48,399 nucleotides of DNA. Origin: Nanobdellota archaeon (GTDB lineage Archaea; Nanobdellota; Nanobdellia; Pacearchaeales; GW2011-AR1). A program made the translations under genes and the position numbers. The notes below the pieces were generated by a model, which saw only the letters and a program-made list of their open reading frames with translations, was not told where the DNA came from and did not search any database. The stretch lies in the NCBI GenBank assembly GCA_038046005.1, contig JBBSXB010000004.1, positions 1 to 48,399 of the forward strand, in the 5' to 3' direction. Positions within the stretch are counted from its first letter, which is position 1; each line of letters starts with the position of its first letter. Positions 1 through 48,399 of the stretch are shown in pieces.

Positions 1-54
1 TAAAATTATTCGAGTTTATCTAGATGCTCCGTAGCTTGCTACGGAGAGGTTCAC
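1..54 (+). mobile_element. Repeated element end (probable IS200/IS605-like right end), copy 1
   Basis: Exact reverse complement of 48345..48398. Contains the hairpin CTCCGTAGC-TT-GCTACGGAG followed by AGGTTCAC, the subterminal hairpin + TCAC layout typical of IS200/IS605-family right ends. Family assignment is inference. Confidence 0.55.
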
Positions 55-73
55 TATAGAGCCAAATTATAAA

Positions 74-322
74 ATGAATCTAAATAAAAGAATTCTTGGA
101 AAATGCATTGCGGTTGCAGGAATAGTTGGGGTTGCTGCCACTTTAGATGGGGCGAAGGAGTTTCCAGACAGAGCAGGGTTGTCTTCCGAAGCCTACGAGC
201 AAATTTATCATGAGAGCAAAACGACTTATGCTGGAGTGGTTTCTTTATTTACATTATCTGCTGCTGCATTTGTGTATGGTACAGCAACAACAGCTAGAAA
301 TCCAGAAGATATAATAGATTAA
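74..322 (+). CDS. Small hypothetical membrane protein
   Basis: 82-aa ORF with two hydrophobic segments. Confidence 0.55.
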   Translation: MNLNKRILGKCIAVAGIVGVAATLDGAKEFPDRAGLSSEAYEQIYHESKTTYAGVVSLFTLSAAAFVYGTATTARNPEDIID

Positions 323-1185
323 GCAAGCAAAGCATATAATATGCTGGCAATTATGATTATTGCGGCGACAATATTTCTCCAATCTATTTTTTCTTTTAGA
401 AATTTCCATGCAAACAAATATATGAAAATCGGACTGAGCATTACCAAAAGGGTTGTTAAGATTACCCCTAGTTTCAAATATCCATAATACAATAGTACCC
501 TGAATATCACCCAAATTGCCGATGATGCGAGAATTTCAAACTTGACTCTTTTTGTCTTTATTTTTTTGAAATTTGGCCTGAAAATTATTATGCTGAATAT
601 GAAAATCATCAAGCATCTGATGAAATAAAATGTTAATGGGGAGTAATAATTTAATATGAGCCTTGAAAGAGCCAGTTCGAAAGCAAAGAAAAGCGCGCCT
701 AAAATTGCGAATATGAAATATCTGTTGAATTCGAGATGATGTTTTCTTAAATGGGAAAAAACTAAAGCGCCTGCTGCAATCAAGGCAGGAATAACAATTT
801 TGGCATTCCTTTCATATAACGCCTGGCCGAAAATAAAACTAAACAAAATTGCCAAGAGTATTGTGAAAAAAGGTTCTAGTAATCTAGCCGGTTCTAAATT
901 TGTTATCTTTTCCCATTTCAAAGAATAAAAAGCAAAAGCGTTTGCAAGGACAGATGCAATAATTACTACAAGAAATATCAAGATGTTTTTTAGTTCGAAA
1001 GCACCGGGGTTTGTTTTCCAAAAAAACAGGATGAGTGGGGCCATTACCACGACTATTCCAAGAAACGATGCTGACTGATAAAGCTTGAAGTCTATCTTTC
1101 TTACTCTTAGAACTAATTTATCAAGCATTGTTGCAGTTGCACCTGCCATTGCTCCAAACAAAGCCACAAAAAAACTAAAAATCAT
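319..1185 (-). CDS. EamA/DMT-family transporter
   Basis: 288 aa, about 10 TM helices in two repeats; DMT-like motifs (LEPFFTILLA; LSPIFIYLFAWKFLKEKI). Confidence 0.85.
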   Translation of the reverse strand: MIFSFFVALFGAMAGATATMLDKLVLRVRKIDFKLYQSASFLGIVVVMAPLILFFWKTNPGAFELKNILIFLVVIIASVLANAFAFYSLKWEKITNLEPARLLEPFFTILLAILFSFIFGQALYERNAKIVIPALIAAGALVFSHLRKHHLEFNRYFIFAILGALFFAFELALSRLILNYYSPLTFYFIRCLMIFIFSIIIFRPNFKKIKTKRVKFEILASSAIWVIFRVLLYYGYLKLGVILTTLLVMLSPIFIYLFAWKFLKEKIDWRNIVAAIIIIASILYALLA

Positions 1186-1283
1186 TTTGCCTCTTCTTTA
1201 TTAAAACAAGGGAATAACGTTTAAAAGGTTGTGGGAGAAAGTTTAAGTTTTTAAAGCATTAATTCTAATAAAAGTTAGCAATC

Positions 1284-1355
1284 GCGCAAGTAGTACAGTG
1301 GTTAGTACATTTCGTTGCCAACGAAGTAACCCGGGTTCGAATCCCGGCTCGCGCA
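1284..1355 (+). tRNA. tRNA-Gly(GCC)
   Basis: Cloverleaf: acceptor GCGCAAG/CTCGCGC (one A-C mismatch), anticodon arm TTTCG-TTGCCAA-CGAAG, T arm CCGGG-TTCGAAT-CCCGG; no encoded CCA. Confidence 0.95.
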
Positions 1356-1448
1356 TAGCACCATCTTGGCATTTCGATGTGAACTGGATTTTACCGCGAT
1401 CCATAATTTGTCCATTTTGTATATAAAATAGGGCAAACACACAGAAAC

Positions 1449-1709
1449 ATGAAAAAAGACCCATACAATATCCATGAAAGATACACCCAGTGGGAAGAAA
1501 GTGCCAAAGAAACAGGAATTCAGGGGATAAGCAAATACAATTCTGATTTAATTATGAAATATCTTGAAGATATGAAGCATGGAATTAATATTTCTCAAGC
1601 TAATGTAAAGGGGTCTAGGAGTTTCATAAGGCTTGACACAATAAGAAAAAATGGAACAAAAATCTCGTTAATATTGTTTTCCAGAAACCAGAATACGCAA
1701 CTTTTATAA
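1449..1709 (+). pseudogene. Probable N-terminal fragment of a tRNA-adjacent tyrosine integrase
   Basis: MKKDPY..ERY..W...ISKYNSDLIMKYLEDM..G.N....KGSRS..RL resembles from memory the N-terminus of DPANN site-specific integrases. No catalytic domain; sits immediately after the tRNA. Confidence 0.55.
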
Positions 1710-1731
1710 ACAGTTTTTTAATCTTGTTGCT

Positions 1732-3297
1732 ATGAGTGCGGACGAAAAATCTCCTAATGAGAACACAAACTTGGTTTTGAAAAAAGTAAAAACAGTGCTA
1801 CCAGGAGTATGGAAGTACTTAACTTCTCCAAGATATCTCTGTTCACTGGATGATAAACAGCCTTCTTATCTAGACACAAATACAACTGATTTAATTTTTT
1901 GGTCCGATTTATTCTTTAAAGATTCAAAATTGCCAGATATAATTGATGATAAACCTTCAAGAGTGAAAAACCTTAGATTCACTTTGGCAATGGCTCCTGA
2001 ATTTGGATCTATTGAGAGTGTTGTTCGTTCAAACCCAGAAGTTTATAGAAATGGGTTTGCTGATCAGAATAGAATAGTTTCGTGGCACCAAAGCGAAATT
2101 GGAGATGGAGGGGGAATAACAGTTTCGACATCATTTGAAGCGCTTCACTTGGATGAGATAAGTTATCTCTATCAGCAATATGCAAATGCTGTTGAAAGAA
2201 TAAACTCTCCAGAAAGCAGAGATTTTGTTCGAAAAAAATTAAGATCAATTTCTGAACTATTGCCTGAAATTAAAAAAGAAGAAAAAGATGAATCAACAAA
2301 AAAGAAAATTAGATGGTTTAGGAATGATTACTATCAAAAGTTAGTAGAGCTTTATCTTGAAAATCCAACTCTAGAACTAAGAAATTTAGTTTCACTAAAA
2401 TTTAAACCATTTGTCGATGTAGTTGCAACTAATGTACACAAATCAATGAATTCTTATGGTGCTAGACCGCAAAACAGGAATGGAAATAAATCTTCAAAGA
2501 CTTTTGGAGAAAGTGCCATAACTTCAATAAGCATTCTCGGTTTGGAAGATATGAAACAGTCTGGATTTAGTGGCTTGCTGACTTGTATGCCAAATTACAA
2601 GCCAGAAAGAGAAGCAAGGTTTACCACTTACGCGGGATATAGAGTTAGAGGAACTATTCTCGATGAAATAAGAGAGCTATCTCCGCATTCTAGAGGAGAC
2701 ACTTTGATGAACCGAAGAATAAAAAAGGCAATTGAGACTCTCTCTCAAGTTGAATTCAAAGAACACACTGATGCATTTACTATCGCAAGTTACTTAGGAG
2801 AGGATGCAGAAACAATAAGGTCAGCTATTTTAAATCAAATTAATCGTACCCCACAATCATTAGATGACATTGTTGGAGATTCTAATTCAGATGACAAGAT
2901 AGTAACAAGAGTTGAAACACTTGCTCAGACTCATTTTGCAGATGCTCTCCAAAAGCTAGTTTCAGAAAGCCATTATAGAGAAGTTCTGGAAAGTTTTAGA
3001 TACCTCACTGAACAAGAAAGATTAGTTGTAGGTCTATACTATGTAAGCAGCTCCGATACTCTCACTGAGCTAATGAGCAATATTCCTTCTAACAATGGGC
3101 AAAAAGAATCAATCTACAAAAAATATGGTTTCAGAGATTATTTATCTTTAAAAGATATCTCTACATTAATGGAGATTAGTGAATCAAGAGTATCTCAGAT
3201 AAAGACACGTGCTGAGAGTAAGTTAAGACATAAGCTGGGGGTAATATTGGAGGCTGAAAGATTAAGTAAAAAACGAACAAGGTTGACTGTACAATAA
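1732..3297 (+). CDS. FliA/WhiG-like sigma70-family protein with long N-terminal extension
   Basis: Region 2: DMKQSGFSGLL..YKPEREARFTTYAGYRVRGTILDEIR. Region 3: IASYLGEDAETIR. Region 4: LTEQERLVVGLYY...LSLKDISTLMEISESRVSQIKTRAESKLR. Confidence 0.85.
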   Translation: MSADEKSPNENTNLVLKKVKTVLPGVWKYLTSPRYLCSLDDKQPSYLDTNTTDLIFWSDLFFKDSKLPDIIDDKPSRVKNLRFTLAMAPEFGSIESVVRSNPEVYRNGFADQNRIVSWHQSEIGDGGGITVSTSFEALHLDEISYLYQQYANAVERINSPESRDFVRKKLRSISELLPEIKKEEKDESTKKKIRWFRNDYYQKLVELYLENPTLELRNLVSLKFKPFVDVVATNVHKSMNSYGARPQNRNGNKSSKTFGESAITSISILGLEDMKQSGFSGLLTCMPNYKPEREARFTTYAGYRVRGTILDEIRELSPHSRGDTLMNRRIKKAIETLSQVEFKEHTDAFTIASYLGEDAETIRSAILNQINRTPQSLDDIVGDSNSDDKIVTRVETLAQTHFADALQKLVSESHYREVLESFRYLTEQERLVVGLYYVSSSDTLTELMSNIPSNNGQKESIYKKYGFRDYLSLKDISTLMEISESRVSQIKTRAESKLRHKLGVILEAERLSKKRTRLTVQ

Positions 3298-3298
3298 A

Positions 3299-4201
3299 AT
3301 GTCAAAAACAAAATTAGAAAGTTCTAGAAAAGAATTAGTCAATCAGGCTTCTGGAGTTTGGCCTCTATCAATGACAGAATGGTCACAAAGAAGAAATCTT
3401 CCGAGTCTTTTTACAATAATTGGTGAATTTGGCTCTTGGGAAAATTTTGAAAGAGAGATGAGAGGAAAAAGTAGAAAGGATGATGAAATTAAAACTCCTA
3501 GAGTTGAAAAAACCAGGGTTGATTATGAGGTTAAACCCAAAAGAGATGTTCATCCTCCAGATAAGTATTTGTTAGGAGAAAGAAAAGCTCAGAGTGTTCC
3601 AGACGCAAGACCACCTAAAAATTATTTTACATTAGACGAAGTAGTCGGTTTTTTAGAATTTCCTGAACAAGAGTTAGAAAGAAATAGATTAGCAGAAAAA
3701 ATTTCTTTGTTATACACTTCCGAAGGAGATTTAGCCTTAAATGTGGACAGCTTGGAATATTTAAGCAAGGTTAAGTATGATGGTTTTATCTCCTTTGATA
3801 ATTTTCGTTCTCTTTTTAGGCTAGATAAAAAAGAAGCTAAAGGAGTGCTAAGAGAATTTGAAATGGATTCTACTGCGGACAAAGTTAGGTTAGATTCTAA
3901 ATTTTGGAGTTATACGGTCCATCATTTTAATCAAATGCCGAATACAAATCATTTATATTCTGGAGAGGCATTGTTAAATCGAGAAGAAGCAGCCAAGTTT
4001 TTGAGCGGAGGCTTAAAAAATCTTCAGATAAGCCGTGAAATTCTGGGAAAAATGATAGAAGACGATTTATTTGGGTTGAGAGGACTTGAAATAGATGGGG
4101 GATTTAGAGTTCAATTGTTGTATAATGCGAAAAGCGCTGTCGGAAACGAATCTTTGAGAAGAACTGTTCTTACAAAATATCCTCATTTAATTCAATCGTA
4201 A
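3299..4201 (+). CDS. Hypothetical protein, possibly DNA-binding; starts 1 nt after the sigma-like gene stop
   Basis: 300-aa ORF; N-terminal LPSLFTIIGEFGSWENF resembles the homing-endonuclease-associated repeat (PS..T...FGSW). Confidence 0.7.
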   Translation: MSKTKLESSRKELVNQASGVWPLSMTEWSQRRNLPSLFTIIGEFGSWENFEREMRGKSRKDDEIKTPRVEKTRVDYEVKPKRDVHPPDKYLLGERKAQSVPDARPPKNYFTLDEVVGFLEFPEQELERNRLAEKISLLYTSEGDLALNVDSLEYLSKVKYDGFISFDNFRSLFRLDKKEAKGVLREFEMDSTADKVRLDSKFWSYTVHHFNQMPNTNHLYSGEALLNREEAAKFLSGGLKNLQISREILGKMIEDDLFGLRGLEIDGGFRVQLLYNAKSAVGNESLRRTVLTKYPHLIQS

Positions 4202-4240
4202 CGCAACTTTTATATACTGTTGTTCTTCAATTTTTCTACA

Positions 4241-4555
4241 ATGAAAGACCTAATAAAAAGAATTTTTTCAAGAGAAACAAAGCCAAAAATAGAGCTTGAT
4301 GAAAATGACAGAGAAGCTTTTCGTATAGTTGCAAGGACTTTCAATTTTGATGCTAATCCTGAAAATGTTGACTGGAGAAATGCCTGGGGCTTATCACAAG
4401 ATTCGGGATTGTCAGAAAAAACAGTCTCAACAATAGTTGAAAGATATAAAGGAGTATACTTTGACGAATCTCCATTAGTAATTGCTGGAAGCAAGTTTTA
4501 TAGATTAACAAATGAAGGTTTTCAGCTTTATAATACCTTAAGAGAAAACAGTTAA
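4241..4555 (+). CDS. Small winged-helix-like protein, paralog A
   Basis: ATG at 4241 aligns with the paralog B start; TTTTATATA upstream; WRNAWGLSQDSGLSEKTVSTIV..FYRLTNEG is wHTH-like. Confidence 0.75.
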   Translation: MKDLIKRIFSRETKPKIELDENDREAFRIVARTFNFDANPENVDWRNAWGLSQDSGLSEKTVSTIVERYKGVYFDESPLVIAGSKFYRLTNEGFQLYNTLRENS

Positions 4556-4602
4556 AAATTATACACCACAAATTTTATATACTTTATAGTTTAATTCTTT
4601 TC

Positions 4603-4935
4603 ATGTTAAAAGGTCTTATAAGTAGAATTTTTGGAGAAGAAGCAGAACCAGAAATGGACTTTGATGAAGAAGATCGGGAATCTTTTCTCATTGTGGCAGG
4701 AGCCTTTGAAATTAATGAAGGCTCTGAACAAGAAGACTGGAGAAGTGCTTTTGGTTTAAGCAAAGATGCAAAATTTCCAGGACTAGCTGTTGCAAGGATA
4801 CTTAATAGATATGATGGAACTTATTTTGAGAAAAGTCCACTAGAACCGAGAGGAATAGGAATTTATAGATTAACTGCTGAAGGTGTAAGTCTTTATAATT
4901 CGCTAAGAGAAAACGTCGAGACAAAGACAGCCTAG
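4603..4935 (+). CDS. Small winged-helix-like protein, paralog B
   Basis: Similar to 4241..4555 (DRE.F.IVA..F, DWR.A.GLS.D, YF..SPL, YRLT.EG..LYN.LREN). Confidence 0.75.
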   Translation: MLKGLISRIFGEEAEPEMDFDEEDRESFLIVAGAFEINEGSEQEDWRSAFGLSKDAKFPGLAVARILNRYDGTYFEKSPLEPRGIGIYRLTAEGVSLYNSLRENVETKTA

Positions 4936-5056
4936 ATAAATGTTCTATTAACTTCTGTAATGTTTAAAGGCTAGGTTAATTTTTTTATACTACATATTTT
5001 AAGATATATTTTCAATTATAGAAATCTTTATAACACCTTATCTTAGTAGAATTGAG

Positions 5057-5455
5057 ATGGTACGTTATGAAAAATCAGAAGACAAACCGCTTTCAGAAGT
5101 TATTGAAGGCAGAAAAAATCATTATCTTTCTAAAGTTGTAAGCGCCTTTAATTCAGTTTATGCAAGTGGTGACTTTGAATACATTGGACAGTTTGAAGGA
5201 GCTGTACTTAAGTTAAGCGAATCTGCAATAGAAGGTAAAAAACTTGAAGGACGAGTTGGTAAAGCTACACCAATTACGTCAAGAGAACCTTCTGAGAGAA
5301 GAGTAGGAAGAAAGCCAAAGTTAACTGCAGAAGTATATGTTCAAGCTGTTAAGGATCAATTGACAAAAGAAGATCTTGCTCAAAATTATAGTTTTGACGG
5401 CAGAGCACTTGGACCTTTAAAAAGACATCATGGTGCATTGAAAAAAAGTGATTAA
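5057..5455 (+). CDS. Hypothetical protein
   Basis: 132-aa ORF with upstream TTTATAA box. Confidence 0.65.
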   Translation: MVRYEKSEDKPLSEVIEGRKNHYLSKVVSAFNSVYASGDFEYIGQFEGAVLKLSESAIEGKKLEGRVGKATPITSREPSERRVGRKPKLTAEVYVQAVKDQLTKEDLAQNYSFDGRALGPLKRHHGALKKSD

Positions 5456-5492
5456 AGATAATTCTTGTTGAACAGAATTTAAGAACAACTAT

Positions 5493-5563
5493 CCATTTCA
5501 TCTCGACAATATTTATAAAGTCCAGCCATCAACGACAAATCGAATAAAATGCTTAAGGAAAAA
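5493..5563 (+). repeat. Intergenic island repeat, copy A
   Basis: 63/71 identical to 6660..6730 by manual alignment. Confidence 0.85.
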
Positions 5564-5673
5564 GCGGATAACAGTGACTGTTACGTCTACCAATCAATAA
5601 TATTCTAGTTATCTGTAGCCGTAATTACGTCCACATTAGAAAAATTTAAATACTATGTAGACGTAAGAAAAAC

Positions 5674-6138
5674 ATGGTATATACTGAAATAAAGAAAATT
5701 AATGGGAAAAAGTATTACTACAGAGTTTTGTCGGTCAGGACTGGAAAAAAAGTGTCAAAGAAAAGAAAATATCTTGGAATTGACCTAAACAAAGAAGATT
5801 TATCTACAAAAGAAATGGTGGCAGATAAAGAATTGGTTGCTAACACTGTGAGTAAAGAAATTGAAAGAATTAAAAACAAAATAAAAAATATACTAAAAAA
5901 AAATAAGGTTAAGAGAGCAGGAATCTTTGGCAGTTATGCAAGAGGGGAACAGAAAGATAATAGCGATATTGACATTCTTGTAGAAATAGATGATAAAGAG
6001 ATGAGCTTGCTGAAATTTATTAATTTTAAGAACAAATTAGAAGAGATACTAAAAAGTAAAGTAGATTTGGTTGAGTATAAATTAGTAAGGCCAGAAATTA
6101 AAGAGAACATATTTAGCGAGGAAATAAGAATAATATGA
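5674..6138 (+). CDS. Minimal nucleotidyltransferase (MNT/MntA-like antitoxin) with basic N-terminal extension
   Basis: GIFGSYARGE...SDIDILV and VDLV motifs; overlaps the HEPN gene start. Confidence 0.9.
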   Translation: MVYTEIKKINGKKYYYRVLSVRTGKKVSKKRKYLGIDLNKEDLSTKEMVADKELVANTVSKEIERIKNKIKNILKKNKVKRAGIFGSYARGEQKDNSDIDILVEIDDKEMSLLKFINFKNKLEEILKSKVDLVEYKLVRPEIKENIFSEEIRII

Positions 6139-6479
6139 AAAGAAACTATTGGATGTTTATAAATGACATTCTTGAAAATATTGAATTGATTGAAAAATCA
6201 ACTTCAAAAATATCAAAAACTGAATTTGAAGAAAATAAAGATATAATAGATGCAACCCTTAGAAGGCTGGAAATTATAGGCGAAGCTTCTAAAAACTTGC
6301 CTTCTTCATTAACTAAAAAATATTCAGAGATACCTTGGAAAGATATAGCTGGGTTTAGAGACATAATGATTCATGCATATTTTATAGTAGACATAGATAA
6401 AGTCTGGGAAGTTGTCAGAAAAGACATTCCAGATTTAAAAAAGAAAATTTCTGAGATTAAAAAAGAAAAAATTGAATAG
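6135..6479 (+). CDS. HEPN/DUF86 (HepT-like) RNase toxin
   Basis: LEIIGEASK and IPWKDIAGFRDIMIHAYF (Rx4H motif). Confidence 0.9.
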   Translation: MKRNYWMFINDILENIELIEKSTSKISKTEFEENKDIIDATLRRLEIIGEASKNLPSSLTKKYSEIPWKDIAGFRDIMIHAYFIVDIDKVWEVVRKDIPDLKKKISEIKKEKIE

Positions 6480-6484
6480 AGTGA

Positions 6485-6658
6485 AAAGATAAAAAGTACG
6501 GCGAAAAATTAATTGAAGAGATATTTAGAAAAGGGCTTCTGAACGGAAACACTGTTGGCATTAATGAAGATGGAAGCGAGGACATTTATGAATGTGATAT
6601 TGAGAGAGCAATAAGAGAGCTTAAAGGTGAAAAAATCAAAAATTGGGAATGGGATTAG
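6485..6658 (+). pseudogene. Start-less C-terminal gene remnant
   Basis: Open frame KDKKYGEKLIEEIF...IKNWEWD* is preceded by an in-frame TGA and has no start codon. It ends 1 nt before repeat copy B. Confidence 0.4.
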
Positions 6659-6659
6659 G

Positions 6660-6730
6660 CCATTCCTTCTCGACAATATTTATAAAGTCCAGCCACCAAC
6701 GATAAATCAAGATAAATGCTTAAGGAAAAA
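6660..6730 (+). repeat. Intergenic island repeat, copy B
   Basis: 63/71 identical to 5493..5563. Just downstream, TCACACGAGGAT is shared with copy C. Confidence 0.85.
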
Positions 6731-6800
6731 CACATCACACGAGGATGCCACAAAGGCAGTAAACAGAAAGAATTTTATATCTAAAAAGTATAGGTTAATC

Positions 6801-7394
6801 ATGGATTACAATTCAATAAAGAAAGAGATAAAACTAGATAGAAGAATAAATGAGCTTGACAAATTTGTTATTGACTTCTGCAGTTTGCTTGATAAATATG
6901 TCTTGGTTTCTGGCTATGTTTCAATATTATTCGGAAGATCAAGGGCAACAGAAGATGTAGACTTACTTATTCCTAAAATGAATTTTGAAGAATTTAATAA
7001 GTTATGGAAGAAAATTCATGATTTTGGGTTTGAATGTGTGAACACTGAAATACAAAAAGAAGCTTTTGAGATTATTAGTGAAGGACACAATATTAGATTT
7101 TCTAGAAAGGGAAAGCCAATACCAAACATGGAGTTTAAGCTAGTGCAAAATGATATTCATAAGTATTCCTTTGAAAATAGGATTAAAGTAATAATGAAGA
7201 ATAATTCTCTTTACATTTCTCCTTTGGAAATGCAGATTGTTTATAAGTTAATGTTGGGTAAAAAAGGCAATAAGAAAGACTTAGAAGATGCAAAACACCT
7301 TTATGAATTATTCAAAGAAAAGCTTAATAATAATGAGTTGCTTAAACTGGTTAAGGAATTAAATGCAGAAAAAGAGTTTAAATTAATAAGATGA
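6801..7394 (+). CDS. Nucleotidyltransferase (AbiEii/DUF6036-like)
   Basis: SGYVSILFGRSRATEDVDLLI and C-terminal KDLEDA motifs. Start moved to ATG 6801 because the track's GTG extension runs through repeat B. Confidence 0.75.
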   Translation: MDYNSIKKEIKLDRRINELDKFVIDFCSLLDKYVLVSGYVSILFGRSRATEDVDLLIPKMNFEEFNKLWKKIHDFGFECVNTEIQKEAFEIISEGHNIRFSRKGKPIPNMEFKLVQNDIHKYSFENRIKVIMKNNSLYISPLEMQIVYKLMLGKKGNKKDLEDAKHLYELFKEKLNNNELLKLVKELNAEKEFKLIR

Positions 7395-7546
7395 AAATTA
7401 ATCAAAAGGAAATAGATGAAGAGGTAGAAAGAAACTTTAAGGAAAGGTTGGAATTTATAAAATTCTGGGCAAATTATGTTAAAACACACAATGATGAAGA
7501 TTGGAGTGAACAGCAAAATATAATAATTAATTCTCAAATTGATTGA
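7391..7546 (+). CDS. 51-aa partner protein of the nucleotidyltransferase (not in ORF track)
   Basis: ATGA overlap with the upstream stop; MKINQKEIDEEVERNFKERLEFIKFWANYVKTHNDEDWSEQQNIIINSQID. Confidence 0.7.
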   Translation: MKINQKEIDEEVERNFKERLEFIKFWANYVKTHNDEDWSEQQNIIINSQID

Positions 7547-7663
7547 TCCTTTTTTCATCCACAATATATTTAAAGGTAAAGGATCGCAACACATTCAAGT
7601 TAAATAATCAAGGGAAAAGACATCACAAGATTTATAAACTAAAGTTTATTTAAATAAACTAAT

Positions 7664-8200
7664 ATGGATTGGAATAAACTAAAGTTTACTAAGCTTGAAA
7701 ATGATATTTTGGAGTTTTTGTTTAGAAATCCCACCTCAAGTTTTAACGGCAAGGAAATAGCTGACAGACTAAAGGTTTCACAGACAGCTATAGCTAAATC
7801 TGTAAAAAATCTTTCAAAAATAGGGCTGGTTAGTGTACAAAAAAAGATTCTTCTTTCTATTAAACTTAACAGAGAAAATAAAATAACATTTACTCTAAAA
7901 AGGATATTTAATATTAAAGAAATATACTCAAGCGGATTGCTAAAGGCTTTGTCTGCGGAGTTTCCTGGCTCGGCGATAGTTCTTTTTGGAAGCTATTCCT
8001 TAGGGGAGGACACAGAGGACTCTGATATTGATATTGCCATAATTGGTTATAAAGATAAATCTATTGATCTTAATATATTTGAGCGAAAGATTCAAAGGAG
8101 AGTGCAACTTCATTTTTTTAAGGAAAGCGGGAATATACATAAAGATTTAAAGGAAAATATTATTAATGGTATTACGCTTGAAGGAGCAATAAAACTATGA
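7664..8200 (+). CDS. wHTH-MNT fusion (antitoxin-like)
   Basis: N-terminal HTH (GKEIADRLKVSQTAIAKSVKNL) plus LFGSYSLGED..SDIDIAI. Confidence 0.85.
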   Translation: MDWNKLKFTKLENDILEFLFRNPTSSFNGKEIADRLKVSQTAIAKSVKNLSKIGLVSVQKKILLSIKLNRENKITFTLKRIFNIKEIYSSGLLKALSAEFPGSAIVLFGSYSLGEDTEDSDIDIAIIGYKDKSIDLNIFERKIQRRVQLHFFKESGNIHKDLKENIINGITLEGAIKL

Positions 8201-8616
8201 GAACCTTTGCAGAATTCCTAAAACAAGGATTGGTAAAGAAAAAGACGAAAGATGAGTCTAGGGCAAAAAGCCTGATCAAAGGAGCTGAAGAAAGAAAAAA
8301 AATAATGGAAAAGTATCTTCCTTTAAATGAGGAAACAGCTGTTCAGATTGTTGAAGAATGCTATGATGTTATTAGAGAGCTTTTAGAAGCTAAGTTAAGC
8401 AAAGACGGATATAAAAGTTATAATCACGAAGCTGTAATTTCATACATGACAAACCTTGGATTTTCAAGAGATGAAGTTGTATTTGTTGATAAGTTAAGAG
8501 AAATAAGGCATGGAATAAAGTATTATGGAAAGTATGTTGGTTTGGAATATGCTGAAAAAGTAAAAGATTTTTTGAACAAAATTTATTCAAAATTGAAAAA
8601 AATTGCTTCTGATTAG
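8197..8616 (+). CDS. HEPN-domain protein
   Basis: Overlaps the MNT gene; YKSYNHEA and LREIRHGIKYYG, HEPN-like Rx4Y variant. Confidence 0.75.
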   Translation: MRTFAEFLKQGLVKKKTKDESRAKSLIKGAEERKKIMEKYLPLNEETAVQIVEECYDVIRELLEAKLSKDGYKSYNHEAVISYMTNLGFSRDEVVFVDKLREIRHGIKYYGKYVGLEYAEKVKDFLNKIYSKLKKIASD

Positions 8617-8653
8617 GTGACCACGAAGAAGAAAACAAGATAGTTTGTGGTCA

Positions 8654-8741
8654 CATTCGATCCACAACCCTTAAAAAGTCCAGAGATCAACGACAAATGA
8701 CTAAATTACGCTCGCAGAAAACGGTTCACACGAGGATTCCA
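8654..8741 (+). repeat. Intergenic island repeat, copy C (diverged), next to attR
   Basis: Shares AAAGTCCAG..ATCAACGACAAAT with copy A and TCACACGAGGAT.CCA with the sequence after copy B. Confidence 0.65.
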
Positions 8742-8778
8742 TGAAGGGATGGTCGACGGCTCGCGCATCATACCTTTT

Positions 8779-9489
8779 CTATATCTTGTTCAAATCCACA
8801 CTGGCTTTTGGACCAACTCTTACACCATATCTTTTGTCTATAGAAAATACATGAACATCTTTAGAATGGTCTGTCCCTCTCATTTTCAGAACTTCAATAA
8901 ATCTCCTTCTTCTTCCGCCCGTAGCCAAATAGTAAAGAACAGATACGCTGTCAGCTTCAAATTCAACATAAGAAAGCCCCCTGTCTCTTTGATTTGTCGG
9001 AGAATGTTGCACAGTCAAAAGAGTTGTAACATCCCATTTTCTTATTATGTCAAAAAACCCTAAGATTGCCTGTCTTCTTGATTGTTCATCATCAAACAAA
9101 AGGGAAAAACTCGTGATGCTATCAACTACCATCCTTGTAATTTTGTTTTTCAGGACGGTGGATTCTATAGCTCCGCCACCTTCATCAAGCATCATTTTGA
9201 CTTTTTCAGGAGAATATTCCAAAAAAATGAATTTGCCTGTTTTTTCAGCCTTATTCAAATCCCATCCAATCTTTCTTATATTTTCGTAGAAATCCTCTTT
9301 TTTCTCTTCGAAGGTAACATACAAAACACTCTCTCCTTTTTTAAGCCCCTCAAGCAAAAACTGAATGGCAAAAATAGTTTTTCCACTTCCGCTTCCACCC
9401 GCTATAAGATTTACGGAATTCTTTTCAAAACCCCCCTCAACTAATTGATCATAGCCAGGAACTCCAGTAATAATTTTGTTTTCTGCCAT
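8779..9489 (-). CDS. KaiC-like RecA-superfamily ATPase (single domain)
   Basis: TGVPGYDQLVEGG, Walker A GGSGSGKT, VTFEE, VVDS, EVLKMRGT. Confidence 0.92.
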   Translation of the reverse strand: MAENKIITGVPGYDQLVEGGFEKNSVNLIAGGSGSGKTIFAIQFLLEGLKKGESVLYVTFEEKKEDFYENIRKIGWDLNKAEKTGKFIFLEYSPEKVKMMLDEGGGAIESTVLKNKITRMVVDSITSFSLLFDDEQSRRQAILGFFDIIRKWDVTTLLTVQHSPTNQRDRGLSYVEFEADSVSVLYYLATGGRRRRFIEVLKMRGTDHSKDVHVFSIDKRYGVRVGPKASVDLNKI

Positions 9490-9542
9490 TTGAGTTTTAT
9501 TTTTATTAAAAGAAAATCATACTTTTAAACATTGCTACATTT

Positions 9543-10508
9543 TCAAAATGAACCTCTGATACTTGCCAATATAAATTTAGAAAGTACTACTCTTATTATG
9601 AAAAATAAGAACAAACTAATTCCTACTAATGGGAAAAAATATTTTAGTCCTTCTTTTGAATCGCCTTTCCTTACCAATCCCATGACCATACATGAGATTA
9701 AATCTGAAACCACCATAAATATTATGGAAAAATAAATTACAAAATTTAGGGATATGGAAACTGAATTAAATGACAATGGAAAACTGGATGATGCACTGCT
9801 TAAATGTGGCAGTCGAGACGTTAATTCTATGACTACTTCAACCAAGACGGAGCTTAGCCCGAAAAGGACAGGAGCACCGACACCAACAGCGAAGAATATA
9901 AAAATAACATACATTAAAATTGTGGACCTAGATTTTTTTTCAAGCAATTCTTTTTCTTTCATGTTTCTGGAAGTTTGTTCCAGAAGATCCGAGATATTTC
10001 CTCCAGCTTTCAATCCTGAAATTATGAGCATTACAACTCTAGTAATTTTTTCAGATTCTATTCTTTCACTCATTTTCTTTAGTGCAAATATTATTTCCTG
10101 CCCAGTTGTTATGTCTTTTCCTGTTTTTAGTATTTCTTGGTCAAGAGGATGAAATTCCGGACGAGCCGCAAGCAAAAAGGCTTTGTCAATTGTCATTCCT
10201 GACCTAAGATTGCTGGCCATGAGTGAGATAACTTCTGGGAAAACATTTTCCATTTCTTTTATTCTATTGCTGGCCTTCAGGCTTATATTCATGTAAAAGA
10301 GAATATGGAATAAAATGAATATTAAAGGAATGAAGTAGGCATTTACATTAAAAATAAAAAATATAGTGGAGGTTACAACTGTCAAAATTATTATTAACCA
10401 AAACATGGAGTTGAAATATTTGTCTGGAGGGGTTATTACCCCGGCATTTCTTATGTTTTTTATATATGTTTTTCCAAACTTGCTAGGATATAATTTTAGG
10501 AGGTTCAT
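9543..10508 (-). CDS. Type II secretion F / TadC-like pilus membrane platform protein
   Basis: FPEVISLMASNLRSGMT and GLKAGGNISDLL motifs; multiple TM helices. Confidence 0.9.
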   Translation of the reverse strand: MNLLKLYPSKFGKTYIKNIRNAGVITPPDKYFNSMFWLIIILTVVTSTIFFIFNVNAYFIPLIFILFHILFYMNISLKASNRIKEMENVFPEVISLMASNLRSGMTIDKAFLLAARPEFHPLDQEILKTGKDITTGQEIIFALKKMSERIESEKITRVVMLIISGLKAGGNISDLLEQTSRNMKEKELLEKKSRSTILMYVIFIFFAVGVGAPVLFGLSSVLVEVVIELTSRLPHLSSASSSFPLSFNSVSISLNFVIYFSIIFMVVSDLISCMVMGLVRKGDSKEGLKYFFPLVGISLFLFFIIRVVLSKFILASIRGSF

Positions 10509-11425
10509 AGTAAGCTTGGCCTCCTTGATTTAATCAGTCCATGAAACATTATCTGAATGAACATTACAAATCCGAAAATAAAAAAGAATATCAGATATAT
10601 TATGGTTTTTGAGAAGTTTAGTATGGATGAGATTATTATGACAAAAGTTATCCCAAGTGCAGGCATAATTACTGCCATCAACATGTAAAACATTATTAAA
10701 GGATTCAATTTTCCGCCGTAACTTTGGATCTGGATTGTCTGCTCTTCTATAAGATTGTCAATCCCTTCTTGGATAACTGATGTCAGGTCTGTTCCAGATC
10801 TCATTCCGTTGCTGATTTGCCATAAAACCCTTCTAAAATATTTTGAGGTGTTGAGTTTTGCGTATTTTTCTATAGCTTCTATCTGGGGGATACCTGAATT
10901 AATTTCTCTTGCAATTTTTTTGAATTCATCACTGGCTTCACCATATCCAGATTCTGAAATGTTCATTATTATGTTAAACATTAAAACTCCTGAATTCAAC
11001 TGAACCATCATATCCTGGAGAACTGGAATAAGATTTCTTTCAATGTCTCTTTCTTTGTTTAAGGCAAATATTTTTGGATAATTTATCTGATTCATAAAAA
11101 TTAATCCTGAAATAAGAATCGCTGTTAAAAGACCATAAATGAAAAATGAGCTGTTAGCAACCAAGATGGCGGCTGCTGGAGAAAGATAAGGCATAACCCC
11201 AAGAATAGATGTTATTAAAACAGAAAAAGCCAATAGATTCAGAAAAAAAGCCCTATAACAAATTGCAAGGTATTGTCTTCTGTCCAAATCGATTCCCGAG
11301 CCAGCAAGATAATTATCTAGTTTTGATCTTTTTTGTCTTGTGTACTTCAAAAATCTCTTGCTTCTTCTTTTCAGGATTTCTACGTCAGAAACAGTGAATG
11401 GAATTTTAAATTTCATTTTAAACAA
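10505..11425 (-). CDS. Type II secretion F / TadB-C-like pilus membrane protein
   Basis: EFKKIAREINSG and ISNGMRSGTDL motifs; TM helices; operon position. Confidence 0.9.
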   Translation of the reverse strand: MFKMKFKIPFTVSDVEILKRRSKRFLKYTRQKRSKLDNYLAGSGIDLDRRQYLAICYRAFFLNLLAFSVLITSILGVMPYLSPAAAILVANSSFFIYGLLTAILISGLIFMNQINYPKIFALNKERDIERNLIPVLQDMMVQLNSGVLMFNIIMNISESGYGEASDEFKKIAREINSGIPQIEAIEKYAKLNTSKYFRRVLWQISNGMRSGTDLTSVIQEGIDNLIEEQTIQIQSYGGKLNPLIMFYMLMAVIMPALGITFVIIISSILNFSKTIIYLIFFFIFGFVMFIQIMFHGLIKSRRPSLL

Positions 11426-13379
11426 CTGCCTTTTTTTCCAATATCTCCTCGACTTTGTTATACTTTATTATGTTGTCCAATCTTTCCCGGTCAGTGTAAT
11501 AATAATTCATTAATTTTCCAAATGATTCCAAATCTCTTATTTTATTTTTTATCAGCCAGTCAAATATTGATTTTTTATACCTTAGATTTTGCTCAATCTC
11601 TTTTTCTTCCATTCCCGTATTTCTGCTCAGCTGGTCAAAGAATGCCATGCTTTTGTTGTGAGCTACAAAAATATCTTTGTCTGGCACCCATCTGTAAAGC
11701 AAGTTGGATGTAACATTTTCTTTTCCTATAATAAACTCTCCAAGCTGAGACACTCTCCTTATTCCTCTTCTTCTGTCTCTAAACATTACGACATTGAGAT
11801 GAACACTTGTTAAAAGTAAAGGTGGAATGCTTATTGGAGGGTTTACTAGTCTTCTTATTGTATCGTTAGACGTATCAGCGTGAACTGTTGAATAAACTGA
11901 GTGACCGGTGTGCATTGCCTCAAAAAGAACTTCAGCTTCTTTTTGCCTTCTTATTTCACCAAGTACAATCCTGTCAGGCCTCATTCTAAGAGAGTTCACC
12001 AACAAATCAAGCATTGAAACCTCACCTTTATTCTCGACATTTGAGGTTCTTGTTACTAAAGGACACCAATAAAGAAATTTTGGAAGCATTAATTCTCTTG
12101 TATCTTCTATGCTTATGACTCTATGGTTTGGAGGAATGAACGGCATGCAAGCATTTAGACAGACTGTTTTTCCTGAAGCCGTTCCTCCTGAAAACAGTAT
12201 ATTCATTTCGTATTCTATTCCGAGCCACAAAAGTGCGGCAATTTCTTTGCTTATTGTGTTGTTTTGTATAAGGTCAATAATTGTCCAAGGATCTCTCGAG
12301 AATTTTCTAATTGTTATAGTATTCCCTCTTGTTGCAATAGGATAAAGTACGGCATTTGCCCTGTCTCCTGTAACAATGTGTGCATCTAAAAGAGGATTTA
12401 AGACGCTGATCTGTCTTCCAACCCTTCTAGAAATAATGTTCGCGTAATTTATTACATCGTCCTCTGAGTTTAGAACTATGTTTGTTAAAAGCCAACCGTG
12501 TTTCTTGTGGTACACTCTTATTTCCTTACTGTTAAGAATTACAATTTCCTCCAGGTTAGGATCATTCATCAAAAATTCTATCTTTCCAAGACCCAACATT
12601 TCCTGCATCAATACACCAATAAGGAATTCTTCTGTCGCTTTTGGAATTCCTGGAAGTTTTCCGTTTAATAATCTGCTTGCGTCTTTCATAAACCTTAGTT
12701 TAATTTTCTGCACTGATTTTTGATCTATGATTTCTCCGACGGCAATAGTCGTAACAGCAACTAAATCTTTTCTTATCTCTTCAAGCAGAGCATGAGTGGC
12801 AATGTCAATTTGTGGTATATAAAGCCCATATATCAATCCAAGATCACTCTTCTCTATCCTTATGCCAACTTTAGCCCTATCAATTTCAATCTCATAAACT
12901 TCAAGCTCTTTCCCAGTTGTTTTTTGTATAGTTATCTTAACATCACTAACAGGCCCGGTTGCTTCTGTTTTTTGTATCACTGCAGCAACTTCCTGAGGTT
13001 TTGGGGCTTGGGTTTGGATAATTTGCTGTAAACTTTTTGGCTGGACTAAACTTGTTGTTGTATTAGGAGTGCTAATTTTGGGCTTTAAATCAAAGATAAC
13101 ATTTTTTGTCGTTGACAATGGCGGACTTTTTTCTTCAGGTTTCTTTTGGTAGCCCAACGGAACAAGTCTTGGGAGGGGCTTTCCTGGATGAATTATTTTT
13201 ATCTTTGGAATAATCCCTTTTTTCATTTTTTCATAAATAGAAATAATTTTTGGAATTTTAGCATAAGGGTATCTATTCTTCAACAAAATTTTCCGTATTT
13301 CTTGCGGAGAATATCCTCTATGCATTGCTTCCCTTATCCAATTGACAATTTCTACGCTTTTATGGCTCTTAATTATCAT
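11418..13379 (-). CDS. VirB11/TadA/FlaI-family pilus assembly ATPase with N-terminal extension
   Basis: GGTASGKT, SIEDTREL, LRMRPDRIVLGEIR, AMHTGH..STVHA. Confidence 0.95.
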   Translation of the reverse strand: MIIKSHKSVEIVNWIREAMHRGYSPQEIRKILLKNRYPYAKIPKIISIYEKMKKGIIPKIKIIHPGKPLPRLVPLGYQKKPEEKSPPLSTTKNVIFDLKPKISTPNTTTSLVQPKSLQQIIQTQAPKPQEVAAVIQKTEATGPVSDVKITIQKTTGKELEVYEIEIDRAKVGIRIEKSDLGLIYGLYIPQIDIATHALLEEIRKDLVAVTTIAVGEIIDQKSVQKIKLRFMKDASRLLNGKLPGIPKATEEFLIGVLMQEMLGLGKIEFLMNDPNLEEIVILNSKEIRVYHKKHGWLLTNIVLNSEDDVINYANIISRRVGRQISVLNPLLDAHIVTGDRANAVLYPIATRGNTITIRKFSRDPWTIIDLIQNNTISKEIAALLWLGIEYEMNILFSGGTASGKTVCLNACMPFIPPNHRVISIEDTRELMLPKFLYWCPLVTRTSNVENKGEVSMLDLLVNSLRMRPDRIVLGEIRRQKEAEVLFEAMHTGHSVYSTVHADTSNDTIRRLVNPPISIPPLLLTSVHLNVVMFRDRRRGIRRVSQLGEFIIGKENVTSNLLYRWVPDKDIFVAHNKSMAFFDQLSRNTGMEEKEIEQNLRYKKSIFDWLIKNKIRDLESFGKLMNYYYTDRERLDNIIKYNKVEEILEKKAVV

Positions 13380-13957
13380 TTCTTTTTAACCTCTTTTTTG
13401 GTTTTCTGGTCTTGGTTTTTTTCACCTTTGTTTTCAGTGTCTCCATTTTCTTCAGTCACTGATTCATTGGAAATTTTTTCTTCTGTAACTATCACCTCTG
13501 GATCTGAAAACGCCGGATACTCTATACTTACAAGGTCGTGTTCTTCTAATATTTTTCCCCACTCCAAAGCCTGCTCTTTTGAAATTGAAAAAGCTGTTGC
13601 AATTGTGGATGTGTTCAAGCTTTTTTTGTCTTTAAGCAGGTTGTAAAAAACATCAAAGTTTGTTTCTGCCTTTGATTTTGGAGATGGAATTACAAAATCT
13701 TTTATTTTTTCTTCTTCTTCTTTTCTGTGCTTTAAAAATTTAGTATAAGCAAAAATAACAACAACTAACAAAATAACCCATTGAAGAATGAAAGCAAGTA
13801 AAGTCATGTTGATACCTAGTGGAAGATTTCCTCCTATCACTGCTCCTGAAATAGGAGCCCTTCCAGATTTCTTACTAAAATAAAGAAAAAAATTTAATCC
13901 GAAAAATACTGCAATAAAAACTCCCATTATTACAGGAGTCACCTTCTTTTTTTCCAT
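13376..13957 (-). CDS. Membrane protein with C-terminal HTH-like region, first gene of pilus operon
   Basis: Two TM segments; overlaps the ATPase start. Confidence 0.75.
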   Translation of the reverse strand: MEKKKVTPVIMGVFIAVFFGLNFFLYFSKKSGRAPISGAVIGGNLPLGINMTLLAFILQWVILLVVVIFAYTKFLKHRKEEEEKIKDFVIPSPKSKAETNFDVFYNLLKDKKSLNTSTIATAFSISKEQALEWGKILEEHDLVSIEYPAFSDPEVIVTEEKISNESVTEENGDTENKGEKNQDQKTKKEVKKK

Positions 13958-14024
13958 ATCAAAAATGTTTATATAGTTATTTCATTTTAAAAGGAGAAGA
14001 GTTATATAAATCTTACGAATATAT

Positions 14025-14435
14025 ATGAAAGAAAAAAGAGGGCAGGTTGGGACGGAGTATATGATTATTGTTGGATTTGTTACGATAGCAATAACCTCAA
14101 TATTAGTTTTATCTTTATTTTATTCCAATCAGATAAAAGACAGACTTAGAGCCAACAATATTGAAACTTTTGCGGTTCAGCTTATTGATTCTGCAGAGAC
14201 GGTGTTTTTTTCAGGAGAGCCAAGTAAATCAACTGTCAGACTTTATCTTCCTGAAAATGTCATCAATGTTAATATAACACAGTATGAAGTTACCATATCA
14301 AGTTTATCTAGCGGTGGAACACTGAATATAAGAAGTTTTGAAAGCAAAGTTCCACTTAGCGGAGTTATTAATGGTGCAGAAGGAACGAAAGACATTATTC
14401 TTCAAGCAACTTCCACTTATGTGCAGATAAATTAG
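14025..14435 (+). CDS. Pilin-like protein, class III signal peptide
   Basis: KRG/QVGTEY followed by a hydrophobic helix. Confidence 0.85.
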   Translation: MKEKRGQVGTEYMIIVGFVTIAITSILVLSLFYSNQIKDRLRANNIETFAVQLIDSAETVFFSGEPSKSTVRLYLPENVINVNITQYEVTISSLSSGGTLNIRSFESKVPLSGVINGAEGTKDIILQATSTYVQIN

Positions 14436-14437
14436 TT

Positions 14438-15067
14438 TTAATTACAAATTTTTTGTGAGGGAATACTTACTACATTGTAAAAGCAGTTTATATCTTTGTT
14501 TGCTGTCCCATCAACTCCGGCACTTTGAACTCTTGCGTAATCTTGCATTGGAGCATAATCTTGAGGTCCTAAATTAAATGTGAAATCGGCTTTTTTAATT
14601 GAATCACTTATACTTTTCCCATCCTCAACAAAAGATAATTCTACAACAAAAGTTCCAGATATTGAAAAATCATTGTTATGTATTTCTGAAGAACAAGTGA
14701 CTGTTTTGTCTGTGCATATTGCCCCATCGTAGGAATTGCAGTTATATTCCCTGTTTATGTTTATTATAGAATGGTAAGCGGATATTGTATTACAGCTTTG
14801 GCCAGATGATGAATCTCCACTTCCACCACCTCCGGCACCATCGCTTGAACCAGATACGCTATTTTCTGGAACTTCCTCTCCATTTATTATGGTAGTACCA
14901 TTATTTCCAGAATTGCCCGTGCTTATAACTACCAATTTATTTACGATTTTTGTTATTGGATTTTGAGGGTCTTTTAGAATGAATATTAAAGAGATGGCTA
15001 TCCCTACCACTAGGACAGCAATGGAAATAATCAAGAATAATTTTGGACTTCCTCTTTTATTCTTCAT
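14438..15067 (-). CDS. Membrane-anchored Cys-containing surface protein
   Basis: Probable start MKNKRGS.., one TM, Gly/Ser linker, six Cys; start chosen by inference. Confidence 0.65.
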   Translation of the reverse strand: MKNKRGSPKLFLIISIAVLVVGIAISLIFILKDPQNPITKIVNKLVVISTGNSGNNGTTIINGEEVPENSVSGSSDGAGGGGSGDSSSGQSCNTISAYHSIININREYNCNSYDGAICTDKTVTCSSEIHNNDFSISGTFVVELSFVEDGKSISDSIKKADFTFNLGPQDYAPMQDYARVQSAGVDGTANKDINCFYNVVSIPSQKICN

Positions 15068-15151
15068 GTAGGATTTAATTAATAGATATATATAAAGATA
15101 ATGATTTATCACTACACAAAATTTTAAATATCAACTATGTGTGTTATTTTT

Positions 15152-15225
15152 GTAGAAGGCGAGGCTCCGGCTTCGTTCGGGGGCTTAAGCAACCGATAGA
15201 TCATCTTAGGATGATTTACTTCTAC
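15152..15225 (+). ncRNA. Candidate structured small RNA
   Basis: Closing stem GTAGAAG/CTTCTAC, GC-rich internal hairpin, and ATCATC-TTAG-GATGAT hairpin; TTTTAAATA box about 22 nt upstream. Confidence 0.4.
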
Positions 15226-15353
15226 GTAAATTATAAAGATAATTTTATATATCTGTTTTTCTATTAGAATACACCAAAAATATTGTCGAAAATTTATTTT
15301 TTTTATAATTAAAAGAGGGTTTGCTATATTTCAGCTAAAATAAAAAGAGGAAC

Positions 15354-15743
15354 ATGTTCATAAAAAAAGCGCAGGGAGTCATAGAATTTATAATCTTATT
15401 CGGGGCAGCACTTTTGTTTTTTGTAGTCATAATTGCCACGATACAGGAAAGCCAGTCTCAAAAAAATAAAGAAAAAGAAAGATTGGTGGCACAAAATGTT
15501 GCATTGGACATCCAAGATGAAATAAACCTTGCAGCCGGATCTTCAGAGGGATATGAAAGGAATTTTACAACACCAGAAAATATAATGGGATTAGATTATG
15601 ACATAAATGTTTCCCAAGGGTATATTTTTCTTATTCTTGGAGACTATGTTGTGGATTACAATGTTGTTCAGGTTGTGGGACAAATACAAAAAGGAAATAA
15701 TTTAATAAAAAAAGAAAATGGAACAGTCTACCTTAATCCTTAA
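15354..15743 (+). CDS. Minor pilin-like protein
   Basis: KKA/QGVIEF class III signal. Confidence 0.85.
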   Translation: MFIKKAQGVIEFIILFGAALLFFVVIIATIQESQSQKNKEKERLVAQNVALDIQDEINLAAGSSEGYERNFTTPENIMGLDYDINVSQGYIFLILGDYVVDYNVVQVVGQIQKGNNLIKKENGTVYLNP

Positions 15744-16185
15744 CAAAAAAAATAAATTGGGGCAAGTATGGAGTTTGGACATAATCATAGCTGGGATAAT
15801 AATCACTACAGGGATTATAATACTTTATATTTATGCAATAAACTATACTAATCAGTCTCAGGAAAATTTAGATTACTTATTTTATGAAGGCAATTTGGCT
15901 TCACAATTAATTTTAAGCGAGGAGAGTTTTGGGGTATTTGATGAAACTGGCCAAATAAATCAATCAAAGTTGGATGATTACTACTATAATTATGACTCTA
16001 AAAAAAATGTTTTAGGAATAACAAAAGATTTCTATTTTGAGTTAGACAATATAACTGAAGCTAATGGCACTACTGTTTCTTACATAGGGAAAAAAAGCTC
16101 TACGACAAGCAATTCTATCAAAATAACCAGAATTGCAATTTATAAAAATCAGCCAATTAAATTTGATTTGTATGTCTGGGATTGA
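15718..16185 (+). CDS. Minor pilin-like protein
   Basis: KLG/QVWSLD class III-like signal. Confidence 0.8.
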   Translation: MEQSTLILNKKNKLGQVWSLDIIIAGIIITTGIIILYIYAINYTNQSQENLDYLFYEGNLASQLILSEESFGVFDETGQINQSKLDDYYYNYDSKKNVLGITKDFYFELDNITEANGTTVSYIGKKSSTTSNSIKITRIAIYKNQPIKFDLYVWD

Positions 16186-19100
16186 TCATGGGGAAAAGCG
16201 CAAGGTTTCGCAAAGGAAAATTTTTAATAAAAAATCGGAAAGGTTATTTTTTCAGTGCTGACGCATTTATAGCATTGTTGCTAATTCTGGGTGTCGTACT
16301 TTTTATAAAACCAGTACAAAAAAATACTCATTTTGAATCAAATATTGATGCAGACCTGATTAATGTGCTGTCCGATTTGAAGATAGGAGACATCAACAAC
16401 GTTTATGTAAAACAATTAATAGCAAGCGGAAATATAACCAATATCAACCAGTCAGTGCTGGATCAGATAGGAGAATTTTATGCTCAATCAAGCCCTCTTG
16501 CGGGTTTATTAGCCCAGAATATCCTAGACAATCTTTCTATACAGGAAAATATTGCGCTGTATTTGGACAATCAATTAATCGCAAGCAAAAGTTCGGTTCC
16601 ATATTCTAATGCCTCAAAGATTTTTACATCAAGGCAGATAATCAGTGGCATAAACAATGCAAGCGGGGCGGCTACGGGGTATTCGTCCAAAGCTTATCTT
16701 TCATCAAAAAGTTTTACTGAATATTCCTATTTTGGCGGATATATCGGAGACGGAAACTTGTCCTCGACAATATACCGGGATGCCTCTCAGGGAATTTTGG
16801 GAGTTAGTATGGAAGGAGCCTTTTCGGGAAATTTTAGTGTGTCAATAAACAACAATTTCATCTCGTATTACACCCCAACGTCAAACGTGCCTTTCAAGAT
16901 AGACTTAACTCCTTTTATCAGCTATCTTAATGACCCTGCGATATTTTACAATAATATAACATTTAGATCCAGCAATGGTTCTAATTTGTATATTGCTGGA
17001 GGATATATAAAAACAGTTTATGACAAATCTTTTCCCTTGCCGGGAAGCATTAATTATATTCCTGGAGTTAAAGGGCTAATAAACATTTACAGCAGTTTTT
17101 ACATTCCAGGAGCACTTTCAGCTCTGAATGTTTATCTGAAATATAACAGCAGCTACGATGTTTTTATGACAATTGGAAATAAAGAAATTTACAGGGGCAA
17201 TAGCAGCGGCAGCCCGACAACTGTCTTTATAGACAACTCGGTTTTGTCTACCTTGCTAAACTATACTAACCTAAGTAAAAAAACAATTCCATTCAGAATA
17301 GGTTTGGATAATGTTTCTTATACAAATAATCAAACTACGAACGTTGATGCAATATCTGTAAGTGATCTGAGTGGAAGTATGGGTGGGAATCCTATGACAC
17401 AATCGAAACAAGCAAACATAGCATTGATTAATGGAATATTAAATTCCAGCGGAAATAAAATTGGATTAGTTGGATTTGAAGACACTGCAAGGATAACTGA
17501 CTTTCATAATATCTCAAATTATACAAACTCATTGCAGGTTGTTGTAAATAACTCTTGGGACGCCGCAGGACACACATGCATATGTTGTGGAATAAACAAG
17601 GCAGTCGCAGAATTCTTAGGAGATAGGCTTATAGATTATTACACTTTGAATGGGGATAGTCTTGACAAATCTGGATATTCACACACAGCAAATCTTATTA
17701 ATGGGCCTACATATGCCTCAGGGATTAACGGGAGTGCGCTAAGCTTTAACGGAAACAATCAATATTTGAACGCATTTGGCGTTCCAGAAGTTACTGAAGG
17801 AGGAACAATTTCCTTTTGGTTTAAGCTAAACAGGCCATTCAATTCAAGCGTCACAACAACACAAGGTTTATGGTCAAAGTATGTTGATAGCAGTAACAAT
17901 GCCTTTATCGCTTTGAAGGGAACTGACATGCTTAATCCACCTTCTCCAGGAGCAAGAGGGTCTATCCAAGCAAAAATAGAGGGGCCGTATCAGTCGGGAA
18001 CACATAACACCGTTTATGTAAGCACAGCTATGACCTCTTGGCAAAATAACACTTGGTATCATATTGCATTAACTTGGGACGAAACTGGATTAAAAATTTA
18101 CGTCAATGGGTTTTTAAATGGAAGTACAGCAACGAGCGCTGGTATAGGATATACAAGTGGAGATAATTATTTTGGAAGATCAAGAGTTCCTAACGAAGAT
18201 ATGAACAATCCTAGAGACAAATACCTTAATGGAAGTATGGATGAGATAAGAATGTACAATTACGCTTTGAATCAAACGTCAATACGGGGGTTGGTTGTTA
18301 ATCCGGCTGTTTGTGGAAACAATGTTACTGAAGTTGGAGAAGTTTGCGAGGTGAATGTGAGCAGAAGATGCAGCATTTCTGGAAAAATGGGAATACAGTT
18401 TTGTAACAATCAATGCAGTGGTTTTGATGTGTGTATGCAGGAAAGTAATAATAGATTCAGGACAATGATAGTGATGACTGATGGAGTGGCGAATAGAAAT
18501 TGCCCACTACAAGGCGTAACACCTGACCTTAATGGTAACGGTGTTAGCGATGATCTTGGTGGGGATGATGCAGTTCAAGCAGCATGTGATGCCTTTAACA
18601 ATTATAGCATAAGAACTTATTCTGTTGCGTTTGGAAGTGGTGCAGATACAAATACAACAAATGCCATAGCAAGCTGCGGCATGGGCAATGCTTATGTTGG
18701 AGACGTCAATAACATAATAAGCATATACACAAATATTTCACAACAAATAATCCAGGCAGCTTACAGCGAGCAGACAGTTGTAGGTGTGGGAAATATTTCA
18801 ACAGAACTTTATCCTGATTCTTATATTGTGGCCAGTTATAATTATGCTGTTCCTTCAGGACTTCTAATCACTTCAGAAACTCCAATATTTGGAAATAATG
18901 TCTCCAACGGAACTCTCTATATTCCAAATGACACGCAAATATACAGTGCAAGAGTTGTCTCATATTCAGGGTCAAAATGGACAAGTGTGGTTGATATTTA
19001 TAACAGTACAAGCGGGGCATACGATAAAGTTTTCGATCTTTCGGATTACAACTCCAGCTTTATCAGTTTAGGTGATCCTTATGCTATTGACATTCCCCCA

Positions 19101-19553
19101 AGCAAACTTGTTTATGGAAACAACACTGTCAGAGTCAGGCTCGGAGTTGGCTCCCAAGCTTTCAGCAGTGGCGATGGTTCAATATACGACAAAATCATTT
19201 ACACCCTCGTTAAAAATGTTTCGTCATATTCACCAATTCTTTCTTCAGCACAAGGATGTTTGTGGGAGATAGAATTTGAGGATTCAACAGTTTCCACAAT
19301 AAATGCTCCCCAAAATTATTCCGGATCAAACAGATGCTACTATAATTCATCAATTTCAGGCAATCATGCACAATTCAATCCTAACGACGCTGTTAACTAT
19401 GCAGTTTATCTTTTGCTTGTGCAGATTGACCTTAATTTAAACGGAAAGATAGAATCAAAAATAACTGAGCAGGATTTGGCTGTCGATTCAAACACTATTT
19501 CTGGAATTCCTTTTGCCTGGGAGACAGAAGTGCAGTCCAGAGTGTGGTACTAA
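16182..19553 (+). CDS. Large pilus-associated adhesin with vWA and LamG domains
   Basis: RKG/YFFSAD signal; MIDAS DLSGS..T..MTDG; LamG motifs (WYHIALTWD..KIYVNG..GSMDEIRMYN); many N-x-S/T sequons. Confidence 0.85.
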   Translation: MIMGKSARFRKGKFLIKNRKGYFFSADAFIALLLILGVVLFIKPVQKNTHFESNIDADLINVLSDLKIGDINNVYVKQLIASGNITNINQSVLDQIGEFYAQSSPLAGLLAQNILDNLSIQENIALYLDNQLIASKSSVPYSNASKIFTSRQIISGINNASGAATGYSSKAYLSSKSFTEYSYFGGYIGDGNLSSTIYRDASQGILGVSMEGAFSGNFSVSINNNFISYYTPTSNVPFKIDLTPFISYLNDPAIFYNNITFRSSNGSNLYIAGGYIKTVYDKSFPLPGSINYIPGVKGLINIYSSFYIPGALSALNVYLKYNSSYDVFMTIGNKEIYRGNSSGSPTTVFIDNSVLSTLLNYTNLSKKTIPFRIGLDNVSYTNNQTTNVDAISVSDLSGSMGGNPMTQSKQANIALINGILNSSGNKIGLVGFEDTARITDFHNISNYTNSLQVVVNNSWDAAGHTCICCGINKAVAEFLGDRLIDYYTLNGDSLDKSGYSHTANLINGPTYASGINGSALSFNGNNQYLNAFGVPEVTEGGTISFWFKLNRPFNSSVTTTQGLWSKYVDSSNNAFIALKGTDMLNPPSPGARGSIQAKIEGPYQSGTHNTVYVSTAMTSWQNNTWYHIALTWDETGLKIYVNGFLNGSTATSAGIGYTSGDNYFGRSRVPNEDMNNPRDKYLNGSMDEIRMYNYALNQTSIRGLVVNPAVCGNNVTEVGEVCEVNVSRRCSISGKMGIQFCNNQCSGFDVCMQESNNRFRTMIVMTDGVANRNCPLQGVTPDLNGNGVSDDLGGDDAVQAACDAFNNYSIRTYSVAFGSGADTNTTNAIASCGMGNAYVGDVNNIISIYTNISQQIIQAAYSEQTVVGVGNISTELYPDSYIVASYNYAVPSGLLITSETPIFGNNVSNGTLYIPNDTQIYSARVVSYSGSKWTSVVDIYNSTSGAYDKVFDLSDYNSSFISLGDPYAIDIPPSKLVYGNNTVRVRLGVGSQAFSSGDGSIYDKIIYTLVKNVSSYSPILSSAQGCLWEIEFEDSTVSTINAPQNYSGSNRCYYNSSISGNHAQFNPNDAVNYAVYLLLVQIDLNLNGKIESKITEQDLAVDSNTISGIPFAWETEVQSRVWY

Positions 19554-19569
19554 AATAAAGAATAAAAAA

Positions 19570-20523
19570 ATGTTAAACCCAAAAATCATTGGCCAGCGCA
19601 AAGCGCAAATGTTTACAATCACAGCAATTTTGTTAATTGCCTTGGTGTTTGCCAGCTTCGAGATATTTTCCATACTCCATGAAAGAGCAGCAATAAAAGA
19701 AAGGGTCCACTCTATGGACAATTTTTTAAAATCCTTAGAAAAAAACATGCAGAGACAAATGTACATCTCAGGATACAGAATCTTGTTTTTGGCAAATCAG
19801 GAGACAGCCACTAAATTAACATACATAAATAATTTTAACAGTTTTAGCCAGGAAGCCTTTTTTAATGGAAGCGTTGACGGTATCCCAAGCAATATCACGA
19901 TAGGCACAACATACGCTGACGTTATAAATTCCATAAATCAAAAAGCTGCCAAGATAAATGTGAATGTAGTCCTTAATAACACTGTCTTTAGTATAACACA
20001 AAATGACCCGTGGAATGTTAGGGTTAGCATGGTCTCTGATTTTGTAATGACTGATGTGCAAGGACTTGCTCTTTGGAATAAAAAACAAAACATTTCGGTT
20101 TTAATACTCGTAGACAATTTTGAAGACCCTCTTTTTGCAGTTGGCAGCGGCGGAAAAATAACAAGAAAAATAAAACAGACAATCTATGAAGGGAATTACG
20201 TCACTGGAAGCAATTCTTCAAATTTTACAAATCATTTTATAAAAGGATATTATGCAAGTAATCCTAGCGCCCCAAGTTTCTTGATGAGGCTTGAAGGAAA
20301 TTTTTCTGCAAATCCTAACGGCATTGAAAGCTTTGTGATAAAGGAAGCTTTGATACAGCAAGGAGTAAGTGTAGATACTTACAAAGATTCATTAGATTAT
20401 ATTTATTTTGACCCTTCCAACAATCCTTACAAATGCTATCCTACCACTCCTCCAGAAAGTTATTTCAGAATAGATCTTCAACACCTAGCAAAGTATAACT
20501 TGACTAGTCTGTATTGTTCATAA
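19570..20523 (+). CDS. Pilin-like surface protein
   Basis: RKA/QMFT class III-like signal; ATG 19570 is in frame with the track ORF. Confidence 0.8.
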   Translation: MLNPKIIGQRKAQMFTITAILLIALVFASFEIFSILHERAAIKERVHSMDNFLKSLEKNMQRQMYISGYRILFLANQETATKLTYINNFNSFSQEAFFNGSVDGIPSNITIGTTYADVINSINQKAAKINVNVVLNNTVFSITQNDPWNVRVSMVSDFVMTDVQGLALWNKKQNISVLILVDNFEDPLFAVGSGGKITRKIKQTIYEGNYVTGSNSSNFTNHFIKGYYASNPSAPSFLMRLEGNFSANPNGIESFVIKEALIQQGVSVDTYKDSLDYIYFDPSNNPYKCYPTTPPESYFRIDLQHLAKYNLTSLYCS

Positions 20524-20686
20524 ATCTGTCACGCCATCTTTATCCCTCCTTATCCATAAAACTCTAGAAAAAGAAAGATAATAAAACTAATTTTTATGTT
20601 TTCCACTAATTCGAGAAAAAGAAATATTTAAATACTAAAATTCCATAAATGTAACATAGTTGATAATTAAATAAAAGGAGGTTGAT

Positions 20687-21175
20687 ATGAAAAAAACAAA
20701 CGAGGTATTGTCTAAGGCTGATAAGAAAGGTCAAGCAGCTATGGAATTTCTGATGACATATGGTTGGGCTATTTTAGCTGCAGTAATTGTTGTCGGAGTT
20801 TTATGGTATTTGATTGGTAATCCCGCAAATCTTGCAGGAGATAGATTCCAGTTAAGCGCACCTTTGGTCGCTAATGCAATGTCTTTAACAAGCTTGCCTG
20901 TCGGTACTGGAAGCGTTACGATTGAATTTAGAAATGGTCAAAGTCAAACAATTACTGTGACAAGTATTGATTTTCCAGACAAATCAATTTGTAGCAATAG
21001 TTCAATGAGCGTGCCTATAGCTGCGGGAAATTTAACATCTTTCACACTTGGTTGCGTTTCTCCAGGTTTATTGACTGGTGACAGGTTTAACTCTGGTGTG
21101 ACTATAAAATACACTGTATCAGGAAGTAGCGTAACACAACAGTCAACTGGATCAATATCTGGTAAAATTCCTTAA
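20687..21175 (+). CDS. Probable major type IV pilin
   Basis: KKG/QAAMEFLMTYGWAIL; strong SD (AAGGAGGT); own TATA box; T-rich 3' tract. Confidence 0.9.
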   Translation: MKKTNEVLSKADKKGQAAMEFLMTYGWAILAAVIVVGVLWYLIGNPANLAGDRFQLSAPLVANAMSLTSLPVGTGSVTIEFRNGQSQTITVTSIDFPDKSICSNSSMSVPIAAGNLTSFTLGCVSPGLLTGDRFNSGVTIKYTVSGSSVTQQSTGSISGKIP

Positions 21176-21284
21176 TTTTTTATTTTTATTTTATATTCTA
21201 ATTCTAAGTTTTTTTATTTAATGGGAATTCTGATTAGTTTTCCAAAAGCAAGATTTAAAAGTCTTATAAAATTTTAGTTATATT

Positions 21285-21477
21285 GGCCTATTAGTCTAAT
21301 GGTAGAACATCTCGTTTACACGCGAGGACACCTAACGGTTTCCTTCGCTTAACCTTCCCTTGAGAGAGTTGTTCAACGCGGAGTTCAAAATGACCGCATA
21401 CAACCCTGTATTAAGGAAGCGCTAAAGCGAAATCGCTAAAAGCCGAGAAGGCGGAGGTCCGATTCCTCCATGGGCCA
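21285..21477 (+). tRNA. tRNA-Val(TAC) with 122-nt intron (21321..21442) at position 37/38
   Basis: Acceptor GGCCTAT/ATGGGCC; anticodon stem TCTCG/CGAGA; T arm GGAGG/CCTCC. Strict BHB: TTTA/TAAA central helix, bulges CA|C and AG|C, outer helix GCGA/TCGC. Confidence 0.92.
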
Positions 21478-21487
21478 TAGTTAATCA

Positions 21488-21829
21488 ATGAAAAAAGAAG
21501 CATTTCAGAAAAGGTGGTATTATCGATTGCTTCAAATAATCTTTTTGGGCTTTTTTATATTCTTTATAATTGTAGGTTTTCGAGGTATTTTCTACGGAGA
21601 GGGTGAGCCATTTGTTGGGTTCATCCTTGCAGGCATTTTAGCTATCGTGTACTGGCTAATCATGAGAAATAAAGGTTTGATAGGTGGTTTCGTTTTTGGT
21701 GTGATATTTGGCCTTCTTTTATTATTTGTAATATCTAAACTTAATCCGGGAGACGAAATAGCTGGGATAGTGATATTTACCCTATTAATAAGTGGATTAT
21801 TTTTTGCTTTCATAGGATATTTAATTTAA
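21488..21829 (+). CDS. Small membrane protein
   Basis: Four hydrophobic segments. Confidence 0.65.
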   Translation: MKKEAFQKRWYYRLLQIIFLGFFIFFIIVGFRGIFYGEGEPFVGFILAGILAIVYWLIMRNKGLIGGFVFGVIFGLLLLFVISKLNPGDEIAGIVIFTLLISGLFFAFIGYLI

Positions 21830-21856
21830 AATAACTTTACAAAGAAGAAAAAGAAA

Positions 21857-22138
21857 ATGAAAAAGTACACATGGAGAAATTGCATAGAATATCTTAAAGA
21901 TAATCCTAATGGATATTGGTTTAAAAGAAAACTTTACGGTTGGGGATGGGTTCCCGTAAAATGGCAAGGATGGCTCGTAGTTCTTTTAGCCACATCTATT
22001 TTCATCGCTAGTATTTATGTCGGAGAAGTTGATGATGCTCCTGGTGCTGTGGTGATGGGATTTTTGTTGATGCTTGCGATCATATTTTTCTTCGGTTATT
22101 GGAAAGGCGAGAAACCTAAATGGAGTTGGGGAAAATAA
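21857..22138 (+). CDS. Small Trp-rich membrane protein
   Basis: WFKRKLYGWGWVPVKWQGW motif plus two TM helices. Confidence 0.75.
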   Translation: MKKYTWRNCIEYLKDNPNGYWFKRKLYGWGWVPVKWQGWLVVLLATSIFIASIYVGEVDDAPGAVVMGFLLMLAIIFFFGYWKGEKPKWSWGK

Positions 22139-22169
22139 GATATTTAAACTTTGAATTATTCTTATTGAT

Positions 22170-22370
22170 ATGAAAAACAATGACAAAAAAATCAAGTGTC
22201 ATTCTTACCACCAAGGCGCTGGCGCAATTTATGGCCTTGGATTTATCGGAGCTGTTGTCTATTATGTTTCTCAGGCAACAAGTTTCTGGGGCGGGGTTTT
22301 AGGAATATTAAAGGCCATTCTCTGGCCAGGATTTCTAGTTTATGAATTGCTTAAGTTTTTAGGAGCGTAA
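22170..22370 (+). CDS. Small membrane protein
   Basis: IYGLGFIGA..SFWGGVLGILKAILWP; TATA box upstream. Confidence 0.75.
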   Translation: MKNNDKKIKCHSYHQGAGAIYGLGFIGAVVYYVSQATSFWGGVLGILKAILWPGFLVYELLKFLGA

Positions 22371-22440
22371 AAACATAGTCAGGTTTTATTCATCACTTTG
22401 AATTAGTAAAGTTTAAAAGGATATCGAGGCTTTTTTTAAC

Positions 22441-24258
22441 ATGTCTGACGAAAAGCCTGGAAAGAAGGAAGAACATGAAGCGCTTGAAACACAATTAGAC
22501 AAGAAATATTCTGAAAAAAATCCTGCACTGCCTGAAAATACTGACAAAATTCAGAAAGAAATGGAGAAGACAAAAAAAGAGCTCGAAAAATTAAAGGTTT
22601 CCATTACAAAAAAATATCCATTCACACAATCTATCAGTATTTTACCTCCACAATCAATAAAGTTTTTTATTGAAGAAGAGGAAGTCCCTAAAGAGACAGA
22701 GAAATATCTGCAATTGTATATGATTGTTCCTGAAGAAAAATTTAAAGAAATAAGTAAAATCAAGACAGACGTTGTCAAGATGATAACGCCTATACAGGAA
22801 AAATTAAAAGAAAAAGTCTGGCTTCAGATTAAAACTCCTGTTGATATTTGGGAAATATGCTTTGATTCTAAATTTGAGTTAATCAGTGCAGTTGCCTTGT
22901 CTATTCCAATTTATGACAAAGGGATTTTGGCAGGATTAAGAGTTGCTGAGATCCACAAATCAATGGTTTTGCAGAAATTCGAGAAATATGTTGTTAGTTA
23001 TGTTTTGGGTGGAAGTTTTGTTAGAGGAGACACCTTGAAGACTTCTGACGTCGATGTTTTTATTATAATAAACGATACTGATGTTAAAAGAATGCCGAGA
23101 CTCGAATTGAAAGAAAGACTTAGAGGGATAATTTATGAGTATATATCCAAGGCTTCTGCGCTTGCTGGTGTGAAATCAAACATGCTCAATGTCCAGATTT
23201 ATCTTCTGACTGATTTTTGGGAGAGTGTCAAAGATGCGCATCCGGTTATTTTCACTTTTATAAGAGATGGTGTTCCAATCTACGACAGGCATACATTCAT
23301 GCCTTGGAAAGCTCTTTTGAAGATGGGAAAGCTAAAGCCTTCTCCAGAGGCAATTGACATGTTTATGTCAATGGGAGACAATTCTGTCAAAAGAGCCAAA
23401 AAAACTTTTTTAGACATTTTATTGCAGGATATTTATTGGAGTGTTATAACTCCGAGCCAAGCTTTGTTAATGTTGTACGGGTTGCCACCTCCGAACACAA
23501 AAGAAACTTTCAAAGAAATGAAAAGAATTTTTGTTGACAAGGAAAAAATGTTAGAGCCAAGGTTTATTAAAATTTTAGAGGAGATAACAATAAAATACTA
23601 CAAAGGTTATGAACACGAAAAAATTAAAGAAGTTAGCGGCACAGAGTTGGATAGGCTATTGAAAGGCACTGAAGATTATCTTAAAAGACTTAAAGAGTTG
23701 AGAGAACAAATTGAAAAACATTCTCAAGAAAGAATAATTGACCAGCTTTACAAAGATGTTTTTGATTTGCTTAAAATAATTACAGGAAAAACCTCACAAG
23801 ACGCAATTGTTGAGGAATTTGAGAAGAGTTTTGTCAAAAAAGGAAAATTCAATTCACAACATTTGAGGATTTTAAATGAAATTGTAGATGTGAAGGCTGA
23901 ATCAAAGAAAACAAAACTAACAATACATAAGTCTGATGACGCAAGGAAGAACTCAAGCATACTCCTTAGGGATTTGATGGAATATACCCAAAGAATAGAA
24001 CTAGCCTCTTTTGAAAGAGGAAGAATGCTTCTTAAATACAGCAAGGGAGAAATTGCAGAGCTTGTCAGCGCATCTGACAAGAGTTTCTTAGTTCAGGGAA
24101 GCATAATAAAAGAGATTGGAGAAAAGATTGTTGTTTCAAACATGGAAGCTTTGTCAAAGGCTTTGCAGGAGCAAAAAGACAAGAAGAATATATCGATAAA
24201 CCCAAAGGTTTTTGACCTTCTTAGAAAAGAGCTTGGTGAGTTTGAGATTTTGGTTTAG
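22441..24258 (+). CDS. Pol-beta-family nucleotidyltransferase-domain protein with HEPN-like helical region
   Basis: GGSFVRGD...SDVDVFIIIND; paralogous to 29907..30800. Confidence 0.85.
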   Translation: MSDEKPGKKEEHEALETQLDKKYSEKNPALPENTDKIQKEMEKTKKELEKLKVSITKKYPFTQSISILPPQSIKFFIEEEEVPKETEKYLQLYMIVPEEKFKEISKIKTDVVKMITPIQEKLKEKVWLQIKTPVDIWEICFDSKFELISAVALSIPIYDKGILAGLRVAEIHKSMVLQKFEKYVVSYVLGGSFVRGDTLKTSDVDVFIIINDTDVKRMPRLELKERLRGIIYEYISKASALAGVKSNMLNVQIYLLTDFWESVKDAHPVIFTFIRDGVPIYDRHTFMPWKALLKMGKLKPSPEAIDMFMSMGDNSVKRAKKTFLDILLQDIYWSVITPSQALLMLYGLPPPNTKETFKEMKRIFVDKEKMLEPRFIKILEEITIKYYKGYEHEKIKEVSGTELDRLLKGTEDYLKRLKELREQIEKHSQERIIDQLYKDVFDLLKIITGKTSQDAIVEEFEKSFVKKGKFNSQHLRILNEIVDVKAESKKTKLTIHKSDDARKNSSILLRDLMEYTQRIELASFERGRMLLKYSKGEIAELVSASDKSFLVQGSIIKEIGEKIVVSNMEALSKALQEQKDKKNISINPKVFDLLRKELGEFEILV

Positions 24259-24292
24259 TTAAGTTTTTAAATCAGAATTTTTTCTCTGGTAA

Positions 24293-24559
24293 ATGCATTG
24301 GTATAAAATAGTATGCAAGGAATGTCACCAGGGTGCTGGCAATAGGCAGACTCAAGAATTATATGCTTTTTCTCCAGATGTAATTGGAGCAATTAAAAAA
24401 TACAGACATACTGGCGGAGTACCCCACAATAGAATTCCTGAGATTAGACCTTTAAATGAAGAGGAAAGTTCTTTTTTAGAGGGTAAATTAATAGAAGCTG
24501 GCAGAAATTTAGGTAAAACAAAAAGTAAAAGAAGTGCGTTAAAAATTGACCTCCAATAA
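24293..24559 (+). CDS. Hypothetical protein
   Basis: 88-aa ORF with TATA-like upstream sequence. Confidence 0.6.
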   Translation: MHWYKIVCKECHQGAGNRQTQELYAFSPDVIGAIKKYRHTGGVPHNRIPEIRPLNEEESSFLEGKLIEAGRNLGKTKSKRSALKIDLQ

Positions 24560-24589
24560 TTCTAAAAACCTTTTTTTCTTGTTCTATTC

Positions 24590-25684
24590 ATGCAATACAT
24601 ATTCATTCTGGGAAGAAACCCTGAATTATCAAAGGAAGAAGTTTTTTGTTATTTGAAAAAAGAAGAATTTAAAGTCTTGAGTTCAGGAGATTTTGAGAGT
24701 GCAGTACTTGTTGATATTGACAAGGAACTTGAAGCGAAAGCTATTGATAAGCTTGGAGGAATTATTGGAATTGGGAAAGTTTTGTGCAAAATTAATGTTA
24801 AAGAACTTGAAGCTAAAAAAATTTATTACGGCACTGAAAATAAAATAATTTATGTCATATGGAATTTTGCAAAAAACAATTCTTACAATAAAGTTTCAGA
24901 TTATCTGAAAAAAAGGTTTAAAGAGGAGAAACTCAAAGCTTCTGAAAAACCATTGACTGGATATTTGGAACTGCAGGACGGAAATCATGTTAAAATATCT
25001 TCAGGATTGATTGATGAAGAATATTTTGTAACGGATGATTATTTTGGAAAGATTATAGAAAGGTCTGACTACAAAAATTTGGAAGAAAGGGACATGAAAA
25101 AACCGGAAAGAAGAGAATCTTTAGCAATTTCTCCTAGGTTAGCAAAAATTATGATAAACCTTTCTATGACAAAAAAGGGTGAAACTCTTTTGGATCCATT
25201 TTGCGGGATTGGAGTCATTCTTCAAGAAGCTTTATTGCAGGGAATGAATGTTGTTGGAGTCGACAAAGACGAACGAGCAATTTCTGGAGCCAGAAAAAAC
25301 TTGGAGTGGAAAAGATTCAATAAAGAAGATTATAAATTAATAAATGATGATTCAAGCAGGCTTGGACAAGCGAGGGCACAAGCAATTGCAACAGAGCCTG
25401 AGCTTGGAGAAAAATTCAAGAGTTTACCGTCGAATGAACAAATAAATAATATTATCAATAATTATGAAAAACTTATGTTTAGAGTTTTAAGCAATTTGAA
25501 AAACAAGGTTTCTGGGAGAATTGTTTTTACAGCTCCGTTGGTAAAAGATCACAGAAAAAACAGGAAAGGGTGTGACATTACAACAATAGCTCAAAGATTA
25601 AATCTGAGGATAGTAAAAAATTTCCCGGAATTCAGGGAAAACCAGATAATTGGAAGGGAAATTTTTATTTTGGCAAAAGCTTAA
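24590..25684 (+). CDS. SAM-dependent RNA methyltransferase, Trm11/TrmG10-like
   Basis: AISPRLAKIMINL, LLDPFCGIG and ATEP motifs. Confidence 0.8.
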   Translation: MQYIFILGRNPELSKEEVFCYLKKEEFKVLSSGDFESAVLVDIDKELEAKAIDKLGGIIGIGKVLCKINVKELEAKKIYYGTENKIIYVIWNFAKNNSYNKVSDYLKKRFKEEKLKASEKPLTGYLELQDGNHVKISSGLIDEEYFVTDDYFGKIIERSDYKNLEERDMKKPERRESLAISPRLAKIMINLSMTKKGETLLDPFCGIGVILQEALLQGMNVVGVDKDERAISGARKNLEWKRFNKEDYKLINDDSSRLGQARAQAIATEPELGEKFKSLPSNEQINNIINNYEKLMFRVLSNLKNKVSGRIVFTAPLVKDHRKNRKGCDITTIAQRLNLRIVKNFPEFRENQIIGREIFILAKA

Positions 25685-25708
25685 AAATAGGAATTCTTAA
25701 AGTTGGAT

Positions 25709-26128
25709 ATGACAGAAATACAAGATAGCTTGTTATATATGGATAGGTATTTGAATCAGCAGTCAGGCAGCGAAGAACAAAGAGCAGTAGCAGAGGCTCT
25801 TACTGGCAAAAATGGGACTTATGAAGAAATGGAATATGGGAGTGAACGTTTTAGGAATGAAATGATTCATTTATTTATGAAGGCTTTACCAACTAGCATA
25901 GATTGTATAAGGTTTGATCCAGATTTTAAAAAGATTGAAAATAGCGATTTAGTTGGAATATTAAATAAGATTGACTTAACAAGTATTATTCATGTTGGTG
26001 GCAAAATTCAGCAAATTAGTCCAGAAGCATGGTTGAAAGGTGAAAGAGGAAATCTTTCTGAAGAATATACAAAACTGGTTTCAAATTATCAGCGATTTAG
26101 AAAAGAATTAACAGCAAAATTATCTTAG
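25709..26128 (+). CDS. Hypothetical protein
   Basis: ORF filling the gap; start uncertain (TTG 25703 or ATG 25709). Confidence 0.6.
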   Translation: MTEIQDSLLYMDRYLNQQSGSEEQRAVAEALTGKNGTYEEMEYGSERFRNEMIHLFMKALPTSIDCIRFDPDFKKIENSDLVGILNKIDLTSIIHVGGKIQQISPEAWLKGERGNLSEEYTKLVSNYQRFRKELTAKLS

Positions 26129-26167
26129 ACTACACAAATCTTAAAAATATAAAATTTATGAACAATT

Positions 26168-26440
26168 ATGGAATCTAGGGAAAGGCTGGAATTTGTTTAT
26201 AAAAACATCAAGGAAGCGCCTGATAACGGGCTAGTGGTTTTAGAGCTGGATGGAAATTTCTATGCTTTTTATGCGAAAGAAATTCGCAGAATTCGTTCAG
26301 GAGAGGATAATACAAAAAGAATAAAAAAAGCATACGATGTTGTAAGATATTTCCCTATAAGCGCCAGTGCTAGAATCAGACCAATAAAGCTTGATGAGAA
26401 AAAATTCAAAGAGCTCACGAACTTAATTTTAAAAATTTAA
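26168..26440 (+). CDS. Hypothetical protein
   Basis: 90-aa ORF. Confidence 0.6.
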   Translation: MESRERLEFVYKNIKEAPDNGLVVLELDGNFYAFYAKEIRRIRSGEDNTKRIKKAYDVVRYFPISASARIRPIKLDEKKFKELTNLILKI

Positions 26441-26509
26441 TTCTTCCAAACCTTTATAAAGGAATTTTCTTGTAAGTATTATATCTAAATTTATGTTTAC
26501 AAATATAAA

Positions 26510-26770
26510 ATGACTAAAGGAAAAGTAATTCAATTTCGAAGAGGAAGACATACCATTACTGAGAAGCATTTTCTTATAGAAGTTGATGGATTAAAAACAA
26601 GGAAAGAAGCTGAGAAACTTGTCGGCAAAGAAGTTGAATGGAAATCACCTGCAGGTAGAATAATCAAAGGAAAAATTTCTGGAGCTCATGGGAATAAAGG
26701 AGTTGTGAGGGCAATTTTCGAGAGAGGACTTCCAGGGCAAGCAATAACTACAGGAGTTGAAATAAAATGA
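26510..26770 (+). CDS. rpl35ae: 50S ribosomal protein L35Ae (eL33)
   Basis: FRRG..; GKI...HGNKGVVRAIFERGLPGQA. Confidence 0.92.
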   Translation: MTKGKVIQFRRGRHTITEKHFLIEVDGLKTRKEAEKLVGKEVEWKSPAGRIIKGKISGAHGNKGVVRAIFERGLPGQAITTGVEIK

Positions 26771-26997
26771 ACGGACAGGCAAAAAAGTTTAAGAGAATGC
26801 TAGAAGGAATGGTCGGTGGTAAGGTAACTCTTGTGATTGGTAAGGATGGTAAGACTAAGGTTGATGACATTTTAACCCCAGAATATAATACCCCCAATGG
26901 AAGAGATGGGCTTTACGTTGGAAATCATCAAGTTGCATTAAACAGAATAACAGGTATTGAAGGAAACACAGTTTATATGGAGGAAAGGGCAAAATGA
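26767..26997 (+). CDS. Hypothetical protein
   Basis: ATGA-coupled to rpl35ae. Confidence 0.6.
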   Translation: MNGQAKKFKRMLEGMVGGKVTLVIGKDGKTKVDDILTPEYNTPNGRDGLYVGNHQVALNRITGIEGNTVYMEERAK

Positions 26998-27105
26998 GCA
27001 CAATTTTGGATTACGTTGTAGATGATGGAGAGTGCAGTGTTGTTGTTGAGAATGGAGACCGAATCGAAATAGATTTGCCTAAGAACTCTAGACCTTACTC
27101 AGCAA

Positions 27106-27501
27106 ATGCTGGAGGAAAATATGATAAAAGAAGATAATCCTGATGTGAGAGAAATGCAAGACAAGATTGCAAAACTATCTGGAAAAACATTGGTTTTTGG
27201 GAATTATGATAATCAGGGGAATTTTGTTATAGCTCCACCTGATTTTGAAAGAACTAATTTTGATGAGCAATACAGATCAGACTCATATTTAATTGATGAA
27301 AACGGAATAGCAGACACATATAATTTTGAAAACAGTAAGATGTTACGTAGAATATTGCCCCCAATTGTTGGTGCACTCCCTTCTGTCTTGGACAGTTTTG
27401 AGAGAAAAAATATAGACTTAGCAGACATGAAATTCTTAAAAGTTAGATTAACACCTTTATTTTTAAGACCGCAAGTAAATGATTTTAGGACAAGAGTATA
27501 A
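27106..27501 (+). CDS. Hypothetical protein (start uncertain)
   Basis: 131-aa ORF; a 47-aa ORF at 26994..27137 overlaps its 5' end. Confidence 0.5.
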   Translation: MLEENMIKEDNPDVREMQDKIAKLSGKTLVFGNYDNQGNFVIAPPDFERTNFDEQYRSDSYLIDENGIADTYNFENSKMLRRILPPIVGALPSVLDSFERKNIDLADMKFLKVRLTPLFLRPQVNDFRTRV

Positions 27502-27836
27502 TGGATTTGGATATTCCACCTAGTTTTAAGAAATCAATTAGAATTTTGACAAGAATGGAAATAAGTGATTTAATAGCCAGCGGCAACATTAGGTTCATGG
27601 AAAAAACTGATCGGACTAAATTTCCAATAGAAATGCCTGCACCTAGACATTTAGATTTAAATCAAATTTATAATTTTGAATATGTTTTACTCGGAGAAAA
27701 CGGACAACCTCAGCTAAAAAATTCTTATTCTAATAGAAGATTAATTGAAGCTCCAGGAATAATATATAAAACGCAGTCTTTAACTAAAATAATGGGGAGA
27801 GACACTTTCAGATTAAAATTATTTTCACCTAACTAA
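27501..27836 (+). CDS. Hypothetical protein
   Basis: 111-aa ORF abutting both neighbours. Confidence 0.6.
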   Translation: MDLDIPPSFKKSIRILTRMEISDLIASGNIRFMEKTDRTKFPIEMPAPRHLDLNQIYNFEYVLLGENGQPQLKNSYSNRRLIEAPGIIYKTQSLTKIMGRDTFRLKLFSPN

Positions 27837-27837
27837 T

Positions 27838-28395
27838 ATGGCATTAAGAAAAGCAAATTCGTATTCAAAAAGAAGAGTTGTCCCTTATACTAGGGTGAGC
27901 AAGCAGAAAAACAAGGCATACATAAAGACGATCCCGCCGCAAAGCATAGTTAAATTCACAATGGGAAGCGAGCCATTTTTTAATGCTGGAAAATTCCCTC
28001 ATCAGCTTACGATTATTTCTGAGGAAAAAGCCCAAATAAGACATAACGCACTTGAAGCCTGTAGGCAGTATATTAATAAAAAGATGGATACGGAGCTGTT
28101 AGGGCAGTATCTTTTCAAAGTTATTCCATACCCACACCACATTCAAAGAGAGAATAAAATGCTTACGGGAGCTGGAGCGGATAGAATGCAGACAGGAATG
28201 CAGCTTTCATTCGGGAAGGCTGTCGGAAAATCTGCAATCGTAAAGCCTGGTTCAAGGATATTCTTTATAGCTGTTCCAAATCCAAAAGCAGTCCAATTTA
28301 CAAGAGAGATTTTAAGGGAGATAAAATCAAAACTTCCTTGCAGGATTAAAGTTCTTTATGAAGACCATTCTCCAAAAAAGGAAGAAGTGCTATAA
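27838..28395 (+). CDS. rpl10e: 50S ribosomal protein L10e/uL16
   Basis: QIRHNALEACR and RENKMLTGAGADRMQTGMQLSFGK. Confidence 0.97.
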   Translation: MALRKANSYSKRRVVPYTRVSKQKNKAYIKTIPPQSIVKFTMGSEPFFNAGKFPHQLTIISEEKAQIRHNALEACRQYINKKMDTELLGQYLFKVIPYPHHIQRENKMLTGAGADRMQTGMQLSFGKAVGKSAIVKPGSRIFFIAVPNPKAVQFTREILREIKSKLPCRIKVLYEDHSPKKEEVL

Positions 28396-28433
28396 CTTTA
28401 GTGTAGTAACAAAATAGAAAGATTTATAAATAT

Positions 28434-28793
28434 GTGATTTCTGAAGAAATTATGGTTAAAGTATTAATAGACAGATTTGAAAAAGAAGATGACTCAAATG
28501 AAGAGTTTGGATATACTGTAAGAACTGACGTACATGGGTATAGTAATTTATTTTACCAAAATAGGGCGAGACTGATGGATGGGAAATTTCTTTTAGATGC
28601 GACTAGAGAAAATAGCGTAAATGCAAGGTATCATCAATTTAATATAGTAGACAACTCTAGAAAAGCAAATAGGATTCTAGGCATTAAAGCTAGAGAAAAA
28701 GCAACAGAATTCGTAAGAGAGTTAGTTCCATCAATACAAGACAGAACATCTCAAAGAATTTCAAGAACTAAACCAAAGAAAAAATCAAAATGA
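28434..28793 (+). CDS. Hypothetical protein (ATG 28452 may be the true start)
   Basis: ORF with TTTATAAA box at about 28423. Confidence 0.6.
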   Translation: MISEEIMVKVLIDRFEKEDDSNEEFGYTVRTDVHGYSNLFYQNRARLMDGKFLLDATRENSVNARYHQFNIVDNSRKANRILGIKAREKATEFVRELVPSIQDRTSQRISRTKPKKKSK

Positions 28794-28957
28794 AATCCTT
28801 AACAAAAATAATTACAATTACTGGGGCATTGACATTACTGCCTTTTGGTATAAAAGACCAAACAAACCCACAAAACAAAACATATTTAAATAAATCAAAT
28901 GATAGTTATAATTCAGACTCTGCATACACAGTAACAAGAGTCAATATAAATCAATAA
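28790..28957 (+). CDS. 55-aa hypothetical protein (not in ORF track)
   Basis: ATGA overlap upstream; ends 1 nt before the next ATG; hydrophobic N-terminus. Confidence 0.45.
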   Translation: MKSLTKIITITGALTLLPFGIKDQTNPQNKTYLNKSNDSYNSDSAYTVTRVNINQ

Positions 28958-28958
28958 A

Positions 28959-29615
28959 ATGGCAGAAAAAAAGTTAACAAAAGAACAAGAGAAAGAATTG
29001 AAAGAACAGGCCAGAGGATACGCTTTGAAAAATCTTGGGGCTAAGTCTAGTATACTTAATCTAGCAGCTGCTTACTTTGCAGACAGAAAAAATGCTTATG
29101 GGGATGCTGGAAATTCTGCTGTTGACCAATACTTATACCAACCTACAATAGATAGTGGTGCAAGATATACCGATCCAGGAACAGGAAAAGAAGTGGGATT
29201 AATGTCTCAGGCCCTATTAGGATCAAGAGAGGACGGAGATAGATATACTGGAACACTTACTGAAAGAAAGATACTCAAACAAGCCTCAAAAATATTAGCT
29301 GGTTCTTTAGTTAATGTTAAAGTTTCAGATATATTAAGTTCTATGGGTTCAAAGGCTGAACTTAAACCCGAATATGCTGATGCCTACATTGTTGATGTAA
29401 AAGACAAGAAACTTGCTGATGTTATTGGTGCAGGTCTTTCTGATGAAGAAAAAGAAGCTATTGGAGATAGATCTGTAGCAGATTATGTATTAGGCAATTA
29501 CACTCAATGGCTTACTGACACTAAAGTCGCTGAAGCTTTAAACTTAAGAGCTAAGGACACCCTTGGTGGTTTGGAAGCAATTTTAAAAAAGCCTGAGAAT
29601 AAAAAGAAAAAGTAA
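28959..29615 (+). CDS. Hypothetical protein
   Basis: 218-aa ORF. Confidence 0.75.
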   Translation: MAEKKLTKEQEKELKEQARGYALKNLGAKSSILNLAAAYFADRKNAYGDAGNSAVDQYLYQPTIDSGARYTDPGTGKEVGLMSQALLGSREDGDRYTGTLTERKILKQASKILAGSLVNVKVSDILSSMGSKAELKPEYADAYIVDVKDKKLADVIGAGLSDEEKEAIGDRSVADYVLGNYTQWLTDTKVAEALNLRAKDTLGGLEAILKKPENKKKK

Positions 29616-29616
29616 A

Positions 29617-29895
29617 ATGAACGACCTTGCTAGATATTTCGCTAATACTGCATTGGTTCTTTCTGGAGCTACATGTGTCGCTGGTTCTGTTCCAGCAAGT
29701 ATAAATTACACGTATGACTCGGGAGAAAAGAAGGTTATTCTTGGGGACAATAAATTGTATAATTATGGTTTTGCTGGAGCAATGATTATTGCAGGATCAA
29801 CTGCTCTTGTATATGGTGCTAAAGAGATAACAAAAACAAACAAGAAAAGAGAAGAAGATAAAAAAAATGTTTCTATACCCAATTCACATCTTTAA
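29617..29895 (+). CDS. Small two-TM membrane protein
   Basis: Two hydrophobic segments. Confidence 0.65.
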   Translation: MNDLARYFANTALVLSGATCVAGSVPASINYTYDSGEKKVILGDNKLYNYGFAGAMIIAGSTALVYGAKEITKTNKKREEDKKNVSIPNSHL

Positions 29896-29906
29896 TTTTT
29901 TAGCCT

Positions 29907-30800
29907 TCACTCCAATCCAACAAGATCTCTGACAAGTCTTGTCATAACATCCATAAATTCTTTTGTCCTGTCTTGCCAGACGTCGATTTCAATCCCCTTT
30001 AAATCTCTTATTTCACCATGAGAAATTTTCTTGTGGAGCATTAAGACATCTCTGTACCATTGAACATACTTCATTTTTAACTTTCCTCTTGTCACAAAAG
30101 TTTCTCTCAAATCAACTGCAAGATGTTCTGGAGAAGGAGGCAAAACGTTTGCCGCAATCAATGCTGCATGTGCTGAATCAACCATTGCCCAGTACAGCCC
30201 CTCAACTGCTCCGAGCTGTGAAGACTTGCTTCTTGTCAGATGCATAGGCGCTCTTTGCAAGCTAACATAAATTGCCTCTGGAGAAGGCCTCATTTTTCCT
30301 TCAAGCAACAATCTCTTTAAAGGTTCGAAAAAACCGCCATAGTCAAGCATTGCTTCGCCATATCTTAAAACATTTATTATGGTCGGATCGCCTCTCATTA
30401 AATCTTCCCACCATGTACTTAGTTTCGTTGTATTGACATGAAGGCTTTGCTGATATGGATTTCTTCTCAAAAGCTTTTCCAATTCTTCCCTGTACCATGC
30501 AATAATCTCTTCATCGAGCTTTACTGAAACATCATCTATGATTATTACAATATCAATGTCTGATCCGGCAACAGATTCTTCTTTCGCAACGCTTCCAAAA
30601 AGAACTACAGATTTTATGAACTTGTCAAATCTTTTGTAAGCTCTAACTGCAAAGTCCATCGCAATGTCATGCTCTGTTTTAAGCTGCAAACTTGGAAGCT
30701 GTCTGTCCTGCTCTTCCTGCTTTTCCTTTTCAAAACCGGGCTTTCTTAATTTCTTTTCCGGACTAACAACCTTCTTTTTTATAGAATTTTTCTTTCCCAT
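29907..30800 (-). CDS. Nucleotidyltransferase + HEPN-like fusion protein
   Basis: LFGSVAK...SDIDIVIIIDD; GKMRPSPEAI; LYWAMVDSAHAAL. Confidence 0.85.
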   Translation of the reverse strand: MGKKNSIKKKVVSPEKKLRKPGFEKEKQEEQDRQLPSLQLKTEHDIAMDFAVRAYKRFDKFIKSVVLFGSVAKEESVAGSDIDIVIIIDDVSVKLDEEIIAWYREELEKLLRRNPYQQSLHVNTTKLSTWWEDLMRGDPTIINVLRYGEAMLDYGGFFEPLKRLLLEGKMRPSPEAIYVSLQRAPMHLTRSKSSQLGAVEGLYWAMVDSAHAALIAANVLPPSPEHLAVDLRETFVTRGKLKMKYVQWYRDVLMLHKKISHGEIRDLKGIEIDVWQDRTKEFMDVMTRLVRDLVGLE

Positions 30801-30895
30801 ATGCCTCTTTTTTACAGATAGTTAAAGTTTAAGCTCTTTTTAAAAGTTTTCAATTTTACTGGAAGATAGGGATGACGAAGTGATTTGAAAGAATG

Positions 30896-31417
30896 TCAAT
30901 GGGCAGGAACATATTTAGACATATTGTCATCCAGCCATTTTATTGTAGCTTTTTGGACATCATCAACTTTTAATCCTATAAAACCCTGGGCAACTTTTTC
31001 AATTGGAGCTCCACTATCTTTTTCTCCTATGGGCAAACCAAATTCTGGGACAATTGTTTTTATTGCATAACACCACTTAAATCCAGCGTTTCCTATAGAT
31101 TCTTCGCGACATTCTGTATATTGATTGTATTCTGCATCTTCACGTATCTTGTCATAATTACCAAAACATAGTTTCACAGAGTCTGTTCCAAAGACTTTTA
31201 TCTTTATTCTTTTTAACTCGGTTTCATATTTTGCCCCTATTTCAATCTCCTTCTTTAACTGATCACGAATTAATGGGAGGATTGCTGGACCCATAGCAAT
31301 AATGTTTCTGTAAGCTTCGCAATCGAGATATGGAGAAATCACTGAGTGAAAACTATTATTTTTGCAGTGTTCCCTCCATTCACTAACAGCCTGATTAAAT
31401 TTATCTTCCAGAGCCAT
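30896..31417 (-). CDS. Hypothetical protein
   Basis: 173-aa ORF (AYRNIIAMGPAILPLI). Confidence 0.7.
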   Translation of the reverse strand: MALEDKFNQAVSEWREHCKNNSFHSVISPYLDCEAYRNIIAMGPAILPLIRDQLKKEIEIGAKYETELKRIKIKVFGTDSVKLCFGNYDKIREDAEYNQYTECREESIGNAGFKWCYAIKTIVPEFGLPIGEKDSGAPIEKVAQGFIGLKVDDVQKATIKWLDDNMSKYVPAH

Positions 31418-31523
31418 AAAAATTCATTTTTCGGTTGTTTTTAAATTTTTAGTAACAAACCTAGTTTTGGTAATTCTATAGTAGAAAAAAAGATTTAAAA
31501 ATGAGATTTATGTTTTTCTGCTC

Positions 31524-31841
31524 ATGTCAATAGAAAAAATAGCTAGAGGAGTAGGAATTGCTTTAGGAGCCGTAGGAGTATTGTACATGTTGTGTTCTAG
31601 CAAAGTTGAAAATATTCACAAAAAAAATAATCTTGAAGCAAATGCACTTAGAATTGAGGAGAGTGCTGGAACAAGATGGGGCTATGAATTTCTTGATTCA
31701 AACACATATGGCACCGTTATAACATACAAGGGGAAAGACGGAAAATTACGCCAAGCAGGATTGAGATTGAATAAAGATGATTCTTTGGAAACTTATAGTT
31801 TTGATAATTTGAAACCAGCTTCGTCATCAAAGTCAAAATAA
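31524..31841 (+). CDS. Hypothetical membrane-anchored protein
   Basis: N-terminal TM; 3' overlap with the SET gene. Confidence 0.6.
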   Translation: MSIEKIARGVGIALGAVGVLYMLCSSKVENIHKKNNLEANALRIEESAGTRWGYEFLDSNTYGTVITYKGKDGKLRQAGLRLNKDDSLETYSFDNLKPASSSKSK

Positions 31842-32173
31842 TTACAGGTTAATTCTTCATCTTTTTTTATGTTGCGTTTTGCAATCGATTTGGTTTTTGT
31901 TAAATCAATTACATTTGGATTCTTAGAGTGATTAAAGAATCTTGCATTATCAGGGTTTATAACGTGTCTTTTTTCATTTTTTTCATAATAACCAAAATGC
32001 AAAACAAAAGATTTTGCAACATCTGGAAGTTTTTTGAAATCTTTATCTTTTATCATAAAATCAAAACCTGGCACGAATTCCCAAACCAGTTTTCCTTTAG
32101 GGATAAATTCTCCTGCAAATAAACCTAAACCATGTATTTTGCTTTTGCCAAGATATGTTTTTACGAGAAGCAT
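31793..32173 (-). CDS. SET-domain protein (putative lysine methyltransferase)
   Basis: IHGLGLFA, ARFFNHSKNPN, EELTCNY. Confidence 0.92.
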   Translation of the reverse strand: MLLVKTYLGKSKIHGLGLFAGEFIPKGKLVWEFVPGFDFMIKDKDFKKLPDVAKSFVLHFGYYEKNEKRHVINPDNARFFNHSKNPNVIDLTKTKSIAKRNIKKDEELTCNYFDFDDEAGFKLSKL

Positions 32174-32191
32174 TTTAGATTAAAATTTATT

Positions 32192-33979
32192 TTATTCCAT
32201 ACTTCTTCCAGACATTCTGTTTCCGCCTGCACCCTGCATTGAACCTCCGAGCTCTGCGGGAAGTCTTGAGAATCCCGCTCCAAAAGTTTCGTAGTTGACG
32301 GAAGGAAGCATCATTCCAAAACCTCCATAGTAGTCTTGAAGTAAACCTGGAGACTGATTCCAATACGGACCTTTTCCTGAAGTATTCATCTTTGGTCCCA
32401 ACAATTCCAAAGAAGGATAAACAGGAGAAGATTTAAAATGTGTCCATATTGTTGACCCCTCAATAATCTTTTTTATTTCTTCAGTTTTAACGCCTGATTT
32501 TTGTAGCTTTTCCATTATCATGTTTAACGGCACATTTCCCTGCCCCATTGCAAGTTCTGTGTGCTCAAATCCAAAATTGTCAGAAAGATGCAAGTGTTTT
32601 AAGACAGGACCCAGTTTTTCTGATTCTCTGACAATATCTTCCTCGCTGTATCCATATTTCCTAAGCATGTTCATATGGCCAACATCTAAAGTTGCACCAA
32701 TAGTCTTTTCAGCAATATGCATGGCTTCTTTTTCGCCCATCCCTTTTTCTTTTACAGCCCTCTTGACAAATTCTTCCCGTGACTTCTCCACAAGAGCCTT
32801 TACGTCTTCACCTGTACTCAAAGCAAATCCTGCCGGGGGGTTTTCAATTGTCAATATTGGAGTTGATTTCCCATATTTTTTATAAGCTTCAAAAGCAGCG
32901 TTTCCATAAGTTTGTGAAGATTGTTTTAATGCAAATTCTTCTATTGGAACGTACATTTTCGGGGCAACATTCAACTGTGGAGATTTTAATGCGAGCAAAA
33001 AATCATGCATTACTTTAGATTCTGTAAATGGATTTCTATCATTTCCCATAGCTTCTCCAAGATGCTTGGCGAGCTCCTGCAATTTTTCTTTTTGCCTATC
33101 ATCTCCAAATTCATAAGCCTTACTAAATAAAGAATGAGTCATCTTGTGCATTTCCTCCAGATAAAGATGCGCATCTTTAAATTTTCTATAAACATCTTGC
33201 TGGGCAGAAGGCAATAGATTGGGATTAAAATTTTCTTTATTCATTTCTTCAATAATGGGCTCGAGTAAAGGCCTATTCCTTTCAAGAATTTCATCGAACC
33301 TTTCTTTCTGGAAAAGTATTTGGGTTATCTGATTATCCCAGTTTGTTTCATTTAATATAGCAAGGTTTTTTTGAGGGTTATATTCTTTTTTTACAACTTC
33401 TCCTCCTTCAGGATACCATCTTTCCTCTTTCTCAAGAGGAACTAACTTTCCAGACTCCCTGTCAACTGCAATAATTCTTCTGTAATCTCTTCCGCCTTCT
33501 TTTGTTGGCTTAGGACCGAATTCCGAGCCTGGCAAACCTTCAGCGGAATGAAAGTTTACAGGAATGTTTCCGTCAGGATTTAATTCGTGGCTTCTTTCAA
33601 GAGTCTGAATAATTTTCTTTTCAGCTAAAACTCTGTCTGATTCGCTATAACCCCCTCTTCTAGGGTCAATTCCTGTCGTGTCTATAACTGGACCGTGAAC
33701 AGAAATTCCTATGCCTGTCAATTTTGCAAGTCTTCTTGTTTCTTCAAGATGCTGTTTTGCTACCTGGTCAAAAAAATCAGGAGTGACTGCCTCAATCTCA
33801 ATATGCTTGACTCCTGCAGAAAGTTTGTCTGAAACTTCTTTAAGAACATTGGCTGATCTTGGATCTGTTGTAACACCAAGAGACCCAGCACTAAAATATT
33901 TGCTAGAAGGATAAGACTTGAATGTAGAAACTCCTCCTTGATAAATTCCTTCAATTGTATATTTGCTTTTTTCTGGCAT
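32192..33979 (-). CDS. Xylose-isomerase-like/AP endonuclease 2 TIM-barrel protein
   Basis: SVHGP, TIEN, TLDVGH, HLHLSDNFG..H metal-binding motifs; ATG 33979 preferred as start. Confidence 0.8.
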   Translation of the reverse strand: MPEKSKYTIEGIYQGGVSTFKSYPSSKYFSAGSLGVTTDPRSANVLKEVSDKLSAGVKHIEIEAVTPDFFDQVAKQHLEETRRLAKLTGIGISVHGPVIDTTGIDPRRGGYSESDRVLAEKKIIQTLERSHELNPDGNIPVNFHSAEGLPGSEFGPKPTKEGGRDYRRIIAVDRESGKLVPLEKEERWYPEGGEVVKKEYNPQKNLAILNETNWDNQITQILFQKERFDEILERNRPLLEPIIEEMNKENFNPNLLPSAQQDVYRKFKDAHLYLEEMHKMTHSLFSKAYEFGDDRQKEKLQELAKHLGEAMGNDRNPFTESKVMHDFLLALKSPQLNVAPKMYVPIEEFALKQSSQTYGNAAFEAYKKYGKSTPILTIENPPAGFALSTGEDVKALVEKSREEFVKRAVKEKGMGEKEAMHIAEKTIGATLDVGHMNMLRKYGYSEEDIVRESEKLGPVLKHLHLSDNFGFEHTELAMGQGNVPLNMIMEKLQKSGVKTEEIKKIIEGSTIWTHFKSSPVYPSLELLGPKMNTSGKGPYWNQSPGLLQDYYGGFGMMLPSVNYETFGAGFSRLPAELGGSMQGAGGNRMSGRSME

Positions 33980-34095
33980 TTTAAAACCTACGGTTTTACA
34001 TCCCTCTCGCAACTTCTTTTCTCCGCCTCCTTGAGAAGTCTGTATAAACCTCTTTATTAATAATTAAACAACACAAATTTTGTTTATATATTTTC

Positions 34096-34671
34096 CTAAG
34101 GCAATTTAGGCTGGTACTTCTTTTCTTTTTTTGAAGATAGATCACGACTTTCACTTCTTTCCCTTTCATCATCAAATCTTTCCGGAATTGAATATTTTTC
34201 GAGGTTTGAGTTTCCTTCATTTGCCCTTTCAGAGCTTGTGAAAAATCCTTCCTGTCTGAAAACGTCATCTCTAGCCCTTCCAACTCTGTCAAGGTCAACT
34301 TGTTCCGGAATGTTGCCTCTTGTCCCTGTGTCCATTATATATTTTTTTTCGTCGTCGCCATTTCCACCCCCAATAGAATACTTGAATGGGTCAGAATCTT
34401 TGCTATTGCCTGTTTGAGCCGGTGTTTCAAATCTTCTGCCTCCGATAATAATCTCGGGAGCTTCAGCAATTTTTTCAAGCACTGGAGCTCGTGTCGACAA
34501 AGCTTCGCTAAGCTCTGACAAATTACTTTCATCTTCTGAAAAAAGAGGCGAAAATTTTCTTGCAAAATTCAGTGTTTCCTCAGCGTTTTCCCTTTCTCCC
34601 TTTTTTATCTCAACAGGAATGTCTCTAGATTTTTTGTGTTTTTGTGTGTGTTTTTTCTCTTTCTTTTGCAT
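34096..34671 (-). CDS. Hypothetical charged/disordered protein
   Basis: 191-aa ORF co-oriented with the TIM-barrel gene. Confidence 0.6.
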   Translation of the reverse strand: MQKKEKKHTQKHKKSRDIPVEIKKGERENAEETLNFARKFSPLFSEDESNLSELSEALSTRAPVLEKIAEAPEIIIGGRRFETPAQTGNSKDSDPFKYSIGGGNGDDEKKYIMDTGTRGNIPEQVDLDRVGRARDDVFRQEGFFTSSERANEGNSNLEKYSIPERFDDERERSESRDLSSKKEKKYQPKLP

Positions 34672-34732
34672 TAAAAATTAATGTATAACAAATATATAAA
34701 TTTACCTTTGGATTATAGATTAAATAATAATT

Positions 34733-35074
34733 TTACGCTGATAAGTTTTTGTTTAACATAGGATTTTTTCTTCTGAAATTTTGCAAGTTTTTTTGAAACT
34801 TGATGAAAGTTGCCCTATCTTTTTCATCTTTTAATTTCTTTTTGCTTAGAGCCCTTTTCATTCCTTCTTCAATTAAATCCAAATAATTGCCAAAACCTGT
34901 GTGCAAAATAGCATTTATCACTAAACTCCTATCTATCCCAGCCATGTTTGTATACTCATCTATAAGACCCAAAGTTTCCTTTGTTACATTAACTGAAATT
35001 TTCTTATATCCTTTGCTTTTAATTAGTTTTAGCCATTCTTGTTCTGCTTTATCTTTGTCCATTTTATCCTCCAT
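34733..35074 (-). CDS. Possible ribbon-helix-helix DNA-binding protein
   Basis: KKISVNVTKETLGLIDEY....GIDRSLVIN pattern; start uncertain. Confidence 0.55.
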   Translation of the reverse strand: MEDKMDKDKAEQEWLKLIKSKGYKKISVNVTKETLGLIDEYTNMAGIDRSLVINAILHTGFGNYLDLIEEGMKRALSKKKLKDEKDRATFIKFQKNLQNFRRKNPMLNKNLSA

Positions 35075-35179
35075 AAAGTAATACCTAAGTAATACCAAAA
35101 GTATTATTTATAAACCTTTCGTTTTTATTACACCTTGCCTTTAGAAAAATTTTATATACTAGCCTTGACTTAATAAAAA

Positions 35180-35434
35180 ATGGAAAAGAAGCTTAACAAA
35201 GAAGGACAAAGTGGTTTACCATTAAACCCCCAAGGTTTAACAAGGAAATTTTTAAAGGGGTTCGGATTTTTCTTATTTTTAATCGGTGCTTTTTTTATTA
35301 TAACTTCATTCTTCAGAGTACCAATAACAGGATTTAGTATTTCTAACCAATCACGAGGAGGAATCTCTTTTGTAGGGATTGTTCTTGAAATAGTGGGGGT
35401 CTTGCTCATGGTCATTAAAGGAAAAAGGAATTAG
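35180..35434 (+). CDS. Small membrane protein
   Basis: Two TM helices with ITGFSI motif. Confidence 0.65.
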   Translation: MEKKLNKEGQSGLPLNPQGLTRKFLKGFGFFLFLIGAFFIITSFFRVPITGFSISNQSRGGISFVGIVLEIVGVLLMVIKGKRN

Positions 35435-36846
35435 GTGTAAGCAGGCATTCCGTGGGCTTTTTTGTAGATTTCAAACAGATTAAAAGTCGCTTCTTGAGCT
35501 TTTTTAGTACATAATTTTCTCAGATGTTCTTTCTCTATCCAACTGTCTTTTTTAATTTCTCCAATCTCTTTTTTTTTCTGCTTCTCCTCCTTAGGTTTTG
35601 ATTTCGAAGCTTCTTTCTTGTCATAAAATCCAAAAAGTGCTAAAAATGGATTTGAGCTATCTTTATTTTCAACAGGCTTTTCATCTTCTTCACTAAGAAA
35701 AAAATCTATCTCTTCTTGCATCTGCTTCAAGCTTTCATCAGAAGCTCCCTCAACAAAACCTAATGCCAGTTCTAAATCTGATTTGTCTATCTCCTGGTAT
35801 AATTTTGCAATTTCTTCCTCGTTTAAAGCATATCCTCTGAAAGTAACTTCTGCCAAGCCACCAAATGCATAATGGGATTGCTGTGCGACCCGCTGTGGGA
35901 TTCCCCTAAATCTAAAGTCAACCAGATAACAGCTGTAATATTTTCTTTTTATTGATTTTAAAAAATGCTCCTTTGAAAATTCTATCGGGAGATTTCCTTC
36001 TAAAGCCTCTTCCTTAATTTTTAATTCCTGTTTTCCTAAGAGGGTCAATTCTAAAAGTAGAGTGTTGAAAACATTTACCAAAGCTGGGTCTCTCCCAAAA
36101 TCTTTATTTTGCAATTTTGCTGCTGCGACTAAATATGGTTTTGCCCATTTTGTGTAAAGTTTTAAAGAGTTAACCTGACTTTTTAGATAGGCTCTTTCCA
36201 GCCCATATCTTTTTGTTAATTCTCTTTCAGACTGGCCAAGCCAAGCATTAAATTCTATAACCCTCGACATCACAATCCTTTTTATTCTGTCATTTAAGTC
36301 TAAATCTTTTGCTTCTTTTTCATTATCTGCAACTAAGAAAGCATCTAAAAGTGTTTGAAATCCGGCCTGACCCAAAGCCATTGCCTTTACACTGGAGTTT
36401 CCTTTTTGTATGTCAACTTTGTCCATCCAAAGTTGTTTTAGAGAAAGCCTAGCTGCTTGAGAAATGTTTGGGTCTTTTGATTTTAAATCTGTGTAAATTT
36501 TCAACCTTATTTTAAATTCTTTCAAATCATAGATGAGATTTAAGACACTTCTCAAGACGGTGTTTACATCTCCAAGAATTTTTGCGCCCTGCTGCTGCAT
36601 TATTGTTGCTCTTTGACCTAGCTCTGAAAAATGCCCTGAACCCGGCGATGAAGCAAAATTATCAGAAAGTTTTTCAGTCTTCATCCCAAGATCCTGCATT
36701 AAATCCAGAATAAAAAAATAAACCGGCTCTAAAGTTTCCGTGCTTGAGTCGTAGACTAATTTGTGCTCTGCCTCTGGCTCCCCCTTTTTTTTATAGTAAG
36801 GACTGATATCTTTGATAATTTCGTAAACTGCTTTTATGTCACCCAT
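35431..36846 (-). CDS. Hypothetical protein
   Basis: 471-aa ORF; no motif recognised. Confidence 0.8.
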   Translation of the reverse strand: MGDIKAVYEIIKDISPYYKKKGEPEAEHKLVYDSSTETLEPVYFFILDLMQDLGMKTEKLSDNFASSPGSGHFSELGQRATIMQQQGAKILGDVNTVLRSVLNLIYDLKEFKIRLKIYTDLKSKDPNISQAARLSLKQLWMDKVDIQKGNSSVKAMALGQAGFQTLLDAFLVADNEKEAKDLDLNDRIKRIVMSRVIEFNAWLGQSERELTKRYGLERAYLKSQVNSLKLYTKWAKPYLVAAAKLQNKDFGRDPALVNVFNTLLLELTLLGKQELKIKEEALEGNLPIEFSKEHFLKSIKRKYYSCYLVDFRFRGIPQRVAQQSHYAFGGLAEVTFRGYALNEEEIAKLYQEIDKSDLELALGFVEGASDESLKQMQEEIDFFLSEEDEKPVENKDSSNPFLALFGFYDKKEASKSKPKEEKQKKKEIGEIKKDSWIEKEHLRKLCTKKAQEATFNLFEIYKKAHGMPAYT

Positions 36847-36965
36847 TTTATCGTTTCTTTATACTGTGTTATAGGAATTAGAGTTTAAAAAAGGTTTCTA
36901 AGGAGGAAAAAGTTTAATTCTGAATAATTCAAAATCCTTAAAAACTCTAATTTATTATATAAACT

Positions 36966-37421
36966 ATGGGATTGTTTAATAGAAAAGAGAAGGTGCTTGA
37001 TCTTTCCGAAAGATACAGGAGCAGGCAAAAAGTAGCAACGTTAAAACATCAGCTTAAGAATGGCGGCGGAGAACCTCAAATTTCTGCACCTGTTACACCC
37101 AGCCCAATGGGATCTGCCCCTGCACCGATGACAACAAATTCAAATTCCAATGAAGGTTCTGGAGGATTTTTTAGTTTTTTAGGAAATTTAGCTTCGAGTT
37201 CACCTGCTGTTAGTTCATCAACTCAACCGAGTGTAAAACCTTATTCTTCTGGAATAAGCGATAATGAAGACAGTCTTTCTATAGAGGATAAAAAGAAAAA
37301 ATTTGCGAAAAGACTTATGGATATGACAACAAAACTGGAAGAAGTTTCTAATAATATTTATAGATTGCAACACAGAATTGAGCTAGTTGAAAAAAAGCTT
37401 AGAATCAATAAGGATGATTAA
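36966..37421 (+). CDS. Hypothetical protein with Pro/Ser linker and C-terminal coiled coil
   Basis: 151-aa ORF. Confidence 0.75.
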   Translation: MGLFNRKEKVLDLSERYRSRQKVATLKHQLKNGGGEPQISAPVTPSPMGSAPAPMTTNSNSNEGSGGFFSFLGNLASSSPAVSSSTQPSVKPYSSGISDNEDSLSIEDKKKKFAKRLMDMTTKLEEVSNNIYRLQHRIELVEKKLRINKDD

Positions 37422-37472
37422 AAAATAAAAGATGGATGCGGGATTCATAAAAACCCGCAGGAGGTTTTTATA

Positions 37473-38300
37473 ATGGATGAAGAAAAAGAGGAAGGGGTAA
37501 GTAGTCGCGTCAAGAACGTCACTAATTATGGGATAGATACTGGATTAAATGGAATTCTTGAGAATCACCCTGGCTGGATAAGTTATAGAGATAGTCTTAG
37601 AAGCCACATAGATGAACAAAAGTTTGAAGCGGAAAAAAATAGAATCTTTGCAGAAACCAATGAAGCATCCAGAAGTGGAAAATTTGCTTCAGAATATTTA
37701 ATGTGGAAGCATGTTTACGAACAGATAGCAAAAGTTGTTGCTTCTGGAAAAGTATTTGATGATTTTGGAAATGAAGTTATACTCAATAAAAGCCTTGAAG
37801 AAAGGGCTAGTAATGGTTTTTTTGTTGGAGGAGCTAGAAGAGAGTTGTCAGAACAAACTGAGTTAGACAAAAAGATTGGAGCATTTAACGAACTTTATGA
37901 TTTAATGAAAAAAGGAGATTATGCACAAAGGATGCCTGAATTGGCAGAGGCTGCTGCGACAATCCAAGATGCAGGCATGCTAAATGCCGCTGTTGATATT
38001 TTGAAGTATCATGGTTTAATTGATGGCAGAAAATACTCTATAATTAAAGATTCAATAAAAGAAAAAGCAGATGGTGTTTATGAAACAGCTTTAACAAAAA
38101 TTGAGGAATATTCCTCAAAACCCGTTCAAAAAGCGGCTGCTGCTATTTTGGGAATTTTTGGAGTTGGAATTTTGATTGCTACAAAGACGGCAATCACTGG
38201 AGGAGTGATAGGAACGCTGCCTTCATCTTCAAGTTTTATTGCAATTGGGCTAATGATTGTTTCTTTAATTTGGATGTGGAAGGCTTTTAAGAGCAAGTAG
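37473..38300 (+). CDS. Hypothetical protein with C-terminal TM hairpin
   Basis: 275 aa; GGAGG SD upstream. Confidence 0.75.
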   Translation: MDEEKEEGVSSRVKNVTNYGIDTGLNGILENHPGWISYRDSLRSHIDEQKFEAEKNRIFAETNEASRSGKFASEYLMWKHVYEQIAKVVASGKVFDDFGNEVILNKSLEERASNGFFVGGARRELSEQTELDKKIGAFNELYDLMKKGDYAQRMPELAEAAATIQDAGMLNAAVDILKYHGLIDGRKYSIIKDSIKEKADGVYETALTKIEEYSSKPVQKAAAAILGIFGVGILIATKTAITGGVIGTLPSSSSFIAIGLMIVSLIWMWKAFKSK

Positions 38301-38335
38301 GTTAATTTTATTAATACAGATTTCTTATAATTTTT

Positions 38336-39541
38336 ATGATAAAAGATTTGGATAAAAAAATAAAAGCGTATGCATTAAAAAATGCGATTGCACATGACGG
38401 CAAGGCTAATCCTGGCAGTGTTATTTCTGCATTGTTTAATGAAGGATTGAAAAAATCAGAAGTTAAAAAAGTCATGACAAAAATTCAGGAAATAATAAAA
38501 GATGTTGAAACTCTTTCTCTTGAAGATCAAAAAAAAGAATTTGAAGATTTAGACAAAGTTGTGAGCCACAGAGAAACAAGAGAAGGACTTGAGGAGCTTC
38601 CTAATTCAAAAAAAGGAGTTGTAATGAGATTTGCTCCTTCGCCTTCCGGCCCAATGCACATCGGCCATGCTTTAACTTCCTGCATCTCTTTTCTTTACGT
38701 AAAAAAGTATGGGGGAAAATTTTATTTGAGAATTGAAGATACAAATCCAGAAAATATTTACAAGCCAGCTTACAAGATGATTGATGACGAGGGAAAATGG
38801 CTTTTTGATGGAATTGCAAAAACAATTATCCAATCTGACAGGATGGAATTATACTATAAATATTCTAAAAAGTTAATAGACAAAAAATCTGCTTATATCT
38901 GCACTTGTTCTCAAGAAGCTTTTAAAAAATTTGTTGACGTTAAAAAAAATTGCCCTTGCAGAAATTTGTCGGTTAAAAAAAATATAGAGAGATGGAAAAA
39001 AATGTTAGACGATAAAGGCTTTGAGGAAGGTGAAGCAGTTTTGAGATTCAAGAGTTCAATGACACACAAAAATCCTGCAATGAGAGATTTTCCCTTAGCA
39101 AGGGTCAATCTTACTCCTCACCCAAGACAAGCTTCAAAATACAGGGTTTGGCCTTTGATGAATCTAGCTGTGGCTGTTGATGATATTGAAATGAAAATGA
39201 GCCACATAATCCGAGCTAAAGACCATAGGGATAATGCCGAAAGACAAAAGATGATTTATTCTGCTTTAGGAATAAAAAAATTTCCCTGGACGGCTTTTTT
39301 AGGAAGAATCCACTTTAAAGATCTTGAACTTTCGACAACGCAGTTCAGGCAGGGAATTGAAAAAGGAATTTATTCTGGGTGGGATGATGTAAAACTCCCG
39401 ACACTTGCTTCATTGAAAAAAAGAGGTTATAAGCCACAGGCTTTTTGGAAACTTTCCGAAAGAATAGGACTTTCAGAAAATGATAAGGTTATGGACAAGA
39501 AAGAATTTTTCCTTCTTTTGGATGACTTTAACAGAGTGTAA
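38336..39541 (+). CDS. gltX: Glutamate--tRNA ligase, archaeal type, lacking the C-terminal anticodon-binding domain
   Basis: RFAPSPSGPMHIGH, LRIEDTNP, CTC..CPCR zinc site, LSTT at the KMSK position, GWDD. Confidence 0.9.
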   Translation: MIKDLDKKIKAYALKNAIAHDGKANPGSVISALFNEGLKKSEVKKVMTKIQEIIKDVETLSLEDQKKEFEDLDKVVSHRETREGLEELPNSKKGVVMRFAPSPSGPMHIGHALTSCISFLYVKKYGGKFYLRIEDTNPENIYKPAYKMIDDEGKWLFDGIAKTIIQSDRMELYYKYSKKLIDKKSAYICTCSQEAFKKFVDVKKNCPCRNLSVKKNIERWKKMLDDKGFEEGEAVLRFKSSMTHKNPAMRDFPLARVNLTPHPRQASKYRVWPLMNLAVAVDDIEMKMSHIIRAKDHRDNAERQKMIYSALGIKKFPWTAFLGRIHFKDLELSTTQFRQGIEKGIYSGWDDVKLPTLASLKKRGYKPQAFWKLSERIGLSENDKVMDKKEFFLLLDDFNRV

Positions 39542-39607
39542 AAAACTTTAAATACTAGATTTCTTATTATAGATGATACAGTTAATATGGTTAAAAGGAG
39601 GTTAATG

Positions 39608-40072
39608 ATGTTATATAATAAAAAAGGATTGTCCACTATTGTGACAACTTTAATAATAATCCTTTTAGTGTTGGTTGCCATAGGGATTATCTGGGTTGTG
39701 ATAAGAGGAGTTATTGAACAAGGAACAAGCCAGATAGATATTAACACACGATGTATTAATACTGATGTTAGGGCAACTGCAGTAAGTTGTACTGGGCCAT
39801 TAAACCAGAGTTGCACTCTCGATGTAACTAGAAAAGCAGGAACTGATGCTCTCGGAGGAGTGAAGGCGGTTTTCCACAATACAACTGCTGGAACAAGTTC
39901 TAATGTTACAGACATATATTCTGGAGACTTAACCCTTTTATCAACGAGAACTTTTGGAGGGGTATCTGTAGTCCCAGTAGTAGCACCTAATAGTGTTGAT
40001 ATTATTCCATACTTTAAAGATGCACAGGGTCAACCTAGGCTTTGCACACAGATCAATACTTTTAGTTTTTAA
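39608..40072 (+). CDS. Type IV pilin/archaellin-like protein
   Basis: KKG/LSTIVTTLIIILL signal; GGAGGT SD at 39597 indicates a start at 39605/39608. Confidence 0.85.
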   Translation: MLYNKKGLSTIVTTLIIILLVLVAIGIIWVVIRGVIEQGTSQIDINTRCINTDVRATAVSCTGPLNQSCTLDVTRKAGTDALGGVKAVFHNTTAGTSSNVTDIYSGDLTLLSTRTFGGVSVVPVVAPNSVDIIPYFKDAQGQPRLCTQINTFSF

Positions 40073-40172
40073 TTTTTATTTTTTAATTTAATTCTATTTG
40101 TTTAGAAATTAGCCTGGGCTTTGAAAAGCAATAATTCAAAACCTTTATAAGCCATCTTCTGCAATTTTTAAG

Positions 40173-41159
40173 ATGACACTAAATTTTGAGAGGGAAAAGT
40201 ACATATCAGAATTAAAAAGGATAAAACCCAAGAAAGTTTTAGTGCAACTTCCAGAAGGAATAAAGCAAAATGCACTTGATATTGTGAAGGACATTGAGAC
40301 CTTGGGAATAGAAGTTGTTGTTTCTGGAGAGACTTGCTGGGGCGGCTGCTCTGTGGCTTGGCAGGAAGCACAAGCTTTAGGAGTTGACCTTATTGTTCAT
40401 TTCGGACATGCAAAATATGTTGAGATTGATTTTCCAGTAATTTACATTGAGGTAAGAGACGAATTAGATTTAAATCCAATTCTGAAAAAATCTTTAACGC
40501 CCATAAAAAAATTCAAAACGATTGGGCTTTCTTATTCTATACAACATAGACATGATTTGGACAATATAATCAAATTTTATGAGAAGAATGGGAAAAAGGT
40601 TGTTGTTTCAAAGAAACTTGGAGTTGCGGCTTATGAAGGCCATGTTGTTGGATGTGAATATACAGGACTAAAGGCAATTGAAAATGAAGTTGACTGTTAT
40701 GTTATTATTGGAAATAATTTTCATTCAATGGGTGCTGCATTGGCTGTAAAAAAGCCAGTTTTTTTAGTTGATGTGTACAATTATGAAATTAAGGAAATGT
40801 CAAAGTTAAGAGACAAAATAATGAGGCAAAGAATTATTTCAATTGAAAAACTCAAGGATGCAAAAACTGTGGGTGTTATTGTCGAGATAAAACCTGGACA
40901 GAAGTTTGGCTCTGCAAAATTTATAATGGACAAGCTGAGAAGCCATGGGAAAAATCCTATATTAATAACAATGAATGAAATGACTCCAGATAAAATCATG
41001 AATTTTTATTATGTTGATGCTTTTATAGAGTTGGCTTGCCCTAGGATTGCTGTTGATGATTTTGCAAAATATGAAAAACCAATTTTGACTTTGAGAGAGG
41101 CTAAAGTTGCACTGGGTGAAACAACTTGGGAAGAACTTTTGAAAAAGGGGGTTTTGTGA
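40173..41159 (+). CDS. dph2: Diphthamide biosynthesis enzyme Dph2
   Basis: VQLPEGIK, CWGGC, IVHFGH, VVGC, ACPRIAVDD (three Fe-S cysteine motifs). Confidence 0.95.
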   Translation: MTLNFEREKYISELKRIKPKKVLVQLPEGIKQNALDIVKDIETLGIEVVVSGETCWGGCSVAWQEAQALGVDLIVHFGHAKYVEIDFPVIYIEVRDELDLNPILKKSLTPIKKFKTIGLSYSIQHRHDLDNIIKFYEKNGKKVVVSKKLGVAAYEGHVVGCEYTGLKAIENEVDCYVIIGNNFHSMGAALAVKKPVFLVDVYNYEIKEMSKLRDKIMRQRIISIEKLKDAKTVGVIVEIKPGQKFGSAKFIMDKLRSHGKNPILITMNEMTPDKIMNFYYVDAFIELACPRIAVDDFAKYEKPILTLREAKVALGETTWEELLKKGVL

Positions 41160-41614
41160 TGAAAAAAAATTTGGAAGAAAGGGGAATTGAGAAAATATTA
41201 ATAGCAATGAGTGAAGGTCAAAAATTTGTGAATATAATTAGCGACCATCTTCCAAGAAAATGGAATGGAGGATATGAATTTATCTTTTTAAAAGATGGGG
41301 GAGAGCTTAAAGCCGAACTTCAAAATATTAGGCTAGGAACTTTAAAAGATGTGATGGCTGTGGTGGTAGATTCTTCTGAAGTATTTGAAAAATATCATAT
41401 TATAGGGCAGTATGTTGGTAAAATAGAGCCACGAATTTTTCTATGTGGAAATAAAACAGATTTCGAGAGCATCTCAAATCCAGATGGAAGAGTTATTTAT
41501 ATTGACAGAACAAGACCTTATGACTTAATCGGAAAAATACATGATGCTTTAGTGGAAGACAGGACCAACAGAAACAAAGCATCAACTTTAAATACTCCAA
41601 AAAAGTCAGATTAA
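41159..41614 (+). CDS. Hypothetical protein
   Basis: ATG overlapping the dph2 stop. Confidence 0.6.
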   Translation: MKKNLEERGIEKILIAMSEGQKFVNIISDHLPRKWNGGYEFIFLKDGGELKAELQNIRLGTLKDVMAVVVDSSEVFEKYHIIGQYVGKIEPRIFLCGNKTDFESISNPDGRVIYIDRTRPYDLIGKIHDALVEDRTNRNKASTLNTPKKSD

Positions 41615-41736
41615 CATGACAGCTATTGTTAGAGGTTATCGGCATAAATAAAATCAAAGACGATTTTTCTAGCTGTGCTTTTCTTCGAAATATTCTTAAA
41701 TCAACTTCATTTAATGTAAATTGTGTCAACTATAAT

Positions 41737-41808
41737 GGCGGTTGTAGTATAATGGCAGTACGTACGGTTGTGGTCCGTGAGACGAGGGTTCGATTCCCTC
41801 CTTCCGCT
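41737..41808 (+). tRNA. tRNA-His(GTG)
   Basis: G-1 present; anticodon arm TACGG-TTGTGGT-CCGTG; T arm GAGGG-TTCGATT-CCCTC; acceptor GCGGTTG/CTTCCGC with two U-U mismatches. Confidence 0.9.
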
Positions 41809-41865
41809 TAGATGAATACCCATCGGTTTAGAAACCTTTATAAATAGGGTCAGCGTTGATAAAGT

Positions 41866-42984
41866 ATGAGTAAAGTCGAGTTACAAGACTTAAGGATAGA
41901 CAAAAGATATAATTCTCTCAAAGAGCTTTCTGGAAATGAGTTTATTTTAATTGAGAAATTTGTTAATCAGGCAAAGAACGGAGAAAACAATAAAGGCATA
42001 GACATTAAACAAGCGACCGAAGCAAAATATATTGATGCTCTGGCTATGGCTTATCGTTCTTGGAAAAAACCACTTCTTGAATTAAATAAAGAAAGTCTCA
42101 CTCAGCTTAAACAGGACTTGAAAAGTGGAAAGATAAAATCAAGATTTAGAAAACCTTATTCTCAAAGTTCACAAAGAGAAATGGAATTAATCTTAATTCG
42201 TTTTCTTGAATTTGCTAAACCTGAAAAATTCTCTGGGATGAGAAGATGGTTCATTGCTAAAGTTCAGAAAAAAGATGTGGACTTCTTAAGAGAAGCTGAA
42301 ATAGAAAAGTTGTATAATCATTGCAGAAGTGTTGAAGACAGGTTTTTGGTTGCAGTTTTATTTGATAGCGGGGCAAGAGCGAGTGAATTTCTTAATATAA
42401 GGTTTGAGGACATAACAGAACCCACTCAAAATTTTCCTTACTATAAAATAAATTTTAAAGAAGAATACAGTAAGACGAAAGGACGAAATATTGGGCTATA
42501 CTGGAAGCACAGCACAGAATCTATAAAGAATTATTTAAATGAGGTTGAAGGTAAACCTGCAGACCCAGTTTTCAATAAATCTTATGACGCTATAAGACTA
42601 TTCCTAACAGATTTTGGTAAGAAGATTTTAGGCAAGAGAATATATTTTCATATATTTAGAAAATCAAGTGCGACCTACTATGCACAGAAATTAAAATCAA
42701 GACAGCAACTTTGTTATAGATATGGTTGGAATTTCTCATCTGATGTTCCAGACGTATATATCTCTAGAGAACAAGGGGAGGAAGAAGTTAAAGAGAATAT
42801 GAAGAATACTGATATGTCTGAGTTGGATAAACAAAATCAAGAGCTTAAAACAAAAATGGCTATTATTTCTGAAGATAATAAAAAAGAAATTGAAGATTTG
42901 AATTCTAAATTAGAGGAAGTTTACAAATTGTTAAAGAAAAGGAAAGGCTTTGATGATTTGGTTAAGGAGATAGTGAAAAAATGA
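41866..42984 (+). CDS. Tyrosine recombinase/integrase
   Basis: SGARASE (R), SKTKG (K), HIFR (HxxR), YGW, PDVY (Y); directly 3' of tRNA-His. Confidence 0.92.
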   Translation: MSKVELQDLRIDKRYNSLKELSGNEFILIEKFVNQAKNGENNKGIDIKQATEAKYIDALAMAYRSWKKPLLELNKESLTQLKQDLKSGKIKSRFRKPYSQSSQREMELILIRFLEFAKPEKFSGMRRWFIAKVQKKDVDFLREAEIEKLYNHCRSVEDRFLVAVLFDSGARASEFLNIRFEDITEPTQNFPYYKINFKEEYSKTKGRNIGLYWKHSTESIKNYLNEVEGKPADPVFNKSYDAIRLFLTDFGKKILGKRIYFHIFRKSSATYYAQKLKSRQQLCYRYGWNFSSDVPDVYISREQGEEEVKENMKNTDMSELDKQNQELKTKMAIISEDNKKEIEDLNSKLEEVYKLLKKRKGFDDLVKEIVKK

Positions 42985-43769
42985 ATTTTATACTAAAAAT
43001 TTTTGCATTCTTTTACACACGTTGGATACATAAATTAGAGAGAGAGCTTGGCTATAAATTAAAATTTGAAAAGATTCCAAAAACGTGGATTAATGGTTTA
43101 ATGACATTTGATATGGAAAGATCGTGGCGTAAACAAGGAATTGAAGCTAAGGGTGTAAACTATTTTACGGTTGGTTCTTTAATCGGAGACTTATCTTCTC
43201 GTTTTATTCGTGATAAAAGACAATATCAATCTTGGTTGGGAGCATATTTAGTAAAATTTAAAGATTCAAGAAAATTTACATTACAGGATCATTATGATTT
43301 AGCCGTTGCAGATCAAAAAAATTGGTTGGGTGATTTTGGTGATCCAAACCCATTCTATGAAATGCCAGAAGAAAATACTGGTAAGGTTCAAAATATTATG
43401 ATTGGAAATTATTCGGGTAAGCTATATGAATTCTTGGGAGGCTTATCCCATAGTGATGTTGGAAATAAAAATAGTAATATGCGTAACAAAATTCTTATGG
43501 CTCTTATGGCTTCAATGTTTAATAGATACAATTCTAAATTAAGTCTAAACTACAGTAATTTTATTCCTAAACATCCATTCTCTAACTATGAGACAGTAAC
43601 CTTAAAGGGATATATAGCAATAGTAGACTTAGATAATAATACTAAAGTTGTTTTATATGGAAATGGAACGATAATTAATAATAAAGCTGGCAAAAAGAGT
43701 GATTACTCTTCTCTTTTGAAAAAAGACATATTAACTGCATTTAAATCAGTTATAATCACTAAATTATAA
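42981..43769 (+). CDS. Hypothetical protein
   Basis: 262-aa ORF coupled to the integrase. Confidence 0.7.
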   Translation: MNFILKIFAFFYTRWIHKLERELGYKLKFEKIPKTWINGLMTFDMERSWRKQGIEAKGVNYFTVGSLIGDLSSRFIRDKRQYQSWLGAYLVKFKDSRKFTLQDHYDLAVADQKNWLGDFGDPNPFYEMPEENTGKVQNIMIGNYSGKLYEFLGGLSHSDVGNKNSNMRNKILMALMASMFNRYNSKLSLNYSNFIPKHPFSNYETVTLKGYIAIVDLDNNTKVVLYGNGTIINNKAGKKSDYSSLLKKDILTAFKSVIITKL

Positions 43770-43786
43770 AATCTCATCATGAAAAA

Positions 43787-44497
43787 ATGAATTCAAAATT
43801 GCCTCTAATAATGGCTCATGCGGGAGGAGATAAATATTTCCAAGAGAATAGCCTAAAAGCTATAAACCAGTCTAATAAGTTAAAACCAGACATAATAGAA
43901 TTAGATGTAAGAAAATCCAAAGATAACGTACTATTTTGCCATCATGGAAAAATACTTTTAGGTTTATTAAAAGCTTATTTTTCTTCTTATAGAAAGTTTG
44001 ATGATATAAAAAAAGGAAAAACAATATTCACCTTAGAAAAGATTTTGAGTGAAATAAAAAACAATCCAATTATGTATTTAGATATTAAAGATAAAAGAAT
44101 AAATGCAAAAGATATAGAAAACGTATTTAGAAAAGCTAAATTTAGTAGAGTTTACATCGCTTCTTATTCCAAGAAATATTTGGTTAATTTAAAAAATGTT
44201 TTGGGAAAAAAATATCTTTATGCTTACCAACACCCAATTTTTTTCATAAAATCATTTATAAAAAGATACAAAGGCAAGATTAATATGGTCAAAATATTTA
44301 GATGGGAAAAAAAGTATTTTAAAGAGCTAAAAAAGCAAGGATTTCAGCCTAAGCTATATTACTCATTTTATTCAAAAAAAAGATACATTGAAGACAGTAT
44401 CAAGCTTAAAAGTCTGTACATTTGCACGGGGGATACTAAAAAAACAAGGGAACTTATGAAAAAACTTCTTGAAATAGAGAATGTGGTTGATTTTTAG
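43787..44497 (+). CDS. Glycerophosphodiester phosphodiesterase family protein
   Basis: IMAHAGG..ENSLKA, IELDVRKSKD..FCHH, LDIK. Confidence 0.8.
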   Translation: MNSKLPLIMAHAGGDKYFQENSLKAINQSNKLKPDIIELDVRKSKDNVLFCHHGKILLGLLKAYFSSYRKFDDIKKGKTIFTLEKILSEIKNNPIMYLDIKDKRINAKDIENVFRKAKFSRVYIASYSKKYLVNLKNVLGKKYLYAYQHPIFFIKSFIKRYKGKINMVKIFRWEKKYFKELKKQGFQPKLYYSFYSKKRYIEDSIKLKSLYICTGDTKKTRELMKKLLEIENVVDF

Positions 44498-44907
44498 TGA
44501 TCTGTTACTGTAACAATATTCCCTGACAAATATCCGTGCAGTGTTGTTTTTTTAGTCAGCACAATAGGTAATTGAAGCACTAGCATATTAAAAAAAAATA
44601 AATCAAAAGGAAAAAATATCCAAAATAATAAAGTTGAGAAACTTAAAGTGTATAAAACTACATATATCAAGTGATTTCTTTTGGGATATTTCTTTGCATA
44701 TTTTGTTTTCATAAGTATCATTCCAATACATCTATTATCATTGAAAATTAAAAAAGATAAATTGTATACAAAAAATATAATTATTAATATCAACTTTCTT
44801 GTTAGACTGTCTGTAATCAAAAAATAAAACGGGACAAATATTATTAACACTATAATCACATTAATTGCAGAAGTTGCCACCTTTTGAAATGTAGATGTTT
44901 CTCGCAT
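44494..44907 (-). CDS. RDD-like membrane protein
   Basis: Four TM helices; RCIGM and TLHGYLSG motifs. Confidence 0.6.
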   Translation of the reverse strand: MRETSTFQKVATSAINVIIVLIIFVPFYFLITDSLTRKLILIIIFFVYNLSFLIFNDNRCIGMILMKTKYAKKYPKRNHLIYVVLYTLSFSTLLFWIFFPFDLFFFNMLVLQLPIVLTKKTTLHGYLSGNIVTVTDH

Positions 44908-44941
44908 AATAAGTATTATGCATTAGATTTTATAAACGATT

Positions 44942-46377
44942 CTATAGTTTCGACTTTATATGTGCTAAAACGCAGTTAATCTCATCAAAAGTTATCGACT
45001 CATCCTTTATTCTTTCTTTTATCTCTCTCAGCCTTTCATCTTTGTTTTTTATATTGGAATAAATAATAAATATTTTTTTCTTTTCCAAAACCTTTGAGAT
45101 TGGTACTTGCTTGTGTTCAATCAAATTAGCAAGATGCTCCCAGACAGTTGATTCTTTAATCTTTCTTATTTCTGCAATCTTTTTGATTTTAATTCCCTTA
45201 GAATAAAGGAAAAGCGTTTTCTGAACACTAAACTTAGCTTCGCTTTCTTTTATTTTATTAACAAAATTAATATTATTTTTAGTATTGATCATTTCCCCAT
45301 CAATCTTGAAAGACTGGTTGAACCATTTTACAATATGTCTCCTTAATTTGTATGTATCAGCATGAGAAGCATATGCAAGCCAGCCTTCCAATGATTCAAC
45401 TGCTTTTTCTCTTGTTAAAAATCCATTCTTAAACAAAACCTTTAGTTTGCCGAATTTCCTTTCAAAATTTTCTATGTTGCTTTTTCTTAATAATTTATAA
45501 TTGTAGAAAATTCTAAATCCAAGAAAAACCACTCCATTTTCAAGCTTCAATATCTTGGATTTTCCTGAATGAAGTTCCAGTTTTAGTTTATCAGCTATAA
45601 AATTATTAATTTCATCTTTCCATATTTTAAGCTGTTCTTTGGAATTATGGAGAATGACAAAGTCATCAACATATCTGACATAATACTTTGCCTTTAATTT
45701 TTGCTTGACAAAATAATCCAATTCATTAAGGTAAACATTGGCAAAAAACTGCGAAGTTAAGTTGCCAAGAGGCATTCCTTTTTGAAAAACTCGTTCTTCT
45801 CGCGACCCCGCTTCAAACTCCTTGCCAATCCCATCGCGAAATCGCTCGCCCCCCCCCAACTGTTTTTTAGAATTTGTTTTATAAGCCAGATGACTTTTTC
45901 ATCTTTAATTTTTCTGCTTACAATATTGATTAATACTTCATGATCAATCTCCTCAAAATAATGCTTTATGTCTGCCTTCAAAACATAGCAATTTTTAGTG
46001 TTATTTCTTGAGACTTTTCTCTTGAATTTATCAAATCTCTCAAGAGCTTTGTGCGTTCCTTTTCCAATTTGATTTGCGTGAGAGTCATAAATAAATGATT
46101 TTTCAAATACTGGGACAATCAAATTGCACAAAGCATGGTGGACAACCCTATCTCTGAATGCAGATTTTGAAATCTTTCTGGTTTTTGGGTCTCTCAAAAT
46201 AAAGGTCTTAAGCTTGTGTGGTTTGTAAGTTTGAGAAATTAATTCTTCTTGTAATTTTTTTATTTTCCCAATAAGGTTTTCCTCAAATCTTTTTACATAC
46301 CTTCTTTTAGTCTTGCCTTTTCTTGCTTTTTTGTAAGCTAGAAGAAGATTTCCCAAAGAGCATATTTTATCGTACAT
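44942..46377 (-). CDS. DGR reverse transcriptase with C-terminal HTH_40-like domain, split by a -1 frameshift near 45849..45868
   Basis: 5' ORF: DPKTRKI, FRDRVVHHAL, KGTHKA, LKADIKHYF. 3' ORF: GMPLGNLTSQFFANVYL, YVRYVDD, FLG, ending in IAEIRKIKESTVWEHL. The joined product would be about 478 aa. Confidence 0.9.
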
Positions 46378-46411
46378 TTTAATATAAGCCCTAGAATCAC
46401 GCTAAGATATT

Positions 46412-46493
46412 CAACGAAACGACCACGGTCATTGCCAAGACCGTCCGCGCCACCAGCATTAGACCTATTGTCAAGCCTATTGACGTACCACGC
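46412..46493 (-). repeat. DGR template repeat (TR)
   Basis: Non-coding 82-nt copy of both VRs with 14 adenines; mismatches to the VRs fall at TR adenines. Confidence 0.95.
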
Positions 46494-46690
46494 CCGGCAA
46501 ATAGCTTCTTCACTTTAGTTTGCTCACTGCTGTTTCACTTTGTGTCACAGCTGTATTTTATAGCAACATTGTTGCCCTAGTGAAAAAGCCTGTAACCTAG
46601 CTCACTTCAATCTCTAAAGATTGGATTCTAGGGTGATAATTTTCAAGAAAAATTGTATAAAAATATATAGGTTGTAGAAAAATTATATTA

Positions 46691-47371
46691 CTAAGCTGTT
46701 TTTTTAGAAACGCCAGCGCCTCCGGCGCTAACCCCAACGAAACGACCACGGACATCGCCAAGACCGCCCACGCCACCAGCACTAGACCCATAGTCAAGCC
46801 ACCTGACGCACCACGCTCTTAATGTAGGAACATCAATTGCAGAACCTAAATAAATTCCCATGTTCTTATCATAGCTAAATCTATCTTTAGTTTCTTTGAA
46901 TACAAAATCAGCATATTCTTCAAGCAAGTTTTTATCCCTTGCAAGAGTTTGCCATAAAGGATTTTTTCTTGCCTGTCTTGCACTTAATAAATCGCCAGTG
47001 TATTTTTCCAAATCAGATTTTTTGAATTCTGCTCCCTGAATAGTATTGTAAACTCCATCAGGCAAAACCAATGCTCCTGACCTTAACTGGCTTTGAGGAT
47101 TAATTCCTCTTAATTCTTTTGAGTCTAAAGCTATTTTTATTCTTCCATCAGGATGATAAACAACTACGTCTCCTGTGTCAAAATAATTATCAACATAGGA
47201 TGATCTTACTTCATTGTTAACAGGAAGCTTTCTTAATTCAAGTCTTCTCTTCATAAGTCCTGAAACAGACAAAGGAGTTCTTCCATCAGCTATCAATTTA
47301 GGCATTTGTTCAACATTTCTGCCATAGAATTCAGCATAAGTCACAGGAGATTCGTTTAATGTTAAAGCCAT
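46691..47371 (-). CDS. DGR target protein 1 (C-terminal VR, CLec-like fold expected)
   Basis: VR at the 3' end, ending RGRFVG; paralog of 47373..48143. Confidence 0.92.
   Translation of the reverse strand: MALTLNESPVTYAEFYGRNVEQMPKLIADGRTPLSVSGLMKRRLELRKLPVNNEVRSSYVDNYFDTGDVVVYHPDGRIKIALDSKELRGINPQSQLRSGALVLPDGVYNTIQGAEFKKSDLEKYTGDLLSARQARKNPLWQTLARDKNLLEEYADFVFKETKDRFSYDKNMGIYLGSAIDVPTLRAWCVRWLDYGSSAGGVGGLGDVRGRFVGVSAGGAGVSKKTA
46715..46729 (-). promoter_or_regulatory. DGR homing hairpin 3' of VR1
   Basis: AGCGCC-GGA-GGCGCT; absent after TR. Confidence 0.85.
46735..46816 (-). repeat. DGR variable repeat VR1
   Basis: 11 mismatches to TR in 82 nt, 9 of them at TR adenines. Confidence 0.95.
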
Positions 47372-47372
47372 T

Positions 47373-48143
47373 TTATTTTGTCCTTATCTCCAAACCGCCA
47401 AGATTTTGATTTATAACATCTAATGATTGTGCTAATGTAGGTCTTAAAATTCGCGCGTTTGGCGCCTCCGGCGCTATCCCAACGAAACGACCACGGTCAT
47501 TGCCAAGACCGCCCGCGCCACCAGCAACAGACCCATAGTCAAGCCTATCGACGCACCACGCTCTAAGCTTTGGCACTTTGCCTAATGAGTCTAAATAAAC
47601 GCCCATATTTGTGTTTGAATTTGTTTGTTTTGCAACCCAAGTTGAGTATTCTTGAAGCAATTTTTCATCTTCTGCAAATTCTGCTGGAACTTCGCTAGGA
47701 TGCCTTGCTAAAATTCTCCAGACTTTGTGGCCAAGTATTTCATCCTGAGTAAGATGACTTTCAGTTTTTCCCAAGTTGCTCATTGCAACCTCAATTCCAT
47801 TTATAGATTGATATTGTTCTGGAGTAAGCTCAATTGCTCCAGAGCTTAATCTTGCATTTGGAGTTATCAGTCCTAAAGCCTTTCTTCCGTTCTCTGTTAT
47901 TTTTTGATTTCTATCAACACTAAAAACGAATTTTGCCTTTCCACTGTCTTTTGAATTGTAAACAATTAAATCAGAACTATCAAAATAATTAGTTTTCCAA
48001 TCAGAGAATGTTGCGCTCTGCCCCATTCTGTAATGCATAAGATTGGCGACGCTCATTGGTATTCTGCCATCTGCTAAAAGCTTTGGCATTGCGTCCACGT
48101 TTCTTCCTTCGTATGTATCAATAGGATTTACTGATAGTTTCAT
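47373..48143 (-). CDS. DGR target protein 2
   Basis: VR near the 3' end; shares GRNV..MPKL.ADGR.P.SV and NMG.YL motifs with target 1. Confidence 0.92.
   Translation of the reverse strand: MKLSVNPIDTYEGRNVDAMPKLLADGRIPMSVANLMHYRMGQSATFSDWKTNYFDSSDLIVYNSKDSGKAKFVFSVDRNQKITENGRKALGLITPNARLSSGAIELTPEQYQSINGIEVAMSNLGKTESHLTQDEILGHKVWRILARHPSEVPAEFAEDEKLLQEYSTWVAKQTNSNTNMGVYLDSLGKVPKLRAWCVDRLDYGSVAGGAGGLGNDRGRFVGIAPEAPNARILRPTLAQSLDVINQNLGGLEIRTK
47462..47474 (-). promoter_or_regulatory. DGR homing hairpin 3' of VR2
   Basis: GCGCC-GGA-GGCGC. Confidence 0.85.
47480..47561 (-). repeat. DGR variable repeat VR2
   Basis: 7 mismatches to TR in 82 nt, all at TR adenines. Confidence 0.95.
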
Positions 48144-48221
48144 TGTAAGAATTCTTAGAAATTAGGATTTATAAATCTTTCTATGTGTTACTACTAAGTA
48201 ATTAAAAAGAGGGGAAGAAAT

Positions 48222-48344
48222 TTACCCTACACTAACATTTTCTCTTAATGAATTATAAAGACTTACACCCTCGCTCGACAATCTGTAGAATTTCTGTTCC
48301 GCAATTTCTAAAGGGCTCTCTTCAAAATATACACCATTATACCT
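48222..48344 (-). pseudogene. 3' fragment of a third wHTH paralog, cut by the terminal element
   Basis: Translates RYNGVYFEESPLEIAEQKFYRLSSEGVSLYNSLRENVSVG*, matching the C-termini of 4241..4555 and 4603..4935. Confidence 0.85.
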
Positions 48345-48398
48345 GTGAACCTCTCCGTAGCAAGCTACGGAGCATCTAGATAAACTCGAATAATTTTA
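48345..48398 (-). mobile_element. Repeated element end (probable IS200/IS605-like right end), copy 2
   Basis: Exact inverted copy of 1..54; interrupts a gene precisely at its TCAC terminus. Confidence 0.6.
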
Positions 48399-48399
48399 G

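Follow-up and report, generated by a model that had tools for sequence, protein, structure and literature searches.

The open reading frame at positions 1732-3297 of the window (the whole 48,399-nt stretch of DNA analysed here) is very probably a genuine, intact sigma-70 family gene (group 3, FliA/WhiG-like) carried on the chromosome of an ultra-small archaeon. Sigma factors typify transcription in bacteria, and archaeal polymerases are considered to initiate with TBP, TFB, and TFE alone. The host genome (875 kb, 98% complete) carries TBP, TFB, and a single archaeal Rpo1 (an Rpb1-type gene); no bacterial rpoA was found in it, and no bacterial core enzyme is encoded. An earlier note on this DNA had proposed that an archaeal genome here encodes a sigma factor of the bacterial, FliA-like type, and this is borne out by sigma profiles above their cut-offs in a genome with TBP, TFB, Rpo1, and Dph2. 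Tentatively, and with somewhat less than an even chance of being right, we infer that the protein is a regulator inside the archaeal cell that docks on the clamp coiled-coil of RNA polymerase. The features of the locus are collected in Table 1.

Table 1. Coordinates of the sigma gene, its parts, and its surroundings in the window
Feature	Position	Strand	Evidence or remark
tRNA-Gly(GCC), left anchor of island	1284..1355	+	ARAGORN, Rfam
7.4-kb island, missing from same-genus genome G001	1357..8782	.	flank comparison with G001:C3
Truncated N-terminal fragment (86 aa), tyrosine-recombinase-like integrase	1449..1709	+	
Predicted BRE/TATA promoter, copy 1 of 24-nt direct repeat	1695..1718	+	TATA box at 1702-1710; repeat family D10
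Sigma-70 family gene, FliA/WhiG-like	1732..3297	+	intact ORF, 521 aa; Pfam/NCBIfam profiles, PDB sequence search, structure model, Foldseek
Orphan N-terminal extension, aa 1-186	1732..2289	+	no homologue found; structure model
Sigma-2 domain, aa 187-345	2290..2766	+	Pfam, FliA alignment, structure model, conserved positions
Loop insert, aa 242-270 (29 aa), between regions 2.1 and 2.2	2455-2541	+	structure model
Sigma-3 region, about aa 346-400	2767..2931	+	FliA profile alignment, model helices 348-396; without Pfam r3 match
Sigma-4 domain, aa 401-521	2932..3294	+	Pfam, FliA alignment, structure model
28-aa insert, aa 439-466, before region 4.2 HTH	3046-3129	+	FliA alignment, structure model
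Operon partner, orphan 300-aa ORF	3299..4201	+	start 2 nt past sigma stop codon
Promoter repeat, copy 2	4201..4224	+	21/24 bases same as copy 1
Small protein, paralogue 1, 104 aa from ATG	4241..4555	+	weak PHROG HTH match
Small protein, paralogue 2, 110 aa	4603..4935	+	repeat family D3
MNT nucleotidyltransferase / HepT toxin-antitoxin pair	5674..6479	+	Pfam NTP_transf_2/Polbeta and HepT-like
HTH-nucleotidyltransferase gene and overlapping 139-aa ORF	7664..8616	+	

The Pfam profile Sigma70_r2 matches residues 271-315 (30.1 bits, cut-off 24), and Sigma70_r4 matches residues 468-500 (32 bits, cut-off 24.1). Sigma70_r3 gave no match at E<=0.1 in the 521-aa protein; the FliA profile alignments (269-438) extend across the region 3 stretch, which the structure model shows as helical. 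Regions 2, 3, and 4 had all been called recognisable, a description that stands for regions 2 and 4 at the Pfam cut-offs and for region 3 extends to the profile alignment and the model helices. The top NCBIfam families are FliA (NF005413, 124.4 bits) and FliA_WhiG (TIGR02479, 123.1 bits), and both scores fall short of the subfamily cut-offs (201 and 189.6), while the superfamily model TIGR02937 is passed (65.2 bits vs 42.9). FliA/WhiG is therefore the best-scoring family below its own cut-off, which makes the protein FliA-like rather than an orthologue of FliA. By sequence, the best solved structure is E. coli FliA (6pmi_F, E 1.4e-17). All 50 of the 50 PDB matches listed by Foldseek for the structure model are sigma chains with probability 1.00; their low TM scores (0.16-0.29 by query) are explained by flexibly linked domains and 140 unmodelled residues. 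Codon usage of the gene fits the host, with r 0.79 vs 0.42-0.47 in the wrong frames.

Conserved residues support the same assignment. Positions conserved in at least 80% of 54 FliA-like representatives number 39, of which the query keeps 26, including all seven invariant ones (G281, R304, G307, D311, R314, R486, and Q489). The recognition helix of region 4.2 is strongly conserved (E484, S485, R486, Q489). Altered positions (13/39) include the D-W-x-P-R-S-x-R stretch after region 2.4 (D317S, R324T).

The N-terminal extension is an orphan. Residues before about 255 have no match among 1.84 billion representatives, and Atlas searches with residues 1-195 returned nothing usable (feature scores <=0.88, TM <=0.35). 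In the structure model, pLDDT stays under 50 for residues 1-139, helices form at residues 140-186, and the sigma-2 helices start near residue 187. The extension had been described as some 200 aa of unknown sequence; its orphan character is upheld, and its length is revised to about 186 aa. A run of 186 stop-free codons has a chance of about 4e-7 at this base composition. The insertion of about 30 aa noticed earlier before the region 4 HTH is confirmed by the FliA alignment as 28 aa, flanked there by FliA residues 202 and 201, and is also present in a relative, P0002. The loop insert at 242-270 was absent from that earlier description.

The sigma gene is preceded by an archaeal type of promoter. 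The TATA box reported upstream is indeed found there as TTTTATAAA, its centre lies 26 nt upstream of the start codon (ATG, position 1732), and inspection showed no Shine-Dalgarno sequence ahead of this codon. Exact matches to the promoter motif occur only twice in the 875-kb genome. Judged from sequence, the promoter is predicted to be placed for a leaderless mRNA. The 300-aa operon partner has no Pfam or PHROG match and was seen only in this genome among 301 genomes. The best 10 Atlas structure rows for it all carry HTH_17, every one with a TM below 0.3, which makes a multi-HTH (HTH_17-like) fold no more than a lead. An excisionase-type HTH protein as a recurrent partner of sigma genes was also considered and rejected: BLASTP between the neighbours of five sigma genes (this window, L006, L007, L008, and L022) detected no likeness, which left one weak HTH_17 match (E 0.045) and the Atlas lead.

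Under the proposed mechanism, archaeal machinery would transcribe the sigma gene from the BRE/TATA promoter as a leaderless mRNA, jointly with the orphan 300-aa gene. The protein may then bind DNA via the conserved region 4.2 HTH and regions 2.3/2.4, and its region 2 may dock on the clamp coiled-coil of the archaeal polymerase. Once docked, it could redirect initiation or compete with TFB, TFE, or Spt4/5, and the orphan extension might, in analogy to region 1.1, serve as its gate. The docking site is homologous to that of sigma on the bacterial enzyme. A passage of PMC3223566 describes the clamp coiled-coil as a common site for TFB and TFE, sigma70, Spt4/5, and NusG.

Such docking, an option beyond the two considered in the earlier note, is weakly supported by modelling. 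A co-fold of sigma-2 (187-345) with residues 1-340 of the host's own Rpo1 scored 0.55 (runs 0.63, 0.44, and 0.55), the best of 3 controls scored 0.00, and the tool rated the result as 'weak support'. The mark applied was reached by 58/80 solved complexes and 2/110 mismatched pairs, and scores at 0.60 or under comprise 7 of the 80 solved complexes and both passing mismatches. The runs share at least 36% of contacts, with a partner pLDDT of at least 64. Because sigma-beta' complexes have already been solved, this pass may reflect memory of those structures. The co-fold tool returned no interface. Against clamp docking stand the 13 altered conserved positions, the orphan state of the gene, and the 28-aa insert, which is positioned where sigma-4 meets the bacterial flap. 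We know of no archaeal counterpart of this flap contact. The E. coli-type pattern TAAA-N14-16-CCGATA, which we take to be the sigma-28 promoter consensus, is not enriched in the genome (5 matches vs 12 for the control), although this consensus is bacterial and may not be the one of this protein.

A rather less probable explanation, raised already in the earlier note, is that the protein is a stand-alone DNA-binding regulator that represses or activates genes of the island or the host and would act via the region 4 HTH, and perhaps region 2, without contact to RNA polymerase. The strongly conserved recognition helix is in keeping with this role, as are the HTH-like genes alongside (the ORF at 3299-4201 and the small paralogues) and the 24-nt promoter repeat, which heads both the sigma operon and a small paralogue gene. 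However, positions of regions 2 and 3 that in bacteria serve core binding and strand opening are also kept, and a plain HTH regulator would need none of them; the co-fold, moreover, weakly supports clamp contact.

The sigma gene is embedded in the remnant of an element, now decayed, that integrated at tRNA-Gly, a location that the earlier note had missed. Window positions 319-1356 and 8783-15995 match G001:C3 at 85% and 82%, respectively; in that genome the two flanks are only about 770 bp apart, and the gap is occupied by a different 228-aa ORF. Paralogue 1 has a 70% DNA match elsewhere in G001. Next to the tRNA gene, the integrase is represented by the 86-aa fragment alone, which is 54-59% identical to the N-termini of ~400-aa ORFs elsewhere in this genome. 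One of these paralogues (404 aa), itself without a Pfam or PDB match, can be aligned (E 4e-15) to the integrase at 41866-42984, which is Pfam-positive. The fragment has no direct match to this integrase of the window, and the link runs via the 404-aa paralogue. The island adjoins a tRNA gene and has no counterpart in a close relative, and no att repeat was found at its far border: the final 26 or 19 nt of the tRNA gave no further match with up to 3 mismatches allowed. The 7.4-kb island contains no virion or conjugation genes.

This setting also suggests that the sigma gene could be a passenger of a dead mobile element, brought by an integrated plasmid or virus for its own programme and now with no role in the cell. 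The truncated integrase, the att repeat that was not found, the absence of the island from the congener, and the orphan state of both the sigma gene and its operon partner agree with this view. The nearest relative, P0002, adjoins a T4SS pilin gene, and sigma-like ('rpoS') genes have been reported on DPANN viral contigs in a part of PMC12647753. In contrast, the reading frame of 521 codons is uninterrupted and retains its conserved residues, the promoter is intact, and the base composition has been adjusted to the host level (GC 0.347 vs 0.34). We consider a passenger gene unlikely.

Close relatives are scarce. The full-length protein occurs in no other genome searched, a word-index search for comparably long homologues gave nothing, and back-translated pattern scans of genome_contigs and viral_contigs retrieved no relatives of the query, nor any of P0002 in genome_contigs. 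No close relative turned up in IMG/VR. GenBank phages gave 5 weak matches (22-28% identity, all unannotated), and the protein matches PHROG 351 (E 1.9e-19).

At the level of the family, sigma-70 genes are reported in DPANN as fam00359 in a section of Castelle et al. 2021 (PMC8204110). The phenomenon is therefore already published and not new; the earlier note was unaware of this publication. Sigma70_r2 is present in 97/301 genomes of the order and in 128/301 high-quality genomes of the phylum sample, a tally that takes in one match of the unpublished genome G557, of which the claim is independent. Copies in related archaea are chromosomal, on contigs up to 760 kb and amid archaeal housekeeping genes. 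They comprise three sigma classes, all present as ordinary chromosomal genes. A tree was built from 33 loci (30 higher-scoring Sigma70_r2 matches and 3 protein matches) by a quick search with SH-aLRT support only and with 'rep' rows that lack taxonomy. In this tree, 28/35 archaeal copies share a single clade with E. coli RpoD, RpoS, and RpoH (SH-aLRT 99), a share biased toward RpoD-like copies because the loci were picked from higher-scoring region 2 matches. The copy studied here lies outside the RpoD-like clade, where its companions are P0002 and a single 585-aa protein from genome G040. It belongs to a small FliA-like lineage that is separate from the RpoD-like majority. Novelty is confined to local features, namely the island at tRNA-Gly beside a truncated integrase, the relative beside a T4SS pilin gene, and this minor lineage.

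It had further been suggested that the protein is an effector delivered into a bacterial host or prey, where it hijacks the core RNA polymerase, with the pilus locus next door as a hint. Residues of a working bacterial sigma factor are kept, and such archaea are thought to be symbionts according to a passage of PMC8204110. Nevertheless, inspection of the N-terminus by eye revealed no signal peptide or secretion-linked domain. The pilus locus (8783-15995) is core DNA conserved in G001, which is without the sigma island, so that locus and sigma gene are not linked. In a scan of 105 unrelated proteins encoded in the neighbourhood of 19 sigma genes from related genomes, no secretion gene recurs among the matches listed (the first 25 of 138 families, beyond which single integrases are possible); L064 and L068, whose sigma ORF was not flagged by the HMMs, were left out of the 20 loci. 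Since all three sigma classes are ordinary chromosomal genes and related copies lie amid housekeeping genes, the effector proposal finds no support and is very improbable.

Bacterial contamination or a chimeric contig is hardly conceivable even though the gene lies only 1.7 kb from the contig end, as an independent contig spans the locus at even depth, a congeneric archaeal genome matches both flanks, the contig also carries Dph2 and archaeal pilus genes, and the promoter is of archaeal type. Specifically, one contig of run X3 covers window positions 26-7682, including the EamA gene, tRNA-Gly, and the sigma gene, with zero differences, and flank and island are covered evenly in each of 4 runs from 2 studies, which may be the assembly's own source. 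The read-coverage check that had been advised thus refutes a chimera as far as these data go.

Clamp docking inside the archaeal cell, our preferred reading, can be extended to a broader proposal, which we regard as doubtful. The sigma-70 proteins of such ultra-small archaea, this copy included, might bind the archaeal clamp coiled-coil as promoter-specific initiation or anti-initiation factors beside TBP and TFB. Such hybrid bacterial/archaeal initiation could be exploited by mobile elements to redirect host transcription. As about one third to two fifths of the sampled genomes carry sigma genes, the function of these genes is a testable problem, and the locus described here, in which a clear promoter precedes a single sigma gene and its one operon partner, provides a compact test case. 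If clamp binding were true, a bacterial initiation factor could be grafted onto an archaeal polymerase.

Compared with bacterial FliA/WhiG (6pmi chain F), the protein has the same order of regions 2, 3, and 4 and shares the R-x-x-G-x-x-x-D-x-x-R and E-S-R-V-S-Q motifs. It differs by its score under the subfamily cut-off, the extra 186-aa N-terminus, and the inserts of 29 and 28 aa, and its host has no bacterial core enzyme, flagellar regulon, or FlgM and supplies an archaeal-type promoter. Likeness to the sigma factors of mobile elements, such as PHROG 351 and the 'rpoS' genes on DPANN viral contigs in that part of PMC12647753, consists of the PHROG 351 match, the integrated-element remnant, and the relative beside a T4SS pilin gene, whereas the island is without virion or conjugation genes and the host polymerase is archaeal. 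With the DPANN genes of fam00359, as covered in that section of PMC8204110, it has in common an archaeal chromosome, a host with TBP and TFB, and no recognised anti-sigma factor; most of those copies are RpoD-like and lie amid housekeeping genes, whereas this one is FliA-like and lies in a variable island. Archaeal TFE, TFB, and Spt4/5 have no sequence relationship to the protein, but in the docking model it would share with them the clamp site described in that passage of PMC3223566.

The gene product is a 521-aa protein, and the FliA/WhiG-like sigma factor that an earlier note had read in this archaeal genome was borne out by profile searches. Pfam recovered Sigma70_r2 (residues 271-315, 30.1 bits against a cut-off of 24) and Sigma70_r4 (residues 468-500, 32 bits against 24.1), as in that note; its region 3 found no Pfam match (Sigma70_r3) in the protein. 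The top NCBIfam families were FliA (124.4 bits) and FliA_WhiG (123.1 bits), both below their own cut-offs (201 and 189.6, respectively), and the cut-off of the superfamily model TIGR02937 was cleared (65.2 against 42.9 bits). The closest solved structure by sequence is 6pmi_F, the E. coli FliA chain of the sigma-28 holoenzyme (E 1.4e-17), which aligns over residues 269-438 and 467-508. The break between these stretches is a 28-aa insert (439-466) separating region 4.1 from the region 4.2 HTH, close to the roughly 30 residues given in the note. For the N-terminal extension, 1.84 billion representatives yielded no relative: hits start no earlier than about residue 255, apart from one at 241, and besides these there was just an identical 74-aa fragment. 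An Atlas search with the extension also found nothing.

An AlphaFold2 model from a 61-row alignment (mean pLDDT 71.7) leaves residues 1-139 effectively unmodelled (pLDDT <50). Helices span residues 140 to 241, and the last three of them, at 187-241 (block means of 77-96 over ten residues), resemble regions 1.2/2.1 in this prediction. After a low-confidence loop (242-270) come sigma-2 (271-341), sigma-3 (348-396) and sigma-4 (405-520), with the insert modelled as two short helices (441-465). Sigma chains made up 50 of 50 among the PDB matches listed by Foldseek.

The closest protein anywhere in the 1.84 billion representatives, P0002, is 328 aa long (35% identity, E 5.7e-26) and has the region 4 insert in common with the archaeal protein; a T4SS pilin/TrbC-like ORF lies directly downstream on its 2-kb metagenome contig. 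A quick tree of 100 rows, including 35 archaeal sigma sequences, pairs the two proteins (SH-aLRT 89) and joins them to a 585-aa protein of G040, which belongs to the same order but a different family (SH-aLRT 93). One clade with E. coli RpoD, RpoS and RpoH (SH-aLRT 99) holds 28 of the 35, a share biased by tree loci that are mostly higher-scoring region 2 matches; the remainder include four ECF-like sequences and a tandem pair sister to the RpoD-like clade.

Both flanks of the sigma region match a same-genus genome (G001). There they lie ~770 bp apart, with an unrelated 228-aa ORF in the gap, so the stretch between them here is a 7.4-kb island. Its first ORF shows 54-59% identity to the N-termini of ~400-aa ORFs elsewhere in the genome, one of which (404 aa) shares a 239-residue alignment (E 4e-15) with the Pfam-positive integrase further along the contig; by these alignments, the ORF beside tRNA-Gly is a truncated integrase. 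A search for an att repeat of the island found none. Other content comprises two small paralogues, a 132-aa ORF and nucleotidyltransferase/HepT-type modules. A 38-nt repeat that includes a TATA motif occurs three times upstream of the nucleotidyltransferase-type modules, which points to a shared promoter or operator of the island's toxin-antitoxin-like genes. In the congener, the small-paralogue pair (107 and 113 aa) adjoins a ribosomal L24e-like gene at a site remote from tRNA-Gly, so the small paralogues occur independently of the sigma gene. A second truncated copy of the integrase N-terminus (63-aa open frame) lies ~200 bp after a tRNA-Glu, and the pattern of tRNA plus integrase stump thus recurs at another site in the genome.

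The archaeal TATA box claimed upstream of the sigma gene was confirmed. Its centre precedes the ATG by 26 nt. Archaeal TATA boxes usually lie at this distance from the start, which implies a leaderless sigma mRNA; no Shine-Dalgarno sequence is visible before that ATG. A second promoter copy stands at the same distance before another ATG, and the two copies flank a two-gene module of the sigma gene and an orphan ORF. Genome-wide, the 14-nt promoter core is exact only at these two sites, with one more at a single mismatch. The congener's homologue of the small gene has a different promoter.

Features of the sigma island, the remainder of the contig and related loci
Feature	Position	Strand	Remark
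EamA, tRNA-Gly block	319-1356		85% match to G001
Island	1357-8782
Truncated integrase	1449-1709		86 aa
Promoter, first copy	1695-1710		ACGCAAC-TTTTATAAA
Sigma gene	1732..3297	+
Orphan ORF	3299-4201		300 aa; found in 1/301 genomes
Promoter, second copy	4201-4224		24 nt, 21/24 identical; ATG at 4241
38-nt repeats	5503-5540, 6670-6707, 8661-8698		identity 82-100%
KaiC-like gene, pilus locus block	8783-15995		82% match to G001
Second element (probable)	41737-44500
tRNA-His	41737-41809
Phage_integrase gene	41866-42984		372 aa
Reverse transcriptase	44942-45859	-	C-terminal HTH_40 domain
RT-16 RNA	46496-46632	-	Rfam, 74.4 bits
Congener paralogue pair (L041)	G001:C3:206249-208626
Second integrase stump (L106)	G000:C8:88131-88277
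Rpo1 N-terminal match	G000:C3:36165-37184

Further along the contig, an integrase gene begins 57 nt after tRNA-His, probably within a second, more intact integrated element, and GC content falls to 0.28-0.30 across 42-46 kb. The reverse transcriptase and RT-16 RNA look like a diversity-generating retroelement or similar RT system.

The genome encodes TBP, TFB and exactly one Rpb1-type gene; bacterial rpoA was not found in it, and the sole polymerase encoded is archaeal. The clamp coiled-coil is described in PMC3223566 as a docking site common to sigma70, TFB, TFE, Spt4/5 and NusG. Our leading but tentative reading is that the sigma protein would be a regulator docked on the clamp of the archaeal RNAP. 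Co-folding of sigma-2 residues 187-345 (61-row alignment) with residues 1-340 of the archaeon's own Rpo1 (27-row alignment) scored 0.55 (runs 0.63, 0.44 and 0.55; best of three controls 0.00), rated 'weak support'. The runs share at least 36% of contacts, with partner pLDDT at least 64. Of 80 solved complexes, 58 attained the tool's mark, as against 2 among 110 mismatched pairs; only seven of the 80 attained it at 0.60 or below, as did both passing mismatches. Because sigma-beta' complexes are already solved, this pass may simply echo those structures. The Rpo1 N-terminal match lies within open frames of 1133-1203 aa in most genomes. Archaeal Rpo1N is usually shorter, and the largest subunit here may therefore deviate from the usual split.

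Retained core-binding and DNA-recognition positions argue for a protein that may still work in a sigma-like manner. DNA recognition would also suit a stand-alone regulator, one of two roles raised in the earlier note; given core-binding positions and the co-fold on the other side, we regard this as possible but rather doubtful. A functionless passenger would fit the degenerate surroundings and is unlikely; the gene matches its host in GC content (0.347 vs 0.34), and its codon usage correlates with core genes (r 0.79 vs 0.42-0.47 for wrong frames). The other role, an effector on the RNAP of a bacterial host, is highly improbable. An artefact is practically negligible. The window is the whole of contig C4 in a genome of 875 kb and 15 contigs (98% complete, 0.55% contamination), and besides the sigma gene it encodes Dph2, an archaeal-type GluRS domain, a type IV pilus ATPase and T2SSF genes. 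Four DNA runs from two studies supplied Logan contigs for comparison with window 1-12000, and the read-coverage check gave no sign of a chimera: a single contig from one run (X3) spans 26-7682 with zero differences, linking the EamA gene and tRNA-Gly to the sigma gene and a further 4 kb, and depth is even between flank and island in all four, although these runs may be the assembly's own source and so test the assembler rather than biology.

Within the order, 97 of 301 genomes (29 of the 82 of high quality) have Sigma70_r2. So do 128 of 301 genomes with completeness of 90% or more in a phylum sample that takes in one unpublished genome, G557; ten bacterial control genomes were positive and none of four archaeal controls. 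Copies lie on contigs up to 760 kb long. In 18 loci with 19 sigma ORFs, 105 neighbours gave Pfam hits to archaeal housekeeping families (thermosome, RtcB, deoxyhypusine synthase, L15e, proteasome, PolB, tRNA synthetases), none of those listed being seen more than three times. Tandem pairs occur in many genomes, and G069 carries four sigma genes on a single 760-kb contig. Four genomes of one genus (g69; L054, L056, L062, L063) show the same run of neighbour ORF sizes around ~280-aa RpoD-like sigma genes, which suggests vertical inheritance. Many phylum-sample matches lie within open frames of 400-1030 aa, so long extensions seem common on archaeal sigma proteins and not peculiar to this gene.

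The observation of a bacterial-type sigma gene in an archaeon thus stands, and the surprise is already in print. Castelle et al. 2021 (PMC8204110) report sigma-70 genes (fam00359) in DPANN, chiefly Woesearchaeota, with mis-binning ruled out, anti-sigma factors not found and the mechanism left open; the frequency and housekeeping neighbours seen here agree with them. Two 'rpoS' genes are reported from DPANN viral contigs, one of these a prophage, in a 2025 paper (PMC12647753). What is new concerns this locus: a minor FliA-like lineage in which the N-terminus is an orphan and region 4 carries an insert, the gene's housing in a degenerate element at tRNA-Gly, an archaeal promoter in duplicate, and a weak computational hint of archaeal clamp contact. 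Compared with 54 FliA-like representatives, the archaeal protein lacks their D-W-x-P-R-S-x-R stretch after region 2.4; of 39 positions with conservation of at least 80% among them, it retains 26, all seven invariant ones included.

Follow-up and report, generated by a model that had tools for sequence, protein, structure and literature searches.

A DGR reverse transcriptase (RT) that continues behind its thumb into a second domain, in a cassette where no avd gene is apparent, raises the question of what that domain contributes: whether it stands in for Avd, serves the reaction in another way, or is made at all. The window, by which we mean the whole stretch of DNA analysed, is a complete 48.4-kb contig (C4) of a Nanobdellota genome of 875 kb in 15 contigs (G000; estimated completeness 98.2%), with a G+C content of 34%. 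The cassette occupies the minus strand at the right end of the window and consists of two paralogous target genes, a 313-nt spacer and an RT in two overlapping ORFs (Table 1).

Table 1. Features of the DGR cassette, in window coordinates.
Feature	Position	Strand	Description
Target gene 2	47373-48143	-	256 aa; VR2 ~47478-47561; hairpin 47462-47474
Target gene 1	46691-47371	-	226 aa; VR1 ~46733-46816; GC hairpin with 3-nt loop, 46715-46729
RT-16 RNA motif (Rfam RF03019)	46496-46632	-	74.4 bits (gathering 50), E 7.6e-11, model 1-158/158
Template repeat (TR)	~46400-46493	-	Placed by repeat family D1 and alignment
RT N-terminal ORF	45757-46377	-	206 aa; motifs 1-3; RVT_1 at residues 65-173, E 1.2e-7; real coding ends at the G-run
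RT C-terminal ORF	44942-45859	-	305 aa; motifs 4-7, thumb and HTH_40; in frame only downstream of the G-run
G9 homopolymer (C9 on the plus strand)	45849-45857	-	RT frame break; needs +1 nt or -2 nt
HTH_40 domain	44966-45229	-	Residues 211-298 of the 305-aa ORF; six helices, basic, RecQ-C-terminal-like fold

The RT translation contained PLGNLTSQ and YVDD, and RVT_1 was matched in both ORFs; the motif-4 signature [ILV]GxxxSQ marks RTs of the DGR type. A 132-nt repeat family was represented by one copy in the spacer (TR register 46410-46541) and by the 3' ends of both target genes. Mismatches between TR and VR fell on TR adenines in 11 of 13 cases for VR1 and 9 of 9 for VR2 (homologous core). Both VRs sit at the 3' ends of their target ORFs, and after each comes a GC stem closed by a 3-nt loop; none follows the TR. 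RT motifs, adenine-specific TR/VR mismatches and VR hairpins occur together, and we class the cassette as a genuine DGR that serves two targets. The spacer, which runs from the target 1 stop (46691) to the RT start (46377), is occupied by the TR, which thus lies in cis, and by the RT-16 motif, 119 nt upstream of the RT start. The target genes had no Pfam or NCBIfam match. Directly downstream of the RT lies a 137-aa ORF (44494-44907, minus strand), which appeared hydrophobic by eye and had no Pfam match at E ≤ 0.001. A search of viral contigs with the 305-aa ORF found no relative.

The identity of the additional domain was examined by profile and fold searches. Between thumb and HTH_40 the frame is free of stops; RVT_1 covered residues 19-117 of the 305-aa ORF, and PF14493 was matched in the same ORF over its full length (profile 1-89/89, E 2.1e-17, 63.6 bits against a Pfam cut-off of 27). 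The initial annotation had proposed that the RT frame continues for about 100 aa past the thumb as an HTH_40-like domain and had suggested a search for PF14493 on the C-terminus; the last 102 residues alone matched the whole profile at E 1.1e-18 (67.8 bits), and both this match and the fold described next confirmed the proposal. An alignment of 32 such domains was used to model the structure of these 102 residues, and the model had six helices and a mean pLDDT of 93.2. Searched against ~48,000 representative solved chains, it gave a single full-length match, to 3iuo, the C-terminal domain (residues 617-723) of Porphyromonas gingivalis RecQ (Z 10.2, rmsd 3.4 Å, 101 of 102 residues). All other matches were confined to residues 1-48 and were ordinary HTH DNA-binding domains of the DeoR, SorC, LuxR/NarL and resolvase kinds (Z 7-8.4); weak profile matches of the domain to NarL/GerE were also seen. 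Foldseek likewise placed 3iuo at the top (probability 0.99, TM 0.65-0.68), but with an E of 0.27, and neither the sequence nor the profile of the domain had a significant match in the Protein Data Bank, 2lvs coming nearest with an E of 0.0045 over 35 residues. The domain is strongly basic, with a mean pI of 9.73 (sd 0.24, n = 33), which together with the HTH_40 fold supports the earlier view of it as a nucleic-acid-binding domain, in the sense of a predicted binder. Mean column identity was 61% in 32 HTH parts and 59% in 22 RT cores, and by this measure the HTH_40 domain is conserved to the same degree as the RT core. The copy in the window retains every invariant and nearly invariant residue.

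Whether the fused protein is made depends on the RT reading frame. The RT is not intact as read, the consensus DNA being out of frame at G9, which is the only G/C run of ≥7 in the window; one more G or two fewer would join the two RT ORFs. Contigs of three runs from two studies (X3, X4 and X5) covered positions 44900-46441 with 0 differences and 0 gaps at depths of ≤159, and this agreement indicates that the break is not a one-off assembly slip, with the qualification that the runs may include the assembly's own source and that contigs hide rare variants. The consensus DNA of this genome, as read, therefore does not yield the fused protein, and the expectation that it is made only if the frameshift is bypassed was borne out by the break in the consensus and in the contigs of all three runs.

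Of 55 distinct loci, 11 have a run of ≥8 G at the same position of the RT, and they come from the fused and the non-fused groups alike (the sampling of loci is described below). In 8 of these 11 the run marks the overlap of the two ORFs into which the RT is split. L001 and L016, both with G8, are in frame and L023 (G10) is a single ORF, while L022 has a run of 6 at this position, L048 (G9) contains the C-terminal part only, and in L047 the break falls at a (GA)n repeat in the same place. Where the frame correction of a split locus was resolved, it was +1 in three loci, including the window, and -1 in four. This mixture makes a programmed ribosomal frameshift of one uniform kind unlikely, and it fits a reversible switch at the G-run, as far as these sequences can indicate. 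G/C runs of ≥8 numbered 17 in 74 kb of RT genes versus 5 in the other 445 kb of the loci.

These observations bear on the reading that the domain is not made in this genome at all, the RT having recently been inactivated or switched off and the finding being a relic. The unvarying break in the three runs speaks for it, as does the fact that the VRs are monomorphic in the same runs. Against it, both ORFs are intact apart from the one break, with the catalytic motif and the conserved HTH residues kept; the recurrence of the G-run with needs of either sign fits a switch that can be reversed; and the contigs, which possibly come from the assembly's own source, lose rare variants. We regard a relic as a serious possibility, though on balance one that falls somewhat short of being probable. 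Diversification has occurred in a natural population, because the contigs of a further run (X1) held two variants of VR1 and three of VR2 that differ at TR adenines (6 of 9 variable sites in VR1 and 11 of 11 in VR2). No X1 contig lies over the RT. Elsewhere in this genome, contig C9 carries another DGR that has an RT-16 of its own, and C8 carries a separate RT 3' fragment, so the VR variation in X1 need not come from the RT of the window.

The fusion was then followed beyond the window. A search with the 305-aa ORF matched 5892 of the 8000 candidates scored, and the best 120 all combined PF00078 with PF14493; the source names among these 120 included Nanoarchaeota, Pacearchaeota and one Paceibacterota. 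A related RT was found in 125 of 401 sampled genomes of the phylum to which the window belongs. Matches spanning HTH_40 made up 35 of the 150 RT matches listed and came from at least 29 of the 401 genomes, with 61 further, weaker RT matches outside the 150. By these searches the window RT belongs to a large DPANN-archaeal subfamily of RTs with HTH_40 fused behind the thumb, and the fusion is, on the same comparison, not special to this genome. Some of the fused proteins are publicly annotated as 'helix-turn-helix domain-containing protein'.

For comparison, 15 loci were taken from named genome contigs, along with another 20 that have non-fused RTs and 20 that have fused RTs. The fused proteins came in two sizes, one of ~465-505 aa, which is the form in the window, and one of ~535-615 aa. 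The long form, seen in 20 distinct loci and absent from the window, has an extra domain of ~85 aa with four invariant cysteines behind HTH_40; this domain had no Pfam match in the five long forms scanned, and its model (pLDDT 73.7) gave a best fold match of Z 5.1. An RT tree was built from motif 4 to the thumb with the HTH columns excluded, on 60 rows (32 fused, 23 non-fused and 5 Avd-linked; the duplicate locus L042 was left out). The labels fused and non-fused required one change on this tree, and 0 of 500 shuffles gave as low a number; the branch between them was weakly supported (SH-aLRT 58 and 57). The Avd-linked RTs formed a long-branched outgroup (97). One locus, L025, departs from the fused arrangement, with an RT of 361 aa that ends after the thumb and a separate 119-aa HTH_40 gene 64 nt downstream (E 3e-11). 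L025 nests inside the fused group, and its separate HTH_40 gene therefore looks like a secondary split of the fusion, judged from its place in the tree.

The lack of avd in the cassette, which the initial annotation had connected with the fusion, held up. No Avd-sized ORF lies between target 1, the TR and the RT, the spacer being filled by RT-16 and TR, and no small ORF beside the RT matched. No remote avd was found either in this genome by PF22296 (bAvd) or PF05635, neither of which had a match at E ≤ 1, or by TIGR02436, which reached only 14.3 bits inside a 336-aa frame. Among related loci, the scan took in 56, several of which end at contig ends, and covered their 111 ORFs of 75-220 aa that lie no more than 900 nt from the RT. 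A bAvd gene stood beside the RT in 0 of 32 distinct fused loci and in 1 of 23 non-fused loci, the latter being an Aenigmatarchaeota locus (L012). An all-against-all comparison of the small neighbouring ORFs gave no other candidate for a conserved accessory family.

At the genome level, bAvd rose above the cut-off in 7 of the 401 genomes, all of which also had an RT match: 1 of 29 with fused RTs versus 6 of 96 with other RT matches. The one genome with both (G324) has its bAvd gene adjoining a different, non-fused RT (L057). Of the seven bAvd loci compared, four (L057, L061, L062 and L063) have an RT ORF adjoining the bAvd gene, and in L059 there are RT fragments only, at a distance of ~2 kb; an HTH part is absent from the RTs or RT fragments of all five. 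PF05635 was tried as a proxy for Avd and rejected, since it was above its cut-off in 80 of 401 genomes, nearly always on contigs without a listed RT match; this tally takes in four genomes flagged as unpublished (G242, G243, G359 and G395), of which G359 also occurs among the sub-threshold PF22296 rows, and no other result given here draws on these four. The exception was G197, with a match 8.8 kb from the RT on contig C9, and many PF05635 matches lay near contig ends. These matches are probably 23S-rRNA-intervening-sequence proteins, and PF22296 was used in place of PF05635 for Avd.

On these counts the idea that HTH_40 is a direct substitute, doing the job of Avd in cDNA synthesis and so explaining a cassette without avd, was not supported. 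The anti-correlation of fusion and avd, which the initial annotation had suggested as a check, was seen in so far as the two never shared a cassette (0 of 32 fused loci) and the RTs that adjoin bAvd carry no HTH part. The exclusion is uninformative all the same, because the whole lineage is without avd: 22 of 23 non-fused sister loci lack bAvd as well, and among the genomes it is equally rare with fused and with other RTs. Independence from Avd is thus, as the sister loci indicate, a property of the wider clade and not a result of the fusion. Avd is a pentameric four-helix bundle, and HTH_40 folds as a six-helix HTH domain, which is a further point against substitution. In its favour, a genome 98% complete yielded no avd anywhere, and the pI of HTH_40 resembles that of Avd, reported as 9.5 by Wu et al. 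(2018, PMC5758913). Taken together, we consider a direct replacement of Avd improbable. The same paper gives 26% of DGRs as without avd and with no remote avd, and states that some Avd-independent mechanism must exist.

A partner specific to HTH_40 might have been the RT-16 RNA, and this candidate was ruled out. RT-16 was found in 23 of 32 distinct fused loci, in 21 of 23 non-fused loci and in 0 of 2 Avd-linked loci searched; it occurs with fused and non-fused RTs alike and is, by this distribution, a marker of the lineage. No paper that names RT-16 alongside a DGR was found in the literature searched. The groups differed in orientation. Among the 23 fused loci that have RT-16, eight (L003, L004, L010, L036, L037, L040, L053 and L054) carry RT-16 and TR on the other strand from the RT, and 0 of the 21 non-fused loci with RT-16 do so. 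The only non-fused locus in which RT-16 is not adjacent is L012, where the bAvd gene lies between. With L012 counted as non-adjacent, Fisher's test gave p 0.02, a value that overstates the difference, the loci being related and not independent. The pattern suggests that HTH_40 may help the RT to reach a template off its own transcript, which we offer as a lead and not as a result. Stated in full, the domain would be a handle acting in trans by which the RT finds TR RNA or target away from its own transcript, uncoupling the RT gene from the TR. The eight opposite-strand loci are what recommends this, whereas the relatedness of the loci weakens the test, the TR of the window itself lies in cis close to the RT, and in 9 fused loci RT-16 was not matched. 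We think this reading unlikely.

The occurrence of HTH_40 outside DGRs was surveyed with a profile made from 32 domains and searched against 1.84 billion proteins, which at E ≤ 0.001 matched 3078 cluster representatives, 244 of them at E ≤ 1e-10. Twelve proteins, chosen by length among the 150 matches listed, were scanned against Pfam. HTH_40 occurred in RecQ-type proteins in three of the twelve (P0164, P0184 and P0169; DEAD, Helicase_C, RecQ_Zn_bind, RQC) and in PIF1-type helicases in two (P0208 and P0217), and HRDC directly adjoined HTH_40 in three (the RecQ-type P0164 and P0184 and the PIF1-type P0217). Other sampled contexts were one small protein of RQC and HTH_40 and one RT fusion, and sigma-70 regions were seen in only one (P0185). 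In a language-model atlas the nearest named clusters were stand-alone HTH_40 proteins of ~100 aa. From these architectures HTH_40, like HRDC, is a module that RecQ and Pif1 helicases carry as an auxiliary tail. No function for the HTH_40 domain was found in the literature searched, as far as its text was available.

This setting also bears on the possibility that the HTH is a transcriptional regulator that binds promoter DNA of the cassette and controls DGR expression. The resemblance of residues 1-48 to HTHs of regulator families would accord with such a role, but the full domain matched a helicase tail only, the sampled contexts are mainly helicases with sigma-70 regions a single exception, and repressors are seldom attached behind the C-terminus of an enzyme. 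We consider regulation very improbable.

The reading we favour, and hold to be moderately probable, is that HTH_40 acts as an accessory module built into the RT, one that binds nucleic acid and is comparable to the HRDC accessory genes found in other DGRs. The parallel is drawn because HRDC adjoins HTH_40 in both RecQ and Pif1 helicases, and the behaviour of HTH_40 as an accessory module is supported by L025, in which it appears as a gene of its own just downstream of the RT. The fused domain would help the RT to hold its template RNA (RT-16 and TR) or the cDNA and target DNA during retrohoming; its helicase relatives suggest DNA structures at the target as an alternative ligand to the template RNA. 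The initial annotation had also named the VR hairpin, of which one follows each VR, as a possible ligand of the domain. HTH_40 would have been added to a DGR lineage that was already Avd-independent and associated with RT-16, with no one-for-one exchange for Avd. It also appears dispensable for the basic reaction in the sister lineage, because the RTs there, which work or at least persist, have neither HTH_40 nor Avd. A wider proposal, which we put forward tentatively and think rather doubtful, is that DGRs captured two adjoining helicase tail modules, HRDC as a gene and HTH_40 as a fusion, and that recognition of a DNA structure, be it a hairpin, a D-loop or a replication intermediate, by such a domain is a general step of retrohoming that has so far been overlooked; RT-HTH_40 with RT-16 and TR would then form an Avd-free single-protein DGR, able to act also on a separately transcribed template, gated by a slippery G-run and the smallest known self-contained targeted mutator.

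Full-text searches of the literature found no paper in which HTH_40 or PF14493 is joined with DGR RTs. The HTH fusion was not found in the available portions of Roux 2021 (PMC8144416) or Gonzalez-Delgado 2021 (PMC8632793), nor in those of Sharifi and Ye 2021 (PMC8934634) or Paul 2015 (PMC4372165). As far as the literature could be searched, the RT-HTH_40 fusion is apparently present in databases but undescribed in print.

The closest known systems are found in DPANN archaea and CPR bacteria, whose DGRs are treated by Paul et al. (2015, PMC4372165) and, as Architecture A ('TR-RT'), by Wu et al. (2018, PMC5758913). The window shares with them the one-strand order of target(s), TR and RT, the adenine-specific mismatches, the GC hairpin with a 3-nt loop after each VR, the PLGNLTSQ motif and the lack of an accessory gene. 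It differs in that its RT carries an identified extra domain. According to Wu et al. (PMC5758913), 90% of the CPR set they studied is organised as TR-(avd)-RT, an arrangement missing from the lineage of the window. The same source reports C-terminal extensions of up to ~150 aa in ~20% of DGR RTs, which it leaves unexplained, with no RNase H or nuclease domain and a weak MutS_I match in three RTs (PMC5758913). HTH_40 names the kind of extension that, by that account, was left unassigned in about one fifth of DGR RTs.

Among the accessory genes of DGRs, HRDC genes form an established class, that of the Treponema denticola type and Architecture C (PMC4891356, PMC5758913). The HRDC accessory genes likewise provide a small nucleic-acid-binding module from the C-terminal region of RecQ-type helicases. 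HTH_40 differs from HRDC in fold and Pfam family, is fused to the RT except in L025, and has a basic pI of 9.7, against a near-neutral 6.9 reported for HRDC accessory proteins (PMC5758913). HRDC itself was not matched by Pfam in the RT ORFs or targets at E ≤ 1, or in the 137-aa neighbour at E ≤ 0.001.

With the RecQ and Pif1 helicase tails the domain of the window shares a Pfam family, and with 3iuo the six-helix fold; it has only ~10% sequence identity to 3iuo and is attached to an RT and not to a helicase. How DGRs without Avd make and install cDNA is the question to which these comparisons return, and HTH_40 is a concrete, testable candidate for the missing accessory function. The comparison with sister loci also corrects a tempting shortcut, in that the absence of Avd is a trait of the lineage and not a consequence of the fusion. 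The DGR of Bordetella phage BPP-1, which works through bRT and Avd and gives its name to the Avd-dependent type (architectures B1-B3), has in common with the window the logic of mutagenic retrohoming from TR to VR. In BPP-1 a required spacer RNA lies downstream of the TR; in the window no Avd (PF22296, PF05635) was found and the RT-16 RNA lies upstream of the TR. Engineered hypermutation has so far relied on bRT with Avd, and compact DGRs of a single protein could simplify it.

Runs of 8–12 G were present at the same RT site in 11 of 55 distinct loci, all from independent genomes, and a further locus, L022, carried a run of six there. In eight of the 11 loci with the longer runs, RT was split into two overlapping ORFs. 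Two others kept an in-frame RT despite a run of eight, and L023, with a run of ten, encoded RT as a single ORF. In L047 the corresponding position was occupied by a (GA)n repeat, which was itself the site of the RT frame break. Of the G or C runs of at least eight, 17 lay within RT genes (74 kb) and 5 in the remaining 445 kb of locus sequence. The RT G-run resembles a switch by which slippage would control the mutator.

Positions of features in the window, in other contigs of its genome (G000) and in related RT loci (L numbers)
Feature	Location	Strand	Remark
G-run at RT frame break	window 45849-45857		just upstream of RT motif 4
Other loci concerned by the G-run site	L001, L005-L007, L016, L022, L023, L030, L033, L045-L048		
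tRNA-His	window 41737-41809		
Tyrosine recombinase, 372 aa	window 41866-42984		weak XerA-type match
Second DGR at contig end	G000 C9:1-1744 (L065)		target-like ORF, RT-16 and RT
RT-16 of second DGR	L065 898-1057	minus	
Separate RT 3' fragment	G000 C8:1-1825 (L066)		without HTH_40
Stand-alone HTH_40 gene, 119 aa	L025:4561-4920	minus	64 nt downstream of RT
Conserved 65-91-aa ORF	L010:5178-5375, L038:6489-6764, L040:4186-4449, L041:4229-4492	opposite to RT	
Cysteine domain (~85 aa) of long RT forms	L005, L008-L011, L036-L044, L049-L055		C-terminal end

Assembly of the public sequencing run X1 yielded two variant contigs at VR1 and three at VR2 (window 46729-46834, 47467-47584). The variant differences fell at template adenines, at 6 of 9 sites in VR1 and 11 of 11 in VR2. 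Such variants point to activity of the DGR in a natural population. A single VR form was seen in each of three further runs.

The RT of L025 (361 aa), which lies upstream of a separate HTH_40 gene, nested among the fused RTs, and the pair represents the fusion split naturally into two genes. In 20 distinct fused RTs, the long forms, HTH_40 was followed by a further conserved domain with four invariant cysteines (pattern CxxxC...C...C), which the window RT does not carry. This domain had no Pfam match in the five long forms scanned, and was modelled with a pLDDT of 73.7 and a top fold match of Z 5.1. Four of the long fused RTs had a conserved ORF (common sequence ...KKEIIERSVKQLNTYGNGIGVLVTREAKAIGLK...) immediately upstream, for which Pfam gave no significant match.

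The tyrosine recombinase directly followed the tRNA-His gene, and the window DGR may lie on an integrated element extending to the contig end. Small Phage_integrase ORFs (169–175 aa) also flanked the fused RTs of L037, L051, L054 and L055. In the second DGR of the same genome, the N- and C-terminal parts of RT were in separate ORFs and the gene ran off the contig. A stretch of approximately 48 C opened the contig with the RT 3' fragment; it probably reflects a poly-G artefact of sequencing.

PF05635 (23S_rRNA_IVP) was tried as a stand-in for the DGR accessory gene avd, and proteins matching it occurred in 80 of the 401 genomes of the phylum sample, a tally that takes in four genomes flagged as unpublished. 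Many matches were close to contig ends. PF05635 and listed RT matches were on different contigs in every genome except G197, where they were 8.8 kb apart. PF05635 is a misleading avd proxy in these archaea, because its matches are probably rRNA-intervening-sequence proteins rather than DGR Avd.

Follow-up and report, generated by a model that had tools for sequence, protein, structure and literature searches.

No natural diversity generator is more extreme than the diversity-generating retroelements (DGRs), and little is known of what keeps their activity in check. Their reverse transcriptases (RTs) carry a motif-4 signature of the form (I/L)GxxxSQ. Broken or overlapping reading frames are familiar from several other systems: programmed -1 ribosomal frameshifting is known in dnaX, in IS elements and in a Sulfolobus fucosidase, transcriptional slippage rescues homopolymer frameshifts in endosymbiont poly(A) tracts and in IS elements, and Nanoarchaeota are known for their split genes. 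Simple-sequence repeats (SSRs) form contingency loci in bacteria, as described for the poly-G/C tracts of Campylobacter jejuni and for SSRs of Haemophilus influenzae, Neisseria and Helicobacter (PMC4965091, PMC5084427, PMC2831843). Phage contingency loci have been described in coliphages T2 and T4, in a study whose abstract says that such loci were described in archaea (bioRxiv 10.1101/2025.10.21.683753), and a report on Nanoarchaeota mentions homonucleotide repeats in their 16S genes (PMC3769629). In agreement with the preliminary description of the locus presented here, which knew of no such case for DGRs, our literature search found no published account of DGR RT genes with repeats or frameshifts; the DGR papers PMC4372165 and PMC8144416 contain no repeat or frameshift terms, where PMC5758913 uses the word 'frameshift' it refers to indels in variable repeats, and the supplements of DGR surveys, which lay outside the search, may list RTs excluded for frameshifts.

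The locus lies in a window of 48,399 nucleotides, the whole stretch of DNA that was analysed (contig JBBSXB010000004.1 of a Nanobdellota archaeon, assembly GCA_038046005.1). Its minus strand carries a complete DGR, made up of two target genes, a template repeat (TR) and an RT gene, the last of which is split by a run of nine G (G9):

44942..45859, minus strand: C-terminal half of the RT (ORF2, 305 aa), in the -1 frame, covering RVT_1 profile positions 109-205 and a C-terminal HTH_40
45757..46377, minus strand: N-terminal half of the RT (ORF1, 206 aa), covering RVT_1 profile positions 8-107
45849..45857, minus strand (the coding strand): G9 homopolymer, the frame-breaking simple-sequence repeat, from the G/C-run scan of the contig (C4) and the letters
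45779..45848, minus strand: GC-rich insert 3' of the G9, starting CGAGCG, from composition and alignment of the loop to homologs
45773..45775, minus strand: ATG of the family-wide GMPLG motif, candidate restart codon for the C half, from the ORF letters and homologs
45862..45868, minus strand: in-frame A-AAA-AAC heptamer, judged to be due to chance from the letters and the heptamer frequency of the genome
46412..46515, minus strand: TR, from repeat comparison, ending 35 nt 5' of the RT start codon
46691..47371, minus strand: target gene 1, whose 3' end is variable repeat VR1
46735..46838, minus strand: VR1, from alignment to the TR
47373..48143, minus strand: target gene 2, whose 3' end is variable repeat VR2
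47480..47579, minus strand: VR2, from alignment to the TR

At the break, the coding strand reads CTA AAA AAC AGT TGG GGG GGG GCG in the frame of ORF1. The two halves are offset by one base, and either G10 or G7 in place of G9 would join them; neither half carries a further lesion. Together they cover RVT_1 profile positions 8-107 and 109-205, with a YxDD motif present as YVDD, and ORF2 contains LGNLTSQ, which conforms to the motif-4 signature of DGR RTs. ORF2 further comprises the GMPLGNLTSQ motif, the thumb and an HTH_40 domain fused to the RT C-terminus (E=2.1e-17 in a profile search). The G9 is thus an uninterrupted repeat inside the RT reading frame whose length sets the frame, as is the case in phase-variable genes. 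The preliminary description had the letters and positions right (heptamer at 45868..45862, G9 at 45857..45849), as well as the placement of the catalytic half (GMPLGNLTSQ, YVDD; ORF2, 45859..44942) in the -1 frame relative to ORF1, the rejoining of otherwise intact halves by G10 or G7, the unusual composition of the segment and its position in a variable loop before the PLG motif.

This loop lies between the LKADIKHYF and GMPLGNLTSQ motifs and varies among full-length relatives, in which it often reads GGG or RERE. Measured against the canonical loop of 60 nt, 45779..45848 of the window RT is an insertion, and its 59-nt extra insert was seen in this RT alone among the homologous loops compared. 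The GC content is 0.50-0.58 across 45790-45879, as compared with about 0.25-0.38 elsewhere in the RT gene, a gene of some 30% GC, and both the split of the RT and the composition of the insert exceed chance. By our own reading of the letters, the insert may hold a second, decayed GGGG...GAACGAGTTTTT copy, that is, two cassette copies may be present. An archaeal intron was considered as the identity of the insert and dropped, as in-frame homologs translate through it and insert lengths vary. When the homolog P0002 was aligned to the solved chain 8ub7_A ('Reverse transcriptase'; E=1.3e-43), which we take to be the Bordetella enzyme, its motif-4 signature paired with IGSLTSQ of that chain, and both repeat-bearing loops of the family (the second is described below) fell into alignment gaps, which marks them as inserted with respect to the solved RT.

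VR1 differs from the TR at 12 TR adenines and at 10 other positions over the whole 104-nt local alignment, the latter mostly at its 5' edge, and VR2 differs at 9 TR adenines and 4 other positions; adjacent TR and VR copies that differ mainly at TR adenines are one mark of a DGR. In Logan contigs of four runs from two studies, the interval 44900-46441 showed 0 differences and 0 gaps relative to the window and always carried G9, which is a reproducible majority allele. These runs are possibly the source samples and contigs drop minority variants; in this sense, as majority alleles only, the contigs of the four runs contained no tract-length variant of the window lineage. None of the runs listed for this stretch is an RNA run. 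Likewise, no in-frame protein identical to the window RT was present among the best 120 matches listed in the protein collection. One run (X1) has an RT and TR identical to those of the window and different VRs: VR1 differs from that of the window at 12 sites, 9 of them at TR adenines, and VR2 at 8 sites, all 8 at TR adenines, with two alternative VR2 contigs. Changes at TR adenines next to an unchanged RT and TR suggest that this lineage, in which the out-of-frame RT allele is the majority one, underwent adenine mutagenesis very recently.

The genome that contains the window (874,611 bp in 15 contigs, 98.24% complete, GC 33.4%) has just three runs of at least eight G or C, and all three are in DGR RT genes:

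C4:45849-45857: G9 on the RT coding strand (minus), the tract described above, from the genome scan
End of contig C9: G10 in a second copy of the DGR RT (coding strand), from the genome scan
Start of contig C8: C48, abutting the remainder of the C9 RT or of a near-identical RT, from the genome scan

The G9 tract is therefore a real feature, beyond chance. The second RT copy on C9 has a TAA stop in addition to the G10 shift, and some repeat-bearing RT copies do decay, as this one does. No match to MutS_V, MutL or NucS was found in the genome (98.24% complete, as given above), while control profiles did match.

A protein search with ORF2 returned many relatives that consist of the C half only (276-326 aa), some of them on long contigs, and full-length ones of about 465-480 aa, which come from MAGs of Nanoarchaeota, Pacearchaeota and Woesearchaeota. 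We collected loci with ORF2 as bait (15 loci) and with an alignment of C halves as bait (80 metagenome and 80 genome loci), and added the best 30 full-length matches (L019-L048) of a scan of 401 genomes of the phylum, 119 of which matched, and also 12 new regions hand-picked as looking split (L049-L060; a 13th such region, on C9, was already in the set as L002). This gave 184 unique loci, 152 of them from the C-half baits alone and unbiased as to frame; only the bait-only counts are unbiased, L019-L048 having been chosen as full-length and L049-L060 as split. In each locus the N half and the C half were anchored by tblastn and the loop between them was read, a repeat being defined as at least eight G or as a dinucleotide (GA/CT) repeat of at least five units.

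Poly-G (8-12) or (GA/CT)n was found in the loop of 44 of the 152 bait-only loci, and its presence was strongly associated with a broken frame: 18 repeat loci were in frame and 26 out, as compared with 103 in and 5 out among repeat-free loci (Fisher p=6e-13; related genomes are non-independent, so that p-values overstate and the effect size is what counts). Two of the five repeat-free shifted loci have near-repeats: L114 carries a G7, and the tract of L193 is interrupted. The registers of the 44 repeat loci (18/15/11) did not differ from uniform (p=0.43). Poly-G loci (37) were in frame in 15 cases, needed +1 in 13 and -1 in 9, and (GA)n/(CT)n loci were distributed 6/5/4 over the frames, with an out-of-frame share like that of poly-G. 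The lengths of loop G tracts of at least six (n=35) centered on G9 (12), G10 (8) and G11 (8), with G8 in 3, G12 in 2 and G7 and G6 in 1 each; with the hand-picked loci removed, G8-G12 occurred in the loop of 33 of 176 unique loci. The loop had 4.34 repeats per kb, whereas the remainder of the RT had 0.087 and the flanks 0.030, so that repeats are over-represented relative to background both here and among the genome's runs, a property of phase-variable loci. On these counts, about three in ten RT genes of the window's DPANN clade carry poly-G or (GA)n in the loop, making it apparently a family trait. Among the loci gathered, which come from dereplicated collections, there was no close DNA pair with different tract lengths; the closest pair with a tract in both is L100 (G11) and L136 (G12), 81% identical.

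A sister lineage was found in both states, whole and split, each on several contigs. Its whole RT (P0049, 487 aa, five contigs) has a loop reading ...SFGGGANEFCKKGMPLGN and shares a 90% cluster with P0121, a protein of 203 aa that equals P0049 over residues 1-190 and then reads ...GGGQTSFARKECLLAI. The C half is represented by P0089 (289 aa), which is 100% identical to residues 199-487 of P0049; among the contigs recorded for P0121 and for P0089 alike, the longest measures 10,279 nt. In our back-translation, a comparison made at the protein level, the tail of P0121 is an exact next-frame reading of the P0049 codons, and one G more or less would thus explain the difference between the two.

The loop before GMPLG is one of three places in which such repeats occur. 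In one clade, placed at the top of the tree, a second hot spot stands between the KGTHxAIKRFE and GYVLKA motifs, some 131-161 nt 5' of the loop anchor; its repeats are of 7 poly-G, 2 poly-C (L092, L214) and 2 (AG)n (L187, L215) types and are mostly out of frame, and some of its tracts share the post-tract letters of the first loop exactly (e.g., L188 and L005). At a third, in other loci, poly-G or poly-C stands a few codons after the start codon, in or out of frame. When the RT genes were divided into three segments (A, B and C) and the frames of these compared over 175 loci, biased picks included, genes with a repeat in either loop were in frame in 21 cases and shifted in 38, as compared with 107 and 9 among genes with a repeat in neither. 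Stops in the conserved segments were rare (A, 3/175; B, 0/184; C, 1/184), and YxDD was intact in 38/38 repeat-shifted, 21/21 repeat in-frame and 105/105 repeat-free in-frame genes. Judged by these coding sequences, repeat-shifted RT genes are no more damaged than in-frame ones and do not seem to be decaying. A short RT type also exists, whose natural end falls inside a 160-aa stretch of the C half and confounds stop counts there. Some loci (L110, L207 and L115 among them) carry interrupted, in-frame tract relics, which resemble switches locked ON. A FastTree tree of 180 loci has 36 changes of repeat class, as compared with about 47 upon shuffling (five of 200 shuffles), reflecting either many gains, losses or copyings of repeats or a poorly resolved tree.

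The letters that follow the tract are themselves recurrent: of 48 instances, 36, 37, 33 and 25 have C, G, A and A, respectively, at the first four positions, in many cases with a short T run behind them, and the frame in which these letters are read differs between loci. This motif resembles the reverse complement of the TR 3' end over 8-9 nt only. The same context is also found 3' of G runs outside RT genes, and runs of at least ten G outside RT genes occur in 79 of the 401 phylum genomes. We sampled 20 G tracts outside the RT matches of the 401-genome scan; 3 of the 20 proved to be in RT genes after all (L221, L227, L232), and others stood near the start of long frames, no further in than codon 30, or where two frames meet in diverse genes, among them those of a GHKL-type ATPase, an MG2-domain protein, PadR, a KaiC-like ATPase and a split DUF2341 protein, while some encode glycine motifs of housekeeping enzymes. 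Thus, this type of G run is not exclusive to RT genes, yet RT genes are strongly enriched in it.

We consider it probable that the G9 is a simple-sequence contingency (phase-variation) switch on the DGR RT, and one that is widespread in DPANN archaea. The tract would be a hypermutable repeat in an insertion-tolerant loop of the RT, and slippage by one G in DNA replication would place the catalytic half in or out of frame, such that most cells here (G9) would carry an OFF allele, G10 or G7 variants would be ON, and the switch would gate adenine mutagenesis of the two target genes. The observations on which this proposal builds are that the tract exists and recurs, that frames are scattered and genes intact, that one lineage occurs in both states and that the VRs of the G9 lineage changed recently; we infer that switching is frequent and reversible in the window population and that OFF alleles make no RT, and a putative leaky rescue by slippage of RNA polymerase or ribosome on the G run may add some expression. 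The preliminary description had likewise proposed a slipped-strand contingency locus, and the homolog repeats, scattered frames, intact genes and sister lineage lend it good support, whereas the contigs of the window lineage did not supply the length variant that would go with it. Of the elements it had combined, the G tract with split frames recurs among homologs, and the heptamer and the stem are not conserved.

It had also offered another route to a full-length RT, a programmed -1 ribosomal frameshift at A-AAA-AAC stimulated by a downstream stem-loop. The heptamer does sit in frame 4 nt 5' of the G9, with the -1 frame open from there, but the long open frames of this genome contain 5.08 in-frame X_XXY_YYZ heptamers per kb (1.77 per kb of the form A_AAA_AAN), and six of them fall in ORF1, so that this one occurs at background frequency. 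Neither the heptamer nor the direction of the shift is conserved: of 37 poly-G loci, 6 have an in-frame heptamer no more than 30 nt from the tract; among the 9 that need -1, only 1 has such a heptamer, and this is the window itself, while 13 of the 37 need +1. As for the stem-loop, the RNA of 45870..45770 (101 nt) folds at -23.2 kcal/mol, as compared with -21.18 +/- 2.46 for shuffled sequences (z = -0.82), 36 of 200 of which fold equally well; the mean stem of hairpins flanking the tract equals that of a permuted control (1.48 and 1.48), and the extra insert is peculiar to the window. The heptamer and stem-loop are thus at chance level and not conserved, and of all the explanations weighed here this one is the least probable. 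Only marginally more credible is an assembly or sequencing error in the homopolymer. Homopolymers are error-prone, and assemblies break or carry Ns at L158, L201, L060 (G27) and C8 (C48); nevertheless, the G9 was reproduced in contigs of four runs from two studies, dinucleotide repeats are out of frame at a like share, and both states of the sister lineage recur on several contigs, which makes an error highly improbable. The RT may instead be a plain pseudogene, killed by a recent one-base slip in a decaying DGR, as the out-of-frame majority allele in 4/4 runs and the stop and shift of the genome's second RT copy might suggest, and the VR differences could predate the inactivating slip. Such an account is improbable given that both halves are without other lesions, that the runs show 0 differences over 1.5 kb of RT and TR while their VRs differ at TR adenines, and that throughout the family repeat-shifted genes are as undamaged as in-frame ones.

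Two further explanations would keep the out-of-frame gene productive. According to one, the split is tolerated: two polypeptides are made, the C half restarting at the GMPLG ATG, and assemble into an active RT, so that frameshifts in the loop are harmless. In line with this, the ORF1 frame terminates 16 nt past the GMPLG ATG, the N-frame stop falls between -25 and +56 nt of that ATG in 39/39 out-of-frame loci, and gene callers begin many homologs exactly at MPLGN. The ATG is, however, equally conserved in unsplit genes, and near out-of-frame stops are expected in AT-rich DNA; moreover, the retention of uninterrupted repeats would be left unexplained, as would the repeats of the second loop and those after the start codon (a restart codon was considered at the first loop only), and the interrupted in-frame relics of L110, L207 and L115 look locked ON. 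We regard this explanation as rather unlikely. The other holds that a small, tunable amount of full-length RT is made without any change in DNA, through stuttering of RNA polymerase or two-way slipping of the ribosome on G9-G12, the register being near-neutral and drifting. Tract lengths concentrate at G9-G11, and 9-11 nt is about the length of the RNA-DNA hybrid; in addition, repeat loci are spread almost evenly over the three registers, the VRs changed although the majority allele is out of frame, and a tRNA-Gly could, we suppose, re-pair both ways on a G run. On the other hand, (GA)n and (CT)n repeats share the same frame statistics yet are poor substrates for one-base slippage, and the sister lineage differs in the DNA itself. 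As a sole explanation leaky expression is unlikely, albeit the strongest of these competitors, and it can coexist with DNA phase variation and need not replace it. Slipped-strand switching at the DNA level is ranked first on account of the unstable repeats, the scattered frames, the intact genes, the several independent positions and the locked relics.

More tentatively, DPANN archaea apparently lacking mismatch repair may carry a dedicated switch module (G run, CGAAC and a short T run) that recurs in different frames in at least two loops of DGR RTs and at the 5' ends of other genes. This would amount to a two-tier evolvability, in which an unstable repeat gates, or dials by slippage at the RNA level, a retroelement that rewrites surface-protein genes, and the module may have spread by insertion or conversion rather than by arising in place; we hold this to be a speculative extension, doubtful as it stands. 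If the switch itself is true, a heritable and reversible control of the RT would allow a lineage to hold on to a useful variant, with a minority still exploring, and the survey would be comparative evidence for SSR phase variation in tiny-genome archaea. It also bears on annotation: of the 59 RT genes in which the three-segment comparison found a repeat, 38 are split; split genes of this sort are called as fragments, which DGR surveys may discard as pseudogenes, and DGR activity in DPANN archaea may therefore be undercounted.

Compared with the known systems, the window locus resembles programmed -1 sites in its in-frame A-AAA-AAC upstream of a GC-rich segment, and departs from them in that its heptamer and structure are neither conserved nor above chance and its homologs shift both ways. 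With cases of transcriptional slippage it shares a gene that is intact except for a frame break at a homopolymer of at least nine, although those are A/T runs and this is a run of G. As a DGR it is like the Bordetella-phage type, with an RVT_1 domain with YVDD, an LGxxxSQ-type motif and TR/VR mismatches directed to adenines; unlike the solved RT 8ub7_A, which has a short linker at this position, RTs of the DPANN clade have a repeat-bearing insert, and the window RT has a C-terminal HTH_40. As far as the T2 and T4 loci are described in the study's abstract, they too use hypermutable repeats for bet-hedging outside the classical bacterial pathogens, whereas the gene concerned here is a retroelement enzyme. 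The closest likeness in kind is to the bacterial contingency loci as portrayed in the articles cited above: a mono- or dinucleotide repeat lies in the reading frame, its length sets the frame, tracts are of 8-12, frames are scattered and the gene is intact. In those loci the tract is often near the 5' end, as it is at the third hot spot of the DPANN RTs, while the tract of the window stands mid-gene, in a loop of a polymerase. Finally, the locus belongs to a DPANN archaeon whose genome gave no match to MutS, MutL or NucS, and the gene that would be gated is not a surface or restriction gene but an enzyme of targeted hypermutation.

Repeat tracts in the DGR RT genes are found at more places than the loop between the LKADIKHYF and GMPLGNLTSQ motifs, which holds the G9 tract of the window (45857..45849, minus strand) and is here called the first loop. 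Another RT clade has a second hot spot about 131-161 nt upstream of the loop anchor, in the stretch that separates the KGTHxAIKRFE motif from the GYVLKA motif (loci L121, L123, L126, L187, L188, L189, L197, L201, L215, L092 and L214). Its tracts consist of poly-G, poly-C or (AG)n and are mostly out of frame, and the letters that follow the tract of L188 are those that follow the tract of L005 in the first loop. A third hot spot comprises poly-G and poly-C tracts at the extreme 5' end of RT genes, either a few codons past the RT start (L022, L025, L035, L162, L166, L167 and L168) or, in L016, about 57 nt upstream of it; several of these tracts throw the start codon out of frame.

The genome to which the window belongs (G000) carries a second DGR RT copy on another contig, and a further contig holds the rest of this copy or of a near-identical RT:

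G000 contig C9, 1-800 (locus L002), and contig C8, 1-330 (locus L003): second DGR RT copy and near-identical RT sequence

The copy on C9 has a TR-like stretch (TR, template repeat) of its own upstream, and its HHAL motif is interrupted by a TAA stop. Its G10 tract lies in another loop, after YVDD, one base out of frame, and contig C9 ends 65 nt past it. Contig C8 opens with C48 and continues into near-identical RT sequence, with 3 mismatches to C9 in the RT overlap when compared by eye. In the assemblies of L158, L201, L060, L104 and L230, N runs, tract modules repeated in tandem or very long G/C runs (27-50) occur at or near the tracts, which suggests that assemblers struggle there. Searches for MutS_V, MutL (DNA_mis_repair) and NucS_C gave no matches in the whole of G000 (98.24% complete by markers), with controls positive in 11, 11 and 6 of 14 reference genomes, respectively.

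The RT of the window also bears a C-terminal domain:

44966..45229, minus strand: HTH_40 domain (E = 2.1e-17)

HTH_40 is confined to part of the RT clade, since many phylum matches extend only to about residue 335 of a query that is 464 aa long.

As to the target genes, low-depth contigs of sequencing runs X2, X5 and X6 link window positions 47375 and 48167 through a stretch of 24 other letters; at a depth of 3-4 versus 12-65, this join is a minority variant without the second target gene. In run X1, 3 of the 12 differences in variable repeat VR1 fall at sites other than TR adenines (46740, 46770 and 46802), and one more difference lies outside the VR (46658).

Finally, 20 tracts of at least 10 G (L220-L239) were sampled from the 401 genomes of the phylum. 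Among them, G runs with CGA(A) after the tract were also observed close to the 5' end of genes other than those for RTs, encoding a GHKL-type ATPase, an MG2-domain protein, PadR, a KaiC-like ATPase and a DUF2341 protein, the last split across two frames. These are possibly further contingency genes in DPANN archaea.
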